From Candidatus Villigracilis affinis (GTDB taxonomy: Bacteria > Chloroflexota > Anaerolineae > Anaerolineales > Villigracilaceae): 64,000 nucleotides of DNA. The position numbers were made by a program, and so were the translations under genes. The stretch is from the NCBI GenBank assembly GCA_016718275.1, contig JADKEA010000003.1:15651-79650 (forward strand). The letters run 5' to 3'. The notes beneath the pieces are model-generated. The model was not told the origin of the DNA. It did not search any database and worked only from the letters and a program-made list of their open reading frames with translations. Positions 1-64,000 of this stretch are shown here, piece after piece. Position 1 is the stretch's first letter. Each line of letters opens with the position of its first letter.

Positions 1-1764
1 CCGCCGCCCGAGCCTGTGTCAGCCCAAACGCGGTTGCCGAGGCTGTAGGATGTAATAAAGCCGAAGTCTACGGTACGGTTGGAGTGATCGTCTGTTGCTT
101 CGCCAACCTCGGGATTGATGGCTGGATTGGTTTCACCAGTGGGCTCGCTGTTTCCAGGTCCGAGTGTGACCGGGTTGCTGCGAACATTTGCGCCGACGAT
201 GACCACGCCATTGTCATCATCATCGTCCACATCGGTGTCGGGGTCACCGGCGTCGACCGTGCTGGTGGTTCCCGTTGGGATAACAACTTCAACGATGTAA
301 GTATCAGCCCGCAGGTTATCGAAGCGATAGAATCCGCCACCCGCTGTGTTCATGGTTGCGATCACGGCACCATCGGGTGTGCCGTTGTTATCTGAGTCGC
401 GATATAGGTTGACCGTTACGCCATCAATTCCAGGTTCGGTGCCGTTGCGGATGCCATCGCTAGCGGTGCCACCGCCTGTGCCATTGTCCATCCAGACGCG
501 GTTGCCGAGAGAATAGGGGATGAAGTAGAAGCCGAAGTCCACGGTGCGGTTGGATTGATTGTCAACCGCTTCGCCCGCCTCTGGGTTGACGGCCGGATTG
601 GTTTCACCGGTGGGTTCGACAGCGCCCGGTCCAAGTGTGACGGGGTTGCTGCGGACACTGCTGCCGGAGATGACCACGCCGTTGTCATCGTCGTCATCTA
701 CGTCGGCGTCGGGGTCGCCAGCGTCCACTGTGCTGCTGGTGTAACCCGTCGGGGCGATGACTTCAACGATGTAAGTATCAGCTGTCAGGTTGTCGAAGCG
801 ATAGAATCCGCCGCCTGCAGTTGTGGTTGTGGCAATGGCTGCGCCATCGGGTGTGTTGTTGTTATCTGAGTCGCGGTACAGGTTGACGGTAACACCATCG
901 ATACCAGGTTCGGTGCCATTGCGGAGACCGTCGTTGGCAGTGCCGCCGCCTACACCTGTATCTTCCCAAACGCGATTACCGAGGCTAGTAGGATGTAATA
1001 AAGCCGAAGTCCACGGTACGATTGGATCGGTTATCTGCGGCTTCGCCTGCTTCGGGATTTGTGGCTGGGTTATTTTCGCCGGTAGGCTCTGTGTTTCCGG
1101 GTCCAAGAGTGACAGGGTTGCTGCGGACATTCGCACCTACGATGACTACACCGTTATCGTCGTCATCATCGACATCAGTGTCGGGGTCGCCAGCATCCAC
1201 GGTACTGGTGGTTCCAGCCGGGGTAACAACTTCAACGATGTAGGTATCAGCCCGCAGGTTGTCGAAACGATAGAATCCGCCACCCGCTGTGTTCATGGTT
1301 GCGATGGCTGCACCATCGGGTGTGCCGTTGTTATCTGAGTCACGGTATAGATTAACTGTTACGCCATCAATTCCAGGTTCGGTGCCGTTGCGCACGCCAT
1401 CGTTGGCGGTGCCGCCGCCTGTGCCGTCGTCCATCCAGACTCGGTTGCCAAGACTATAGGCAGTGACGAAGCCGAAGTCGACAGTGCGGTTGGATTGATT
1501 ATCATTTGCTTCGCCAGCTTCTGGATTAGTGGCCGGGTTATTTTCGCCGGTGGGTTCAGCTGTCCCCGGTCCAAGCGTGACGGGGTTGCTGCGAATATTT
1601 GCTCCGGAGATCACCACGCCGTTATCATCGTCATCACCTGCGTCGGTATCCGGGTCGCCCGCATCCACAGTGCTGGTGTAACCTGCGGGTGGAACAACTT
1701 CAACGATGTAGGTGTCGGCACGCAGGCCATCGAAGCGATAGAAACCGCCGCCTGCTGTATTCAT
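1..1764 (-). pseudogene. Out-of-frame continuation of the same surface-protein gene. Two frame breaks are present, and the 3' end runs off the window.
   Basis: ORF 985..1764 and an unlisted open frame 1..~987 keep encoding the same repeat unit. At ~1818 the unit sequence ggtcaa(t/c)ctttaccg has lost one base. At ~988 tacagcctc has become tacTagcctc, which creates a TAG. Confidence 0.7.
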
Positions 1765-2866
1765 GGTTGCGATTGCCGCACCATCGGGTGTGCCGTTGTC
1801 GTCTGAGTCACGGTAAAGTTGACCGTGACGCCGTCAATGCCGGGTTCGGTACCGTTGCGGAGGCCGTCACTGGCTGTGCCGCCGCCTGCGCCGTTGTCAT
1901 CCCAAACGCGATTGCCGAGACTGTAGGAAGTGATAAAGCCGAAGTCCACGGTGCGGTTGGAGCGATTGTCCACTGCCTCGCCGGGTTCTGGATTGGTGGC
2001 TGGATTGGTTTCACCGGTGGGTTCGCTGTTTCCGGGTCCGAGTGTGACGGGGTTACTGCGAATATTGGCACCAGAGATCACTACGCCGTTATCATCGTCA
2101 TCATCCACGTCGGCGTCAGGGTCGCCAGCGTCGATTGTGCTAGTGTAACCTGCAGGGGGAACGACTTCGACGATATAGGTATCGGCACGCAGGCCATCGA
2201 AGCGATAGAAACCACCGCCCGCTGTATTCATGGTTGCGATTGCCGCGCCATCGGGTGTGCCGTTGTCATCTGAGTCACGATAGAGATTGACGGTGACACC
2301 GTCAAGGCCGGGTTCGGTGCCGTTGCGGAGGCCGTCACTGGCTGTGCCGCCGCCTGCACCATTGTCGTCCCAGACGCGGTTGCCAAGACTGTAGGAAGTA
2401 ACGAAGCCAAAGTCTACGGTGCGGTTGGACTGATTGTCCACGGCTTCGCCTGCTTCGGGGTTGGTGGCAGGGTTGGTTTCGCCCGTGGGTTCGTTGGCAG
2501 TCGGTCCAAGTGTGACCGGGTTGCTGCGGACGTTGACACCGGAGATGACCACGCCATTGTCGTCATCGTCATCCACATCGGCGTCGGCGTCACCCGCATC
2601 CACGGAGCTGCTGGAGAATCCTGCCGGGGTGACCACTTCAACGATGTAGGTATCAGCTTTCAGGTTGTCGAAGCGATAGAATCCGCCACCTGCTGTGTTC
2701 ATGGTCGCAATCGCTGCGCCATCGGGTGTGCCGTTGTCGTCTGAGTCACGGTAAAGATTGACCGTTACGCCGTCAATGCCGGGTTCGGTGCCATTGCGAA
2801 CACCGTCGTCGGCTGTACCGCCGCCCGCGCCGTTATCTTCCCAAACACGGTTACCGAGGCTGAAGC
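1..2866 (-). repeat. Tandem coding repeat array, period ~468 bp (~156 aa), 7 copies; the last is cut by the window edge. Each copy encodes one SdrD-B/Cna-B-like unit.
   Basis: The motif SLGNRVW..GGGTA.DG.RNGTEPGIDGVTVNLYRDSD.NGTPDGAAIATMNTAGGGFYRFD.L.ADTYIVEVV.P.G..ST.DAGDPD.DVDDDDDNGVVISG.N.RSNPVTLGP...EPTGE.NPA.NPE.GEA.DN.SNRTVDFGF recurs. On the plus strand the reverse complement of SLGNRVW is seen near 30, 495, 970, 1440, 1905, 2375 and 2845. Confidence 0.9.
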
Positions 2867-5858
2867 CAGTGACAATGAGTGTATCTTCGGCTGGCTCTGT
2901 GTTGGTATAACCCTGTGTGTTTGTAAGTGTGTTTATTGGAATTGTATTGGTGTAACTGCCCGGAACATCGCTGGTGACAGGCACCACGAGCGTACAAGAC
3001 GAATTGGGTCCGAGGGTTCCGCCGATCAATTCAATAAGTTGCGTTCCCGCCATGGCGGTCAATGAACCGGTGCTACAGTTATTGATTGCCGCAGGTGCGG
3101 CGGCAATGTTCAGCCCAACTGGCAAGTTATCGACCAAGCCTACCTGAGTCAGGGTGAGGCCGGTGGTGTTGTTGATGGTGATCGTGAGTGTTGAGACACC
3201 GCCCGAACCTGCAATGATGACGCCGGGTGAAAATGCCTTGCCTACACTGGCACCTGCAAGATTAGACAGTGAAGCCTCTACTGGCATGGCATTGGTGGCG
3301 CCTTGCAGGGTGGTTACTGAGCCTGCGGGAATACGATTGGTGATATTTCCATTGACCGTCAATGTTGCACGTAAGGTCAATGTGCATGTCGCTCCGGCAG
3401 CGAGGGAGCCGCCGCTGAATGAGAAGGATGTGTCACCTGGGTTGCCAGTGAGAGTCCCTCCGCAGGTGCCCACATTGAGGCTGACCGGATTGGCGAGGAC
3501 CATGCCTGAACCCAGAAGGGTCATGTCATCGGTGAAGGCGATACCCGTCAGAGCGACGGTTGCGCTTGGGTTGTCGAGAATCACCCTTAATTCAGAAGAT
3601 GCACCACCGTAAACAAGATTTGGGTCAAATTCCTTATTGATAACCAGGCTCAAGGCTGTGGTTTGAAGCGTAGCAGTCGCATTGATCGGAGCAAAGATCG
3701 TGGTTCCACTTCCCTGCACCTGTCCGCTGATATTGGTATTGGTGATCGTATTGGTTCGCGTTCCGGTGTTGGATTGCGCACGGACATTAACTTCGATGGT
3801 GCAGATGCCCGGGACGCCTCCATTCTGCGGTGGAACTGTACCTCCAGTAAGAGAGACAGTCGATGCCCCGGCTACGGGCGCGAATGTGCCTCCGCAATCG
3901 GTAAATCCATTCGGCGTGGGTGCAACACGCACAGCGTTGCCGCCGCTGCCCATGCTGGCGAGGTCATCAAGCACGGACAGGCCGGTAATGGGAAGTGCAT
4001 TGGTGTTTTGAATCGTTATTCTCAGCCTGGTGATTCCACTGGGGACGACCAGGTTGGGGCTGAAAAGCTTGGATACTGAAAGGTCGCTGGGCTGGGTTAC
4101 GTTCAGAACGGCAGTGATGTCTGCGGCTGGGTCACGGTTTTCCGTGTTTGAAATGTTCGCCGGGGTGATTCTATTTGTGACTGCTCCGGCGGTGTTGCTC
4201 GTCACATAGACTTCGATGCGGCACAATTGTCCGGCGTTGATCGTGCCGCCGGCCCAGGTGATGATATTTGTGCCAGTAGTGGCGGTAAGCGTTCCACCAA
4301 TACAATTAGCCGTCTTTGAGGCAGGGGTCGAATTGGTGATGGTCAAACCGATCAACGAGAGGTCGTCTGTGACCGAGAAATTGGTCAGATTTGTATCGAG
4401 GGGGGCGGTCAGGTCAATACGTAGACGCGTGTTTTGCCCCGGGTCGATGGTGGCGGGCGAAAATGATTTGGCACCGATCAAGCCCACGCCCACGGCGTAG
4501 GCTGAAATGGTTGCCGTAGAATTTGGAAAATTTGTAAGGGTTGGGTGGTCGGGTGAAGCCAATGTACCCGAGGCGATCGTATTGGTAACATTGCTGGCGG
4601 CAGCTGTAGCAGTCACTTGAACTGTGATCAGACATTCACCCGGTGCTCCAACACTTCCACCGGGAACCGTCAGGCCGGAAATGCTGATATTTGAACTGCC
4701 TGCAGCCGCAGTAACGCTTCCTACGCAGGAGTTTGTTACGCCGGGTGTAGGGGCTACCACAAAGGGAGCGGGCAGGGCATCAAGCGCCGCGCCATTGTTC
4801 GTTACATTGGTATACGCTGATGCAGTTGGGTTTTGGATTCGGATGGTCAGTGTCGTCGTTCCGCCGACCTGGAAGCTGGTGGGGGAAAATGATTTGGTAA
4901 TCCTGATAGGTTGAATGTTCAATTGAGCAGTAGCTGCGGCGGGATTTGTCACACCCTGATCGCTTTGAATTGCGGGGGCTCCCGGACCAGCAGGGATCAC
5001 ATTTGAATACTGGTCCGCTAAGCCGGTGACATCCACTGCCACCACACAGTTGACGCTCGGTGTGACCGTGGCATTTGTGAGCGCGATCTGGGTTCCGCCC
5101 GGGTTGGCTGTCAGCGAGTAACCGCCGCAACCCGTTATGGTTGCATTGACCGGGGTTGCGAGGATAAGCTGATTTCCAAAACGTGTACCCACAGGCAGGT
5201 TATCCGTGTAGGAAACTCCGCTCAGGTTTGTCGTAGTATCGTTATTGTTGAGAGTGATGGTCAACCGGCTGGTTTGGCCCACGAAAATATTTGTCGAAGA
5301 GTATGATTTGGTCAGTGTGGGGGGCGTAACTGTGGAGACAACCAGCGTGGCGCTTGCCGGGGTTGTATTGGTAATATCAACGATGGTTCCGCCATCATTG
5401 CCTTTGGCATTCAAACCGTTTACCAAACCCGTGCCGATGGTGTTGATCAAGTTCCCGGGTGTGATGGAGCTTACAGCAACCTCCACGTAACACTGGCCCG
5501 GCGTCGGTCCTGACTGGGCTGGAACCGTCCCGCCACTCAAGGAAAAGGTTGTCTGGCCTGGCACTGCGGTCACTGCCCCGCCGCAGGTGTTGGATACCAG
5601 ACCGGGAGACACGAGATACATCCCAGGCTGGACGCCAACAAGGTTATCCGTCCAACCGGCATTTGTTAATTGGAACGAATTTGGGTTGTAGATATACACC
5701 CTTAGGATGGATGTTTCACCCGGGTCGATCTGGATCGGAGTAAATTCCTTGTTGATCTCTGCTGGGAATGACAGGGCCAGAACAGGAGAGGCCGATGACA
5801 TTATTAGTGAAATTGACAGGATTAATGACGAGAAAAACAGCTTAACTGATTTGACCAT
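1761..5858 (-). CDS. Large secreted cell-surface or adhesin-like protein. It has an N-terminal signal peptide, about seven DUF11-like repeat domains, then SdrD B-like (Cna-B fold) repeats.
   Basis: 1365-aa ORF. The N-terminus MVKSVKLFFSSLILSISLIMSSASPVLA is signal-peptide-like. Modules of the type (I/V)xK(S/E)F(S/T/D)P...G..(S/T).L.(I/V).(I/L).N recur with paired Cys. The C-terminal part enters the 468-bp repeat array. The ORF ends only because of a 1-nt frame break near 1818. Confidence 0.85.
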   Translation of the reverse strand: MVKSVKLFFSSLILSISLIMSSASPVLALSFPAEINKEFTPIQIDPGETSILRVYIYNPNSFQLTNAGWTDNLVGVQPGMYLVSPGLVSNTCGGAVTAVPGQTTFSLSGGTVPAQSGPTPGQCYVEVAVSSITPGNLINTIGTGLVNGLNAKGNDGGTIVDITNTTPASATLVVSTVTPPTLTKSYSSTNIFVGQTSRLTITLNNNDTTTNLSGVSYTDNLPVGTRFGNQLILATPVNATITGCGGYSLTANPGGTQIALTNATVTPSVNCVVAVDVTGLADQYSNVIPAGPGAPAIQSDQGVTNPAAATAQLNIQPIRITKSFSPTSFQVGGTTTLTIRIQNPTASAYTNVTNNGAALDALPAPFVVAPTPGVTNSCVGSVTAAAGSSNISISGLTVPGGSVGAPGECLITVQVTATAAASNVTNTIASGTLASPDHPTLTNFPNSTATISAYAVGVGLIGAKSFSPATIDPGQNTRLRIDLTAPLDTNLTNFSVTDDLSLIGLTITNSTPASKTANCIGGTLTATTGTNIITWAGGTINAGQLCRIEVYVTSNTAGAVTNRITPANISNTENRDPAADITAVLNVTQPSDLSVSKLFSPNLVVPSGITRLRITIQNTNALPITGLSVLDDLASMGSGGNAVRVAPTPNGFTDCGGTFAPVAGASTVSLTGGTVPPQNGGVPGICTIEVNVRAQSNTGTRTNTITNTNISGQVQGSGTTIFAPINATATLQTTALSLVINKEFDPNLVYGGASSELRVILDNPSATVALTGIAFTDDMTLLGSGMVLANPVSLNVGTCGGTLTGNPGDTSFSFSGGSLAAGATCTLTLRATLTVNGNITNRIPAGSVTTLQGATNAMPVEASLSNLAGASVGKAFSPGVIIAGSGGVSTLTITINNTTGLTLTQVGLVDNLPVGLNIAAAPAAINNCSTGSLTAMAGTQLIELIGGTLGPNSSCTLVVPVTSDVPGSYTNTIPINTLTNTQGYTNTEPAEDTLIVTGFSLGNRVWEDNGAGGGTADDGVRNGTEPGIDGVTVNLYRDSDDNGTPDGAAIATMNTAGGGFYRFDNLKADTYIVEVVTPAGFSSSSVDAGDADADVDDDDDNGVVISGVNVRSNPVTLGPTANEPTGETNPATNPEAGEAVDNQSNRTVDFGFVTSYSLGNRVWDDNGAGGGTASDGLRNGTEPGLDGVTVNLYRDSDDNGTPDGAAIATMNTAGGGFYRFDGLRADTYIVEVVPPAGYTSTIDAGDPDADVDDDDDNGVVISGANIRSNPVTLGPGNSEPTGETNPATNPEPGEAVDNRSNRTVDFGFITSYSLGNRVWDDNGAGGGTASDGLRNGTEPGIDGVTVNFTVTQTTTAHPMVRQSQP

Positions 5859-6111
5859 TTGATTATCCTCTTACAAAAAATAACTACGGGAAACAGACTT
5901 TCAAAAAAGTAATTAAATATATAAAAGCATGGGCGCAAGTCTTTTATCTCAGCATCCATCCTTAAGTACTATTAATTTCCCTATCATTTTACAACTATGT
6001 TAACTTCCGTGCAATATTATTGCCCTTCAATATTGAAAGAAATTATCGTGCGTATTTGTACAAACTTTGTTGGTTTTTGCCTTTCAACGCCCGCGTGATA
6101 AAATAAAAACG

Positions 6112-7665
6112 ATGTCCATTATTCCGTCCATGCTTCCTGATTTTCGCGTTCGTCAACGGGATTATTTGCTTGAGATTTCGCGCCTGCTTACTGAGGAACT
6201 TGACCTTGAAAAGCTGCTTGCGCGCATTTTACGGGTCTCGATTGAAATGCTGGCCGGGCAGGCGGGACTTATCGCACTCAAACAACCCGACGGCTGGCGC
6301 GTCAGCGCGGCACATGGCATCGCCCCGGCATTTCTCTCCTACTTAACCCCGCTTCTTGCCGAGGAAAAGGTCCGCGAGTTGGACGTGCGTGAACTCAACC
6401 GCATGTTGAAGGAATTGACCTACACCGCCAGTATGGGGCTGCTCAACGGCACAGGCCTGCCCCTCGCCGCGCACGGACAAGTCATCGGCGTGATCTTTAT
6501 CTTCCGTAATTACGCGGATCTTTTCACACCCAATGATAGAACCCTGCTGCAATCCTTCGCAGATCAGGCCGCGATCGCTGTGTTCAATGCCCAGCTTTAT
6601 GGGCAGGTTTCCTATGAAAAGCAAAGACTGGCCGCATTGCTCGAATCTGCCGCGGATGGCATTTTGATTCTGGATGCCAACCTCGATATCGAAAGATGCA
6701 ACGGCGCATTCGAAAAACTCTTTGGGCAAACCCGTGAAGAGATCACAGGCAAGAACCATTCCAGTATTATTAAATGGAAGAAAGAACCACAGGGCAGAAC
6801 GCTCGAGGAATCCGTTGCCGGGAATTGGCCATTGACTCCAAATGCCACTTTATATGTAGAAGGCGACCTCGCAAGACCTGCGCCTCCGCCGCTTCCGGTG
6901 GGGATCACATACGCACCATTGCTTTCTGAAGAAGGCAAGCTTCGCAATGTCATTCTCAGCGTGCGTGATATTTCGCATTTCCGCACGGCCGATGAAATTA
7001 AAGCCACGTTCATTTCCATCGTCAGCCATGAGTTGCGGACGCCTGTCGCATTGATCAAAGGCTACGCGTCCACACTGCGGCGTGATGACGCGAAATGGGA
7101 CAAGCACACCATCAGCGATTCGCTGGCAGTCATCGAAGAAGAGGCGGACCGTTTATCGAAGATGATCGATGACCTGCTGGATGCTTCGCGGTTGCAGGCG
7201 GGTGGTCTCAGCTTGAATCATGCCGATGTCGCCATACCCAGCCTTGCGTTAAGGGTGAGCGAGCGGTTTGCATCACAATCTCCAAAACACCGAATTATTA
7301 CGGATTTCCCCGCGAATTTCCCAGTCATCCTCGGCGATGAAAATCGGTTGGAGCAAGTGGTTTCGAATCTAGTTTCCAATTCTTTGAAATATGCACCGAA
7401 TGGTGAGATCAAGATCAGCGGTTCTGTGCGGCCCGAGCAGGTTATCATTTGTGTGAGCGATGAAGGGCCGGGGATAGAAGCCAAAGACCTGCCGCATATC
7501 TTCGATCGTTTTTATCGCTCAACCAATGCCGTAAAGCAGACAAAGGGTGCGGGGCTGGGGCTTTATCTCACACGCGCCATCGTAGAAGCGCACGGCGGGC
7601 GCATTTGGGCTGACGCTTCGACGGGCGCATCTGGTGCAAGAATTTGTTTTTCCCTCCCACGGTAG
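6112..7665 (+). CDS. Sensor histidine kinase (GAF + PAS + HisKA + HATPase_c).
   Basis: H-box FISIVSHELRTPV, N-box NLVSNSLKYAP, and G-boxes DEGPGI and GAGLGLYL. ATG 6112 is preferred to the TTG at 6067. Confidence 0.9.
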   Translation: MSIIPSMLPDFRVRQRDYLLEISRLLTEELDLEKLLARILRVSIEMLAGQAGLIALKQPDGWRVSAAHGIAPAFLSYLTPLLAEEKVRELDVRELNRMLKELTYTASMGLLNGTGLPLAAHGQVIGVIFIFRNYADLFTPNDRTLLQSFADQAAIAVFNAQLYGQVSYEKQRLAALLESAADGILILDANLDIERCNGAFEKLFGQTREEITGKNHSSIIKWKKEPQGRTLEESVAGNWPLTPNATLYVEGDLARPAPPPLPVGITYAPLLSEEGKLRNVILSVRDISHFRTADEIKATFISIVSHELRTPVALIKGYASTLRRDDAKWDKHTISDSLAVIEEEADRLSKMIDDLLDASRLQAGGLSLNHADVAIPSLALRVSERFASQSPKHRIITDFPANFPVILGDENRLEQVVSNLVSNSLKYAPNGEIKISGSVRPEQVIICVSDEGPGIEAKDLPHIFDRFYRSTNAVKQTKGAGLGLYLTRAIVEAHGGRIWADASTGASGARICFSLPR

Positions 7666-7728
7666 GTGGCGGTGTCCCTACGACCTAATGGTAAAATCAA
7701 AAATATAATCATATTAAAAGGATAACCT

Positions 7729-9534
7729 ATGGCCTCCATTCCTCCTCGCAGCAAAATTGACAAAAAGTATAAGTGGAATTCCGAAAGCGTTTTTCCCAAC
7801 GATAAAGCCTGGGAAAAGGAAGTTGAAAAGATCATCGCTGATATTCCAAGTGTGAAAAAATATCAGGGAACTCTGGGTGAAAGCGCGGCGGTTCTTCTAA
7901 AAGGTTTCAAGGCTTTTGAAGACCTTGTAGTGCGTGCGCAGAAAGCCTTCATGTATGCCAGCTTTGCCTATTCGGTTGACACCACCGATCAAAAAGCCGC
8001 GGGCATGCGCGCCAAGGCTGGCGGCATGTACGGGCAGGTGGCCTCTGTGGTTTCATTCCTTCAGCCTGAATTGCTTGAGATCGGAAAAGCCAAACTCGAT
8101 AAATTCATTCAACAGGAAGCGAAGCTCGGCGCTTATAAGTTTTATATTGAGAATCTCTTCCGCAAGCAGGCGCACGTCCGTTCGGCGGAAGTGGAGGAAG
8201 TGCTTGGCATGGTGAGCGAGCCGCTCGGCGGTTTTTATAACTCCACCAGCATGTTGACCAATGCCGACTTCAAATTCAAGTCTATTAAAGACAGCAAGGG
8301 CAATACGCTGGATGTGGTGCAGGGAAATTACGACACACAGTTGATGGGCCTCGCTGACCGCAAGGCACGTAAAGCCGCTTACACCAATTACATGGATAAA
8401 TATGTGGAGCACAAGAATACACTGGCGAGCAATCTGGCTCATAACATTCAAGCCAACGTGTTCAATATGCGCGTGCGCAAGCATGAGACCACGCTGGATG
8501 CATCGCTGTTCGACCTCAATATCAGCACCGATGTGTTCTACAACCTGATCAATACCTTCAAAAAGAACATTCCCGTCTGGCATCGCTATTTCAATATTCG
8601 CCGCAAGGCGCTTGGCTTGAAGAAATTTGCCTACTACGATATCTGGGCTCCCATCGAAAAGAAGAAAGTGAAAATTCCATACGACAAAGCCGTGGATTTG
8701 ATCTGCGAAGGCCTCGCTCCGCTTGGCAAGGAGTATGTGAGTATTGTCCGCCGTGCCTGCACCACCGAACGTTGGGTGGATGTGTATCCGAATCAAGGCA
8801 AGGGGCATGGTGCATTTTCTTCAGGCGCATATGGAACGCATCCGTTTATCATGATGAGCTACACCGATGAAATGGTGAGCATGAGCACGCTTGCACATGA
8901 ACTCGGTCACTCGATGCACACCTACTTCACGAACAAGACCCAGCCTTTCATCAACACCGATTATTCGCTCTTCGTCGCTGAGGTTGCTTCCAATTTCAAT
9001 CAAGCCCTGTTGCGTGGACATTTGCTCAACACTGTGAAGGATAAGAATTTCCAGATCGCATTGATCCTCGAAGCGGTGGGCAGTAACATGTTCCGCTACT
9101 TTTTCCAGATGCCAACCCTTGCCCGTTTTGAGTTGGAGACTCACCAGCGCGCCGAACGCGGCGAACCGTTGACCGCCGATTCTATGATCGACCTGATGGC
9201 TGATCTGTTTGCCGAGGGATTTGGTCCGCACTTTGACATGGACCGCGAACGCGTCGGTATGACTTGGAGCACGTTCCCGCATCTCTTCGCGGATTATTAC
9301 GTCTATGCCTATGCCACGGGCATTTCTGGCGCACATGCGCTCGCTGGACGCATTTTGCGCGGCGAACCGAATGCCGTGGAAAATTATCTTGGCTTCCTCA
9401 AATCTGGTAATTCTGACTATTCCCTCAACGTTCTTAAGAAGGGCGGTGTTGACCTGACCACTCCCAAACCCGTCGAAGAAACCTTTGCCGTGATGGAAGG
9501 TTATATCGACCGCCTGGAAGAATTGTTGGGATAA
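7729..9534 (+). CDS. pepF: Oligoendopeptidase F (M3B family).
   Basis: 601 aa with the zinc motif HELGHSMH. Length and overall sequence are typical of PepF. Confidence 0.9.
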   Translation: MASIPPRSKIDKKYKWNSESVFPNDKAWEKEVEKIIADIPSVKKYQGTLGESAAVLLKGFKAFEDLVVRAQKAFMYASFAYSVDTTDQKAAGMRAKAGGMYGQVASVVSFLQPELLEIGKAKLDKFIQQEAKLGAYKFYIENLFRKQAHVRSAEVEEVLGMVSEPLGGFYNSTSMLTNADFKFKSIKDSKGNTLDVVQGNYDTQLMGLADRKARKAAYTNYMDKYVEHKNTLASNLAHNIQANVFNMRVRKHETTLDASLFDLNISTDVFYNLINTFKKNIPVWHRYFNIRRKALGLKKFAYYDIWAPIEKKKVKIPYDKAVDLICEGLAPLGKEYVSIVRRACTTERWVDVYPNQGKGHGAFSSGAYGTHPFIMMSYTDEMVSMSTLAHELGHSMHTYFTNKTQPFINTDYSLFVAEVASNFNQALLRGHLLNTVKDKNFQIALILEAVGSNMFRYFFQMPTLARFELETHQRAERGEPLTADSMIDLMADLFAEGFGPHFDMDRERVGMTWSTFPHLFADYYVYAYATGISGAHALAGRILRGEPNAVENYLGFLKSGNSDYSLNVLKKGGVDLTTPKPVEETFAVMEGYIDRLEELLG

Positions 9535-9542
9535 TAAAAAGC

Positions 9543-9578
9543 AGGTGACAGTCACTTCTAAAGTGACTGTCACCTTTA
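9543..9578 (+). terminator. Hairpin terminator after pepF.
   Basis: Perfect 15-bp stem aggtgacagtcactt / aagtgactgtcacct with a 3-nt loop, followed by a weak T tract (ttaat). Confidence 0.6.
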
Positions 9579-9603
9579 ATCCAAATCGTAAATCGGAAAT
9601 CTG

Positions 9604-10962
9604 ATGCCCCAAACCACCATTTCATGTCCCCGTTGTAAACAAATGATTCCCGCGAACGTCGAGCAGTTGTTCGATGTGACGCACGAACCCGCCTCCAAGC
9701 AGCGCCTGTTGAGCGGACAGTCCAACCATGCCCGCTGTCAGTATTGTGGTTATGAAGGCCGCCTTGCAACACCCGTCGTATATCACGATAACGAAAAAGA
9801 ACTGCTGCTGACCTTCTTCCCGTTTGAATTGGGTTTACCCGTCAACGAGCAGGAAAAAATGATCGGACCCTTGATCAAGCAGGTGATGGATCGTCTTCCG
9901 CCTGAAAAACGAAAAGGCTATTTACTTAGTCCGCAGGCCAACCTGACCTATGAATCGATGATCGAGACCATTCTCAACAAGGATGGAATTTCATCTGAGA
10001 TGATCAAGACTCAGCAGGACCGCGTCATGCTGATCGAGAAGCTGATCCGCATGACCTCGGCAGATGCGCGCCTTGAGTTGATCAAGCAAAACGAAGCCGC
10101 CATCGATGAACAATTCTTCTCCCTGTTCAGCCGCATCGCGCAGAACGCCATGCAAAGCGGACAGGAATCCATTGCGCGGGCATTGATCGACCTGCAAAAA
10201 CAATTGCTGGACGAAACCGCGTTTGGCCGTCAGCTGAAGGAATCTGTCGCGGAGCTTGAAGCCGCTCAAAAGGTCCTGCAGGATGCGGGGCAAAGCCTTA
10301 CCCGCGAAACCCTGCTTGATTTCGTCCTCGAATCGCAGACTGATTCCCGTATCCGCGCTTATGTTTCGCTTGCGCGCGGCGGCATGGATTATGTCTTCTT
10401 CCAAAATCTTTCGGACAAAATCGAAAAGGCCTCTGGCGATGAAAAGGTACGGCTGGAAGGCATCCGCGAAAAACTGCTGGGATTTGTCGGCGATGTGGAT
10501 AAGCAGATTGAAGCGCGCTTCAAACAGGCGCAGGACTTTGTTGAGTCGCTGCTGGCACAGGATGACATTGAAAAGGTCACACAAGAAAATATCGATAACT
10601 TCACCCAGGATTCTGTGGAAGTAGTCAATCAATTGCTGCGACAAGCTTCCGAGAAAAATGATTATGCCCGCATGGGTAAACTACAAAAAATGGTGCAGGT
10701 CTTGCAGGCTGCCAGTGCACCCCCGCCAGAGATCGCATTCATTGAGCAATTGCTCCAGGCTCCTGATGAAGCCGCTGTGGATGCGATGCTTGCGCAGAAC
10801 GATGCCATGGTCAACCAGCAATTTGTGGATGCATTGAGCGGCCTTGTTGCCCAGATGGATTCGCAAGGCGCGGAAAACCTCGAAGCCAAGGCAATGAGCG
10901 AAAAACTCACCGAGATTTACAGAGTTGCGTTGAAGCGAGTGATGAAAAAGAATATGGGATAG
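9604..10962 (+). CDS. CpXC-type zinc-ribbon domain protein with a long helical C-terminal region; function unknown.
   Basis: The N-terminus carries CPRC...CQYC Cys pairs. It is a 452-aa ORF with no competing frame. Confidence 0.7.
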   Translation: MPQTTISCPRCKQMIPANVEQLFDVTHEPASKQRLLSGQSNHARCQYCGYEGRLATPVVYHDNEKELLLTFFPFELGLPVNEQEKMIGPLIKQVMDRLPPEKRKGYLLSPQANLTYESMIETILNKDGISSEMIKTQQDRVMLIEKLIRMTSADARLELIKQNEAAIDEQFFSLFSRIAQNAMQSGQESIARALIDLQKQLLDETAFGRQLKESVAELEAAQKVLQDAGQSLTRETLLDFVLESQTDSRIRAYVSLARGGMDYVFFQNLSDKIEKASGDEKVRLEGIREKLLGFVGDVDKQIEARFKQAQDFVESLLAQDDIEKVTQENIDNFTQDSVEVVNQLLRQASEKNDYARMGKLQKMVQVLQAASAPPPEIAFIEQLLQAPDEAAVDAMLAQNDAMVNQQFVDALSGLVAQMDSQGAENLEAKAMSEKLTEIYRVALKRVMKKNMG

Positions 10963-10987
10963 GGAAGGGGAGTAAGAGGAAAGAAGT

Positions 10988-11028
10988 GAGAAGAGGCGGT
11001 CGCATCATGTGACCGCCTCTTCTCTTTT
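10988..11028 (+). terminator. Rho-independent terminator between convergent genes.
   Basis: 14-bp stem gagaagaggcggtc / gaccgcctcttctc followed by tttt. A second small hairpin, gcggac-ttcg-gtccgc, lies at 11035-11050. Confidence 0.7.
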
Positions 11029-11053
11029 CGGAGTGCGGACTTCGGTCCGCGTT

Positions 11054-11431
11054 TTAGTTTTGTAGTTGAATGCTGATCGCGGTGTATTTTGAGCCGCCAC
11101 GCATTCTACCGATAAACCCAAAGATGGCAAACATGGCGCCATACTTTTTCTTCATCAATGTTGTCGCATGCTTGACCGCTTCGGACGATTCGTCTGTTTG
11201 GGCGTATGCTTGTGACCATTCACCGATGGGTTCACCTGAGCCTGTGCATGGCGCGATACGAATCTTGCCGTCCCTGCGAATCCGCCTGGCTTTGCCAGAT
11301 CCAGCCTGGGTCCAGACAAGAAGCGTTTCTCCATCCTGCACAAACCAGACCGGGGTTTTGACGGCTTGTCCGTTTTTGCGGAAGGATTCGATGCTGAGAT
11401 ATTGTTGTTTTTCGAATTGCTTGAGTTTCAT
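11054..11431 (-). CDS. PPOX-class (pyridoxamine 5'-phosphate oxidase family) probable F420/FMN-dependent enzyme.
   Basis: 125 aa. The sequence QYLSIESFRKNGQAVKTPVWFVQDGETLLVWT...KARRIRRDGKIRIAPC is typical of the small PPOX-class family. Its start overlaps the upstream stop by 4 nt. Confidence 0.75.
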   Translation of the reverse strand: MKLKQFEKQQYLSIESFRKNGQAVKTPVWFVQDGETLLVWTQAGSGKARRIRRDGKIRIAPCTGSGEPIGEWSQAYAQTDESSEAVKHATTLMKKKYGAMFAIFGFIGRMRGGSKYTAISIQLQN

Positions 11432-12219
11432 GGGAGACCTTTGTAGTTGTTGAATTTCCAGTCACTGAACCGCTGCCTGCCGATGTTGGAAAGCAGAAGG
11501 GTCATGCCGAATGTGATGAGGATGTTGGTGATGAAAAAGAAAACCACCTCTTCGAGCGGAAGGATGCCGAAGAATAAAATGCCCGTGGTCTGTGCTTTTG
11601 AAATGGACCAGGTTGTATCTTTGAGCGCGATAATGTCCATCAGCGAGAGATAGGTGCCAGGAATGAGGATGCTCAAGAATACCAGTTTGCGGTGATGCCA
11701 GAGGATGTCGGCACCGTAGAGTAGTTGCGGCAGGATGGCGGGAAGCGCCCAGAAAAGTGTGATGGAGAGATAGGTGATGGGCTCGTTTGCACTGAAGAAG
11801 AGTGCTGTGAAGGTGACCCAAACAACGAACAGGATCAGCGCTGAGATGATTCGGATCGGTGTTGAAGATTGGAAGCCAGTCGGATCCGAAATCCTTCGCG
11901 CGAGGAACCACCACCACAGTCCGGAGAGAATCGTTTCAAGCACGAAGAAAGTATATTCTTCGATGGGGACATAACCGAAAACGATGCCTGTGACGAGGTC
12001 TGGGTTGTAAAACCATACACCCGTGGCGACGAGATAGTTATCCCACGGCGTGGTGTAGCTGACTGCCAGCAGAATGTGGACGAGGATTGCAACCCAAACC
12101 GCGCGGCCATTGTTGAAACCGAGGGCGGGTCGTTTGTTTTTATTGTCCCACCAGGTGATTGCAAGGAAGACGAAGATGGGGATGACGAGAAAACGTAGGA
12201 GGAAGCCGAAGTAAGTCAT
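11428..12219 (-). CDS. Lycopene cyclase domain protein (fused CrtYc/CrtYd-type heterodimeric cyclase).
   Basis: 263-aa polytopic membrane protein with two internally repeated halves. PIEEY..F and LPLEEVVFF motifs are characteristic of the lycopene cyclase domain. Confidence 0.75.
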   Translation of the reverse strand: MTYFGFLLRFLVIPIFVFLAITWWDNKNKRPALGFNNGRAVWVAILVHILLAVSYTTPWDNYLVATGVWFYNPDLVTGIVFGYVPIEEYTFFVLETILSGLWWWFLARRISDPTGFQSSTPIRIISALILFVVWVTFTALFFSANEPITYLSITLFWALPAILPQLLYGADILWHHRKLVFLSILIPGTYLSLMDIIALKDTTWSISKAQTTGILFFGILPLEEVVFFFITNILITFGMTLLLSNIGRQRFSDWKFNNYKGLP

Positions 12220-12229
12220 GGTGGAAGGA

Positions 12230-13489
12230 TTAGAAATTAGGGGGTATGCGTAGCACTTTCATCATCACGCCTGGACGCGGTTCGAGGGTCGCACCCATAT
12301 GCGCGTGGATTTTGTCTGCGTTCATTGGCTCAAATGAAAAGGTTTGTAACAGTCTGGCCATCACGATCCGCGCTTCGGCTTGACCAAAGGCCGCGCCGAT
12401 GCATGCACGCGGACCGCCGCCAAAGGGGATGTAACTCATCGGCGGGGTCTTTCGTCCGTGGGCGAAACGTTCGGGGCAGAAATCGTCGGCGTTCTCCCAA
12501 ACAGATGGGTCGCGGTGGGTGAGGTAGATGGAATAAAACATCCTTTCGCCAGCAGGGACTGTGCCTTCTGCAAATTCCATGTTCTCTGCCACGCGGCGAT
12601 TGCCAATATGAATGGGCGGATACAGCCGCAAACTTTCCTTGATGACGTGGTCAAGCAGTGGTGACCTGTCTTTTGAGTTCACTTCTGAAACGACATGCGC
12701 ATGTGTTTCAGGGTGCTGACCTAGCAGGGCAAAGATCCATGCCAACAGGGCAGTGGATGTGTCGTGCCCGGCGATCATCATCGTCAACATTTGGTCACGG
12801 ATTACCTTGTCCGTTAAGCCCGCGTCAATTAAATGCTGTAACAGGTCTTGGTGTGTTTCTTTCGTCTTTCTTCTTTCATCAATGATCTCAAACAAATAGT
12901 CATCCAACTCGCGCAACGGCTTGCGGAACCCGAAACGCGGAATGTTTCGCCAGATGATCCACGCGCCCGGAGAGATGAAATCGATCGCTTTGAGGATCGG
13001 ATTCCAGATGCGCGGCAAGTCTTTCCAGACATCTTTACTGAACAAGGTTTGCATGATGATGAGCAGGGCGATCTTGCGACTTTCGACGAGCATATCCACT
13101 GTATCGCCGTTTTTCCATTGTGAAGTGACCCGGTCGGTCTGTCCGATCATCATTTGCGTATAGCCAGAGAGGTTCGACGGGTGCAACGGCGGTTCCATGA
13201 GTTCACGATAGCGGTCATGTTCCTCGCCATCGGTGATGAGTACACCGCGCCCCAGCAGATCGGTCACGGGGTCGGTATTGCGCCAAAGGAGTTTGTCCCG
13301 TTCGGTCACAAGCACTTTGCGGGCCGCCTCCGGACCGAAGACAACATAGGGACGAAAGCCTGGAAGCGGAATTTGAAAGAAGCGCCCGACATGTTGGGCC
13401 ATCACTTTTAATGGGCCAAGAGGCGATCTTGTTTCGAAGAGCGCGCGCATTGCGGCGCGCCCGAGTTCAGGTGTGATTTTTGAATTCAT
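12230..13489 (-). CDS. Cytochrome P450; given its operon context, a candidate carotenoid-modifying enzyme.
   Basis: Heme-thiolate loop FGGGPRACIGAAF, I-helix MIAGHDTS and K-helix ESLRL. Confidence 0.9.
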   Translation of the reverse strand: MNSKITPELGRAAMRALFETRSPLGPLKVMAQHVGRFFQIPLPGFRPYVVFGPEAARKVLVTERDKLLWRNTDPVTDLLGRGVLITDGEEHDRYRELMEPPLHPSNLSGYTQMMIGQTDRVTSQWKNGDTVDMLVESRKIALLIIMQTLFSKDVWKDLPRIWNPILKAIDFISPGAWIIWRNIPRFGFRKPLRELDDYLFEIIDERRKTKETHQDLLQHLIDAGLTDKVIRDQMLTMMIAGHDTSTALLAWIFALLGQHPETHAHVVSEVNSKDRSPLLDHVIKESLRLYPPIHIGNRRVAENMEFAEGTVPAGERMFYSIYLTHRDPSVWENADDFCPERFAHGRKTPPMSYIPFGGGPRACIGAAFGQAEARIVMARLLQTFSFEPMNADKIHAHMGATLEPRPGVMMKVLRIPPNF

Positions 13490-14022
13490 GGTTGAAGGTT
13501 TGAAATATCCTTGGTCATGTAAAGAACGAGATCGTCATCCACGATAACGTTTTCACCGTATTTGAGATGATGGCCTTTTTTGTAAAGTCCACGCCCATCA
13601 GGGATGTAGCCGCGGCGGGCATACATGCGTTGGGCTGATCCATAATCAGTGGTCAGTCCCACGCCGATCCCCGCGATCGGGCTGACTTTGGCAACTTCGG
13701 CTTCCGCCAGATCCATTAACTGCGTGCCGATTCCACGCCTGCGGAATTTCGGCAAAACATTGAAGTCGCTGATCTCGGGAATGTTCTTTTCAACGAAAGG
13801 CGCATAATCTGGAAAGCCCACCCAGATGGTGAGATAACCCGCGAATTCCCCGCCGACGAAAGCGACAATGACAATGCGGTCACCGAGAAATTGCTCAACT
13901 AAATAACCTTCGTATTGATGGGCGGGTTTATTCCAGCCAAGTTCTTGAAAAGCCTGCACGATTTCTGGGATATCGTTTTCTCCCATTTGTCGAAATGTAA
14001 CTTCAAGTTTTTCCATTTGCAT
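13486..14022 (-). CDS. GNAT family N-acetyltransferase.
   Basis: Acetyl-CoA motif [14 protein letters not shown]. An internal ATG at 14022 or 14016 is preferred, because the longer ORF overlaps the photolyase 3' end. Confidence 0.8.
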
Positions 14023-15355
14023 TCCATCGTTCTTTCGACTCGCCGTATGCCGTAAGGGTTCGATTCTTATCGCGTGTGATGATCGGCCTCTCAGGATAAC
14101 CACTTACTTTGATTTCTTTTTCCCACGGCGCGTGAATTTCCTTTGCGTTCAATCCGCGCAGTTCATGGACCCATTTGCGAATGTAATCGCCGTGCGGGTC
14201 GAATTTCGCGCTTTGCAGAACGGGGTTGAAGATTCTGAAATAAGGCGCGGCGTCGGTGCCAGTGCCTGCCGTCCATTGCCAGCCGCCGTTGTTCGCGGCG
14301 GGGTCGCCATCGAGCAGATTTTCCATGAACCATGCTTCGCCCCAGCGCCAGTCGATCAACAGATCCTTCACTAAGAACGAAGCTACGATCATGCGAGCGC
14401 GGTTGTGCATCCAGCCCGTTTCTTTCAACTGACGCATTGCTGCATCCACAATGGGCACACCCGTTTTGCCTTCTTTCCATTTTTCGAATTCATCAGAGTC
14501 ATTTCGCCACGGGATACTTGCCAACGCTGCATTAAATGCCCGATGACTGACATATGGAAAATGATACAAGATCTGGATATAGAACTCACGCCAGATCAAT
14601 TCGTTCAACCAGATTTCAGCGCCTCGGGACTCCGCCGAAGCCTGTCTTGCCGTGCTGACAGCTTGTCTCAGCCCGAGCATTCCAAACCGCAGGTACGGCG
14701 AAAGCGATGACGTGCCATCCAGATCCATGCGGTTGCGGGTCTCGTCGTAGGAATGGATTCGTTTGTAGGCAAAGTCTTCAAGCCGCACGAGCGCTTCCTG
14801 CTCGCCTGCAGGGAAAAGCGGATTCACACTGAAAGCGGGAATTAATTCTGATGAGATCCCAACAGGTGTGGAGATCGATTTTGGCGCGGGAACAACCTCA
14901 ATTTTATTTAATTGCGCCTTCCATGTTTTGGAATAAGGCGTGTAAATCGTGTACGGTTTGCCATCCTGCTTGAGCACATCGTTTGGATGATGGACAGTTT
15001 GTCCATGAAGCAATTTCAGAGGCAGTTCGTTTCCGATGCGTGAGTCGCGTTTGCGGGCGTAGGGTGTGAAATCCTCTTCGGCGAAGATCGCTTCTGCTTT
15101 TGTTTGCTGGAGCAGTTGCCGCAGTATTTCAACGGGTTTACCTGTGCGGAGGACAAGATAAGAGCCGCGCTGTTTCAAATCCTGGTCGAGGGCGTGCAGG
15201 CCTTCGTAGAGGAAACTTCGTCGGCGCGGAGATTGAGAGGAAAATGCCGGGTCGAGGATAAAGACTGGGATGACGTCACCAGCCCTCAGCGCGGAGTGAA
15301 GCGCAATATTATCCGTCAGCCTTAAGTCGCGGCGAATCCACCAGATCGAAGTCAT
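14003..15355 (-). CDS. phr: Deoxyribodipyrimidine (CPD) photolyase.
   Basis: The N-terminus [16 protein letters not shown] and the FAD-binding C-terminal region ([26 protein letters not shown]) are present. Confidence 0.9.
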
Positions 15356-15972
15356 GCGAATTGACGCTCCATATTTTTTCCGTTGATCTTGAGTCTGATG
15401 CTGTTGTTACGGTCGATATCAAGTTTGCCTGTGTTGCCCGTGTTGTCACTGAAATTGAGGAAGCCGTACGCGCGGATGCGGGTGCGGCCAATGAGCGAGA
15501 GCGCAAGTTCGCTGGTGAGAACCCCTGTGAGTTCGGCGGTGTACGCACCCGATGTGAAATTGAATTTGGATGGGGCGGGCATGCCGAGTCCGCGCAGGCC
15601 GACCGTGGTGCCAGTGATCTCTTCGCTGCCTGAGAAAATATCGCCATTGGGCATGGTGGCTGTATAAGTGATAAGGTAATGCGGCGAAGTGGATATCAGT
15701 TTTGCGGTGACATTCGCGCCTGTGAGCGGGTCTGGCTCGGATATCTCCGCGCCTGTGGAGTTGAATTGCGGCTGGTAATAGGCGCGTCCAAAAGAGGTCG
15801 ATGAGGTGACGGCATACATGGCAATGTTAGCCAGCGCCTGTTCGGTTTTCCCCGCCGCAATAAGCTCGGGGATGGACATCAACCAACGGGTCTTGTGCAT
15901 GCGGCGTACCACGTAGCCGAGCAGGGTGATGCCTGCAGGGGGTAACTCGTAGCGGGTGATGTTTTCGGGCAT
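15352..15972 (-). CDS. Hypothetical protein, first gene of the photolyase operon.
   Basis: 206-aa ORF from ATG 15972, preceded by caGGAGttgacc. The track ORF instead starts at TTG 16011. It overlaps the phr start by 4 nt. I recognise no family. Confidence 0.65.
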   Translation of the reverse strand: MPENITRYELPPAGITLLGYVVRRMHKTRWLMSIPELIAAGKTEQALANIAMYAVTSSTSFGRAYYQPQFNSTGAEISEPDPLTGANVTAKLISTSPHYLITYTATMPNGDIFSGSEEITGTTVGLRGLGMPAPSKFNFTSGAYTAELTGVLTSELALSLIGRTRIRAYGFLNFSDNTGNTGKLDIDRNNSIRLKINGKNMERQFA

Positions 15973-16061
15973 GGTCAACTCCTGAACCATTATTAACCAC
16001 AAAGGTTTCAAGCTTTGAATTATTTTGTATCTTTTGCCTGTGACACTTTGTGGTTGATTTA

Positions 16062-17282
16062 TTAATCCGATGCGGGAACGGGCGCGGCTTTGCTTTGCTT
16101 CAACGTGGCGACGATGGGGTGGTTATAGATCATGATGAAGACATAAATGCTGACGCCGACCATGACAACCGCACCAAATGCACCAGGCGCCCATGTGCCG
16201 ATCTGTTGCAGTAGAACGCCGCCCAAAAGCGGGGCAATGATGCGTGTGGAGCTTTCCACTGCGGCAGACAACCCAAGGATGCCGCCGACTTCCTGCGGAG
16301 CAACGGCTTTGGTGAGTGTGCTGGAAAGCAAGGTGTTGAGCAGGCCGCCTGATAAGGCGGTGGGAGTCATGATGATATACAGCCACAGCACCGATGGAGC
16401 CAGCGCCCAACCCAGCAGGGAAATTCCCATCAAGACGACGGAGGCTGTGATGAGTACATCTTCACGGAAGCGGCTGGTGAGACGGCCAACGAGGAATCCC
16501 TGCACGATGACTGAGAGCACGCCGACATAGGTTAGGACAAAGCCCGTGTCGCGCGCAGTGAGGTTGAATTTAGCCAACGCATACAAAGAGAATATCGTTT
16601 GGAAGATCGCAAAGGCGAGGCCAAAGAAGAAGCGGGTGATGAGCAGGGAACCAGTGAACGGGCGCTGGAACGCAACCAGCAAAGCGTTCAAAGTAACGGC
16701 GGGCCGTTTTTCGTTCATTTGGCTGCGTTTTTCTTCGGTGAGTGATTCAGGCAGCCAGGCATAAATGAGAATGAGATTGATGAATGAGATTGCCGCTGCG
16801 GCAAAGGCGGGCACAGCGTAACCCCATTGGCTGAGCAATCCGCCGGTGACGGGGCCGATGATGAAGCCGAGGCCGAAGGCTGCGCCGATCATACCCAAAC
16901 CTTTTGAGCGGCTCTTCTCGTCGGTCACATCGGATATGTAGGCCTGAGCCACGCTCAAATTTCCGCCTGTTAAGCCATCCAAAATACGGCTGGCGAAGAG
17001 CATCCACAAGGCATTGGCGAAGCCGAGCAGCAAAAAACCAAGGAAGGTCCCGAAGACGCTGAGCAGCAAAACGGGGCGGCGACCGAAACGGTCAGAGAGG
17101 CGGCCGAGAATCGGTGCGCCGATCAATTGCATTACCGCGTACGAAGCGATCAAAATCCCCGTGGTGGTTTCATTGGCTTTGAAAGTCTCTGCGTAATAAG
17201 GCAGAAGCGGCAAGATCAGACTGAATCCGAGCAGGTCGATAAATACGACGAGGATGATCGAGAAGAGACGTTTGTTATTCAT
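16062..17282 (-). CDS. MFS transporter (Tet/TCR-like drug:H+ antiporter family).
   Basis: 406 aa with about 12 TM segments and the MFS motif GRLSDRFGRRPVLL. Confidence 0.85.
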   Translation of the reverse strand: MNNKRLFSIILVVFIDLLGFSLILPLLPYYAETFKANETTTGILIASYAVMQLIGAPILGRLSDRFGRRPVLLLSVFGTFLGFLLLGFANALWMLFASRILDGLTGGNLSVAQAYISDVTDEKSRSKGLGMIGAAFGLGFIIGPVTGGLLSQWGYAVPAFAAAAISFINLILIYAWLPESLTEEKRSQMNEKRPAVTLNALLVAFQRPFTGSLLITRFFFGLAFAIFQTIFSLYALAKFNLTARDTGFVLTYVGVLSVIVQGFLVGRLTSRFREDVLITASVVLMGISLLGWALAPSVLWLYIIMTPTALSGGLLNTLLSSTLTKAVAPQEVGGILGLSAAVESSTRIIAPLLGGVLLQQIGTWAPGAFGAVVMVGVSIYVFIMIYNHPIVATLKQSKAAPVPASD

Positions 17283-17291
17283 AATTTCCTT

Positions 17292-17774
17292 TTACGTTGC
17301 AAGCAATTCTTTATTCATGTTCTCCAGCAATTCGAGGATTTCCTCGTTTGCTGGAATATCGCGCGCGTCATGCCCATAATGGACGAAGCGCGCGATCCCA
17401 TTTTTATCAATAGTTACCTGGGCGGGCATGCGTCCAAACTTGAAGAGATTGACCTCCTGCCCGTAGCGTTTCAAGACCGTATGGCCGGGGTCAGGCAGTC
17501 CGATGAAAGGCAGGGAATTGCTGCTCCAATACAACGAAAATGCGAGGCCGTTTTCGGGGCCGACCACCACGATCACGGTATCTTGTGCTGTGAATTTGTC
17601 ATAATCCTGGCGCAACTGCGCCATGTGCCGTCGGCAGTAGGGTCAGAAAAAGCCGCGATTGAAAACCAGAAGGACATTCTTCTTTGTTTGGAAATCTGTG
17701 AGGTTAATTTCGTTTCCGTTGAAATCGGTCAGCGTGAAATTTGGTGCGGGCTTATTGAGTTCGGCGCGGCTCAT
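17292..17774 (-). CDS. AhpC/TSA-family peroxiredoxin-like protein with in-frame TGA (codon 44, 17645..17643); candidate selenoprotein with a U-P-Y-C redox motif.
   Basis: ATG 17774 overlaps the upstream stop (ATGA). The translation is MSRAELNKPAPNFTLTDFNGNEINLTDFQTKKNVLLVFNRGFF-TGA-PYCRRHMAQLRQDY..., continuous and in frame with ORF 17292..17624. The hairpin GGCGC-AGUU-GCGCC lies at 17609-17622, 21 nt after the TGA. Confidence 0.7.
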
Positions 17775-18118
17775 ACAGGGATCACCAGGATGACTCCGAA
17801 AATGATTTCAACCACAAGACTGATGACATTGGATTGAGTAACGGATTTATCCACGAACAAGGAAATGCCGCGCACCACCGCAATGCCGAGGTAGGCAATG
17901 CCGAGCATGGCATATGCCACAGGCGAATTAAGAAATAGGGGCGCGGCGCCAAGGGCGATGAAGAATCCGCCCAGCACAGCGCGGATCTCGGTAATGCCGC
18001 GTCCACCTTCGGGACGGAGGCCCGTAAACCCCGTAACTGACTCTGGCTTGAAGAGTGAAACCAACCCAGTGAGGATGGTGGCGATTGCTGCGATGATTTG
18101 CAAAATTTGAACGATCAT
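17771..18118 (-). CDS. Small membrane protein (DUF4345-like).
   Basis: 115 aa from ATG 18118 with four predicted TM helices. The upstream part of the 203-aa track ORF overlaps the neighbouring gene. Confidence 0.7.
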   Translation of the reverse strand: MIVQILQIIAAIATILTGLVSLFKPESVTGFTGLRPEGGRGITEIRAVLGGFFIALGAAPLFLNSPVAYAMLGIAYLGIAVVRGISLFVDKSVTQSNVISLVVEIIFGVILVIPV

Positions 18119-18177
18119 TGTTTTCCTGAATTTAATAGACTTGATATTTATGAAGCCGTGATCGCTGTAGATGAAAA

Positions 18178-19044
18178 TTACAAGCGGGGAATTAATACGG
18201 GCGTGTTCTTTTTGTAGGTTTCGTAATCTTCCTGCCCGCCCCATTTTTGGTCGGCCTTTTTCTCGAGCAGGGGAACGCCGCTGACGCGTGTCAGGAGCAG
18301 GGTGACGAACAGAGGAGAGATCAGCGCAAACCATTGCCAGCCTTGCAGAACAGGCAGGGCGATCACTGCAATGCCCAGCCAAAGGACGATCTCACCAAAA
18401 TAATTTGGGTGACGCGATCGAGCCCACAAGCCTGTCTGAATGAATTTGCCTTTATTTGCAGGATCCGCGTTGAAGCGGCTTTTTTGAGAATCAGCCACAA
18501 CCTCGAATACAAATCCGAAAACCCAGATCAGAAGGCCGATGATGGCAAATGCATCCAATTCTTTTCTGTTGCTTGTCGTAATGGCGACCAGCGCGGCGGC
18601 CATGGTGAACGTCACCCATAAGCCTTGAATGGTCCAAACGTTTAGGAAGCGGATAAAGGATGGTTTGATTTCATCAAAACGGTCATCCTTGCCTGCTTTT
18701 TTAATTCGGCCGAACAGGAAGCTGCCCAGACGAACCGCCCAGATGATCACAAGCGCCGCGAGAAGGATCGACCTGCCATCAACGCCTGCACTGAAAAGGA
18801 TCGCGATGACAATGACCGAAATGTATGTGAGGCTGCCGGTCAGGTCGAAGAATTTTTCAGTCTGCATCAAATAAGCAGGGATAAAGACCAGCCACTGGAT
18901 GAGAAAGGCCAGCCCAACTGACAAGGCAAATAATGGAACTCCAGCAATCAAAGCTCCGCCCTGACTGCCCGCCAAGGCGACCAGAATGCCGATCAATATC
19001 AAAATGGGAAATGCGATAAGCGCGTTGCGATCTGTTGTCTTCAT
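18178..19044 (-). CDS. DUF1295 / steroid 5-alpha-reductase-like membrane protein.
   Basis: 288 aa from ATG 19044, polytopic, with the C-terminal motif RSRHPNYFGEIVLWLG. Confidence 0.75.
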   Translation of the reverse strand: MKTTDRNALIAFPILILIGILVALAGSQGGALIAGVPLFALSVGLAFLIQWLVFIPAYLMQTEKFFDLTGSLTYISVIVIAILFSAGVDGRSILLAALVIIWAVRLGSFLFGRIKKAGKDDRFDEIKPSFIRFLNVWTIQGLWVTFTMAAALVAITTSNRKELDAFAIIGLLIWVFGFVFEVVADSQKSRFNADPANKGKFIQTGLWARSRHPNYFGEIVLWLGIAVIALPVLQGWQWFALISPLFVTLLLTRVSGVPLLEKKADQKWGGQEDYETYKKNTPVLIPRL

Positions 19045-19219
19045 GAATGGTTTCCTTTTTTGGCTCTCCCGTTTCTGACGGGATTGAACTACAAAGAGAA
19101 TCTTTTTGCCGCGAATTACATGGATTTTCGCGAATTTGATTTTGAAATTCGCGGCTAAGGTCTTCCGCTGTCCCGGTAAAAACGGGAGAGCATCTTTTTT
19201 TAATTTTGGCGGTGCAGGA

Positions 19220-19918
19220 TTAAAACCCGCGTTTCTGACCTTGCCACGGGGCTGGGGTGTCGTTAAGGAATTCTTCCACACTGGGGCCGCGCAACTGGGC
19301 GAGACGCCATGTGCCGTATAAATAACTCAACGCCAATAACAGGATCGTGGCGGGCCAGCCAGTGATGAAGTTGACCATGGTCAATGAATTGACATCTGCA
19401 TTTTGAAAAAATAAAAACTGTAATAGCAGGCGGGCGGCAAAGAAAACTGCCCATGCGAAAGTCACTTCGCTGTATGCAGGCATCACCAGTGCATGCCAGT
19501 ACCAGTCGAGCGGCCAGCGGCGAGCTAGGTAACTGCTCCATGCCATCATGGGGCGGCGAATGACCAGACTTAAGACCGTCAACAGCAGAGTCATGCTTCC
19601 ACTGACGAGCCCGGGCAGAAAGAATCCCTCTGACCTTCCAAGGAACCAGGCGATGCCGATGGCGGCCACCACACTACCCACACCGGCCAGAGCGTAAACC
19701 AATGATTGTCTGCGAATGACTCGAATAACTGCAAAGATGATGGAAACGATCAGCGCGCTCCACATTGCGGCTTGAAAATTGACCAGACCGTTGACCATCA
19801 AAAAGATGATCGGCGGAAGGATCGCATCCAGGAAGGAGTTGCGCCCTGTTAAGACCGTTTGCAACTCTTCGAGGAGCTCACGCCCTTTGCCAGGCTGGGG
19901 AATGATCTTTTCAGGCAT
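19220..19918 (-). CDS. Polytopic membrane protein (DUF3159-like), function unknown.
   Basis: About 232 aa from ATG 19918 with multiple TM helices. The family assignment is tentative. Confidence 0.6.
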   Translation of the reverse strand: MPEKIIPQPGKGRELLEELQTVLTGRNSFLDAILPPIIFLMVNGLVNFQAAMWSALIVSIIFAVIRVIRRQSLVYALAGVGSVVAAIGIAWFLGRSEGFFLPGLVSGSMTLLLTVLSLVIRRPMMAWSSYLARRWPLDWYWHALVMPAYSEVTFAWAVFFAARLLLQFLFFQNADVNSLTMVNFITGWPATILLLALSYLYGTWRLAQLRGPSVEEFLNDTPAPWQGQKRGF

Positions 19919-20237
19919 GCTTCCCGAGCCAGAACTTGCGCCAATCATTGCCGCTGTTTTGCAATGCGATGAAGGCATAGAGACTGCCAGCGAAGAAGCC
20001 GAGGGTCATCATGGCTACCGTCCACAGGATGGCGACAGGCAGGGACTTTTCACGATAGATGATCCATGCCGAGAAGAGGGTGAAGCCAGTGTACAAGTCT
20101 ACGAGGGAGACAATGCCCCACGGCATGGATGCCAATTGGCTGCCTTCGCCGAAAAAATCTCCAATGGTGAATCCGTAGATGAGTACTGCGGTCATGGCAA
20201 GCATGCCAAGAATGGAAATGAGTTTTGCAATTTTCAT
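19911..20237 (-). CDS. Small membrane protein (DUF1475-like).
   Basis: 108 aa from ATG 20237 (MKIAKLISILGMLAMTAVLIYG...) with 3-4 TM helices. Confidence 0.65.
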   Translation of the reverse strand: MKIAKLISILGMLAMTAVLIYGFTIGDFFGEGSQLASMPWGIVSLVDLYTGFTLFSAWIIYREKSLPVAILWTVAMMTLGFFAGSLYAFIALQNSGNDWRKFWLGKHA

Positions 20238-20241
20238 GAAC

Positions 20242-21078
20242 TTATTCCTTTGAAATGCAGGCAAACCCCAGTGCGCCGATGCCGAGATGTGCGCCAAGCA
20301 CCGGTGTGATCTGCACAATTGAAACTTCGCCGTTTGGCAGGAAGGCGTGTATATTTTCGCGTAACGCTTCGGCTTCCTCTTGAACACCGGCATGCAGGAT
20401 CGCCAGTTTTTCGTAGGGCGCGTATTCTTCCAGCCAGGAAAGCAGGCGTTCGGTTGCGCGCTTTTGGGTGCGGGTGCGATGGGCGGTGGCTTTTCCCATG
20501 TGCATATGAAGCAGGGGTTTGACTTGCAATAGCTCACCGAATTTCGCAATGGCAAAATTCATTCGTCCGCTGCGGCGCAGATATTCGAGTGTTTTTAGAG
20601 AGGCAAAGACGTAGGTGCGTTTCATCACTTCCTGCAGGGTTGAAATGATCTCTTCGACCTTTTTCCCGGCTTTGGCCATGATCGCCGCTTTTTCAACGAG
20701 AAAACCTGTCCCGAGGCTGAGCTGGCTTGAATCGAGCACTGTGACGGGGATGCGGGTGAATTGCAGGGCGGCAATGCGTGCCGAATTGATCGTTGCACTT
20801 AACGTCTCCGAGATGTGAATGGACAGGATGGCTTGTGCGCCTTCGTCAGCGAGGCGGTTGAAAACCCTGGTAAATACATCAGGCCCGGGCGCGGCGGTTT
20901 TCGGTGACGGGGAGTAGCTAGGTAATTGGGTGTAGAACTCGCTGCGGGTGAGGTCAACACCATCCAAAAAGGTTTGGTCGCCCACATTGATATTCAACGG
21001 AATTACGGTAATGGATTGTTGATCTGTAATTTCTTCAGGTAGGTCACAAGTGCTGTCAGTAACGATGCGGACGCTCAT
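20242..21078 (-). CDS. DegV family fatty-acid-binding protein.
   Basis: 278 aa from ATG 21078. VRIVTDSTCDLP is the typical DegV N-terminus. Confidence 0.85.
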   Translation of the reverse strand: MSVRIVTDSTCDLPEEITDQQSITVIPLNINVGDQTFLDGVDLTRSEFYTQLPSYSPSPKTAAPGPDVFTRVFNRLADEGAQAILSIHISETLSATINSARIAALQFTRIPVTVLDSSQLSLGTGFLVEKAAIMAKAGKKVEEIISTLQEVMKRTYVFASLKTLEYLRRSGRMNFAIAKFGELLQVKPLLHMHMGKATAHRTRTQKRATERLLSWLEEYAPYEKLAILHAGVQEEAEALRENIHAFLPNGEVSIVQITPVLGAHLGIGALGFACISKE

Positions 21079-21079
21079 G

Positions 21080-21652
21080 TTATTCCTTCTCCTGGTCTTG
21101 TGGTGCAATGGGTGGCGACACTTGCGTGGGAAACATGTGATGCAAAAGCGAGATGATCTGGAAGGCGGCATTGGGTTCGAAGGTGTAGAAGCCTTCATAG
21201 AAGCGCTGACCTTCTTCCGGGTCAATTTCTTCAGCGAGCAGGGTGGCATAAATGCCCGGACCATAGGCCACAACGAACCAGTATTTTTCGAGCGGCGTTC
21301 CACTGGTATCGATGCCTGTTGTGCGCGCAAGTTGTGGAAGCGGCGCATCTGAAACACCGTAAAGCCACAGGCCTTTGGACGCTTCGGCTACTTTTGTATA
21401 TTGTCCCAATTGTGCGTTGATACGGGAGAAATATTGAAACGAAACATGTGTGTCTGCACCGCCGAGGGTATTGATGACAGAGTCTTCGATCATGTGGCTG
21501 ATCTCGATCATGCTTTTCACGGAAAAGATATAACGAAAATTGGCGTGTTGCAGATCCTGCTGCTTAAGACGGTTGATATAACCCTCGGTTCGCGGGGGAA
21601 ATAAAGGCAGGAGTTTGTGGTAGAAAGCTGAAAGCGTATCTTGTTTTGTCAT
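21080..21652 (-). CDS. Putative sensory-domain protein (DICT-like, tentative), translationally coupled to the MerR/B12 regulator.
   Basis: 190-aa ORF whose start overlaps the regulator's stop (ATGA). The domain call is from memory of the DICT family and is uncertain. Confidence 0.6.
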   Translation of the reverse strand: MTKQDTLSAFYHKLLPLFPPRTEGYINRLKQQDLQHANFRYIFSVKSMIEISHMIEDSVINTLGGADTHVSFQYFSRINAQLGQYTKVAEASKGLWLYGVSDAPLPQLARTTGIDTSGTPLEKYWFVVAYGPGIYATLLAEEIDPEEGQRFYEGFYTFEPNAAFQIISLLHHMFPTQVSPPIAPQDQEKE

Positions 21653-22971
21653 GGTTGGTTTTGCCTAGCCTGGTCATTTAACCAAATTTTGATCGGCGAG
21701 CCCTGACCGTTGATGTGCTTATCCACGGCGCGGGAATAGTTTTCCATAAAGTCAGCCAATTCCTTTTGCGGGCGCTGGTGTGATTGCATCAAGACCTTCA
21801 GCCATTCCAATTCGGCGTTGACATGTTCGATATTTCCAAGCTGCAGGGCGGCGGCGATGTTATCGCCGAGGAAGTGGATGCCAGTATCGATCCCTTCGGA
21901 TACGATGGGTGGAATCATTTCCTTGATGGTGCTTTCGATGTGCAGACGTTTGGCGTTGAAGAATTCAAGCGCAACCTGATATTCATTCGTCATGCTTTTT
22001 GCCTGCACTTTGGGCGAATTGCCTTTTAGAAGCGTTTCCACTTTTTCGATGGCAGAGTCCACGCTGTTGCCGAGGTAATGACCTGGGATATGGTCTTTGA
22101 TGCCCGGATGCAAGTTGAAAATGCGTCCGCCGTAGCCAACGGGAATCTTCATTTCTGTGAGAGAGTGGGCTGTGGCGTGCAATGCCGCTGCCGTGATAAG
22201 TGTCTGCGCGACGAGGACGACTATGTTGGCGTGAACTGCTGAAACGGTTTCGGCGAATCTTTCCGCGGGGACATTTGCTCCCAGATAAATGACTCGGAAT
22301 CCACGCCGACGAAGGAGCAGGCAGAGCAGCAGGGGAGTGAATGTGTGCCACTCGTTGGGCGGGCATCCTACCAGCACGGTCTGTTTGAGGGTCGGGGCGG
22401 GGGATGCGCTGAGTAATGCGTCGAGTCGGCGCATTGCCAGACCTGATGCGAAATGTTCCTGCTGAACCGAAGCATTGTTTGAATACCAAAGCCCGCCGAT
22501 CTCGGCCATGCCCTTTTGCAGTACTTCTGTGCAAATGACTTCCACCGGGAACATGGAAAATCCCTGGTTCAAAACCTGTTCGGCGGTCGATTCACTAAAG
22601 TTCAGGCAGGCCTCGATCCATTGCGAACGCAGGGAATCGAGGCTGGTATCGGATGAAAGGTAAATGGCAGGAGTCCCCAACGGGGCGATGACTGTCGAAG
22701 GCGCAAAACCAGCCAGCGGGTCTGCACCAGATGCGTTGTGTTCGTTCCACAAATCCACTGCGCGGGAGATCGAAAGTCCTTCCGATTGCCTTCCCATCAG
22801 CCATTTGATCGTCTCGATATCGTATTGCGAATACAAGCGATGCCCGCCCGCCGTGCGTTGAGGCATGGGGATACCGTACCTGCGTTCCCAGGCGCGCAGG
22901 GTATCTGCGGCGATGCCTGTTTCCTGCAGGACGACTTTCAAGTTGAAGGCGGGGTTCTTGCTAATAGACAT
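21649..22971 (-). CDS. MerR-family transcriptional regulator with a cobalamin (B12)-binding domain (CarH/LitR-like) and a ~150-aa C-terminal extension.
   Basis: N-terminal MerR HTH: LKVVLQETGIAADTLRAWERRYGIPMPQRTAGGHRLYS. B12 motif elements: NEWHTF (E-x-H), AQTL and GYGG. At 440 aa it is longer than the ~300 aa usual for CarH/LitR. Confidence 0.8.
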   Translation of the reverse strand: MSISKNPAFNLKVVLQETGIAADTLRAWERRYGIPMPQRTAGGHRLYSQYDIETIKWLMGRQSEGLSISRAVDLWNEHNASGADPLAGFAPSTVIAPLGTPAIYLSSDTSLDSLRSQWIEACLNFSESTAEQVLNQGFSMFPVEVICTEVLQKGMAEIGGLWYSNNASVQQEHFASGLAMRRLDALLSASPAPTLKQTVLVGCPPNEWHTFTPLLLCLLLRRRGFRVIYLGANVPAERFAETVSAVHANIVVLVAQTLITAAALHATAHSLTEMKIPVGYGGRIFNLHPGIKDHIPGHYLGNSVDSAIEKVETLLKGNSPKVQAKSMTNEYQVALEFFNAKRLHIESTIKEMIPPIVSEGIDTGIHFLGDNIAAALQLGNIEHVNAELEWLKVLMQSHQRPQKELADFMENYSRAVDKHINGQGSPIKIWLNDQARQNQP

Positions 22972-23037
22972 GGTTGGACTCCGGTGACAAATTGGTGGAC
23001 TGGTTGCAAAGGTTTTGCACGGTTATTGTACCGCTTA

Positions 23038-24573
23038 TTAACCTTCCGCAGCAGCCTGTTCCAATTTGTACCCTTCCACCTGCAAGCCTTTGTACTCTTT
23101 GAGAATTCTCTCAGTTGTCAGGCGGGCTGAAAGCAGAACGATGGGCAGACCTGTGCCGGGGTGTGTAGATGCGCCTGCGAAGTACAGGTTCTTGTATTTT
23201 TTGTGGCGATTGTGCGGACGCAGATACCCGACCTGCCAGAAATTGTGACTGAGGCCAAACGCCGAGCCGTTGACGAGATTGAAACGTTCCTTCCATGTCT
23301 TGGGCTGGTACACGATCTCGAACTTGAGATGCGCTTCGAGATCTGCGGCATCCATTTCCGTGGCGAGGCGGTCGAGAACATAACGGCGGGCACGCGCAAC
23401 CATTGCATCCCAATCCTGTGCGGAGCGGGCATCGAGATGGCCGACGGGGACAAGCACATACAGCGTGTCTTGACCTTCAGGCGCAGCGGCTGGGTCGGTG
23501 CGTTTGGGTGCATGCACGTAGAATGACGGCACTTCGGGAAGGGTGTGTTCATTGAAGATCTTCTCGAACGAGGCTTTGTATTCACCGCCGAGGAAGACGT
23601 TGTGATGCGCGATCTGTGAATATTCCTTGTCCACACCCCAATAGAACATGATGGTGGAGCAGGTATACAGTTTTTCGTTGATAAGTTTCTTTGCTTCGGC
23701 GCGGTCGGGCAGAAGCTGGTCGTAAATGTAGGGCAGGTCAGCATTGCCGACGAAGATATCGGCGGTCAATTCGCGGCCATCTTCCAGTGTTAAACCTGCC
23801 ACTTTCGAACCTTCAACCTTCAACTTCTTCACTGGCGCATCGTAGATGAATTTCACGCCCAGTTTTTCAGCGACCGTGGTCAATGCCTGAATGCCGGCAT
23901 ACATGCCGCCCATCGGATACCAGACACCTTCTGCAAGTTCGGTGTACTGGAGCAGGGAGTATGTGGCGGGCGCATCATAGGGGCTGAGACCCAGATACAT
24001 ATTTTGAAAGGTGAATGCAGCCTTGAGTCTTTCATCCTTGAAGAATCGGCCTGTATTGGTGTAATGCTTGCCCAGTGCCTTAAGCTGGAAGATCAAAGGC
24101 AGGTTGGACAGGCTGAAATATTCGAAGATGTTGTAAAAGTTGCGCCCGACGAATTTTTCGAGCGAGATCTTGTAGTGCTTGCTGCCTTCAGCAATGTAAT
24201 TCAGGAAACCAGTAAAGGCGGTCTTTTCCACTTTTTCGAGCTGAGTTTGCATATCGCCGATGTTCGAGGTCAATTCCAGTTGCAGCCCATCATCAAAGCG
24301 GACTTTGTAGGTGGGGTCGATGCGGCGCAAGTCGAGATGATCACTCATCTTTTCGCCGAGCGAGGCAAAAGTTTCCTCCCAGACCTCAGGCATGAGGAAC
24401 AAGGTGGGGCCGATATCGAAGCGGTGGCCGTCTTTGACGATCTGGTTACAACGTCCGCCGGGGGTGTCATTTTTTTCCACGACGGTAACATCGTAGCCAT
24501 TTTTCGCGAGGCGGGCGGCAGTGGCAATTCCGCCAATTCCTGCGCCGATCACTACTGCGGTCTGTTTTCGCAT
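23038..24573 (-). CDS. crtI: Phytoene desaturase.
   Basis: FAD fold VIGAGIGGIATAARLAKNGYDVTVVEK, 511 aa, with the conserved C-terminal motif NLYFAGASTHPGTGLPIV. Confidence 0.92.
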   Translation of the reverse strand: MRKQTAVVIGAGIGGIATAARLAKNGYDVTVVEKNDTPGGRCNQIVKDGHRFDIGPTLFLMPEVWEETFASLGEKMSDHLDLRRIDPTYKVRFDDGLQLELTSNIGDMQTQLEKVEKTAFTGFLNYIAEGSKHYKISLEKFVGRNFYNIFEYFSLSNLPLIFQLKALGKHYTNTGRFFKDERLKAAFTFQNMYLGLSPYDAPATYSLLQYTELAEGVWYPMGGMYAGIQALTTVAEKLGVKFIYDAPVKKLKVEGSKVAGLTLEDGRELTADIFVGNADLPYIYDQLLPDRAEAKKLINEKLYTCSTIMFYWGVDKEYSQIAHHNVFLGGEYKASFEKIFNEHTLPEVPSFYVHAPKRTDPAAAPEGQDTLYVLVPVGHLDARSAQDWDAMVARARRYVLDRLATEMDAADLEAHLKFEIVYQPKTWKERFNLVNGSAFGLSHNFWQVGYLRPHNRHKKYKNLYFAGASTHPGTGLPIVLLSARLTTERILKEYKGLQVEGYKLEQAAAEG

Positions 24574-24608
24574 AATTATCTCCTTGGTTTCAGAAAACTT
24601 CTTAGGTT

Positions 24609-24693
24609 ATTATATTCTTTGTCTAGTATTTGTCAAGGTTTTTAGGAAAAATACTTTGCAAAACCTTGACAATATAGACAAATCCTGTAAAAT
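24609..24693. promoter_or_regulatory. Divergent crtI/crtB promoters with an embedded inverted-repeat operator.
   Basis: Plus strand: TTGACA 24666-24671, 16-nt spacer, TAAAAT 24688-24693. Minus strand: TTGACA (rc of 24631-24636), 16-nt spacer, TATAAT (rc of 24609-24614). The arms ttgtctagtatttgtcaaggttt (24619-24641) and aaaccttgacaatatagacaa (24661-24681) match 21/21 with two 1-nt bulges. Confidence 0.7.
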
Positions 24694-24745
24694 AACTGCA
24701 TTGGAACGTTTTTTAGGCCTAAAGAGAAACTGAACAGGAGAAAAC

Positions 24746-25696
24746 ATGCAAGCACAAGCAAACTGGGAAAACCAATTGATCGCCCTCGCCGGGCATTTCC
24801 CGCATACTTCTGCCCACCCTTTCTTTTCATACTGGGCTGGAGATGCCCAATTGCAGGCCGCCTATAAAAAGGCCGCAAAGATCACCAGCGAACACTCCAA
24901 ATCCTTTTATCTGGCTTCCGGGCTTCTTCCAGAAGAAAAACGCTCCGCTGCCCGCGCACTGTACGCTTTTTGCCGCACCGTGGATGATATTGTGGATGAA
25001 GTCGAATTGAAAAAGGATCGCGACTTTGAACTCGACTACTGGCGGAATATCGTTCAAAATGCCGCTTCCACCTCGACCGATGACCTGGTCGCCTCCGCCT
25101 GGGCAGATACCCTTACCCGATACCATATTCCGCATCACTACGCCCTGCAGTTGATCGACGGCGTGGCGCGTGATCTTTCCCAAACCCGCTATCAAACCTT
25201 TGATGACCTCGCCACCTATTGCTATGGCGTCGCCTCCACGGTGGGATTGATGAGTATGTATATCGTCGGCTTCAAGAGTCATGATGCCGTGCCTTATGCC
25301 ATCAAACTCGGTGTGGCATTGCAAATGACCAACATCCTGCGCGATGTGGGGGAGGATTACCGCAACGGCCGAATCTACCTTCCCCGTGAAGAACTTGTCT
25401 TTTATGGCATCCAGGAATCTGATATTGCCGCAGGCAGGGTCACAGACAGGTGGCGCCAGTTCATGAAATTCCAGATCGAACGCACTCGTCAGTTGTACAA
25501 GGAATCCTGGGAGGGTGTCAAAATGCTCGAGCGCGAAGGACAACTCGCCATCGGTGCGGCATCCACTTTTTACTGTGGCATTTTGGAAGATATAGAAAAA
25601 CACGATTACAACGTATTTAATCGTCGTGCCAGCCTTTCTGCATTGGGCAAAATCAGCCGCATCCCAAGCTTGTGGTTGAGGGTTCGCTCGCTTTAA
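24746..25696 (+). CDS. crtB: Phytoene synthase.
   Basis: Asp-rich motif YAFCRTVDDIVDE plus a second motif, ILRDVGEDYRNGRIYLP. 316 aa. Confidence 0.92.
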   Translation: MQAQANWENQLIALAGHFPHTSAHPFFSYWAGDAQLQAAYKKAAKITSEHSKSFYLASGLLPEEKRSAARALYAFCRTVDDIVDEVELKKDRDFELDYWRNIVQNAASTSTDDLVASAWADTLTRYHIPHHYALQLIDGVARDLSQTRYQTFDDLATYCYGVASTVGLMSMYIVGFKSHDAVPYAIKLGVALQMTNILRDVGEDYRNGRIYLPREELVFYGIQESDIAAGRVTDRWRQFMKFQIERTRQLYKESWEGVKMLEREGQLAIGAASTFYCGILEDIEKHDYNVFNRRASLSALGKISRIPSLWLRVRSL

Positions 25697-25773
25697 TTTA
25701 TTTTGCTTGTTTGTTGCACTTCCCGAATCGTCTCTGGTAATTTGCCAGGGACGATTTTTGATATACTTGCCTC

Positions 25774-26451
25774 GTGAGAAAAATAGCATTTATTCTTTTC
25801 CTTTTTCTGGCTGCCTGCTCGGGAACTTTAGAATCGACCGTGGAGAATACAATGGGAATTCGTTATCTGGCTCTGGGTGATTCGTACACAATTGGCGAGA
25901 GCGTTGCAGAAAACAAACGCTGGCCGAACCAACTGGCTGCCATGCTGTCTGAGCAGGGAATTCAAACTGATGTCACCATCATCGCCCGCACAGGCTGGAC
26001 GGTTGACGAACTTTGGGAAGGAGTCCAGGCCAATCCACCTGATGGGACCTATGACCTTGTCACATTGTTGATCGGGGTCAACGACCAGTATCGTGGATAT
26101 CCGCTGGATGGTTATCGGGAAGATTTCCGCTTTATGCTTGGCAAGGCCATTGAATATGCAGGGGGAGACCCGCAGCGTGTGGTTGTATTGTCCATTCCCG
26201 ATTGGGGTTTCACTCCCTTTGCTGCCAGCCGTGAAACCGAACCGATCAGCCTGCAAATTGACGAATTTAACGCGGTCAATCTCGAAGAAACCAAATCGGC
26301 TGGGGCGCACTATGTAGACGTCACCATCATTTCCCGTATGGCGATGGATGACTTTGAATTAATAGCCTCAGATCGTTTGCACCCATCGGGCAAAATGTAT
26401 TCCCTGTGGGCGGAGAAAGTTTTTCCGACGGTCATTGAAATAATCAAATAA
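25774..26451 (+). CDS. SGNH/GDSL-family hydrolase, lipoprotein.
   Basis: Lipobox LFLAAC, GDS block LALGDSYTIGE, and a distal DRLHPS block. Confidence 0.8.
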   Translation: MRKIAFILFLFLAACSGTLESTVENTMGIRYLALGDSYTIGESVAENKRWPNQLAAMLSEQGIQTDVTIIARTGWTVDELWEGVQANPPDGTYDLVTLLIGVNDQYRGYPLDGYREDFRFMLGKAIEYAGGDPQRVVVLSIPDWGFTPFAASRETEPISLQIDEFNAVNLEETKSAGAHYVDVTIISRMAMDDFELIASDRLHPSGKMYSLWAEKVFPTVIEIIK

Positions 26452-26480
26452 GAAGTAAAATCCAATCGTTGAGGAACACT

Positions 26481-26885
26481 ATGCCAAAAATAAAAGCTGT
26501 CAATCATGTTGCGGTCGTCGTGGACGACATGGATAAATCACTCTTGTTCTGGCGCGATGCGCTCGGAATCGAATTGCACGAACTGCGCGATGTCCCTGCC
26601 GAAAAATCACAGGTGGCCTTTTTGCCCGTCGCTGGCGCAGAAGTGGAACTGGTCATGCCTACCTCTGAGGACTCGGGTATTGCCAAATACCTGGCCAAGC
26701 GTGGGCCTGGCATGCATCACCTATGCCTCGAAGTGGATGACATCGAAGGGATGATGTCACAGTTGAAAGCGAAGAACATCCGCCTCATCAATGAGGAACC
26801 GCGCACAGCCGTGGATGGAAAGAAATATGCCTTCATTCACCCCGAGTCCACAGGCGGGGTGTTGGTTGAGTTGTATCAAATCTAA
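26481..26885 (+). CDS. Methylmalonyl-CoA epimerase (VOC superfamily).
   Basis: VNHVAVVVDDMD...GPGMHHLCLEVDDI...GGVLVELYQ is the typical MCE pattern. ATG 26481 is preferred. Confidence 0.8.
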   Translation: MPKIKAVNHVAVVVDDMDKSLLFWRDALGIELHELRDVPAEKSQVAFLPVAGAEVELVMPTSEDSGIAKYLAKRGPGMHHLCLEVDDIEGMMSQLKAKNIRLINEEPRTAVDGKKYAFIHPESTGGVLVELYQI

Positions 26886-26974
26886 TTTTCGAATACTCGA
26901 GTCTGAAATGCAGGAACACCGCGCTACGTTCCTGCATTTTCATTAAGTGTGTAATCTGGAATGGTTCAAACGAA

Positions 26975-28420
26975 ATGATACTGGATAATATCGAACCCAT
27001 ATTGCAGGATGAATGCGGCCTGGTGAAGGATCGCCCGATCATTGTCGGAGTCTCGGGAGGACCCGATAGTTTATGCTTGATGGAAACATTGAGGCAGGCG
27101 GGCTATTCCATTATCATCGCGCACTTCAATCATCAGCTTCGCCCCGAAGCCGGGCAGGATGCGCATATGGTGGAGAAGATCGCCTCCCGTTTGATGCTGG
27201 GCTGCATCATCGACGGCGCCGATGTGCGTGCTTATGCCGACCAGCAAAAACTTTCGCTTGAAGAAGCGGCCCGCAACATGCGTTACCATTTCATGTTCAG
27301 GCTGGCGCGTGAGCGAAACGCTCAGGCCGTGGCAGTAGGTCACACAGCCGATGACCAGGTGGAAACCATCCTCATGCATTTTCTGAGAGGCAGTGGCATT
27401 TCGGGGTTGAAGGGCATGTCGCATCGTTCGATCATCAAGACTTTTGATCCTTCGATTCCCATTGTGCGGCCTTTATTGAACACCTGGCGAGAAGAAACGA
27501 CAGTTTATTGCGCGGCCAATGGCTTGCGTCCGCATTACGATTCAAGCAACGATTCGATCAACTTTCAACGCAATCGGATTCGTCATCTCCTGATTCCCAG
27601 CCTTGAAAGTTACAACCCGAAATTCCGTGACGCTGTGTTGCGCATGTCGCAATCGCTCAAGAGCGATTATTCCCTTTTGATGGAGACCCTCGAGGATGCC
27701 TGGCAGGATGTGGTGACCAGCGTGGAAGAGGATGCGATTGCATTCGACGCAGAGCTGCTCTCCAATCGCTCGCTCGGACTCCAACGGAACTTGATCAAAC
27801 ATGCCATGCAGATTCTCCGCCCGAAACTGGATGTGAACTTTTCCGCGCTGGAGCGCGCAACAAACCTGATCAAAGACCACGCCCACTCATCCAGCGTGGA
27901 CTTGAAAGGCGGCCTGCGTATGTTCCGTGAGGCGGGCGTTGTGTATGTCTGTACCTTGAATTCGAAATTGTCCTTCAATCTCTGGCCGCAAATGCCGAGC
28001 ACGACACCCATCTCCGTTACGGTTCCCGGGCAGGTTGATCTCGCAGGCGGCTGGAAGATGAACTGCGAACGCTGGCATATCCCCACACTGGTTAAAGAGC
28101 AGGCTGAACGAAACGAAGACCCATTCCAGATTTGGTTGGATGCGGAAAGGGTTCCAGAGTCACTTGAATTGCGGGTGCGTCATCAGGGCGATCATTTTGA
28201 ACCGCTTGGTCTGGAGGGACACTCCCAAAAGATTACCGATTTCTTTGTGAATGAGAAGATGCCGCAGCGGGCAAGAGACCACTGGCCTCTGCTGTGCGCA
28301 GGTGACCAGATCATCTGGGTGCCTGGCTATCGCCCTGCGCATTCTTACCGCCTGACCCAATCGACAAAGACTGCTGTGTATTTTTCGATCTCGGGCCCGC
28401 CCGAGAAAAATATAGAATAA
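26975..28420 (+). CDS. tilS: tRNA(Ile)-lysidine synthetase.
   Basis: PP-loop VGVSGGPDSLCL, 481 aa, with a C-terminal TilS substrate-binding region. Confidence 0.9.
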   Translation: MILDNIEPILQDECGLVKDRPIIVGVSGGPDSLCLMETLRQAGYSIIIAHFNHQLRPEAGQDAHMVEKIASRLMLGCIIDGADVRAYADQQKLSLEEAARNMRYHFMFRLARERNAQAVAVGHTADDQVETILMHFLRGSGISGLKGMSHRSIIKTFDPSIPIVRPLLNTWREETTVYCAANGLRPHYDSSNDSINFQRNRIRHLLIPSLESYNPKFRDAVLRMSQSLKSDYSLLMETLEDAWQDVVTSVEEDAIAFDAELLSNRSLGLQRNLIKHAMQILRPKLDVNFSALERATNLIKDHAHSSSVDLKGGLRMFREAGVVYVCTLNSKLSFNLWPQMPSTTPISVTVPGQVDLAGGWKMNCERWHIPTLVKEQAERNEDPFQIWLDAERVPESLELRVRHQGDHFEPLGLEGHSQKITDFFVNEKMPQRARDHWPLLCAGDQIIWVPGYRPAHSYRLTQSTKTAVYFSISGPPEKNIE

Positions 28421-28456
28421 AAAATTCCCGCCTTGAAAGCGGGAATTTTATTTTTT
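28421..28456. terminator. Bidirectional terminator between tilS and the recombinase-like gene.
   Basis: aaaattcccgc-cttgaaa-gcgggaatttt, flanked by A and T runs. Confidence 0.8.
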
Positions 28457-29354
28457 ACTTTATTTCACCATTCAACTGCTTGATCTTGATGAATAACTCG
28501 CGCCACTGGATCTTGGAGACCCCGAGTTTTTGGCGGATGCTATCCGCCTCGATGCCTGCTTGATAATCACGCAGGGCGCATGTCCAGCGGCACATATCGA
28601 AGGAGAGGTGCTTGGTGAGGCCTGCTTCTGCGCCGATATCCTCTAATAGATATTCCAACCTGCGCGGAGACCATGCGAAGACCTGGTCAACGGGTTGATA
28701 TTGTGCGAGATATTCCTTGTACGCGTCGATCCAATCTTCGGTAAGCTGTATTTTGCGTTCCTTGTAGCGGTTGGCCGGGCTGGCATATCGGATAAAGACA
28801 TGCGGTCCGTTCTTGGCTTCGAGGTCAATGTGATTGATATGGATGCCAAGGCATTCACTTTTCTTAATGCCTGTTGTAAGCAGCAGATATACAAGCGTAT
28901 AAGAGCGGGCATCTGGTTTGGCAGATCGTCGGTGGCGGTCTGCGGCAAGCAGGACGGCTTCGTATTCCTGATCGGTCAGCACCTGTGGAAGCGGACTGAT
29001 GGCCGAGCGTTGCAGTACTTTTTCGGCGGGGTCCAAGACCAGCGAACCATGTTGATGCAGCCAGCGGAAGAATGACTTGATCGAAGTGATGCGCCGTGAC
29101 AAAGTCTTTGGGCTGCATGGGATTCCGCGCTCTTTTTCCATCCATGTGAAGAAGCGGTTGAGGTCTTCAGTGGTAATGGAGCCGATGGTTTGGTCTGGGG
29201 CGAGGAATTGGGTGAGCAGACGAACATCTGAAAGAAATGCCTTGACCGTGTTGGTGGAGCGTCCCTGGTCGTACATGAACATTTCCCAGCCATTGATGGC
29301 GGCAGGGAGCAGGGTCTTGGCTGAAATATGTGCTGAATCGGGTGTTTTTGCCAT
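28455..29354 (-). CDS. Tyrosine-recombinase (XerC/D, phage-integrase) family protein with an apparently degenerate active site.
   Basis: The N-terminal SAM-like core-binding region (TVKAFLSDVRLLTQFL...) and the catalytic-domain architecture are present. The positions I align to Arg-I (TTGIKKSE) and to the nucleophilic Tyr (RELFIKI) read K and F. Confidence 0.65.
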   Translation of the reverse strand: MAKTPDSAHISAKTLLPAAINGWEMFMYDQGRSTNTVKAFLSDVRLLTQFLAPDQTIGSITTEDLNRFFTWMEKERGIPCSPKTLSRRITSIKSFFRWLHQHGSLVLDPAEKVLQRSAISPLPQVLTDQEYEAVLLAADRHRRSAKPDARSYTLVYLLLTTGIKKSECLGIHINHIDLEAKNGPHVFIRYASPANRYKERKIQLTEDWIDAYKEYLAQYQPVDQVFAWSPRRLEYLLEDIGAEAGLTKHLSFDMCRWTCALRDYQAGIEADSIRQKLGVSKIQWRELFIKIKQLNGEIK

Positions 29355-29502
29355 TGGTCTTCCTTGCGCTCTAGCGCATAGTCTTTTCGTATAGTTTAGC
29401 GAATATGGGAGAGGTTGTCAACGGGGGAAGTTGAATCTGTAATGTAGCTTTAAGCAAGGGATTTGGCGTTGTTTAGGTTGAGTTGTGGCGCGCAAACCAT
29501 GT

Positions 29503-31017
29503 TTAGTGCGATAGATCCTGGGGTTGAAAGCAGGCTTCGTAGTCATAGCCGAGCACGACGCGGTATTGCACTGTGCTGTTTGCGTCGGGTAGGGAAATTA
29601 CATTTGCAGAATACAGGTTGAGGGCTGTGATGATCGTCTCTCTTTGAGCAGGATCCTGCCCGGGAGTGAAATCCACGATCACCGAGTTGGCATAGTCGCG
29701 GCGGTCGGCATTCGAAATAATGGTTTGGTAGCCCGCGTAATTCAGGCGCGACGCGGCGAGGGCATCCAGTGTGTCGGTGGGGGAACCGTTTTGCACCTCG
29801 ACAGTAACCGATTCACGCTGGGCGGCAAAGGTGGAAAGGGTGGTGGCTTCAATGAGCATTTGACTGAGCTCGGCTTCATTTGGCAGCAAAACCGCTGCGC
29901 CAGCAGGTGTGGTCCACGAGCTGACGTAGGGCGGACGAATGAAGTAGCCGCGAATATTGGCGTTTGTAAAGTTGACGGCGTAAGGCGACATAAGCAGCAT
30001 GTCGGCAAGGCTCATGTCGGTGATAACCGTACTCGAAAAATCGTTGTAGAGCTGCGGGATCTTGCTGAAGGTATCCGTTTGCAGCGCTTTTTGGAAAATA
30101 TAGCGCAATACTTCCTGCTGACGGCGGCCTCGGTCAAAATCAGATGACTTGGAACGGGAGCGTGCATACCAAAGCGCGAGGTCGCCATCCATATGAACCT
30201 GACCGGGGCCGACGGTGTAAAGCCACCAGTTGTTTTCATCGTAAATGTCGAGAGTCGGTTCGATCAAGCGCCAGTCGGTATAGGCGCAGGCAACAGGGAC
30301 TTCGATGCCGCCAAGGGTATCCACAATGCGGCGGAAGCCGTCGAATTCCACCATGGCCGTGTGGTCGATACGGATGCCAAGATTGTATGTGACTGTGTCT
30401 TTTAGCAAGCCCGGGCCACCGCCTACGTAGCCGCCGATCTCTCCGCTTTGATAAGCGGTATTGATGCGCTGCATCCCGACGGTTGGAATGTAGATCCACA
30501 GATCGCGCGGGATCGAAATGAGCGAGACCTGTCCCTCCTTGGGCCAGACGATGGCAATAACCAGCGTGTCGGTACGATAGGAGGAACCGGGACGTTTATC
30601 CGAGCCGATGAGCAGGAAGTTGATCGTCTCGTTATCGGTGAGCGGAGGTAAAGCAGTTGGAGTGACATCAACAATTTCAACAATTGGCGGGGCAGCTACG
30701 GTTGGAAAAAGCTGATTAAAATCCACGGTTGCGGTGGAGTCTGAAGGCGGCGAAGATGTGGGGGACGGCGTTTCGGTGGGCAGAATCACGGTGGGAGGTA
30801 CAGGCGTGACTGTATCCGCGGGGACCGATAATACTGATGCCTGCGTGGGCGTATTGAGTGATGGTTGAAACGGTGTGGGGGTGGGGGATGGATTTGGCGC
30901 GGATGTAATTAATATAAATGGCAGAGGTGCTGGTTCCACCACTTGGGCAGGCGCCCCACATGCAGAAGACAAAATCGAAAGGAGTATGAGCGACAAAAAA
31001 AAGGAATAGGGTTTCAT
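29503..31017 (-). CDS. LCP family (LytR-CpsA-Psr) cell-wall glycopolymer transferase.
   Basis: Signal or anchor sequence, a Pro/Thr-rich linker, the LCP core INFLLIGSDKRPG...RTDTLVIAIV...SIPRDL, and a C-terminal LytR_C-like domain. Confidence 0.85.
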   Translation of the reverse strand: MKPYSFFLSLILLSILSSACGAPAQVVEPAPLPFILITSAPNPSPTPTPFQPSLNTPTQASVLSVPADTVTPVPPTVILPTETPSPTSSPPSDSTATVDFNQLFPTVAAPPIVEIVDVTPTALPPLTDNETINFLLIGSDKRPGSSYRTDTLVIAIVWPKEGQVSLISIPRDLWIYIPTVGMQRINTAYQSGEIGGYVGGGPGLLKDTVTYNLGIRIDHTAMVEFDGFRRIVDTLGGIEVPVACAYTDWRLIEPTLDIYDENNWWLYTVGPGQVHMDGDLALWYARSRSKSSDFDRGRRQQEVLRYIFQKALQTDTFSKIPQLYNDFSSTVITDMSLADMLLMSPYAVNFTNANIRGYFIRPPYVSSWTTPAGAAVLLPNEAELSQMLIEATTLSTFAAQRESVTVEVQNGSPTDTLDALAASRLNYAGYQTIISNADRRDYANSVIVDFTPGQDPAQRETIITALNLYSANVISLPDANSTVQYRVVLGYDYEACFQPQDLSH

Positions 31018-31096
31018 CTATGAGGGCGCTTTTCCGACAGGATGCAACAAATATACCACCCGCCGGGCGGGCGCGAACCTTAATTCATTTTGCCGA

Positions 31097-31927
31097 TCAT
31101 GGCGGGAATGGTGTGGGGCTGGCTGTCAACGTAGGTAAATTTGTCGACGTTGCTGTGGCAGGAACTGTAGGTGTGGGTGTCGCTGTGGGCGGTATGGGCG
31201 TGATTGTGAGCACAGTTGTAGCTGTGTAAGGCAGGGCAGTTTCTGTCAGTAACTGAGTCGGGGCCGTGGTCACGGTGCTGCCTGGCAATGGAGTTGGGAA
31301 GGGCGTACGTGTGGCGACATTTGGAACCCACAATACCTCGCCCGTACGGATCAAGTCGGTGCTCAGGCAGTTGACACTCTTCAATAAGCCAGCCGTTGAA
31401 TAGTGGTTTAACGCGATCGCATAAATGGTATCACCCGCCTTGACGATATAAGAATTTATCCAGCCAGAAGCGCCCTTAACGCAGGCAGGAACAGTGCTTG
31501 TCATCACGGCAGGCGCATACAAAATGGAACCTGCTACGAGATTATCGCTGATCAAACAATTTCCAACGCGAAGCGATTCCTTGGTAGTGCGATATTGCTG
31601 GGCAATGCCATCCAGGGTCTGACCAGCCTGAACGATCACCTGACTCCAGCCAGCGGGGGGCAGGCACGAGACCGGCGGCGGCGGGGTGGATGTCGATGTA
31701 GGGGCTGGGCTGGGAGTGGGAGATTCGGGGCCTGCGGTCTGGGTGATCGTAGGGACCAATGTAAACGTGGCGGTCAGCGGAGCGGGCGAAGGAAATAAAA
31801 AGTTTGTGGGGGTGGGAGCGGCCTGCGGCACAAATTCCACAAGCGAAATGGATAATGCCCCGACCGTCAAACCGATCGAGATCAGGGCTACCACCAGCGC
31901 GTTTCTGAGATCGCGCATGCCTTGCAT
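31097..31927 (-). CDS. LysM domain-containing protein (two LysM repeats).
   Basis: VIVQAGQTLDGIAQQY...VGN and YIVKAGDTIYAIALNH...SVN repeats, an N-terminal TM segment, and Pro/Thr-rich linkers. The start overlaps the kinase stop (TAATG). Confidence 0.8.
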   Translation of the reverse strand: MQGMRDLRNALVVALISIGLTVGALSISLVEFVPQAAPTPTNFLFPSPAPLTATFTLVPTITQTAGPESPTPSPAPTSTSTPPPPVSCLPPAGWSQVIVQAGQTLDGIAQQYRTTKESLRVGNCLISDNLVAGSILYAPAVMTSTVPACVKGASGWINSYIVKAGDTIYAIALNHYSTAGLLKSVNCLSTDLIRTGEVLWVPNVATRTPFPTPLPGSTVTTAPTQLLTETALPYTATTVLTITPIPPTATPTPTVPATATSTNLPTLTASPTPFPP

Positions 31928-34299
31928 TATTTCTTTCCTTTAGGCTTGGTTTTGGATTTACTTTCTGCACCGCCGGCAATGGGCAGCAACACACTGAATG
32001 TCGAACCTGTGTCCTGTTCGCTTTCCACCCAGATGCGGCCATGCTGGGCCTCGGTGAGGGTCTTTGCGATGGAAAGGCCGACGCCCGTATCGCCGACGCC
32101 TTGGATCAAAACGTTGTCCGCACGATAAAGGCGGGTGAACACACGCGGCAATTCATTTGCTGGAATTCCACCGCCGCTGTCTGTCACCTGGATGAGGATG
32201 AATTCGGTATTTTCCTCGCTTCGTGTCTGGACCTTGAGCCTGACCGTGCCTTCGAACGGAGTCGCCGCCCCTGCATTTTGCAGCAGGTGAATGAGTATCT
32301 GTTGCAAAGCCTCGCGGTCAGCATGGATCGGCGAAAGTGTCTTCGGTAATTCGAGGTGCATGGAAATATTCTTTTCACGCACCTGCGTACTGGTGTAAGA
32401 CATGGCATTGTCGATGATCGCATTCAAATCCACGGCTTCGGGGTTGAGATCGTTCAACTCCGCTTCCAATGTTGTGATCTGGATCATGTCATCGGTCAAG
32501 CTGCGGATGCGTTCCGTCGAAGCCTTAACGCGTTCCACGAACTTGCGCTGCAACGCGCCCAGAATGCCCACCGATTCGCCCAACAGCAGGTCGGTATATC
32601 CGACGATGGATGACAAAGGCTGGCGCAATTCCTGCGCAATGGAAGCGACGACTTCCGCCTGTTCCGTGCTTTTGACGGCCACATGACCTTTTTCCAACTC
32701 GCGAGTCTTCATGTTAGCTTCCATGAGTTGGTTCTGCAAATAAGCGACTTCCTGCAGGGTGGTCCTCAATTCCTGCTCGATCTGGGTTGCGGAATATGAA
32801 CCTGGCTGCAGGCTCTTGCCTGAACGCAGTTCGCCGTTTTCAAGTTGTAACTGCTCAATGATACGCTGAGATTCTTCCTGTGCTTGAAGCAGGGAAGCCA
32901 TTTCCACAGAGCCAGCCTTTTGTACTTCGGCTTGCGCTTTCTCCAGTTCATCGGTTAGTTCGCGCACACGGCGTTCCAGATCGGCAACCTGTAAAAGCGC
33001 TTCACTGCTTTGCGCTTCCATTTTGTTGACCTTCTGGCTGCGCTTGATGATCGGTACGAGCGATGTGGCGATATTGGAGAGATAAGCTTGGTCTTCGGCT
33101 GTCCAGGTGCGGTCGGAATAGGGAGAGAGTAAAAGAATTCCACCCAGAGATTCCTTTTCTGGCGTCAGGATCGGCACACTCAAAAGATGACCAGGGTTGG
33201 TCAGCCCGAGAATATCGCTCAAGCCTTTAATATCGGCCGAGGTGCTGCTCGAAGGCATTCGCAACGGGCGTCCACGCTGCAGTGAATTTGCCAGCATGGG
33301 GATCGAACCTTTGTTGAGCGAGCCGCCGTCCAGTGTGTCTTCGCGGATCAAGTCATAACCGCCTGCGATGGCGAGTTGATTGTTACTGTCGTTCAGATAG
33401 ATCATAAAGCACAGATCAGAAAGCATGGTCTGTGCAATTGCGCGTGTAATGGCCTGACTTACTTTTGTTGGATTCGTCTCAGCCGCCAGCGCAAGCATGG
33501 CGTGGAAGGTCTTCGGGTCCGTGCTGTAGCGTCTGCGTTCCCCAAGATCATCCTGTTTCTGCGCCGCCTGTCTTGTGGAGGATTCATTGACAGATTGGGT
33601 GGAAGAGAAACGCTGTGGCAGTGTCAGCAGAATCGGATATGCCACCATATAAGCGAGTCGGACAATGCCCGAGTAATTTCCATCGCTTGCCACAAGCAAA
33701 TGTCCCACATGACCAAGAGCACCGATTCCCAACAAGACAATTCCATACCACATGCCGTCTGGCTTGCGGACGAATAAAATGGAAATCCCGATCAGCGCAG
33801 CAAGGATGGAGCCGATCTGCCAGAACAAATCGTCGGCAGTCTGGTTATAGGTCACTGTTGTGATCTGCGGCTGCCAGGTGAGCAAACTTAGTCCAAGCGC
33901 CGTAAGCACCAACAGACTCAATAAAACCGCCGCAGCATCTGCGGGGCGGCTGGGTTCAGGAAAGGCGTAAACCCATGTGATCCAGATAATTCCAAAAACG
34001 ATGAAGGCCCGATCCATGGGGGGCAGGATCGCATTTGGGTCGATCAAATCCTGCCAGCCAAGTCCGCTGAACACGAACATGATCACTTGTGCGGCAAGCA
34101 AAACACCGAGCCCGACCAGGGCCCGTCTTGCTTGTGGATACTCACTTGCCCGCCAATGATTGAACGCCGATTGAAGCGCACTGGCCACGGCAAACACCAG
34201 CACAACATAATAGACCAGGTTGCCTGGTGATATGGTTAGTAATTCAAGGATTTGACTGATAAATGGGCTCATTTCAACTTTATTATACTGCCAGTTCAA
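31927..34299 (-). CDS. Multi-TM sensor histidine kinase (membrane domain + GAF + coiled coil + HisKA + HATPase_c).
   Basis: 790 aa. It contains an H-box-like SIAQELRQPLSSIVGY, N-box ILIHLLQNA, and G-boxes DSGGGI and GVGLSIA. An alternative start is ATG 34272. Confidence 0.85.
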   Translation of the reverse strand: MNWQYNKVEMSPFISQILELLTISPGNLVYYVVLVFAVASALQSAFNHWRASEYPQARRALVGLGVLLAAQVIMFVFSGLGWQDLIDPNAILPPMDRAFIVFGIIWITWVYAFPEPSRPADAAAVLLSLLVLTALGLSLLTWQPQITTVTYNQTADDLFWQIGSILAALIGISILFVRKPDGMWYGIVLLGIGALGHVGHLLVASDGNYSGIVRLAYMVAYPILLTLPQRFSSTQSVNESSTRQAAQKQDDLGERRRYSTDPKTFHAMLALAAETNPTKVSQAITRAIAQTMLSDLCFMIYLNDSNNQLAIAGGYDLIREDTLDGGSLNKGSIPMLANSLQRGRPLRMPSSSTSADIKGLSDILGLTNPGHLLSVPILTPEKESLGGILLLSPYSDRTWTAEDQAYLSNIATSLVPIIKRSQKVNKMEAQSSEALLQVADLERRVRELTDELEKAQAEVQKAGSVEMASLLQAQEESQRIIEQLQLENGELRSGKSLQPGSYSATQIEQELRTTLQEVAYLQNQLMEANMKTRELEKGHVAVKSTEQAEVVASIAQELRQPLSSIVGYTDLLLGESVGILGALQRKFVERVKASTERIRSLTDDMIQITTLEAELNDLNPEAVDLNAIIDNAMSYTSTQVREKNISMHLELPKTLSPIHADREALQQILIHLLQNAGAATPFEGTVRLKVQTRSEENTEFILIQVTDSGGGIPANELPRVFTRLYRADNVLIQGVGDTGVGLSIAKTLTEAQHGRIWVESEQDTGSTFSVLLPIAGGAESKSKTKPKGKK

Positions 34300-34335
34300 A
34301 AAAATATGGTTCGCTCACGTATAATTACCATTACA

Positions 34336-35736
34336 ATGCTGAATAAAAAGATCGTCATTCCCGTTGCGATTGCAGCGGTTCTCGCCGCCATTTTTTTGCC
34401 GATCCTGTTCACAGGTCAAAATGCGCTGAAACGCGCCGATGCCGAATTTGCCGCGCAAAATTATGCCGAATCCGCGAAATCCTACGAACGGGCGGCGCGC
34501 TTCCTTTTCTGGCGTGAAGACCTGTGGGAAAAAGCGGGAATTGCAGCGGCGAAAAACGAAAATCCAACCCAAGCCATCGATCTTTTTGCGCACGCATCCA
34601 CACTCTCTGAAGAAGGTTGGGTATGGTTGGGGTCATCGTATTTGTCGTTGGGCGAGCTTGATTCGGCGGCCACGGCATTTCAGGCGGGTTTGAAAAATCA
34701 TAATTCGCCCATGTTGTATGGTCTGCTGGCTTTCACCTATCGTCAGCAAAAAAATTGGGAGGCCGAACGCAGCGCATTGGAATCTCAATTGCTGTTGGAT
34801 ATAAATGGGGGAGATGTCTACGCCCGATACAGACTCGGCCTCTTGTTGAGTGTTTTAGAGCCCGAACAGGCTCTTTCCAATTTAATGCTCGCTTCCTCCC
34901 TTAACCCTGAGTTTGATCCCGCAGTGCAGACATTGCGCACCGCCTTGAATTTATCTGCCACACAACCCGACGCCTCCCAGCAAATGGTCACCATGGGCCG
35001 TGCCCTCGGGCTCGTGCAAGAGTGGGAATTAGCCATGACTGCATTTGAGAAAGCCATTTCCATTGACGCCGAGAATGCCGAGGCGTGGGCGTGGCTCGGC
35101 GAAGCAAAACAGCAGATCGGTCAAGGTGGGATCGTGGAATTGGATCAGGCAGTCGCGTTGGATCATACATCCGTCATTGTCCGCGCTTTGCGTGGATTGT
35201 ATTGGCGGCGTCAGGAAAAATATTCGCAGATGCTGGCCGAGTATTTGCTGGCCGCCGAATACGACCCAACCAACCCCACTTGGCAGGCAGAGATCGGCAA
35301 CGCACACATCAAACGTGGCGACCTTGTCTCTGCATTTACGGCATATCAACAAGCCGCCGAACTCGCACCGAATGACCCGACCTATTGGCGTTTGCTGGCG
35401 GTCTTTTGCGCCGAAAATACTGTGCACTTGGAAGATGTAGGGTTGCCCGCTGCAGAAAAAGCCGTCGAACTTGCACCGAACGACCCGCTTGCCCTGGATG
35501 CATTGGGTTGGTCTTATCTTGCTTCGGGCAGGTTTGCCAATGCCGAAAATGTCTTCATGGATTTGATCGCGCGTTTCCCCGATCATTTGCAGGCCCATAT
35601 TCACCTTGCCCTCACTTATCTTTCGATGGGTAATCGAGAAGCCGCTTTTGAAAAATTGAATTTCGTAAAAAACACCGACCCTGCAGGTCAATACGGCCAG
35701 GAAGCTGGGCGGCTGCTTCAACAATATTTTCCGTAA
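34336..35736 (+). CDS. TPR-repeat protein with an N-terminal membrane anchor.
   Basis: Multiple 34-aa TPR-like repeats (A..Y..A..L.P.). ATG 34336 is preferred, with 34306 and 34252 possible. Confidence 0.8.
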   Translation: MLNKKIVIPVAIAAVLAAIFLPILFTGQNALKRADAEFAAQNYAESAKSYERAARFLFWREDLWEKAGIAAAKNENPTQAIDLFAHASTLSEEGWVWLGSSYLSLGELDSAATAFQAGLKNHNSPMLYGLLAFTYRQQKNWEAERSALESQLLLDINGGDVYARYRLGLLLSVLEPEQALSNLMLASSLNPEFDPAVQTLRTALNLSATQPDASQQMVTMGRALGLVQEWELAMTAFEKAISIDAENAEAWAWLGEAKQQIGQGGIVELDQAVALDHTSVIVRALRGLYWRRQEKYSQMLAEYLLAAEYDPTNPTWQAEIGNAHIKRGDLVSAFTAYQQAAELAPNDPTYWRLLAVFCAENTVHLEDVGLPAAEKAVELAPNDPLALDALGWSYLASGRFANAENVFMDLIARFPDHLQAHIHLALTYLSMGNREAAFEKLNFVKNTDPAGQYGQEAGRLLQQYFP

Positions 35737-35738
35737 AA

Positions 35739-35774
35739 AACATTCAGTCGAGGCCAAGCCTCGACTGAATGTTT
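35739..35774. terminator. Bidirectional terminator.
   Basis: aacattcagtcgaggc-caa-gcctcgactgaatgtt, a ~16-bp perfect stem. Confidence 0.8.
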
Positions 35775-35867
35775 AATGGTATTTGCATTGAGTGTAATTG
35801 AAGTATTGCTATAAAACACCCTTCGACTGCGCCGCGAAGAACATGCGACTCTGTTCAGGTGGGTAAG

Positions 35868-37061
35868 TTATTTTTTTCTTTCCACTTTCACCAACTCAGA
35901 TTCGACGAAGGGTTCACGGGTTTCGAAGTTGAAGCGTTTGAAAACTTCGGGGTACATGGCTACGATCTGTTCGCGGGTAAAGCCCATGCTTTCGTACGAG
36001 TAGGCGTGGTCGCTGTTGAAGGTGAGGGTTTCTTTCACGGCCTGGTCAATGATAACGGGCAGGCCAGGTTTATCAGGATAGCCGAACTGTTCATAGAACG
36101 CGCGGATGACGGTCTCCGGGCGCTGGATCAGGTCATCGTATTTCATGATCAGGTGTCGGGGAGATGGATGCGCATCCAGATATTGAAGCGGGTGACTGTA
36201 CCAGTGTTGGGTCATGTCCACGATCTCGTCGATGTAAAAGAATCCTTCGCCTGGATCGGTGAATTGCCGCCTTGCGTAATTGATCCACGAAATGGTGGAG
36301 GGGAGCATATCCAGCGGATTACGGGCGAGATAAATGATGCGCGCTTCGGGGAAGAATTCGGCGAGCGTTTCGATCTTTGCACTGAAAGCGGGATTCTTCG
36401 CTACGAAATATTTTTTGCCGTTCGCATACATGTGCCGCTGAATCATGGAGCGGTAGAAGGTCATGATACGTTTTTTGTGTGCGGGGCTGAGCGCTTCATC
36501 GAAATGCTGATAATTGGGCATCTCATCCATGAAAGGGAAGAGGAAAGTGACGAAGTAGCCGTCCCAGATATGCAGGTGGATGTTCTCGTCCTCTTCGGGT
36601 TGGAAGAAGGAGATGGGATGAATCTTGATCTTGCCGAGGGTGGCGGCATCGAATTTATAGAGCAGTTTGTGTAGTGTGCCGCTGAGGTATTTGTTATCGA
36701 GCCTTGCGATGAGCTGCGTGAATTTCTTTTGTGTAACAGAGGGGGTGAGATAAATATCCCACGTGGTCAGGCTGGTGAAGGTTTCCGTATCCCTTGAGAG
36801 CAGACGATGCAAAAAGGTCGATCCGCTGCGGAGGTTGCCGAGGATGAAAAGCGGTTTTTCGATGGGATGGTTTTTGTAAGCGGGGAAGAGGATGTCATCG
36901 AGCGCAAAGCAGAACCAGTGTACCAGTCCGCCGATGGGCCAGACGAGATAGAAAAGGGCGAGGAAAATGATTCTTTTTCGGGTGAGGCGGGCTGTGGTGT
37001 TTTTTGAGTCGAAGAATGATCGATAGAAGGTGCGCCAAAACAGGCGGAAGTTATATTTCAT
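35868..37061 (-). CDS. Sulfotransferase family protein.
   Basis: PAPS 5'-phosphosulfate-binding loop ILGNLRSGSTFLHRLL. 397 aa with an N-terminal hydrophobic segment. Confidence 0.8.
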   Translation of the reverse strand: MKYNFRLFWRTFYRSFFDSKNTTARLTRKRIIFLALFYLVWPIGGLVHWFCFALDDILFPAYKNHPIEKPLFILGNLRSGSTFLHRLLSRDTETFTSLTTWDIYLTPSVTQKKFTQLIARLDNKYLSGTLHKLLYKFDAATLGKIKIHPISFFQPEEDENIHLHIWDGYFVTFLFPFMDEMPNYQHFDEALSPAHKKRIMTFYRSMIQRHMYANGKKYFVAKNPAFSAKIETLAEFFPEARIIYLARNPLDMLPSTISWINYARRQFTDPGEGFFYIDEIVDMTQHWYSHPLQYLDAHPSPRHLIMKYDDLIQRPETVIRAFYEQFGYPDKPGLPVIIDQAVKETLTFNSDHAYSYESMGFTREQIVAMYPEVFKRFNFETREPFVESELVKVERKK

Positions 37062-37190
37062 TCAGGGCGAGATCCTTGCATGTGATAAGTACATTCAAAA
37101 AGGCCGATGGCCTTTGAGTATTCTATCACCAATTATTGAGGCGGGTTGTCCTGAATTTGGCAATAAGATTCGAAAGTTTTTGGCTGGGGT

Positions 37191-37280
<90 letters not shown>

Positions 37281-37418
37281 TTGTAGATGGGAGTTGTATT
37301 GGAGTTTTAATTGGACGGTGTTTTTTGTAAATACCTGACATTAATTCTCGAAACGCCAAATCATTCATGGAGGACTTATCGAGTCTGGCTGGGGGAAAAT
37401 CTCTTTCAAGGATACACT

Positions 37419-38034
37419 TTACCAATCCCGATTCTGATAATCTTCCCAATCGCAGTCACCATCTTTATCTACATCACAATGAGTGCCATCCAGTGTGGAC
37501 ATGTAATCAATCTCATTCTGCGGGGCATCGATGTGTTTTAGCACTTCCAGTTGATAGCCGTTACAGAAGCGCTCGATCTCCACGCCGCTGTACACCTCGG
37601 CTGGGACAGGCTCGCCCGGGGTGCTCATTTTGGTAGCGGGTGTAGAGTTCTGAGTGGGTGGCGTCGTGCGCAATTGTAGAGGCGTACCAGGTCACGCTGT
37701 AAAACGCAGTGGCGTTGCCTACTTCGTAGCGCGGCGGAATCTCCCAGGCCCACATGCCGCTGTGTTGTCCCTGCTCGATGATGCCGACATAGGTCTGTAT
37801 TTTGGTGAAGGCTTCGGGGTCTTTTTCTTCCAGCAATGCCAGCGCAGCGCGGGTTTGTGTAATGAATTCGGGGTCCCCTTTAAGGGTGATGTTCCCGTAG
37901 ACCAGCGGATTGTCGTTCGTGCCAGTTGGTATCGCTGCCACGGTTTGCGTAGCAGGCGTGGATATTCCCACACACGCAATGCTGAATAACAGCAGGGTCA
38001 ACAAAACGAAAATGGGACGTTTCATCAGAATCAT
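37419..38034 (-). pseudogene. Secreted lipoprotein of unknown function, frame-disrupted (+1 nt) in the run cccgggg at 37615-37621.
   Basis: ORF 37561..38034 (lipobox FSIAC) continues in ORF 37419..37673 if one C/G is removed: ...YQNEHPG-EPVPAEVYSGVEIERFCNGYQLEVLKHIDAPQNEIDY... Confidence 0.65.
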
Positions 38035-38139
38035 TATCCCTCCAATCTCTGTGGTGGGTCATGACAACTTAATCCCAAAACATCCTGCTTATGAGTAGTA
38101 CAATTCCCTCATCTTTGAGAATAAACTTTGGAGGTAGCC

Positions 38140-38778
38140 ATGAGTGAATTGGATTATCAAACCGTGCAGGATTATCTCGTGTCCCTTGTTCCGCCGCGTG
38201 AAGCGGAATTGCTGGAGATGGAGGCCTACGCCGAGAAAAACGATTTCCCTATTATTGGTCCCGCGTGTGGATATTATTGCTACCAACTCGCGCGGATGGT
38301 CAACGCGAAGTCCGTATTTGAGTTGGGGTCGGGCTACGGATATTCCACGGCCTGGTTTGCGAAGGCGCTTGTGGAAACTGGCGGCGGTGTTGTGCATCAC
38401 ACTGTTTGGGATGAGGAACTGTCAAATCGGGCACGCAGGCACCTCGTTAAGATGGGATTCGCTGACCTTGTCCAGTTCCATATGGCGGAGGCGGTCGAGA
38501 CCCTTCGTCAAACTGATGGCCCGTTCGACATCATCTTTAACGATATTGACAAGCACGCCTATCCTGAGTCACTGCCTGTGATCAAAGAGAAATTGCGCAG
38601 CGGTGGATTGCTCATTATCGATAATATGCTCTGGCACGGACGTATTTTCGACAAAAAGGACGTTTCGCCTGCAACGCTCGGCGTGCATGAGTTCACCAAA
38701 CAAATTACGTCAGATAGCGACTGGATCGTCTCGCTCACGCCGATGCGTGATGGGATGATCGTCGCATATAAAAAGTAA
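38140..38778 (+). CDS. Class I SAM-dependent O-methyltransferase (caffeoyl-CoA OMT-like).
   Basis: SAM motif VFELGSGYGYST and a distal FNDIDK block. GGAGG lies 5 nt upstream of ATG 38140. Confidence 0.85.
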   Translation: MSELDYQTVQDYLVSLVPPREAELLEMEAYAEKNDFPIIGPACGYYCYQLARMVNAKSVFELGSGYGYSTAWFAKALVETGGGVVHHTVWDEELSNRARRHLVKMGFADLVQFHMAEAVETLRQTDGPFDIIFNDIDKHAYPESLPVIKEKLRSGGLLIIDNMLWHGRIFDKKDVSPATLGVHEFTKQITSDSDWIVSLTPMRDGMIVAYKK

Positions 38779-38808
38779 GGACACGGCGTTAGCGTGTCCG
38801 CATTTTAA
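38779..38808 (+). terminator. Hairpin terminator after the O-methyltransferase gene.
   Basis: ggacacg-gcgttag-cgtgtcc followed by gcatttt. Confidence 0.5.
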
Positions 38809-38848
38809 ATCATGGACGCAGTAACACCGCGCTCCAACAAAAGGATAC

Positions 38849-40012
38849 ATGACAAACTTCAACATCATTCCCGATCGAAGAAAAAATTTCAACCGCACGA
38901 AATGGACCTGGTACAAAAAAGACATTCTGCCCATGTGGGTGGCCGATATGGATTTCCCCGCGCCGAAACCGATCCTGGATGCGCTGCACAAGGCGGTGGA
39001 TCATGGTGTGCTGGGATATGAAATTCCTGGTCTTGTCTTACAGGAAACCGTCGCCGCTCGCATGGAGCGTTTGTATTCATGGAAGGTGAAACCCGAATCG
39101 GTGCTGACTGTGACAGGCATTGTCAGTGGATTCACGGTCGCCGCCCGTGCATTTTGCTCGCCTAAAAAAGGCGTGGCGATTCAGACTCCCGTGTACAACG
39201 AATTCCATCAGGTGAAAAATAATGTCGGGATTCCGCAGCTTGATATTCCGTTCGTGAAAAATGTGGAAGGCAATCTCATCAGCTACGAGATCGATTGGGA
39301 TCTGTTCGAGAAGCGGGTAAAAAAAGCGGGAATCTTCCTGTTGTGCAATCCGCATAACCCGCTGGGGATTATTTTCTCACGCAAGGAACTCACCCGCATG
39401 GCGGAAATTTGCATCCGCAACAAGGTGTTGATCGTTTCAGATGAGATCCATTCTGAAGTGTTGTTGGATGGAAATACATTTACCCCTATGGCTAAGATAT
39501 CGTCTGAGGTTGCACAGAACACGATCACACTGGTAGCCCCGTCCAAGACTTTTAATGTGCCCGGGCTGTTCTGCGGATTTGCGATCATTCCAAACAAGGA
39601 ATTGCGCGAACGCTACGAAGCCGAAAGGAGCCATTTAAGCATGCATGTGGCGAGCATGGGGCTGCACGCCGCAAGGGCTGCTTTCTCAGGAAAATGCGAT
39701 CCCTGGCTGGCTGAATTGCAAGAATACCTGACCGCAAACCGCAATTTTATGTTGGAATATGTCACCCGCTACATGCCCGGCGTTCGCACGACGGTTCCCG
39801 CGGCAACTTATCTCGGCTGGCTGGATTTCACCCAGACAGATATCGAAGGTTCACCCTACGAATTTTTCAAAGACAAAGCCAGGGTCGCGCTCAGTGAGGG
39901 GAAGATCTTTGGAAATGAAGGCGCTGGACATGTACGCTTGAATTTCGGCACGTCACGAAATACCCTCGAGCAGGGATTGGAAAGAATGCGGAAGGCATTA
40001 TCCGCACTTTAA
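38849..40012 (+). CDS. MalY/PatB-family PLP-dependent C-S lyase (cystathionine beta-lyase-like aminotransferase class I/II).
   Basis: ILPMWVADMDFPAP...GVLGY is the typical PatB N-terminus, and the PLP lysine context is APSKTFN. 387 aa. Confidence 0.85.
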   Translation: MTNFNIIPDRRKNFNRTKWTWYKKDILPMWVADMDFPAPKPILDALHKAVDHGVLGYEIPGLVLQETVAARMERLYSWKVKPESVLTVTGIVSGFTVAARAFCSPKKGVAIQTPVYNEFHQVKNNVGIPQLDIPFVKNVEGNLISYEIDWDLFEKRVKKAGIFLLCNPHNPLGIIFSRKELTRMAEICIRNKVLIVSDEIHSEVLLDGNTFTPMAKISSEVAQNTITLVAPSKTFNVPGLFCGFAIIPNKELRERYEAERSHLSMHVASMGLHAARAAFSGKCDPWLAELQEYLTANRNFMLEYVTRYMPGVRTTVPAATYLGWLDFTQTDIEGSPYEFFKDKARVALSEGKIFGNEGAGHVRLNFGTSRNTLEQGLERMRKALSAL

Positions 40013-40019
40013 ACAAAAA

Positions 40020-40060
40020 GACGGGCAGGGAATACCTGCCCGTCGACATTCTTTATTTCT
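40020..40060 (+). terminator. Rho-independent terminator.
   Basis: gacgggcagg-gaata-cctgcccgtc, then a T-rich tail. Confidence 0.75.
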
Positions 40061-40260
40061 GTTGTATAGGAAAGGCGCGAATTTGCAACCGTTATATCGT
40101 TAGGGGAACGTCTGGTGTTCAAGTTGGATCTTGAACCAGGTCAAAGCATTTCGACCTTTCCATTTTCAAATAGTTCAGGTGGTATATCTATCGCGACCTC
40201 CTTTCTTGTTTATGCTGATAGCATACAACAAGACGAGACCCGATACATTAAAAAATCCTG

Positions 40261-40809
40261 TTATTTTTGAAAGAAGTCGCGTAGATTAATATCAGTCTTG
40301 GGAGTCCAATATTTCATTTCCATGTGTATTGGATAAAGCGGAAGCAAGTTTGCTCCGTAACCTTTCCCTGCATGCTGGGTCATCAGCCTGCGTGCGCGGC
40401 TCAGAGTTTCGCGATCCATCGTTAATGGAAGCGTTAGGATCTCTTCAACAGGTTCGGGGAATTTCCCCGCTGTGATCTTCTTGAGTGTGTTGAATTGATA
40501 TTGCCATGCGTCCAGTTCGCCATAAATGGAGAGCGCGGTGCGCCATCCCTGCTGCAGGTGTCTGATCTCGTGAATGAGCAGCACCCATGCATTGGGATTG
40601 GCAAGTGACGACTCGGGGGAAAAGTAAACCGAATTCAAGTAGGCATGCTTTGTGATCGTCCAAAATGCGCCTACGCTTTTTCGTGCAGGTTTAATTCCGA
40701 TCGTAATTTTGTTCGTGCGAATATATTTCACAGCGTCCTTCCCCTCGCTGCAACAATTAGATATCGTTTCCAGAAACTTTTCACGCCATTCAAACTTGTC
40801 CATGTTCAT
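40261..40809 (-). CDS. Hypothetical protein with an HExxH motif (putative zinc metallopeptidase-like).
   Basis: 182-aa ORF containing LLIHEIRHLQQG. The start overlaps the upstream stop (ATGA). Confidence 0.6.
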   Translation of the reverse strand: MNMDKFEWREKFLETISNCCSEGKDAVKYIRTNKITIGIKPARKSVGAFWTITKHAYLNSVYFSPESSLANPNAWVLLIHEIRHLQQGWRTALSIYGELDAWQYQFNTLKKITAGKFPEPVEEILTLPLTMDRETLSRARRLMTQHAGKGYGANLLPLYPIHMEMKYWTPKTDINLRDFFQK

Positions 40810-41292
40810 TTCAAAGCTTTGTCGATCAAGCCTCGCAGGTATCCCACCACAGGCGCCATGCCTGAGTCTGGCAGGCTGATGTCGTTCAGTTGAATTGTCA
40901 AAGTTGAATCGCTTCCCTGTATTTCCAAGTCATATACAAAGCAATCGGCGCAGACCATTCCTTCGGGTCCGCTGGGGGAGATGTATTCAGAGGTTGAGAT
41001 CACTTCCACCAACTTCGCGAGTTCATTGGCTCCCAACTCGCCAGAGAAGGTCTGGCTTGCGCGCTCGTCTGTCACAGTGTATTTTCCGTCAGCGGATACT
41101 TCAACCGAGCGCAACAAGCCCATGATGCCACCCGAATGTGTCATCTTGATTTTCCAGTCGCCGCTTAGGATGGGCAGGCTGGTGGAGGTGGGGTGTCTCT
41201 GTCTCTGCGTTGGGATAAGCGGCAGTAGATTGAGCACAGCCCATAAGAAGCAAAATAATAAAAAGGGAACCGATAAAATATTTTCGTAACAT
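40806..41292 (-). pseudogene. Lipoprotein of unknown function, frame-disrupted in the G4 run at 41190-41193.
   Basis: ORF 41101..41292 encodes MLRKYFIGSLFIILLLMGCAQS (lipobox). Removing one C from gagacaCCCCacc joins it to ORF 40806..41237: ...ETPTSTSLPILSGDWKIKMTHSGG... Confidence 0.6.
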
Positions 41293-41437
41293 TCTTCTCT
41301 CCTTGGCGGCGCAATAAAAACGTCTTTTTATCTGTAATGATTTGAAGAAATTGTTTGTCTATCAGACGAGCGATACTATACTTTGTTCCCCCGATTTTCG
41401 ATAGTTCCTGATAGTGCAATGCGGTAGAATTTGATAT

Positions 41438-42587
41438 ATGAGAAAAATAGCCGTCCTTGGAATTGGTCAAACCAAAATAGATGAACATTGGGAAAATCCC
41501 TGCGCGAGATCGCGGGTGATGCCGCCTTTGCCGCCATGCAGGATGCCGTGTGGAAAAAGTCGATGCGCTTTTTGTGGGCAACATGCTTTCGCCTCTCATT
41601 AATGGTCAAAATCAACTCGGCGCCTACCTTGCGGATTGGATCGGATTGTGGAAACAGGAAGCCGTAAAGATCGAAGCGGCCTGCGGATCAGGGGCCGCCG
41701 CGTTTCGTGCCGCGCTGATGGCTGTTGCCTCCGGTGACATAGAATCGGCGCTGGTAGTGGGTGTCGAAAAGATGACCGACAAGGCTGGCCGCGATGTCAC
41801 CGCCGCCCTGGCCACCGCCGCCGATGCAGATTATGAAGTGGAACAAGGCATTTCCTTTGTGGGAATCAATGCGTTGGTCATGCGCCGCTACATGCACGAA
41901 TTCGGTTGGAAACACGAAGACTTCGCCCAATTTTCGATCAATGCCCATGCTAATGCCATGCATAATCCATATGCGCGTTTGCATGAAAAAATATCCGTGG
42001 AGAAGTTCGAGAAATCCTCCATGGTGGCAACGCCCATCAATTTGCTGGATGCCTCCCCGATCGGAGATGGCGCAGCGGCAATGGTGATCGTCCCTGCGGA
42101 TAAAGTGATGAGAAAACCGCGCGTTGTTGTCGCAGCTTCGGCTGTGGCGACGGATACGATCGCGGTCCACTCACGCAAAGACCCCATGTTTTTGCAGGCT
42201 GCGTATGCTTCATCAAAACATGCTTACGAAATGGCTGGTGTCACTCCGAAAGATATTGATGTGTTTGAACTTCATGATGCATTCTCAATCATGGCAGCGC
42301 TTTCGTTGGAAGCCAGCGGATTTGCAGAAAGGGGTCAGGGGGTGAAACTTGCCCTCGATAACGAGATCAGCCCCAAGGGTCGTGTGCCCGTCTGCACTCG
42401 CGGCGGATTGAAAGCCCGTGGACATCCAGTTGGCGCAACGGGTGTTTATCAACTTGTGGAGGTTGTCCAGCAATTGCGCGGCGAGTGTGGACAAACCCAG
42501 GTAGCCGATGCAAAGATCGGCATGGCGCAAAATATTGGCGGCTCAGGGGCCACCATTCTGACTCATATTTTGAGGAATGATACTTAA
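41438..42587 (+). pseudogene. Thiolase-domain protein (acetyl-CoA acetyltransferase-like, archaeal-type), with two 1-nt deletions in the 5' end.
   Basis: ATG 41438 gives MRKIAVLGIGQTKIDEHWE. The frame is lost in the A4 run at 41492-41495 and again near 41548. Restoring one base at each site gives ...HWEKSLREIAGDAAFAAMQDAGVEKVDALFVGNML..., continuous with ORF 41550..42587, which contains the catalytic Cys context EAACGSGAAA. Confidence 0.75.
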
Positions 42588-42667
42588 GTCCGATTGATTC
42601 CTTCCTTGTATTGGTATATACTGATTTCGCCTTATTGTTTCTTTGATTATTGTTAAGGAGGCTTACA

Positions 42668-43054
42668 ATGGAAACGGAACAACGTAATCTGGCGCGAAGG
42701 AATTTTTCCTACTATATGCGTGTCAAGGAAGAGTCCAGTGGAAAAGTGATCGGACACATTGCGGATATCAGCACGGGTGGATTTCGAATTGACAGCACCC
42801 AGAGCATTCCGCTCAATGTGGATCTTCGTCTTTACATCGATCAAATTGGCGAGATATCGAACAAAACATATATCCTTCTCAAAGCCCGCCCAATGTGGTG
42901 CAGGCCTGATCAATTCGATCCCAACATGTTTAATATTGGCTTTAAGCTAATCGATATTACTCCTGTTGACCGTGAGGTATATCTGAAAATGTATGATACT
43001 TATGGAGATAAGACGCCTCCAAAGACAGGTGAATTGAAATTTCCACCTGAGTGA
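42668..43054 (+). CDS. PilZ domain protein.
   Basis: The RRNFSY...DISTGGFRI pattern (RxxxR ... D/NxSxxG) is present, with AAGGAGG upstream of ATG 42668. Confidence 0.75.
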   Translation: METEQRNLARRNFSYYMRVKEESSGKVIGHIADISTGGFRIDSTQSIPLNVDLRLYIDQIGEISNKTYILLKARPMWCRPDQFDPNMFNIGFKLIDITPVDREVYLKMYDTYGDKTPPKTGELKFPPE

Positions 43055-43068
43055 GTTTGGATTAAAAA

Positions 43069-43099
43069 AGAAACCCTGTGAGAGCGGGGTTTCTTTTTT
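43069..43099 (+). terminator. Rho-independent terminator.
   Basis: gaaaccc-tgtgagagcg-gggtttc followed by tttttt. Confidence 0.8.
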
Positions 43100-43141
43100 A
43101 ATCCTTTGGCGGGAGCAATGGAAAGCGTGTAAAATTAACCC

Positions 43142-43816
43142 ATGAGAAATTTCCTGCGCTGGTTGATTCCCTTTGTTTTAAATTCATTTACTAAAATTAA
43201 GATCAGCGGGTATGAAAACCTTCCTGAAAAAGGAGGGTTTGTCATTGCTGTCAATCATCTCGGCTTTTTAGATGCCCCTATGGCATATTATGCGCTGGAT
43301 AACTGGAATCTATTTATCCCCGTTGCCGAGAAATGGGAGGAGAATCCGCTTTGGCGATTTTTGGGGAAACATCTTAATTTCATCTTTATCGACCGATTCA
43401 ACCCGGACTTGAAAGCCATGCGTGAAATCTGGAATCGGATGGCTGACGGGCAGACCCTGGTAATTGCTCCCGAAGGTACGCGTGCCCGCGATGAAAAGAT
43501 GGCGCAGGGCAGGCCTGGCGTAGCCTATCTTGCCTCCAAAAAAGGGTGGCAGATCGTGCCGGTCGCGATCGCAGGGACAGAGGATCGCATTGTGCTATCC
43601 AACCTAAAACGATTTCGCCGCACGGAGATCCACCTGACTGCGGGCAAGCCATTTACACTGCCGCCATTCCCTAGGGAAAACCGTGACGAAATTTTGCAAG
43701 AATATGCCGATGAAGTCATGTGCCGCATCGCGGCGATGCTGCCAGAAAAGAACCGCGGCTATTATGCCGAACATCCAAAACTAAAGGAATTGCTAAGCGG
43801 TACAATAAACCCATGA
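43142..43816 (+). CDS. plsC: 1-acyl-sn-glycerol-3-phosphate acyltransferase family protein (paralogue 1).
   Basis: HX4D motif NHLGFLD plus APEGTR. 224 aa. Confidence 0.8.
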   Translation: MRNFLRWLIPFVLNSFTKIKISGYENLPEKGGFVIAVNHLGFLDAPMAYYALDNWNLFIPVAEKWEENPLWRFLGKHLNFIFIDRFNPDLKAMREIWNRMADGQTLVIAPEGTRARDEKMAQGRPGVAYLASKKGWQIVPVAIAGTEDRIVLSNLKRFRRTEIHLTAGKPFTLPPFPRENRDEILQEYADEVMCRIAAMLPEKNRGYYAEHPKLKELLSGTINP

Positions 43817-44490
43817 AATTTAAAACTCTTCGCTCCATTGTCCGCTTTGTTATGAACATCATTGCCGATGTGGAGGTGGTTGGGCTGGAAAAACTTCCGC
43901 AGGGAAATGTTTTGATCGCAGCCAACCACTTGGGCCGCCTCGATACAGCTGTTTTGTTATATATCCTTGACCGCGAGGATATCATTATGGCCGTGGCCGA
44001 GAAGTACAAGGACCATCCGATCTTTGGTGCGATCGGCCGTGCAGCAAATGCCATCTGGCTTAATCGTTTCGAGGCGGATTTCGCAGCATTGCGTGAAATT
44101 TTGGCACGTATGCAAAAAGGCGGTTTGATGGTCATTGCCCCTGAAGGGACACGTTCAAAGACCGCATCCATGCAGGAAGGAAAACTTGGCGTTGCCTTTT
44201 TGGCAAGCAAGAGCGGATACCCCGTCATACCCGTTGCGCTTACGGGAACAGAAGATAGCGGTGTGGTAGCCAACTTGAAACGCTTGCGTCGTTCGAAGAT
44301 AAAGGTCGTGGCTGGAGATGCGTTTCAAATTGAGATCCCCAAGGGCAGTGGTCGCGAACAAGCCATGCGCGAAGCCACAGATGAGATCATGTGTCGCATC
44401 GCTGTAGAGTTGCCAGAAAGTTACCGTGGCTTTTACTCCGGGCATCCAAGATTGAATGAGCTTCTGCAAAATAAAAAAGCAAAACAATAA
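43813..44490 (+). CDS. plsC: 1-acyl-sn-glycerol-3-phosphate acyltransferase family protein (paralogue 2).
   Basis: NHLGRLD and APEGTRS motifs. ATG 43813 overlaps the upstream TGA (ATGA). It is collinear with and similar to paralogue 1. Confidence 0.8.
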   Translation: MKFKTLRSIVRFVMNIIADVEVVGLEKLPQGNVLIAANHLGRLDTAVLLYILDREDIIMAVAEKYKDHPIFGAIGRAANAIWLNRFEADFAALREILARMQKGGLMVIAPEGTRSKTASMQEGKLGVAFLASKSGYPVIPVALTGTEDSGVVANLKRLRRSKIKVVAGDAFQIEIPKGSGREQAMREATDEIMCRIAVELPESYRGFYSGHPRLNELLQNKKAKQ

Positions 44491-44540
44491 TCATGAGACT
44501 CTCCTCTTTTTGGAGAGTTTTTTTATCTGAAAAAGGGAAT

Positions 44541-45467
44541 ATGAAACCAATAATGCGATCTTTTCAAACTGAAGAAGACTACTGGCGCATCCGTCAATTT
44601 CTGCGCCAGGTGTCCCTGCTCAATGACCGCCATGATTTTTCCTGGTCTCTTTTACGCTGGGATTACTGGCGCTGGCATGTCAACGAAAATATTTTTCACT
44701 TCAACTTACAGGACGTGATCACGCCTTGGGAGGAGAATGGGCAGATCGTCGCAGTACTCAACCCCGATGGTAGTGGCGAAGCGTTTTTTCAAATCCATCC
44801 CGCTTTTAAGAACGATGGGCTACTCTCCGAGATGTTGAATGTCGCCGAGCAAAAACTTCCCAACCTCAAAGAAGATGGGAAGAAGGAATTGATCGTATGG
44901 GTGAATGCGGCTGACGAATCGACGAAACAACTTTTTGCACAACGTGGATATTCCCGCTCGAAGTTTTTAGCCGAACATATGCGCCGCCGTTTCTTCACCC
45001 AGCCGATACCTGATTCTGTTTCTCAAAACGGATACGCCGTTCGAGCCTTGGGTGACGAGAGCGAATTACCCGCACGCAGTTGGCTTTCGTGGAAGGTTTT
45101 TCATCCCGATGAGCCCGATGACAAGTATCAAGGCTGGGAATGGTACAGAAATGTTCAGCGTGTTCCTATTTATCGCCGCGACCTTGATATCGTGGCTGTT
45201 GCGCCCGATGGAGAACTTGCCGCATTCTGTACGGTCTGGTTCGACGACATTACAAGGACTGCGGTCTTTGAACCTGTAGGTACACATCCCAATCACCAAA
45301 AACGCGGACTTGGAAAAATGGTCATGAGTGAAGGGTTGCGCCGCGCGCACAAACTTGGCGCAACCCTTGCAACGGTCAGTTCTTATTCACCTGCTGCGTA
45401 TGCGTTGTATGATTCGATGGGTTTCAAGGAATTTGATCTGCTCGAACCGTGGGTCAAAGAATGGTAG
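44541..45467 (+). CDS. GNAT family N-acetyltransferase (two-domain type).
   Basis: HQKRGLGKMVM acetyl-CoA motif near the C-terminus. ATG 44541 is preferred, and 44493 is possible. Confidence 0.7.
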   Translation: MKPIMRSFQTEEDYWRIRQFLRQVSLLNDRHDFSWSLLRWDYWRWHVNENIFHFNLQDVITPWEENGQIVAVLNPDGSGEAFFQIHPAFKNDGLLSEMLNVAEQKLPNLKEDGKKELIVWVNAADESTKQLFAQRGYSRSKFLAEHMRRRFFTQPIPDSVSQNGYAVRALGDESELPARSWLSWKVFHPDEPDDKYQGWEWYRNVQRVPIYRRDLDIVAVAPDGELAAFCTVWFDDITRTAVFEPVGTHPNHQKRGLGKMVMSEGLRRAHKLGATLATVSSYSPAAYALYDSMGFKEFDLLEPWVKEW

Positions 45468-45484
45468 GCTGGTCAAAATTAAGC

Positions 45485-45530
45485 AAAAAGCCGACTTCCA
45501 ATGAGTTTCCTCATTTTCAGTCGGCTTTTT
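45485..45530. terminator. Bidirectional terminator.
   Basis: aaaaagccgact ... agtcggcttttt, a 12-bp stem with a 22-nt loop. Confidence 0.7.
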
Positions 45531-45546
45531 GCCACTTGCTCAAGTG

Positions 45547-45620
45547 CGGTCCCGACGGGATTCGAACCCGCGATCTCGGCCTTGACAGGGCCGCATGTTA
45601 GGCCGCTACACCACGGGACC
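45547..45620 (-). tRNA. tRNA-Asp (anticodon GTC).
   Basis: The reverse complement is GGTCCCGTGGTGTAGCGGCCTAACATGCGGCCCTGTCAAGGCCGAGATCGCGGGTTCGAATCCCGTCGGGACCG. It folds as a cloverleaf with a 7-bp acceptor stem, anticodon loop CTGTCAA and T-loop GGTTCGAATCC. No CCA is encoded. Confidence 0.93.
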
Positions 45621-45664
45621 AATTAGTTAAGCGGGCGATAGTTTACCATGAGGGTATGGCGATG

Positions 45665-46799
45665 TCAATACGCTCCGCCAGTATAAAGTGCCGGGTCTGT
45701 AGGGGTCAGACCAGTCCGATCATGGACGTAGACCCAATCTCCAACCGTTGCCCAATTAAAGAGCCAATGTGAATCGCCGACAGATAGATTGATACACCCG
45801 TGAGATTGAGGATACCCAAAACGTGTGCGCCAGTAGGCGCCATGTAGTGCGCGTGCTCCGTCAAAGTACATAGTCCATGGAACGTTATCGAGATAATAGA
45901 AATCTGTCATATCGTTGTTTCGCATTGTTTCGGTTTCTTTTTTCTCGAAGATCTGGAAAATCCCAGGGCGTGTCCAAAATGGTTCAAGCCCGCTGGCGAT
46001 GACGGTGGCGAAGATGAGTTGATTATTTTCGTAGACAGCGAGAGTCTGCTCAGCGAGGTCAACATCGATCCAGCGATTGGCTGTGACCCCTTGTGGGATG
46101 GTTGTGTTTACGATGACACGCGCCACTTTGCGGCCTTCCAGCCACTGATCGGGACCGATCATGTACCATTCTTCGTTGTCCATGATCTGTGTGTTATAGA
46201 TGGTTACAACTTCAAAAGGCATGACCTGACGACCAGTTTGTGCTGCATTGTAGCCTGGAGATTTCATGATAGGGAGAAGTTCAAACGCCCAGCCGAAGGA
46301 GTTTTTTGGCGTCGAAGTGAAGACAAGCCCTTGAAAACTTGAGATTTCACCGACGCGCGCCTTTACCAGGAATCCAGCCTCCATTTGGCATCAAATAGTA
46401 CACGCCGTTTTGCTCTACACGATCGATATAGGAAACGTAAACGAAGCCTGGGGGAAATTGCTGTCCGCCAGGGCCTTTTTCGCCAGGTGCGCCATAGATC
46501 GGCACGTAGTCTTCGTCAAGGTGGAAATAAAAATAGGGGAGCTGAGTCAGGCTCGGGTCAGGTTTTGAAGCGGGGAGTGGTCGAGGTGGTATTGTAATCC
46601 CGAGGCGTGCAAGCTCGGTCAAGTAGGCAGAAGGTCCAAAAGGTTGGCAATTGTCGGGTTCTGAGAGGTAAACGCCGGGTTCACACACGATCCCGCCGCT
46701 TTCTGGCTCAGCGGGTGGCGTTTGCTCCTGTGCGTATGCAGATTGTGACATTGCAAGGAAGATATATGAGATAAAAAGGAGTTTGCCAATTTGCTTCAT
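45665..46799 (-). pseudogene. L,D-transpeptidase (YkuD domain) with signal peptide; a frame break lies near 46350-46385.
   Basis: ORF 46347..46799 carries the signal peptide (MKQIGKLLFISYIFLAMSQSAYA) and N-terminal domain. ORF 45665..46384 carries the YkuD catalytic motif SHGCINL. The two overlap out of frame (...GGWIPGKGAR / VGEISSFQGL...). Confidence 0.65.
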
Positions 46800-46952
46800 G
46801 ACAGGAAATTATAGCATGTGTAGTTTGCTGTTTTGTAAGGATGTAAGTTGCTGAACTTGACACAATGAATGCCATGTTCTAAAATAGTGCCACTATTATA
46901 TTGAAGTCGGCATCCCACACAATTGGGTGTTCGCTCCCTGTAGGAGGGCTGT

Positions 46953-47324
46953 TTGTCTAAAAATCGTTCGCAACAAATGGTAGATCGCCTGCGAGAATTG
47001 CAGGCTTCATCACCTGATATTGAAGCATCGGCAGTGGTTAGTGTTGATGGCCTGAGTATTGCATCTGCTCTTCCGCAAGGTGTTGAAGAGGATCGTGTCT
47101 CTGCCATGTCTGCGGCCATGCTTTCATTGGGTGAGCGTATTGCAAGTGAGCTAGGACGTGGTTCCCTCGAGCAGGTTTACATTAAAGGCTTGAAGGGGTA
47201 TGTTGTTTTGATGTCTGTCGGTGATGAAGCTGTCCTCACTGCACTGGCACGCGAACAGGCCAAACTTGGCCTGATCTTCCTTGATATGCGACGCGCCGCC
47301 GAAGATCTGGCGAAGTTGATTTAG
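46953..47324 (+). CDS. Roadblock/LC7 (MglB-like) domain protein.
   Basis: 123 aa. The pattern ...IEASAVVSVDGLSIASAL...SAMSAAMLSLGERIA...YVVLMSVGDEAVL is typical of the family. TTG start. Confidence 0.75.
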   Translation: MSKNRSQQMVDRLRELQASSPDIEASAVVSVDGLSIASALPQGVEEDRVSAMSAAMLSLGERIASELGRGSLEQVYIKGLKGYVVLMSVGDEAVLTALAREQAKLGLIFLDMRRAAEDLAKLI

Positions 47325-47336
47325 TGGAGTTGTTAT

Positions 47337-47973
47337 ATGGCCCCCTTGCAAAAAAGCGGATTGTATTACCCCAATAAGTTTGGCATGATCACCATCAAGT
47401 CTTTGGAAGAAGTGATGGGCAAGAATGGTTTGAACGCCATTTTGAATTTAGCAGGCATGAATAACTATATCGAGAATTACCCTCCGGATAACCTGGATAA
47501 GGGTTTCGATTTTGCTGAACTTTCGGCGATCGGCTCTGCTTTGGAGGAGATGTATGGCCCACGCGGTGGACGTGGTTTAGCCCTTCGAGCTGGACGTGCC
47601 ACTTTTTCAGACGCATTGCGCAATTTTGGTGCTTTGGCCGGTGCAGCGGATTTAGCCTTTGTAGTACTTCCGCTTCAATCCAAGCTGAGAATTGGTCTGC
47701 CCGCTTTTGCAAAAATTTTCAGCCAATTAAGCGACCAGCAAACCACTGTTGAAGAGAAAGATTCGGAATGGATATGGACAATCCATAAGTGCCCATGTTG
47801 TTGGGGGCGTACAGGCGCGGATAAACCCGTTTGTTTCATTTCGGCTGGATTGTTGCAAGAAAGCCTCAAGTGGGTTTCCTGGTGGCAATGAATTCCGTGT
47901 CAATGAATCCAAGTGTGTTGCAATCGGTGACACTGTTTGTGAGTTCATCGTTCAAAAAGAACCAATTTCATAA
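47337..47973 (+). pseudogene. V4R (4-vinyl reductase) domain protein, frame-disrupted (+1 nt) near 47878-47883.
   Basis: The sequence HKCPCCWGR...PVCFISAGLLQESLKWVS then shifts. Removing one base from tcctggtggc continues it as GGNEFRVNESKCVAIGDTVCEFIVQKEPIS (ORF 47749..47973). Confidence 0.65.
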
Positions 47974-47992
47974 CTCATAGTGAAGGTCTGGC

Positions 47993-48847
47993 GTGACAGA
48001 CATTAAGTCCAAAATTCTCATCATTGAAGACGACCTTGACGTGGCTGAAATGCTGAACGCCTATTTCCGCGTTCAAGGCTATGACGTGTTTACCGTTAAT
48101 TGGGGTGAAGACGGAGTCCGTTCCTGCCAAACCATCCATCCAGACCTTGTGATTCTTGATATCCGCCTTCCTGATATTGATGGATATGAAGTAGCCCGTC
48201 GCCTGCGTGGTGACCGCCGTACCTCTGAAGTCCCCATTATCTTCTTAACTGAAAAACGTGACCGTTCAGATCGCCTACAAGGGCTGGAGATTGGCGCGGA
48301 CGATTACATTACCAAGCCTTTCGACGTTCAGGAATTACGCCTGCGCGTGCGCAATGCGCTCAAGCGTGTCAGTCAGGGTTCGTTGACCAACCCGGTGACT
48401 GGCCTGCCCGAAGGCGCCTTGGTGGATGAAAAACTCTCGGAAGTGGTCGGTAAGGACGGCATTGCTGCGTTATTTGTCTCCATCGAGAATATGGATTCCT
48501 TCCGCGAGGCTTATGGGTTTGTCGCGTCGGATGATGTGTTGCGCGCGATCAGTTTGATGATCGTGAACACGATGCGGGAAACCAGCCGCCCTGAAGATTT
48601 TCTAGGTCACGTAACCACAACTGATTTTATTCTCGTCATTCCGCCCTCTAACCTGGCAGCCTTGAGCGAAAAGCTTCGTGCCCGCCTTGAGCAGTCTGTG
48701 GAGTATTTCTACCCGATCAAAGACCGCGAGCAAATGGTCAATAGCAAGAACCGGCTTGGGGTGAAACTGGCTGAGCTCTCGTCGCTAAAAGACAAATTTG
48801 CCGATGCAAATCAAGTCAAAGCGGAGCTTGTTCGGCTTAAGAAATAG
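47993..48847 (+). CDS. Response regulator: receiver domain plus degenerate GGDEF-like output domain.
   Basis: REC region ILIIEDD...LDIRLPDIDG...KPF. The C-terminal nucleotide-cyclase-like fold has GHVTTTDFILV where RxGGDEF is expected. GTG start. Confidence 0.8.
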   Translation: MTDIKSKILIIEDDLDVAEMLNAYFRVQGYDVFTVNWGEDGVRSCQTIHPDLVILDIRLPDIDGYEVARRLRGDRRTSEVPIIFLTEKRDRSDRLQGLEIGADDYITKPFDVQELRLRVRNALKRVSQGSLTNPVTGLPEGALVDEKLSEVVGKDGIAALFVSIENMDSFREAYGFVASDDVLRAISLMIVNTMRETSRPEDFLGHVTTTDFILVIPPSNLAALSEKLRARLEQSVEYFYPIKDREQMVNSKNRLGVKLAELSSLKDKFADANQVKAELVRLKK

Positions 48848-48855
48848 GAGTTTGT

Positions 48856-49596
48856 TTGCGTATTACAGTCGTAACACCCACGTATAACGAAGCGGAGAAC
48901 CTGCCCAAACTGGTCTCCGCTTTATTTTCTCTCCCGCTTGATATCAATGTTCTGGTAGTGGATGATAACAGTCCCGATGGTACTGGCCGTGTAGCGGATG
49001 AATTGGTCTCGAAATATCCCGGCCGTATTGAAGTGCTTCATCGTCCCGGCAAGATGGGATTGCGCTCGGCCTATTTGAACGGCTTTCAAAAAGTAATGGA
49101 TGGAAGCGTCGACGCAATTGTTCAAATGGATGCGGATTTTTCACACGATCCCTCGGCACTATTGGATATGGCAAGCTTGTTGCAGGTCAATGACGTTGTT
49201 CTGGGTTCCCGTTACGTAAAAGGAGGCTCAGTAGACGAGCGCTGGCCTTTATGGCGCAGAAGCCTTTCCGCTTTTGGTAATTATTATGCCCGCACCATTC
49301 TGGGATTGCCTTTGCATGATGTAACCACGGGGTACCGAATGTGGCGTCGCGAGACGTTGCAGCAGGTCCCGTTTGAGCGTATTCAATCCAATGGATATGT
49401 GTTTCTAGTGGAAATGGCTTATCTTGCGCATTGCCTCGAATTTAAGATCGGGGAGGCTCCGATTTATTTTGCTGATCGTCGTTGGGGAAAATCAAAGATG
49501 TCGATCAAGATCCAGATGGAGGCGGCGTTTCGCATCTGGCAGGTTTGGTGGCATTATCGTGATCTGAGAAAAGCAGGCAGGTCGGCGCGATTGTAG
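48856..49596 (+). CDS. Polyprenol-phosphate mannosyltransferase (GT2, Dpm1/Ppm1-like).
   Basis: VVTPTYNEAENL, VVDDNSPDGT and QMDADFSHDP motifs. TTG start. Confidence 0.85.
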   Translation: MRITVVTPTYNEAENLPKLVSALFSLPLDINVLVVDDNSPDGTGRVADELVSKYPGRIEVLHRPGKMGLRSAYLNGFQKVMDGSVDAIVQMDADFSHDPSALLDMASLLQVNDVVLGSRYVKGGSVDERWPLWRRSLSAFGNYYARTILGLPLHDVTTGYRMWRRETLQQVPFERIQSNGYVFLVEMAYLAHCLEFKIGEAPIYFADRRWGKSKMSIKIQMEAAFRIWQVWWHYRDLRKAGRSARL

Positions 49597-49627
49597 CTAC
49601 TGTAAGCCTAAATTTGAATCCCCGTTA

Positions 49628-51416
49628 TTATCTTACGAACATCACAGGACCTTCCTGTTCGACAACTTCCTTAAGCGGCAGAATAACTGTAAAGGTGCTT
49701 CCTTTGCCTGCCTCGCTTGTCAACTCGATTTTCCCGTTCATGATAGAAGTCAACTTTGCGACAATGGATAGGCCAAGACCAAAACCGCTTTGTTTGGAGT
49801 TTTCCATGCTGTTTATCTGTTCGAATGCTTGAAAAACGCGTTTTTGTGCTTCCGGGGGAATGCCAATACCAGGTATCCATAACCTGTACGGCCCATTCAT
49901 CGTCATTTTTAACAATGAATCGAACTGTGACTGAACCTTTGTCGGTAAACTTGACAGCATTGTGCACAAGATTCATCACGATCTGTCTTAACCAAAACTG
50001 ATCCCCGACAAGTTTTCTGGGAAGGGTGGGGTCAATGAATTGTACAAGGGTCAGCCCTTTTTTGCGGGCATGGAAATTTAGGGTAGAGAGTAACGGGCCG
50101 ATAACTTCTTCCACATTAAAGGGATATTCCCGCAGGACAACCCTTCCTGTTTCGATCTGTGCCTGACCGACCAGATTGTTAATGAATGACAATAATTGGT
50201 TGGCACCATCAAGGATCTCGGATGTGGCTTTTACCTGCTCATTGCTCATGGGGCCGAATGAGCCATCTTCCAGCATCTCAGCATAGCCGATGATCGCTCC
50301 CAGAGGCGAGCGCAGATCATGGCCCAGATTGGCCAGTAACTGACTCTTCAAGCGGCTCGCTTCCATCAGTTGTTCCTGAGCTTTTTTTTGTTCTGTGATG
50401 TTGCTGATGAGGATGATGTGCCCGTCACGTCCAACATGCTGCTCCAGGATGGGCGTGACTCGCAGTTTGAAAGTTAAAGTCTCGCCTGCAAGGTTGATAA
50501 AAATTTCCTGGTGGATGTCACCTTGGGGATCATTTCCCTTCCATTTTTTCCAATCAGGGAAGAGGGATGCGACCTCACTGCCTAACAAATTTCCGTATTG
50601 CTGGAAAATTTGCGCCCCCATTGGATTAATATCAACAACCCGATCCTTGTGATCCAGAACGATCACCCCGTCTTTCATTGCTTTGAAAACGGAATCATGC
50701 GCTACGGGAAGCATGTCCATAAAGCGGTAACGCAGGAAACTGATGGAAAGTGCAATGGCTGAGAAGGTAAGGGCGATGGGGGTGATGTCAATGCCAGGAA
50801 AAGGATACCAGCCCATTACATAGACCAGATTCGCCATCCATGGAAATGACATCCCTATCAGCATGATGCTTGATTGGATGCGATACAGGCTCTGTCCGCG
50901 AAAGGCAACCTGGAAAAATATCACTGTGACAGATATGAGTAGAATATATTGAATGGCAACAACGAAATAAAATAGAATCCCGTGTGTCAACTGCAACGGG
51001 CCGAATGCAAGATTGTCGGTAAATTGAATGTCAGTCCAGATTTGATGGTGCCAATCATTGGTAAGTGCGGCGACAAATCCAACGCTTGCCAAAATTGCCA
51101 GCCATGCTTTTCGTATAGAGGTCAGCCATGCCCCACGGCCGCTATAGTTGATCGTAAAAATGAACATGCCGAGCGCTACATAGGAGATTCCAAAATACTG
51201 CAGTTTCCCCCAGAAGATTTTTTCAGCCATATCCAAACGAACAATTTCCATCACATAGGCTAGGGACCATTCCACGGCGCAAAGGATGGCTAGGATTAAT
51301 CCATATGCACCCGGTAGGGAACGAAAGTTCCATACCCGAAGCAGTAATAGGAATCCGATGAAACTGCTTGCCAGCAGGACAGAGATATGTGCGACGTAAT
51401 ATGGATGTACTCCCAT
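49628..51416 (-). pseudogene. Sensor histidine kinase (N-terminal 7TM domain + PAS + HisKA + HATPase_c), frame-disrupted (+1 nt) inside the G1 box near 49869-49874.
   Basis: H-box LGHDLRSPL and N-box LVHNAVKF are present. The sequence ...VMDT then shifts. Removing one base from gatacctggtattggc restores DTGIGIPPEAQKRVFQAFEQ...GFGLGLSIV (ORF 49628..49969). Confidence 0.8.
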
Positions 51417-51726
51417 AATAAAGCCAATTTTACTGGGTAAATGTAGAATCTGTGCATTTCAAGTTAATTGGGATATTTTGGCGAGCTGGCCCATCAAGAT
51501 ACGTGCAAACAGACCGCCCCTTCTTTGCGTGCCCTACCCAAAAACATCACAATCTGATAATATACATCTCGCACGCCGAACCACTGATTTCAAGCCCTCG
51601 GCCCTCCCGTCGGGGGTTTTTGTGTGTCTTACCTCGGTCTGACAAACCACTCGCAATGGAAAATTCAAAATTGCCCATTTCATTCATTCCTTGCCTGCCT
51701 ACCTCATAAACCAATAAAGAGACCCT

Positions 51727-53583
51727 ATGCTTATCGAACGAACTGACATCCGTAACATCGCCATTATCGCTCACGTCGATCATGGCAAGACCACCCTTGT
51801 AGATGGATTGCTTGGTCAATCGCATACTTTCCGTGAACACCAACACGTTGAAGAGCGCGTGATGGATTCAAATGACCTCGAGCGCGAGCGTGGCATCACA
51901 ATCCTTGCCAAGAACACCGCCATTTCCCTCATTGACCCCAGTGGCAAGACCATTAAAGTCAATATTGTGGATACACCGGGACACGCTGATTTCGGCGGCG
52001 AAGTGGAGCGCGTGATGAATATGGTGGATGGCGTCCTCCTGCTTGTCGATGCAGCGGAAGGCCCCATGCCTCAGACACGTTTTGTATTGAAGAAAGCTCT
52101 CGAGCTCGGACATAAAGCCGTTGTCGTAATCAACAAAGTAGATCGAAAAGATGCTGAACCCGCGCGCGTGCTCAATGAAACATTTGACTTGTTCATCGAG
52201 CTTGGTGCGTCTGAAGAACAGGCGGATTTCCCCGTCGTGTATGCTCAAGCGACTGCAGGAAAAGCGGGTCTTACCCCTGAACTGGGGGCTGATCTGCAGC
52301 CTTTGTTTGATGTGATCCTCAAGCATATTCCTGCTCCCAAAGTGGATGTGGATGCACCTTTGCAGTTGCTTGTCACTATGCTTGGTTATGATGACTATCG
52401 CGGCGTGACCGCCATTGGCCGCGTCTTTGCGGGTACGATCAAAGCGGGGCAGAAGCTGGCCCGCATGAAGCTGGATGGATCCATCCTGCCTGAAAGTGCA
52501 CGTTACCTGTATTCCTTCAAAGGCTTGAACAAAGTTGAGATCGATGAAGTAAAAGCAGGCGATATTATTTCCCTGGCTGGCCTTGAAGGTATTGCCATCG
52601 GCGAGACATTAGCTGACCCCGCCAGCCCTGTGGCTTTGCCCACCATTAAAGTTGAAGAACCTACCGTTCGCATGACTTTTGGTGTGAATACCTCTCCCTT
52701 CACAGGCAAGGAAGGGACTTGGAGTACCTCCCGAAAACTGCGTGAGCGCTTATACGATGAACTTCGCACAAACGTTTCTCTGCGTGTGGACGACACTGAT
52801 TCCGCCGAGAACTTTTTGGTCTCGGGCCGCGGTGAATTGCACTTGGGAATTTTGATTGAAACCATGCGCCGTGAAGGATACGAATTCCAGGTTTCAAGGC
52901 CTGAGGTCATTTTCCACAAGGCAGATGATGGGGCATTGCTTGAGCCGTATGAAGAAGTCCATGTTGAGACCAGCAATGAAACCGTCGGCGTTGTCGTGGA
53001 AATGCTTGGGAGCCGCCGAGGCAAAATGATGGAGATGCATGATGCAGGTCAGGGTATGACGCGCATTGTTTACATTGTCCCGACCCGCGGTTTGCTTGGC
53101 TTCCGTTATCAGTTCCTTACATCCACCCGTGGTGAAGGCGTTATGCACACGATCTTCAATGGCTATGATGAAATGGCTGGCCCGATCTCTTCCAGAACAA
53201 AAGGCTCGATCGTGGCGTGGGAAGCAGGTACGACTACAGCGTATGCGCTGAAGGCTGCCGAAGAGCGCGGACAATTATTCGTCGGTCCCGGCGTGGCTGT
53301 TTATGAAGGTATGGTCGTTGGCGAAAATGCCCGCGGCGGCGACCTTTCAGTAAACGTTTGTAAGAAGAAGCATTTGACCAATATGCGCGCTTCAGGCGGC
53401 GATATGGAAATCCGCCTGACACCTCCGCGCTCAATGAGTTTGGACGAAGCGATCGAATACCTTTCGGATGATGAATTGCTTGAAGTAACCCCGGAGTCAT
53501 ACCGCATTCGTAAACGTCTGCTTTCCACGGACGAACGCGGCAAGCAGACGAAGAAGACAAAAGAACAGTTCGGAGAAGAATAA
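51727..53583 (+). CDS. typA: Translational GTPase TypA/BipA.
   Basis: [14 protein letters not shown] and NKVD motifs. 618 aa. Confidence 0.95.
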
Positions 53584-53587
53584 ATGC

Positions 53588-53624
53588 AATACGCCGACAT
53601 GAAAATGTCGGCGTATTATTTTAA
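53588..53624. terminator. Bidirectional terminator.
   Basis: aatacgccgacat-gaaa-atgtcggcgtatt, a 13-bp stem followed by atttt. Confidence 0.85.
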
Positions 53625-53635
53625 GTAGGAATGAC

Positions 53636-54388
53636 TTACGGACAGGTGATGGTTGCTGTTACGCTGTCGGAACTGCCAGCCTCGTTGTAGGCCTGAATCT
53701 GATAAGCCACGCTTTCACCGGGGTTGAGGTCGATCGTTTCTGCGTAATACTTTGTGTTTGGAGCCAGTTCGGCCACCTTTTCTCCATCTCTCACGATTCG
53801 GTAACCTGATTCGTTTTCGGCATTGTCATTCCATGAGAGTGTGATATCGGCCTTGCCCAGACCATAACAGAAGAACGTCCAACCGTTCTTGGGGAAGGTT
53901 GCGGCTTCGGGACCGCCGCCTTCAGGTGTGGGCGGCGCAGTTACAGTGGGGATTGCGGCGAAACTGCCGACTGGTGTTGTGAATTCTCCCGATAGCCAGC
54001 AATCACCATCCTTTGTGTTGACGACCCAATAATTCGGTGGGAAGAAACCGACAATCTTCACCGATTCTGCTGGCAGGATCTGGGTGATGCGTTCGAAATT
54101 GGTGCCCGGGCCGCTGCGACAATTGACCACATCTCCGACGCTTGCCATGGGTTGGGAAAATGTCGGTGTAGCGGCAACGATCGTTCCGTCAGCCACGGTT
54201 GGAGAAGCCAGCACCTGCGGATTGCCTGCTGCGGTTGGGCTGGCAAGCGGTGTAGAGATCACTGCTTGTACGGTCAATGCGGCGGCAGTGGCAATTTCCT
54301 GATCCGAAGGCCCTGTTGTTGTGGAGGGCATTGTACAGGCCGAAATGAAAATTCCCACCGCAAGACACAGCCCCATAATTTTTTTCAT
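53636..54388 (-). CDS. Lipoprotein with an SH3b-like domain and a fibronectin type III-like domain.
   Basis: Lipobox FISAC. An SH3b-like segment (VNCRSGPGTNFERITQI...) is followed by an Fn3-like C-terminus (GYRIVRDGEKVAEL...YQIQAYNEAGSS). Confidence 0.7.
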   Translation of the reverse strand: MKKIMGLCLAVGIFISACTMPSTTTGPSDQEIATAAALTVQAVISTPLASPTAAGNPQVLASPTVADGTIVAATPTFSQPMASVGDVVNCRSGPGTNFERITQILPAESVKIVGFFPPNYWVVNTKDGDCWLSGEFTTPVGSFAAIPTVTAPPTPEGGGPEAATFPKNGWTFFCYGLGKADITLSWNDNAENESGYRIVRDGEKVAELAPNTKYYAETIDLNPGESVAYQIQAYNEAGSSDSVTATITCP

Positions 54389-54399
54389 AATTCTCCTCG

Positions 54400-55764
54400 T
54401 TATTTTATTTTTTTATGGGCACGTCCGCCGATGCGGAAGAATTGCACGCGTCCATTTTCGTCGCGAATGAAATCGCCGATGCCGTTTTTCATCGGCTCGT
54501 CCAGCATCAGGGTCTGATCTTTTTCGAAGAAGGCAACCCGCATGGGCGGCATGGCGGGTCCGGGCGGGCTGTCGGGCGTAGGAAAGCCGCCGAGGGGATA
54601 TGCTGATAAATAAGTTCACCATTTTTGAGTTTCAGGTCAAACGCTTCGGTGCCGATTCGATACGAGCCGACATACTCTTTTAGTTCACTTGCATTAACCT
54701 TGATCGGCTTTGGCAGTGTCGGCTTGATGCCGAAATAAACTTCGAGCGCAAGGCTCACGAGATTGTTGTTCAGCACACCGCCGTTATCGTTGTTGGTAAG
54801 CAGGGCCAGCGCAAAATCCTTTTCAGGAATGAATACAAACATGGCCTGCTGTCCATTGGTGGCACCACCGTGACTGTAACGGGTGAGCGGGCCTGATTTG
54901 TTGATGAACCAGGTGATGCCCATCTGTCCGCGCCCGCCTGCGCTGATCTGCGGCACACGCATTGCCTCCAGCGATCTGCGTTTGATGATGCGATTTCCGT
55001 TCCCCATGTGGAAGCGCGCATAAGCCAGCAAGTCCTTCACGGTGCTGACCACGCCGCCCACGCCGTTGCCTGCCCGCCCAATGGCCCACGGACGCGAGAC
55101 GAAGGTCTTTTTGTTTTCGTTGTAATGTCCCATTGCAAAACGGTATGTGATGAGCAGGTCACTTGGGAAAAAGAAACTCATCTTCAGTCCCAGCGGGTCA
55201 AGCAGAATTTCCTGCGCAGCCTGTTCGTAAGGCTTGCCCGTCACCACTTCGATCAGGCGCGAGGCGATATTGAAGCCCGTGTTGTTGTAGGACCAAATTT
55301 TTCCGAGCGGTATCACCTGCGGAAGATGCTCAATGTCCTTCACCATCTTTGCCAGCGCATCATCACCGTTACCGAAATCGTTGAAATAATCACCGACCCA
55401 GCCGCCCGCATGCGTGAGCAAATGGCGCACGGTGACCTGCTTTTCGACGGCTTTGTCGCTCAGTTTCAAATCCTTAATGTAAGTGCGCACAGGCGCATCG
55501 AGGTTGACTTTGCCCTGTTCCGCCAATTGCATGATGAGGGTGCCCGTGAAGGTTTTGCTGATGGAGCCGACTTGAAACAGCGTATCTGACGTAACTGGAA
55601 GCGGATTCTCGACACTGGTAATTCCGAACCCGTCAGAGTGTTCCCTGCCTTTATGCCATACTCCGATGGCAACGCCGGTATGGACAGCCGCTTCATCTCA
55701 GCGACGACTTTTGCGAAAGCTTGCGGAAGTTTTTATCCTTGATGTGTGCTGTGCTCAAATTCAT
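54400..55764 (-). pseudogene. Serine hydrolase / class C beta-lactamase-family protein with three 1-nt deletions.
   Basis: ATG 55764 gives MNLSTAHIKDK. Break 1 is in the T5 run at 55730-55734. Break 2 is near 55675-55678. Restoring both gives ...LPQAFAKVVAEMKRLSIPGVAIGVWHKGREHSDGFGITSVENPLPVTSDTLFQVGSISKTFTG (S-x-x-K). Break 3 is in the G4 run at 54594-54597. After it the frame continues ...GGFPTPDSPPGPAMPPMRVAFFEKDQTLMLDEPMKNGIGDFIRDENGRVQFFRIGGRAHKKIK to the stop at 54400. Confidence 0.75.
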
Positions 55765-55765
55765 T

Positions 55766-56928
55766 TTATTCTCCGTCACCTTCCAGCCAGGTGGACATGT
55801 ATTCGGGCTTTTCCATTTCGGTGGCCTGCTTTGTGAGATTCAGCGGATGGAAGGTATCCACCATCACTGCGAGTTCCTGCGTTTCTGATTTGCCAATACT
55901 GGCTTCGGTCATGCCAGGCTGCGGGCCGTGCGGAAGCCCGAACGGATGCAGGCTGATGTCACTGCGGTCGATGCCTTTGCGGCTCATGAAATTTCCCTCG
56001 GCATAATATAGCACTTCGTCAGATTGGATGTTGGAGTGATTGTACGGCGCGGGGATGCCTTCGGGGTGGTAATCGAACAGGCGTGGGACGAATGAGCACA
56101 CGACAAAATTGTGTGCGTCGAAGGTCTGGTGAATGGGTGGTGGCATGTGCAGGCGGCCTGTGATGGGTTCGAAATCTTCGATGTTGAAGATCCACGGGTA
56201 GAGATAGCCGTCCCAGCCGATGACATCGAAGGGATGATGATCGAGCACATGACGCGATAACCTGTCGCGCACTTTCACGCGCACTTCAAAATCTCCGCGC
56301 TCGGTGTGGGTTTCCAATTCTTCAGGAGGCGGATGTCGCGTTCACAGTAGGGGGCATGTTCAAGCAGTTGACCGTAATTGTTGCGATAGCGTTTTGGCGG
56401 CTCGATCTGGCTGGGATTTTCGATGGTGAAGAATTTGCATTCCTCGCTCAATTCCATTTGCCAGGTGACGCCAAAAGGAATAACGATGTAATCGCCTTTG
56501 CGAAACGGAAGATTTCCGAATTGGCTTTTGAGTGTGCCGCTGCCATCGTGCACCCACCAGGTCTCATAGGCTTGTGAGTTGCGATAAAAATAGCCCATGC
56601 TGTCTTTTGCACGCGAAACGCCGAGGATGACGTCGTTATTGCCGAGGAGTGGAATCCTTGCCGAAACAGGATCAGGCCCGAGCGGAGTCTGATCCGTGCG
56701 AAAGGCGCGGTGACGGATCGGGCCGAAGTCCACATATTCGGGTTTGGCGCTGCCGAGGTCTTCCGTCATCTTCACACGGGGGGGAAGAAAATGGTGATAG
56801 AGAATGGATTGGATGGACGAAAATCCCTCCAGCCCCATCACTTCTTCGCGATACAGTTTTCCATCGGCTTTTTTGAATTGCGTATGGCGTTTGTGTGGAA
56901 CTTTACCAAGCTTGTGATAGAAGGGCAT
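55766..56928 (-). pseudogene. hmgA: Homogentisate 1,2-dioxygenase, split by a 1-nt deletion near 56325-56330.
   Basis: ORF 56275..56928 is the N-terminal part and ORF 55766..56317 the C-terminal part. Adding one C to cgcCTCCtg gives ...APYCERDIRPPEELETHTERGDFEVRVKV... Confidence 0.8.
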
Positions 56929-56962
56929 GGTTTCTCCTTTAATGGGTAATCAATAAATATTT

Positions 56963-57451
56963 TTAAAGCATGACGTAGGTGTTGGGCCCCTTGAGCCTGG
57001 ATTGCTTCAAGGCTTCTTCTGCTTTTTGCAGGATTTCCTCAGCAGACATTTCAGGGCCGCCGTTGTGAGCGGTTACCCCAATATGAAGCGAGAAGGCGAT
57101 TGAGCCGTTGGGGACATCGAATTTATTTCGATAGACCGATAGCAATCTCTCACAGACAGCGCGAGCGCCGTGTTCATTGGAACTGGGCAGCAGCACCCTG
57201 AACGACTTGCCGTACGTGGAAGGAATATCCACCGAGCGGAGATGCGAATTCAACGCGGCAGCGAAGACAGCAGGCGCTGCCGCCAGCAAATCGGCATTTA
57301 GGGCGATGGGATCCATTTCTATGTGAAGTAATGCCAGTGGAGATGGATACCGCTTTGAGCGGGTGACTTCATAGCCAAACAGGATCTCGAATACATCGCT
57401 GGTGTAAATATCCTCGCTGCGTGGAAGTGTTTTTCGCATGTGTCTCTCCAT
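56963..57451 (-). CDS. Stand-alone degenerate GGDEF-like domain protein.
   Basis: 162 aa. STYGKSFRVLLP stands where RxGGDEFxxLLP is expected, and the C-terminus KAEEALKQSRLKGPNTYV is typical of the cyclase fold. Confidence 0.6.
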   Translation of the reverse strand: MERHMRKTLPRSEDIYTSDVFEILFGYEVTRSKRYPSPLALLHIEMDPIALNADLLAAAPAVFAAALNSHLRSVDIPSTYGKSFRVLLPSSNEHGARAVCERLLSVYRNKFDVPNGSIAFSLHIGVTAHNGGPEMSAEEILQKAEEALKQSRLKGPNTYVML

Positions 57452-57454
57452 TTC

Positions 57455-57874
57455 TTATGGATCCTGTGGCTGATAGATCACGACACTTTCCTGTTCATTC
57501 GGATCGTTGCGCGCAACGACGGCAACGACTTCTTCGGTTTCACTCAAGTTGATGGGCTGGTGCGGCACATTGGGTGGAATGAAAAGAAAATCACCCGCTT
57601 CATTGATGCTGGATTTTTCAAGATTGTCGCCATATTTTGTCTCTGCACGGCCTTTGATGATGTAGATGGTGGTTTCGTAGCCGTTGTGATAATGCGCCAC
57701 CGCCTTTCCGCCAGGCGGAATAATGACAAGGTGCATGCACAAATGTTTTGTCCCTGCAGATTGGGCGGAGATGCCCTCAAAGTTCGGCAACTGCTGTTTT
57801 GAAATGAAGGACTCTTTCGGGCGGACGGTGATGATCTTGTTCTGTTCCAACTTGTAAATCTCCTTTTGAAACAA
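57455..57874 (-). CDS. Cupin domain protein.
   Basis: Cupin motifs G..VAHYH.GYET and GDFLFIPPNVPH. Confidence 0.8.
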   Translation of the reverse strand: MFQKEIYKLEQNKIITVRPKESFISKQQLPNFEGISAQSAGTKHLCMHLVIIPPGGKAVAHYHNGYETTIYIIKGRAETKYGDNLEKSSINEAGDFLFIPPNVPHQPINLSETEEVVAVVARNDPNEQESVVIYQPQDP

Positions 57875-57908
57875 AGTGATTGGCCGCGAATTTTGTGAAA
57901 TGGCAGGT

Positions 57909-58760
57909 CTATTGAATGGTGATCGACTGAATCAACGCATCCAGTTGGGTGAGCGTTGGCGTGAAGACATCGGGCGCGGTTTGGTCGAGCTTGCTCACGA
58001 CCGCGGCATAGTAGCTGTCATCGGGCATTTCCGTGGTGAGTGGAATGCCGTCTGACGGCACCACGGATTGTGGGTTGTCATCGGGTGCGAGAAAGGGTGC
58101 GTTCACGGGCAGAATAGCAACGATATAAAATCGGCCGTCGCTGGTGAGTCCCTGGAAATTATAGAACATCTCCTTGTTGTTCACAGTGGCGGGGTATTGC
58201 GCATATTGCGTCAAGAATATGACCCCGCTGCCGCTTTGAAAGGAGATCAACTGCATCTTTGCAGTGAAGACCTTCGCGGCATTGAAGGCTGTGATGCCCG
58301 GCAGCGCATCCTTGGTTAGCGGCACGGCTGGGCTTGCAAGAATGGCGCGTAGTTTCTGAATGTTCTGGGCGGCAGAGTCGTTGATGGCTTCATACTCCGC
58401 CACGGGATAAACATAGATATTCGGCTCGAAAAACTTTCCTTGAAGCGGATAGCCTGTCAGCGTGAATTTTGTGTGTGCGGGTGCAGAGGCCATCGCAGGG
58501 CCATCTGTAATAATGGCCTCTGGCAGTGATTCCACATTGGCTGATGTGCCAAGCCCAACCGGAATGACGAACTTGACCGAATTGGCAGAAACGAGCGCGC
58601 CCTCTGGCGCGGCAGGAGTATCAACGGGTGGTGCGGCGGAGGTCATTGCCACCAGTGTTTCGGCAACAACCGTTTCCACGCCGGGTTGTGCAGGTGCAGG
58701 GGCGCCGCAGGCCGCCAATAGGAAAACAGCAAGTACGATTCCAATCCACTTCTTTGTCAT
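57909..58760 (-). CDS. Lipoprotein, function unknown.
   Basis: Lipobox LLAACG. 283-aa ORF that overlaps the upstream FAH stop by 4 nt. Confidence 0.65.
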   Translation of the reverse strand: MTKKWIGIVLAVFLLAACGAPAPAQPGVETVVAETLVAMTSAAPPVDTPAAPEGALVSANSVKFVIPVGLGTSANVESLPEAIITDGPAMASAPAHTKFTLTGYPLQGKFFEPNIYVYPVAEYEAINDSAAQNIQKLRAILASPAVPLTKDALPGITAFNAAKVFTAKMQLISFQSGSGVIFLTQYAQYPATVNNKEMFYNFQGLTSDGRFYIVAILPVNAPFLAPDDNPQSVVPSDGIPLTTEMPDDSYYAAVVSKLDQTAPDVFTPTLTQLDALIQSITIQ

Positions 58761-59641
58761 TTTGATTTTTCTCCGATGATGTTTTTTAGTATTCCGATTT
58801 CTTCGATCTCCAATTCAACCACGTCACCTTCATTCAACCATGGGCCCTGGCCTTTGGTCAATTCCAACAGGCAGCCTGTGCCAACGGTTCCCGAGCCGAT
58901 CACGTCACCCGCCCGTAATTCGCACGTATCTGAAGCTCTGGCAATGATCTCGCCGAACGACCAGAAAATATCCTTTAAATTTGCGCGGGACATTTCTACG
59001 CCGTTGACTTTCGCGGTCATCGTGAGGTCGTACACGCCCGGGCGATTCGCCGTCCGATCGGCAAGCGCTTCGCTCGTCACGATCACGGGTCCCAAAGACG
59101 AGGCAAAGTCCTTCCCCTTGGCAGGGCCCAGCCCGATTCGCAATTCCTCGCGCTGCACATCGCGGGCCGACCAATCATTGAAGATGGTGTAGCCAAAGAT
59201 GTGAGCGGGGGCATCTTCTGGTTTGATGTCACATCCGCTTTTGCCGATGATGACGGCGATCTCCAATTCGAAATCCAATGCCGATGTGTAGCGCGGATAG
59301 GGAATCACTTCGTCTGGCCCAAAGATGGTGTGCGGATTGGTGTAATAAAAGGCGGGGAACTTGTACCACTCTTGCGGCACATCCCGTCCGCGGTTTTGAC
59401 TGGCGGTTCTCACATGCTGTTCGAAGGCGTACGCATCGCGCAGGTTGGTCGGCTGGATGGGTGCAAGGAACTGAACTTCGGCAAGCGCGAACGATTCCTG
59501 CGAAGCTAGGCGTGCGGCTTCTTCAGCTCCATGCGTGATGACGGCATGCATGTCTGTGAGTGGCAGCGGGTAGACTCTGCCGTTCGAGATAAGAGCAGGT
59601 TTCGGCGCAGCGTGAGGCGTGTTGATGGTGGCGAAGATCAT
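58757..59641 (-). CDS. Fumarylacetoacetate hydrolase (FAH) family protein.
   Basis: 294 aa with the FAH-fold C-terminal domain: ELEIAVIIGK...FGYTIFNDWSARD...GDVIGSGTVG. Confidence 0.85.
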   Translation of the reverse strand: MIFATINTPHAAPKPALISNGRVYPLPLTDMHAVITHGAEEAARLASQESFALAEVQFLAPIQPTNLRDAYAFEQHVRTASQNRGRDVPQEWYKFPAFYYTNPHTIFGPDEVIPYPRYTSALDFELEIAVIIGKSGCDIKPEDAPAHIFGYTIFNDWSARDVQREELRIGLGPAKGKDFASSLGPVIVTSEALADRTANRPGVYDLTMTAKVNGVEMSRANLKDIFWSFGEIIARASDTCELRAGDVIGSGTVGTGCLLELTKGQGPWLNEGDVVELEIEEIGILKNIIGEKSK

Positions 59642-59709
59642 GGCAGAGAGTATGAAAGTCGAAGGTCAATGGTCATCTGACTTTCAACCATCAACCTTCG
59701 ACTTTTGAC

Positions 59710-60840
59710 TTATAAATTGCCGCGGCGCTGTTGTTCCAGTTCAAGCGATTCGAACAGAGCCTTGAAGTTGCCTTTTCCAAATCCCTGTGCGCCATGCCTT
59801 TGGATGATCTCGATGAACATGGTGGGGCGGTCTTGAATGGGGCGTGTGAAGATTTGCAGGAGATAGCCTTCATCGTCCTTGTCGACGAGGATGCCGAGTT
59901 CCTGAATGGTTTTGTAATCTTCCTTGATCGAGCCAACTCGGTCGGGGAGCGCTTCGTAATAGGTATCAGGCACGCGTAGGAATTCAACGCCGTTTTTGCG
60001 GAGCTGGTCCACAGTGGAGAGGATGTCGCCTGTAATGATGGCGAGATGCTGTGCGCCGGGGGTTAGGTAGTAATCGAGGTATTCCTCGATCTGGCTTTTG
60101 CGTTTGCCTTCAGCAGGTTCGTTGATGGGGAATTTGACGCGGCCATTTCCATTTTGCATGACCTTTGACATCAGCGCGGAATATTCGGTGGAGATGTCTT
60201 TGTCGTCGAAATGCATTAGTTGGCGGAAGCCCATTACCTGATGATAAAAATTGACCCACTGATTCATTTTGCCAAGCTGCACATTGCCAACAATGTGGTC
60301 AATGGCGGCGAGACCAGTGGATTGGGTTTCCTTGTCTTTGATGGGGCGGTAAGTGGGGGCGAAGACGCCTTTGTAATCGGCGCGATCCACGAAAGTGTGT
60401 AAGGTTTCACCATACGTATAAATAGCGGATGTGCGAAAAATGCCGTGGTCATCTTTTTCCTCGCGTGGAGCCCAAGCCGATTTTGCGCCGCGGGAGGTTG
60501 TGGCTTTCCATGCCTTTTCCACATCGTCCACTTCCATGGCGATGACTTTGACACCGTCGCCATGCACCATGTGGTGTGAAGCGAGCGGGCTGGATGGGCT
60601 GTAAGCCGCTGAGACGACGAGCCGCGCCTGTCCGGATTCGAGCACGTATGAGGCGTACTCTCGGTTGCCTGTCTCAAGGCCGGAGTAGGCTACGGGCTTG
60701 AAACCAAAGGCTTTCCACCAGTAATACATGGCGTGCTTGGCGTTGCCGACATAAAAGTGAACATGGTCAATGGACTTGATTTGCAGGAAATCTGCTTCTT
60801 CTGTCATGGGGCGGGACTCTTCAGTTGTTTTTGTTGCCAT
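59710..60840 (-). CDS. hppD: 4-hydroxyphenylpyruvate dioxygenase.
   Basis: 376 aa with two VOC modules and the C-terminal motif FIEIIQR.G..GFG.GNFKALFES.E.EQ..RG. Confidence 0.9.
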   Translation of the reverse strand: MATKTTEESRPMTEEADFLQIKSIDHVHFYVGNAKHAMYYWWKAFGFKPVAYSGLETGNREYASYVLESGQARLVVSAAYSPSSPLASHHMVHGDGVKVIAMEVDDVEKAWKATTSRGAKSAWAPREEKDDHGIFRTSAIYTYGETLHTFVDRADYKGVFAPTYRPIKDKETQSTGLAAIDHIVGNVQLGKMNQWVNFYHQVMGFRQLMHFDDKDISTEYSALMSKVMQNGNGRVKFPINEPAEGKRKSQIEEYLDYYLTPGAQHLAIITGDILSTVDQLRKNGVEFLRVPDTYYEALPDRVGSIKEDYKTIQELGILVDKDDEGYLLQIFTRPIQDRPTMFIEIIQRHGAQGFGKGNFKALFESLELEQQRRGNL

Positions 60841-60964
60841 AGATTCTCCTTTGGGTTTGGTTTATTACTTATCGCAAAAACTTTCCAGATGTCTGACATC
60901 GCTGGAAATTATGCGATTCTGTATGGATGATTTTACGATAAAGGCCATTTGTGTGCAATAAAAC

Positions 60965-60995
60965 AAAAGACCTAAAGGGTGACTTTAGGTCTTTT
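60965..60995 (-). terminator. Rho-independent terminator (minus-strand sense; the hairpin is symmetric).
   Basis: aaaagacctaaag-ggtga-ctttaggtctttt. On the minus strand it is followed by ttttgtttt. Confidence 0.75.
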
Positions 60996-61018
60996 GCGGG
61001 TCGGTATTTCGAATTCAG

Positions 61019-61300
61019 GCGGTGATAGTTTCCCCCGCCTTCAAATCTTTGATGAGGAACGGCATAGATAGAGAAGATTGGAAGCCCCCCAAGGGGGTCA
61101 TGGCGAGTGACGAAGAAGACGACAGCCATTAAATGTTTGTCCAAATAAAGACCCTTGAAAGTTGCAGGGGCGCCCTGACCACGGTCATATAAATTGGGAA
61201 TGATCGACGTCATCCCCAATAAGCCCACGCAGTTTAATGCGCGATCAGGAAGATAGCATAAAAGGGGTTGGTTCTGACGTTGTCCCAAGGTTAACGACAA
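61019..61300 (-). pseudogene. Decayed partial duplicate of the 3' half of the adjacent TIGR02206-like membrane protein gene.
   Basis: DNA-level similarity to 61425-61760. For example, caggcggtgatagtttcccccgccttcaaatctttgatgaggaacggcatagatagagaagat matches gaggcggtcacctgctttgccttccaatccttgatgagaaacggtacatacagcaggaagaagat. Likewise, gtccaaataaagacccttgaaagttgcagggg..accacggtcatataaat matches gtccaaacgaaaattcgtttgaaggattgcagggtgggg..accacggtcatatagat. Confidence 0.5.
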
Positions 61301-61421
61301 AAAGCAATGACGATGCGGTCAGCATCTGGTGAGCCCAAAGTTCAACCGCCCAAATAAAGACCTTTTGAAATATTGTGTCACCCGGAGGGTTGTGTTAAAC
61401 GCGTGGGAAGTTGCGGAACTT

Positions 61422-62159
61422 TTATGAGGCGGTCACCTGCTTTGCCTTCCAATCCTTGATGAGAAACGGTACATACAGCAGGAAGAAGATCGCGAATCCA
61501 ATGGCTTCCAGTTCGATGATATACCATGGCCACGGGGCCAGCATATCCAGCAGGGTGGGGAACTCGGGTTTGCCCGCCACAAAAAGATAATTACTGCCGA
61601 TGGCGAGATTCAGGAAGAAAATGATGACCATGTAGATATTTGTCCAAACGAAAATTCGTTTGAAGGATTGCAGGGTGGGGCGGAATCCCTCCACCACGGT
61701 CATATAGATGGCGATGCCGATCAACAATCCATGCGCGATGAAGGTCTGCATAATGCGAAAATGTGGGAAGTTGTACGCGGCGGCGTCGGCCGGTGTCAAC
61801 ACGGCCTGCATGGCTCCGCCAAGCCCCAGAAAGTACACCATTTCGTAGATGCTGTAATTCTTTGTCACCAGCATGTAGGCCGAGGCCCAGATTATCACAC
61901 TGCACATGTGCAGCGGCAGCATGGTCTGAATGTTCCAAATTCCCCAATATACAGACCAGACATGCAGAGCCGATTCGTTGACCACGATCAAGACCGCCAG
62001 AATCCAACGAACGACCTTCTTTTCCTTTTCCCCCCACACCTTGCGAAAATATAAAAACGAAAAGCAGAACAGGGTAATGATGGCCAGAGCGGTTAAATGC
62101 TCCCGTCCGAAAAGCTTAATCGGCTCCCCTGCATAGATCAATGAAAAATACTGTCCCAT
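61422..62159 (-). CDS. TIGR02206 (YwaF-like) family integral membrane protein.
   Basis: 245 aa, polytopic, with an LPLHMCS motif. Confidence 0.7.
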   Translation of the reverse strand: MGQYFSLIYAGEPIKLFGREHLTALAIITLFCFSFLYFRKVWGEKEKKVVRWILAVLIVVNESALHVWSVYWGIWNIQTMLPLHMCSVIIWASAYMLVTKNYSIYEMVYFLGLGGAMQAVLTPADAAAYNFPHFRIMQTFIAHGLLIGIAIYMTVVEGFRPTLQSFKRIFVWTNIYMVIIFFLNLAIGSNYLFVAGKPEFPTLLDMLAPWPWYIIELEAIGFAIFFLLYVPFLIKDWKAKQVTAS

Positions 62160-62381
62160 GTCAACTCCCTTTCTCGTGGCTCGTCTGCCTTGCGTATTTT
62201 TACCACAAGATATAAACTTCGACGCCCGTAAATTAAAGCATCTTTAAAGTGATTCTACGAAAGACGGGATGCGAATATAATTTCACGACATACAGTGCGC
62301 CTGCCGCCGTCCCCGACAGCCCAGGCGCCGCCTCGAGCAGAAGTGCAAGAGGCTCAATCTAACCATGCTGGAGGATTTTTT

Positions 62382-63434
62382 ATGAAACAACGAAACCTGT
62401 ACATCATATTGGCTGTCATTGTGTTGGGGGTCGCCGCGGTGGCCTACTTTGCTTCGAACTCAAAAAGCGCAGCACCTGCTCAATTGACCGAAGAAGTCAA
62501 ACTCGCCGAAGTGCCCGTGACCGAGATCGCCATCTCCGGGCCCGCATCCACGCCCGAAGCAGAATTATCCGGGCTGGCTTGGTACGGCGAAAACCTCATC
62601 TTATTGCCGCAGTATCCGAATCTCTTCGATGAGAGCGGCGATGGTCAATTGTTTTACCTGCCGAAGGCCGAACTTAGCCTCTACATCGGCGGTGCACGCG
62701 GAGCCGCCCTTGAACCGCGTCCCATCAAACTGATCGCCCCAGACCTCACCGATCAGATCCGCAACTATCAGGGCTTTGAATCGATTGGCTTTTCAGGCGA
62801 CCGTGTCTTTATGACCATCGAAGCTGGCGAAGGCAAGGATATGATGGGCTACATCATCTCCGGGACTATCAGCCCCGATCTTTCCACGCTGACACTTGAT
62901 ACCACGAAACTGACAGAGATCCCCCCGCAGGCAAAATCTGAAAACCACTCAGACGAATCCATTTTGGTAATGGAAGATAAGATTCTGACCTTTTACGAAG
63001 TCAATGGCGAAGCGATCGTTTCAGACCCTGTTGTTCATGTATTCGATTTTGACTTGAATCTCACAGGCACACTTCCCCTGGAGAATCTCGAATACCGCCT
63101 GACCGACACCGCCATAGGAGTTGGAAACAACATCTGGGGCATCAATTATTTCTTCCCCGGTGATGAAGACCTGATGCCAGCGAGTGACCCGATTCTGGAG
63201 AGATTCGGCACAGGTGAAACCCATGCCCAATTCCCACAGGTGGAGCGGTTGATCAGATATCAATATTCCGATTCGGGAATCACATTGGTTACGAACAAAA
63301 AACCCCTCTACCTTACATTGACTGAGGACATTCGTAACTGGGAAGGCCTGGTTTCCCTGGATACGATTGGCTTCATTATGGTGACCGATAAATTCCCAAG
63401 AACGATCCTGGCATTCGTGCCGCTTCCAAGATAA
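62382..63434 (+). CDS. Membrane-anchored hypothetical protein.
   Basis: 350 aa from ATG 62382 with an N-terminal TM helix (LYIILAVIVLGVAAVAYF). I recognise no family. Confidence 0.65.
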   Translation: MKQRNLYIILAVIVLGVAAVAYFASNSKSAAPAQLTEEVKLAEVPVTEIAISGPASTPEAELSGLAWYGENLILLPQYPNLFDESGDGQLFYLPKAELSLYIGGARGAALEPRPIKLIAPDLTDQIRNYQGFESIGFSGDRVFMTIEAGEGKDMMGYIISGTISPDLSTLTLDTTKLTEIPPQAKSENHSDESILVMEDKILTFYEVNGEAIVSDPVVHVFDFDLNLTGTLPLENLEYRLTDTAIGVGNNIWGINYFFPGDEDLMPASDPILERFGTGETHAQFPQVERLIRYQYSDSGITLVTNKKPLYLTLTEDIRNWEGLVSLDTIGFIMVTDKFPRTILAFVPLPR

Positions 63435-63453
63435 GTATAAAATACCCCGACAC

Positions 63454-63495
63454 AACAAGAGAGAGTGACGGCTTTGGTCGTTACTCTCTCTTGTT
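63454..63495. terminator. Bidirectional terminator between convergent genes.
   Basis: 17-bp stem aacaagagagagtgacg / cgttactctctcttgtt (one G-U pair) with an 8-nt loop. Confidence 0.75.
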
Positions 63496-63515
63496 ATATA
63501 AACCCAACATGATGT

Positions 63516-63980
63516 TCAAGAATTTTCACTGCCTTGATTAACCATGCCATCGATAAATAATTTCCAGACGGGGAAGGCATCCTCATCCCAGATCTTGTGC
63601 ATGATCTCGAACGCATTATCTTCTTTCCAGCCCAGCCCAAGTATTCTATACATGGCAATAAATGCGCTGGCGCGGAAATTCGCCTCGCAGTGCACATGGA
63701 TGACCTTGTCTTTATGCTCTTCCATTGCATCCATGAATTTATCCAGCCCGTCTTTGGTGGGCGTGCCCCAGTTGATGGGAATGTTGATGTACTCGATGCC
63801 CATGGAATTCACAAGCTGACCTTCGTTTGGAATCGCATTGGGCACATCATGCGGCGCGAGATTGATCACAACCTGCACGCCGTGCTTTGGCGCTTCGCTC
63901 AATTGCTCGGCGGTTGGCATTCCGCTTGAAGAGAGGCTTTCAGAATATCGGAGAAAATTGTAAATTTGATCGAACATCAT
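63516..63980 (-). CDS. Small protein-tyrosine / dual-specificity phosphatase-like protein.
   Basis: 154 aa. The active-site-like loop VHCEANFRAS is of the HC(x)nR(S/T) type. Confidence 0.6.
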   Translation of the reverse strand: MMFDQIYNFLRYSESLSSSGMPTAEQLSEAPKHGVQVVINLAPHDVPNAIPNEGQLVNSMGIEYINIPINWGTPTKDGLDKFMDAMEEHKDKVIHVHCEANFRASAFIAMYRILGLGWKEDNAFEIMHKIWDEDAFPVWKLFIDGMVNQGSENS

Positions 63981-64000
63981 TTCACCTGTGTAATTTTTCC

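What the first reader, a model, noticed from the sequence alone, without database searches (positions are those of the whole stretch)
17292..17774. In-frame TGA at the redox-Cys position of an AhpC/TSA peroxiredoxin: candidate selenoprotein (U-P-Y-C)
The ORF track only shows the C-terminal 110 aa (17292..17624). Reading upstream in the same frame gives a perfect thioredoxin-fold N-terminus. It starts at ATG 17774, which is overlapped ATGA-style with the stop of the preceding gene, a sign of translational coupling. That reading is interrupted by a single TGA (17645..17643).

The TGA sits exactly where this family carries the first Cys of the (W/F)-C-P-Y-C motif: ...VLLVFNRGFF-[TGA]-PYCRRHMAQLRQDY. 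A Cys-to-Sec swap in a CxxC/UxxC motif is the classic signature of bacterial Prx-like and thiol-disulfide-oxidoreductase selenoproteins.

Twenty-one nt after the TGA the mRNA can form GGCGC-AGUU-GCGCC (17609-17622). The G in its apical loop lies 27 nt from the UGA, within the spacing described for bacterial SECIS elements.
Basis: partly seen in the sequence, partly recalled or inferred. Interest (0 to 1): 0.78.

Follow-up and report, generated by a model that had tools for sequence, protein, structure and literature searches.

The report
Selenocysteine redoxin gene, mis-annotated as truncated
The in-frame TGA is real and almost certainly encodes selenocysteine in a small thioredoxin-fold redox enzyme that hundreds of Chloroflexota genomes share and that databases record as a truncated "peroxiredoxin"; it is a genuine but fairly ordinary member of a known class of bacterial selenoproteins.

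Summary
A minus-strand reading frame runs from ATG 17774 to TAA 17292 and has a single in-frame TGA at 17645-17643. AhpC-TSA/Redoxin homology spans that TGA.

The TGA is conserved. All 80 species-representative genomes fetched carry it, and so do at least 74 of 78 assessable metagenome loci. Rare relatives carry TGC (Cys).

Most "full-length" database homologues show Trp at this position. That is an artefact of gene calling with table 4: their DNA reads TGA.

This includes synonymous sites (Ala GCG, Gln CAG and Leu UUG all at 0 bits), while other codons are saturated. It meets all four criteria of the published bacterial SECIS model.

Sec44 aligns with the first Cys of the ResA CxxC motif, not with the peroxiredoxin peroxidatic Cys. 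The protein is therefore a U-x-x-C "Prx-like thiol:disulfide oxidoreductase / redoxin" selenoprotein, which is a known class.

The Sec machinery could not be checked in this genome. Published work reports SelB in Anaerolineales.

This is a new member of a known kind, of moderate-to-low interest, and its main value is as an annotation correction.

The parts
17292..17774 (-). Complete selenoprotein coding sequence: 160 codons plus TAA. It encodes a thioredoxin-fold AhpC-TSA/Redoxin domain with the active-site motif F-F-U44-P-Y-C47.
   Evidence: Translation. Pfam hits span the TGA. Orthologues are collinear, with the same start and no other stops.
17643..17645 (-). Sec codon UGA (codon 44).
   Evidence: It is TGA in 80 of 80 genome loci and in at least 74 metagenome loci; rare relatives carry TGC. 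It aligns with the first Cys of the ResA CxxC.
17608..17623 (-). SECIS hairpin U-GGCGC / AGUU loop / GCGCC-A. It overlaps codons M51-Q56, and its loop begins 25 nt after the UGA.
   Evidence: Nucleotides +21 to +34 are invariant (+21 in 84 of 85 distinct homologues; +22 to +34 in all 85). Position +35 is only C or U, which keeps a G-C or G-U pair. Synonymous entropy is zero at A52, Q53 and L54. Folding energy is -10.0 kcal/mol. It meets the bSECIS criteria quoted. 99% of cells are paired.
17626..17636 (-). Small lower hairpin UGC(C)-N3-(G)GCA between the UGA and the SECIS. It includes the invariant Cys47 codon UGC. Its role is unproven.
   Evidence: UGCC at +9 to +12 and G at +17 are invariant. 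The G is the third position of a codon whose amino acid varies among R, K, A, G and M. C18 and A19 are also invariant. Three pairs never vary and the fourth forms in 43 of 82 sequences.
17292..17624 (-). The 110-aa fragment that ORF finders and GenBank annotations report, starting at Met51. It is an artefact of reading the UGA as a stop.
   Evidence: The same truncation is annotated as GAP15703.1 'peroxiredoxin' (Longilinea arvoryzae) and MBN2119276.1 'redoxin domain-containing protein'.
17771..18118 (-). Upstream DUF4345 small membrane protein (115 aa). Its TGA stop overlaps the selenoprotein ATG (ATGA), so the two are likely co-transcribed or translationally coupled.
   Evidence: Sequence. 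Pfam DUF4345, 4.3e-09. It lies within 4 kb of the Sec codon in 29 related loci, directly upstream in the top-scoring ones listed.
16062..17282 (-). Downstream MFS transporter. Its start codon lies 9 nt after the selenoprotein stop, so it is probably in the same operon.
   Evidence: Pfam MFS_1, 1.1e-65. It is adjacent in 21 related loci.

Best explanation
The locus 17292-17774 (minus strand) is one gene for a 160-residue cytoplasmic thioredoxin-fold redoxin whose codon 44, UGA, is decoded as selenocysteine.

Proposed decoding (inferred): when the ribosome reaches the UGA, the mRNA hairpin 22-37 nt downstream (UGGCGC-AGUU-GCGCCA, with G-U in its tetraloop) is bound by SelB-GTP-Sec-tRNASec. This delivers Sec instead of allowing termination.

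Proposed chemistry (inferred): Sec44 sits at the N-terminal cap of helix alpha-1, with Cys47 one turn later. This U-x-x-C pair is the selenium version of the ResA/TlpA CxxC. The selenolate attacks an oxidised substrate (a disulfide, sulfenic acid or hydroperoxide). Cys47 resolves the adduct into an intramolecular selenenylsulfide, and a thioredoxin-type reductant recycles it.

Proposed role (inferred): the gene lies in a conserved DUF4345 - Sec-redoxin - MFS unit. That unit sits inside a cluster with a photolyase, a carotenoid desaturase and a CarH/LitR-like B12 regulator, which suggests a role in (photo-)oxidative stress.

Shown here: the conserved UGA, coding selection on both sides of it, the nucleotide-level constraint on the hairpin, and the fold and active-site alignment. 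Inferred: SelB binding, Se incorporation, the chemistry, the substrate and the regulation.
For: - TGA conservation: 80 of 80 genomes and at least 74 metagenome loci, across protein identities down to about 58%.
- The "W" in 58 of the 120 nearest database proteins is TGA translated with table 4. L001 and L002 both have TGA there and do not translate to the query under table 11.
- True Cys forms exist: TGC in L003, L004 and L094, and CxxC in P0123, P0129, P0130, P0131, P0186 and P0192.
- The N-terminal 43 codons are under the same codon-position selection as the rest of the gene, with no other stops in 83 sequences.
- Synonymous sites are frozen only at C47, A52, Q53, L54 and R55. All other conserved degenerate codons have entropies of 0.57-2.33 bits, most near their maximum; other Leu columns use 5-6 codons.
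- Distant Cys forms do not keep the HMAQLRQ peptide. The recent Cys form L094 has a stem-breaking GCG>GCA change.
- The hairpin meets the published bSECIS criteria: 6-bp stem, 4-nt loop with G at position 2 followed by U, 25-nt spacing, -10.0 kcal/mol.
- A sister UxxS/UxxA subfamily has a different 6-7-bp hairpin with a G-first 3-nt loop starting 21 nt after its conserved UGA.
- TGA is a normal stop in about 15 of 50 long ORFs of the window.
- The ResA alignment places U44 and C47 on the CxxC. An AF2 model of the Cys form (pLDDT 88.6) puts residue 44 at the start of helix 45-56. Foldseek finds BCP, AhpE and ResA with TM 0.74-0.86.
- Literature: Anaerolineales single-cell genomes and A. thermophila UNI-1 encode SelB (PMC4959059). 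UxxC Prx-like and redoxin selenoprotein families are listed in PMC13188914.
Against: - No selA, selB, selD or tRNA-Sec was seen in the window or in about 1.4 Mb of related loci. This is uninformative, because only 64 kb of this genome is available.
- The hairpin shows no compensatory double changes, only G-C>G-U and U-A>U-G. The structural support therefore rests on invariance, not covariation.
- The folding energy of the 48-nt stretch is not exceptional: z = -1.37, and 19 of 200 shuffles fold as well.
- There are no selenium-labelling or proteomic data.
- Substrate, reductant and regulation are inferred only from fold and gene neighbourhood.
Confidence: 0.9

Rival explanations
1. SelB-independent read-through. 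The UGA is suppressed by a near-cognate tRNA that inserts Trp or Cys, and the conserved hairpin acts only as a read-through or pausing stimulator.
For: The Sec machinery has not been demonstrated in this genome. The hairpin shows no covariation, and its stability alone is unremarkable.
Against: The hairpin fits the SelB-type bSECIS model in spacing and in its G-U loop. The position is the nucleophilic Cys of a CxxC, and Cys homologues exist, which is the classic Sec/Cys pair. SelB is reported in the order. A TGC codon would be a simpler way to insert Cys, and it occurs only rarely.
Confidence: 0.04
2. The UGA terminates translation. The functional product is the 110-aa C-terminal fragment initiated at Met51, as annotated in GenBank, and the upstream part is a separate short peptide or a leader.
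For: Gene callers and GenBank annotate exactly this fragment. An ATG lies 7 codons after the UGA.
Against: The fragment would lack beta-1, beta-2 and the whole active-site motif of the fold. The upstream 43 codons are under coding selection in the same frame in 83 sequences. Nucleotide conservation lies downstream of Met51 and base-pairs around it, which is not the pattern of a ribosome-binding site. Sequences whose Met51 is Leu still keep the frame (L018).
Confidence: 0.02
3. The gene is a pseudogene or carries a sequencing error: a TGC/TGG>TGA change in this assembly.
For: A single-base change from TGC or TGG would give TGA. One relative has TTA and one protein has R at the site.
Against: The same TGA occurs in more than 150 independent assemblies, with intact frames and purifying selection.
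Confidence: 0.01
4. The organism reads TGA as a sense codon genome-wide (translation table 4 or 25), which would explain the Trp seen in database homologues.
For: 58 of the 120 closest database proteins show W at the site.
Against: Those W residues are TGA translated with table 4 on short contigs; the genes do not translate to the query under table 11. In the window, TGA ends about 15 of 50 long ORFs, including the photolyase, the MerR-B12 regulator and the upstream DUF4345 gene. The relatives are Chloroflexota.
Confidence: 0.01

Closest known systems
Prx-like thiol:disulfide oxidoreductase selenoproteins (PF00578, UxxC/UxxU). Listed as predicted with high confidence in PMC13188914 Table 1, with representative WP_010940744.1. 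PMC1794560 reports them in Geobacter, Syntrophus aciditrophicus and Desulfotalea.
   Same: Same Pfam domain. Sec is the first residue of a UxxC redox motif. A SECIS lies directly downstream in the coding region, and Cys homologues exist. Relatives at 65-67% identity occur in Smithella, Desulfosarcina and other Deltaproteobacteria, the lineages in which this family was described.
   Different: The members here are mostly Chloroflexota (Anaerolineales and related orders) and are annotated as truncated proteins.
Redoxin family protein selenoprotein (PF08534, UxxC; HEU0032618.1) in PMC13188914 Table 1.
   Same: PF08534 matches at 4.9e-19 over aa 7-139, with a UxxC motif.
   Different: Identity with that entry is untested. 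Pfam alone cannot separate it from the PF00578 family.
[quoted passage not shown]
   Same: A sister subfamily found here (L088, L089, L098, L111, L146) has LRGF-x-U-P-[YF]-[SA], i.e. UxxS/UxxA, with its own SECIS-like hairpin.
   Different: The window's protein keeps the second Cys (UxxC) and uses a different hairpin sequence and register.
SelL-related redox protein (NCBIfam NF040769) and SelL.
   Same: It is the best NCBIfam match, E = 1.3e-18 over aa 8-105. It belongs to the Prx-like thioredoxin-fold group, and the motif sits at the same position.
   Different: The score of 67 bits is well below the 120-bit cut-off, and the C-terminal half of the model does not align. The motif here is UxxC, not UxxU.
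ResA/TlpA thiol-disulfide oxidoreductases (CxxC; PDB 1st9, 3c71, 4nmu).
   Same: The active-site alignment g-x-W-C-P-x-C / g-f-f-U-P-Y-C is exact. Foldseek gives TM up to 0.85 on the target. The cis-Pro-type G-R-M-P117 loop is invariant.
   Different: The protein has no signal peptide or membrane anchor and so is presumably cytoplasmic. Sec replaces Cys. The NF002854 score of 46.9 is far below the 170 cut-off.
BCP/PrxQ and AhpE peroxiredoxins (PDB 3drn, 1xvw) and the Sec-peroxiredoxin family (TxxU).
   Same: These are the best whole-chain structural matches, TM 0.82-0.86, and share Pfam AhpC-TSA.
   Different: In the alignment with 3drn the peroxidatic Cys aligns with Cys47, and Sec44 takes the Thr position. 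The motif Pro corresponds to Arg40 and the catalytic Arg aligns with Gln119. The known Sec-Prx carries Sec at the peroxidatic position (TxxU).
E. coli fdhF SECIS (from general knowledge) and the bSECIS consensus model (PMC13188914, Fig. 2 legend).
   Same: A hairpin lies in the coding sequence just 3' of the UGA, with a small apical loop containing G followed by U and spacing within 16-37 nt.
   Different: It is a plain 6-bp stem with a tetraloop and has no bulged U. It is preceded by a second conserved 3-4-bp mini-hairpin. The sequence is unrelated to that of fdhF.

Membership tests
Bacterial selenoprotein gene (Sec-UGA plus bSECIS) | In-frame UGA conserved among orthologues, with coding selection on both sides | tested here: met
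   80 of 80 genomes and at least 74 metagenome loci carry TGA. The codon-position entropy pattern is the same upstream and downstream, and 83 sequences have no other stops.
Bacterial selenoprotein gene (Sec-UGA plus bSECIS) | Cys-containing homologues whose Cys aligns with the UGA | tested here: met
   TGC in L003, L004 and L094. CxxC in P0013, P0019, P0123, P0129, P0130, P0131, P0186 and P0192.
Bacterial selenoprotein gene (Sec-UGA plus bSECIS) | bSECIS model: loop of 3-9 nt, stem of 4-16 bp, G in the first two loop positions, 16-37 nt from the UGA, MFE <= -7.5 kcal/mol | tested here: met
   Criteria quoted from PMC13188914. The window hairpin has a 6-bp stem, an AGUU loop, 25-nt spacing and -10.0 kcal/mol. 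It is frozen at synonymous sites.
Bacterial selenoprotein gene (Sec-UGA plus bSECIS) | Base-pair covariation supporting the hairpin | tested here: inconclusive
   There are no double changes, only GC>GU (18 sequences) and UA>UG (12); 3 of the 6 pairs in the SECIS helix never vary. A sister subfamily has a different hairpin at a similar distance.
Bacterial selenoprotein gene (Sec-UGA plus bSECIS) | selA, selB, selC and selD present in the same genome | not testable with these tools
   None lies in the 64-kb window or in the related loci. Literature reports SelB in Anaerolineales and in A. thermophila UNI-1.
Bacterial selenoprotein gene (Sec-UGA plus bSECIS) | Selenium demonstrably incorporated (75Se labelling or MS) | not testable with these tools
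   This needs an experiment.
Prx-like thiol:disulfide oxidoreductase / redoxin UxxC selenoproteins | AhpC-TSA (PF00578) or Redoxin (PF08534) domain | tested here: met
   7.8e-20 and 4.9e-19, both above the gathering score.
Prx-like thiol:disulfide oxidoreductase / redoxin UxxC selenoproteins | Sec as the first residue of a UxxC motif at the thioredoxin-fold CxxC position | tested here: met
   The ResA alignment places C-P-H-C on U-P-Y-C. Residue 44 sits at the N-cap of helix 45-56 in the AF2 model.
Prx-like thiol:disulfide oxidoreductase / redoxin UxxC selenoproteins | Sequence similarity to the family's reference proteins (WP_010940744.1, HEU0032618.1) | not tested
   The reference sequences cannot be fetched with these tools. 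The only support is indirect: close homologues in Smithella and Desulfosarcina.
Canonical peroxiredoxin | PxxxT/SxxC active-site motif with the peroxidatic Cys as the catalytic residue | tested here: not met
   With Cys47 taken as the peroxidatic equivalent, the Pro position is Arg40 and the Thr position is Sec44.
Canonical peroxiredoxin | Conserved catalytic Arg | tested here: not met
   The Arg of the 3drn L-P-A-R motif aligns with Gln119. An invariant Arg115 lies four residues earlier, and its role is unknown.
SelL-related redox protein (NF040769) | Score at or above the curated cut-off of 120 bits | tested here: not met
   67.2 bits, aligning with profile positions 1-99 of 173 only.
ResA/TlpA (NF002854) | Curated cut-off of 170 bits; extracytoplasmic with an N-terminal anchor | tested here: not met
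   46.9 bits. The protein starts directly with the fold and has no hydrophobic N-terminus.

The most novel reading that the evidence does not exclude
This U-P-[FY]-C redoxin is the main, and in some lineages the only, selenoprotein that keeps the Sec machinery alive in Anaerolineae. That would explain why A. thermophila UNI-1 is reported to have SelB but no annotated selenoprotein.

It would be expressed as part of a light-responsive CarH/LitR regulon (photolyase, carotenoid desaturase, DUF1295, DUF4345, MFS) as a photo-oxidative-stress defence.

Its 16-nt SECIS and the preceding mini-hairpin are frozen across more than 150 genomes. On this reading they form an unusually rigid two-hairpin SelB recognition module.
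Probability: 0.2. Interest if true: 0.5.

Novelty: new member of a known kind. Interest (0 to 1): 0.35.

Why it matters
- Annotation: at least 583 stretches in species-representative genomes encode a relative. Public records for close relatives give a 110-111-aa "peroxiredoxin" or "redoxin domain protein" lacking its active site. About half of the metagenome-derived entries carry a false Trp at the catalytic residue. Correcting this changes the inferred selenoproteome and Sec-trait distribution of Chloroflexota, a dominant group in sludge, sediments and the subsurface.
- Method: a family that splits into truncated forms and forms with W at a Cys column is a cheap signature of selenoproteins in large protein catalogues.
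- Experiment: a cultured carrier, Longilinea arvoryzae KOME-1, makes the prediction testable. The invariant SECIS is a clean substrate for studying SelB recognition in Chloroflexota.
- Limit: this does not change what is known about how selenoproteins work.

Tried and rejected
- Sec machinery search. ARAGORN and Rfam on the window found only tRNA-Asp. ARAGORN on 60 related loci found no tRNA-Sec. NCBIfam on ten size-matched window ORFs gave TypA, PepF, TilS, histidine kinases and others, but no Sel proteins. tblastn with E. coli SelA, SelB and SelD against the window and about 1.4 Mb of loci hit only the TypA GTPase domain. The result is negative but uninformative.
- Other selenoprotein genes. 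A scan for TGA-bridged ORFs in the window gave 93 candidates; read by eye, without a homology search, none but the target looked like a real coding sequence. E. coli FdhF found molybdopterin oxidoreductases in L030 and L050, but these carry Cys, not Sec.
- Trp at the site. I first took the W in full-length homologues at face value, which would have meant a WxxC family and a nonsense mutation here. I rejected this once the DNA showed TGA.
- Thermodynamic significance of the hairpin. It is weak, z = -1.37, so the argument rests on conservation instead.
- Covariation test. No compensatory pairs were found.
- Rfam at a permissive threshold over 17540-17700 returned only noise; no SECIS family matched at E <= 10.
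- Divergent homologues. One attempt failed because the alignment was too diverse. A narrower alignment worked, but most of the 80 loci returned were again the core family.
- Literature. A supplement that might list Sec-trait organisms is not held in the library.
Full report
**1. The observation**

On the minus strand, ATG 17774-17772 opens a frame that runs to TAA 17294-17292. The frame contains one stop only, TGA at 17645-17643, which is codon 44. The ATG overlaps the TGA stop of the preceding gene in an ATGA arrangement. A mechanical ORF list shows only the last 110 codons, 17292..17624.

With Cys substituted at codon 44, the 160-residue protein matches Pfam AhpC-TSA (7.8e-20, residues 7-129) and Redoxin (4.9e-19, residues 7-139). 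The homology therefore runs straight across the TGA.

**2. An apparent contradiction that became the key evidence**

A search of the large protein collection gave 7,895 relatives. The 120 best fall into two classes. One class is 110-111-aa proteins at 77-97% identity that start exactly at Met51. The other is 150-165-aa proteins at 53-68% identity.

In the alignment, most full-length proteins carry Trp at the TGA column, not Cys. The tally is 58 W, 57 truncated, 2 C, 1 L, 1 R and 1 other. Taken at face value this would make the family WxxC and the window's TGA a nonsense mutation.

I fetched the DNA for two W proteins. In both, the codon is TGA, and the look-up tool itself reports that the gene does not translate to the stored protein under table 11. 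The W is therefore an artefact of gene callers switching to table 4 on short contigs. The two classes are the same thing: genes with a conserved in-frame TGA.

**3. Conservation of the TGA**

A scan of one genome per GTDB species found at least 583 stretches encoding a relative. The best 80 loci have 58-88% identity. Most are Anaerolineales, Anaerolineae, Promineifilaceae, Ardenticatenaceae and Caldilineaceae. The set also includes Smithella and Desulfosarcina MAGs and the isolate Longilinea arvoryzae KOME-1. All 80 have TGA at this codon.

A metagenome scan added 80 more loci:
- 74 are confirmed TGA.
- 2 more show an in-frame stop at the site.
- 2 have TGC.
- 2 are cut off by contig ends.

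True Cys forms exist. These are P0019 (L003/L004, TGC), L094 and P0013, plus more distant CxxC representatives.

In 83 distinct TGA-bearing sequences there is no other in-frame stop across 132 codons. The entropy at codon positions 1/2/3 is 0.82/0.55/1.56 bits upstream of the TGA and 0.67/0.47/1.50 bits downstream. The 43 codons before the TGA are thus translated in this frame. This rules out a pseudogene, a sequencing error and a genuine start at Met51.

Genome-wide reassignment of TGA is also ruled out. TGA ends about 15 of 50 long ORFs in the window, including the neighbouring genes.

**4. The SECIS**

Downstream of the UGA the mRNA folds into two elements:
- a small hairpin, UGCC-GAC-GGCA, at +9 to +19;

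In 85 distinct homologous sequences, nucleotides +22 to +34 are invariant and +21 is A in 84 of 85. Position +35 is only C or U, which keeps a G-C or G-U pair.

The decisive test is synonymous-site variation. Among all conserved, degenerate codons of the gene, zero entropy occurs only at Cys47 (TGC), Ala52 (GCG), Gln53 (CAG) and Leu54 (TTG). Arg55 is restricted to CGC/CGT. Every other such codon has 0.57-2.33 bits, most close to its maximum. Other invariant Leu columns use 5-6 codons (1.7-2.3 bits) and other Ala and Gly columns use 4 codons.

Position +17 is invariably G. It is the third base of a codon whose amino acid varies among R, K, A, G and M. This G pairs with the C of the Cys47 codon.

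More distant CxxC homologues do not keep the peptide HMAQLRQ; they show MDQLQ, LNQLR, VAQLS and similar. The recently derived Cys form L094 has a synonymous GCG>GCA change that breaks the stem. So the constraint acts on the RNA and is tied to the UGA.

Measured against the published consensus model (PMC13188914, Fig. 2 legend), the hairpin compares as follows:

| Criterion | Model | This hairpin |
|---|---|---|
| Loop length | 3-9 nt | 4 nt (AGUU) |
| Stem length | 4-16 bp | 6 bp |
| G in first two loop positions | required | G at position 2, followed by U |
| Spacing from UGA | 16-37 nt | 25 nt |
| MFE | <= -7.5 kcal/mol | -10.0 kcal/mol |

The limits of this evidence should be stated plainly.
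- The stem shows no compensatory double substitutions, only one-sided GC>GU (18 sequences) and UA>UG (12), with 99% of cells paired.
- The folding energy of the 48-nt stretch is not unusual: z = -1.37.
- No SECIS family in Rfam matches the region.

Partial independent support comes from a sister subfamily (L088, L089, L098, L111, L146). Its motif is U-P-[YF]-[SA]. It carries a different 6-7-bp hairpin, (G)CAUCUG-GGN/GUC-CAGAUG(C), whose G-first loop begins 21 nt after its own conserved UGA.

**5. What kind of protein it is**

Sequence search of the PDB gives BCP/PrxQ (3drn, 2.5e-09), ResA (4nmu, 3c71, about 1e-08) and AhpE.

- In the ResA alignment, g-t-W-C-P-H-C-k-k-e pairs with g-f-f-U-P-Y-C-r-r-h. 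Sec44 therefore occupies the N-terminal, nucleophilic Cys of the CxxC, and Cys47 occupies the resolving Cys.
- In the BCP alignment the peroxidatic Cys falls on Cys47 and Sec44 falls on the Thr of PxxxTxxC. The motif Pro corresponds to Arg40, and the catalytic Arg aligns with Gln119.

An AlphaFold model of the natural Cys form P0019 (pLDDT 88.6, pTM 0.86) places residue 44 at the N-cap of helix 45-56, after strand 33-38. Its best structural matches are BCP (TM 0.84-0.86), AhpE (0.82) and ResA (0.74 on the query, 0.85 on the target).

NCBIfam's best model is SelL-related redox protein, at 67 bits against a 120-bit cut-off. ResA, BCP, PrxQ and PrxU models are all far below their cut-offs. No curated NCBIfam model therefore covers this family.

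The protein has no signal peptide or membrane anchor. The best description is a cytoplasmic, Prx-fold, UxxC thiol-disulfide-oxidoreductase-like selenoprotein. It is not a canonical peroxiredoxin.

**6. How it most likely works**

Shown:
- a conserved UGA;
- coding selection on both sides of it;
- an RNA-level constraint on a bSECIS-type hairpin;
- a thioredoxin-fold U-x-x-C site.

Inferred:
- SelB-GTP-Sec-tRNASec binds the AGUU-loop hairpin while the ribosome is at the UGA, and Sec is inserted.
- The Sec44 selenolate attacks an oxidised substrate (disulfide, sulfenate or hydroperoxide).
- Cys47 forms a selenenylsulfide.
- A thioredoxin-type system reduces it.

SelB and Sec-containing formate dehydrogenases are reported in Anaerolineales single-cell genomes. 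A. thermophila UNI-1 is reported to encode SelB without any annotated Sec enzyme (PMC4959059). Chloroflexi are listed among Sec users (PMC1794560; PMC5389517). In this genome the machinery could not be checked. I put 0.9 on Sec decoding, and much less on any specific substrate.

**7. Genomic context**

The gene sits between a DUF4345 membrane protein (17771-18118, ATGA overlap) and an MFS transporter (16062-17282, start codon 9 nt after the stop).

Further upstream lie DUF1295, DUF3159, DUF1475, DegV, a DICT-domain protein and a MerR + B12-binding (CarH/LitR-like) regulator, followed by a CrtI-family desaturase. Downstream lie an unknown 219-aa protein, a photolyase and a GNAT.

For most of these genes, a homologue lies within 4 kb of the Sec codon in 21-31 of the related loci (11-16 for the 219-aa ORF and the regulator), at similar offsets in the top-scoring Anaerolineales loci. 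This suggests, but does not show, a role in light or oxidative stress.

**8. Comparison with what is known, and novelty**

The 2026 review of prokaryotic selenoproteomes lists three relevant families:
- "Prx-like thiol:disulfide oxidoreductase" (PF00578; UxxC, UxxU);
- "Redoxin family protein" (PF08534; UxxC);
- "Peroxiredoxin-like family protein" (cd02970; UxxS).

The Prx-like family was described in Geobacter, Syntrophus and Desulfotalea. Relatives at 65-67% identity occur here in Smithella and Desulfosarcina. The window's gene therefore belongs to a known kind.

Public annotation of the close relatives examined is wrong. GAP15703.1 "peroxiredoxin [Longilinea arvoryzae]" and MBN2119276.1 "redoxin domain-containing protein" are the 111-aa fragments. 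No full-length entry named or accessioned by a source appears among the 120 nearest proteins, and the three checked carry neither.

**9. Verdict**

The label "peroxiredoxin redox Cys" should be refined to "N-terminal Cys of a CxxC-type Prx-like redoxin". This is a new member of a known kind. Its value lies mainly in annotation correction and in offering a clean, testable SECIS in a cultured Chloroflexota relative. Interest is 0.35.

Noticed in passing
window 13486-24573 (minus strand): The stretch looks like a light or photo-oxidative-stress gene cluster. It contains a CrtI-family desaturase (23038-24573), a MerR + B12-binding CarH/LitR-like regulator (21649-22971), a DICT-domain protein, DegV, DUF1475, DUF3159, DUF1295, DUF4345, the Sec-redoxin, an MFS transporter, an unknown 219-aa protein (15352-16011, no Pfam hit), a photolyase (14003-15355) and a GNAT. 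For most of these genes a homologue lies within 4 kb of the Sec codon in 21-31 related loci.
   Followed up: partly
protein hits P0001-P0120; loci L001, L002: This is a database artefact. 58 of the 120 closest proteins carry Trp at the Sec codon because short contigs were gene-called with translation table 4. A family that splits into truncated forms and forms with W at a Cys column is a usable signature of unannotated selenoproteins.
   Followed up: yes
L088, L089, L098, L111, L146 (metagenome contigs): A sister subfamily has the motif LRGF-x-U-P-[YF]-[SA]-R-x-H-L-G-Q-M, i.e. UxxS/UxxA with the resolving Cys lost. It has a different 6-7-bp hairpin, CAUCUG-GGN-CAGAUG, starting 21 nt after its UGA. 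It probably corresponds to the catalogued UxxS AhpC/TSA selenoprotein family.
   Followed up: partly
L114, L116 and L133: In these variants the Pro after Sec is replaced, giving U-H-F-C and U-I-F-C. The UGA and the SECIS are unchanged.
   Followed up: no
L003 / L004 (Cys-form locus), 1-3000: The rare TGC (Cys) form lies next to an RVT_1 reverse-transcriptase gene, a DsbA-like gene and a C_GCAxxG_C_C gene. The last two families also have selenoprotein members. This form still carries the intact "fossil" SECIS hairpin.
   Followed up: no
L005 codon at 1266; protein P0028: Single-base variants occur at the Sec codon: TTA (Leu) in L005 and Arg in P0028. In L005 the SECIS is intact. These are either recent inactivations or assembly errors.
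   Followed up: no
L054 13273-13286: The exact 14-nt SECIS core GGCGCAGTTGCGCC occurs once outside the family, inside an unrelated 215-aa ORF where it encodes LAQLRQ. No UGA precedes it, so it is probably a chance match.
   Followed up: partly
representatives P0140, P0183, P0235, P0257: Among distant relatives there are very long proteins (1188-1717 aa) with 4-6 separate matches to this redoxin profile, i.e. tandem redoxin domains.
   Followed up: no
window 17127-17837 (+): A 236-aa antisense "shadow" ORF lies over the selenoprotein gene. It is longer than the annotated 110-aa fragment and could mislead gene callers.
   Followed up: no
window 9604-10962 (+): This 452-aa ORF has no NCBIfam match at E <= 1e-5.
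   Followed up: no
L051 (Oscillospiraceae MAG, 1.5 kb) and L067 (Cellvibrionaceae MAG, 10.6 kb): These loci carry the family on short contigs assigned to unlikely taxa. In the stretches compared (29 residues around the Sec codon and 60 nt downstream of it), L051 is identical to the Smithella locus L036. Mis-binning is more likely than real presence in those lineages.
   Followed up: no
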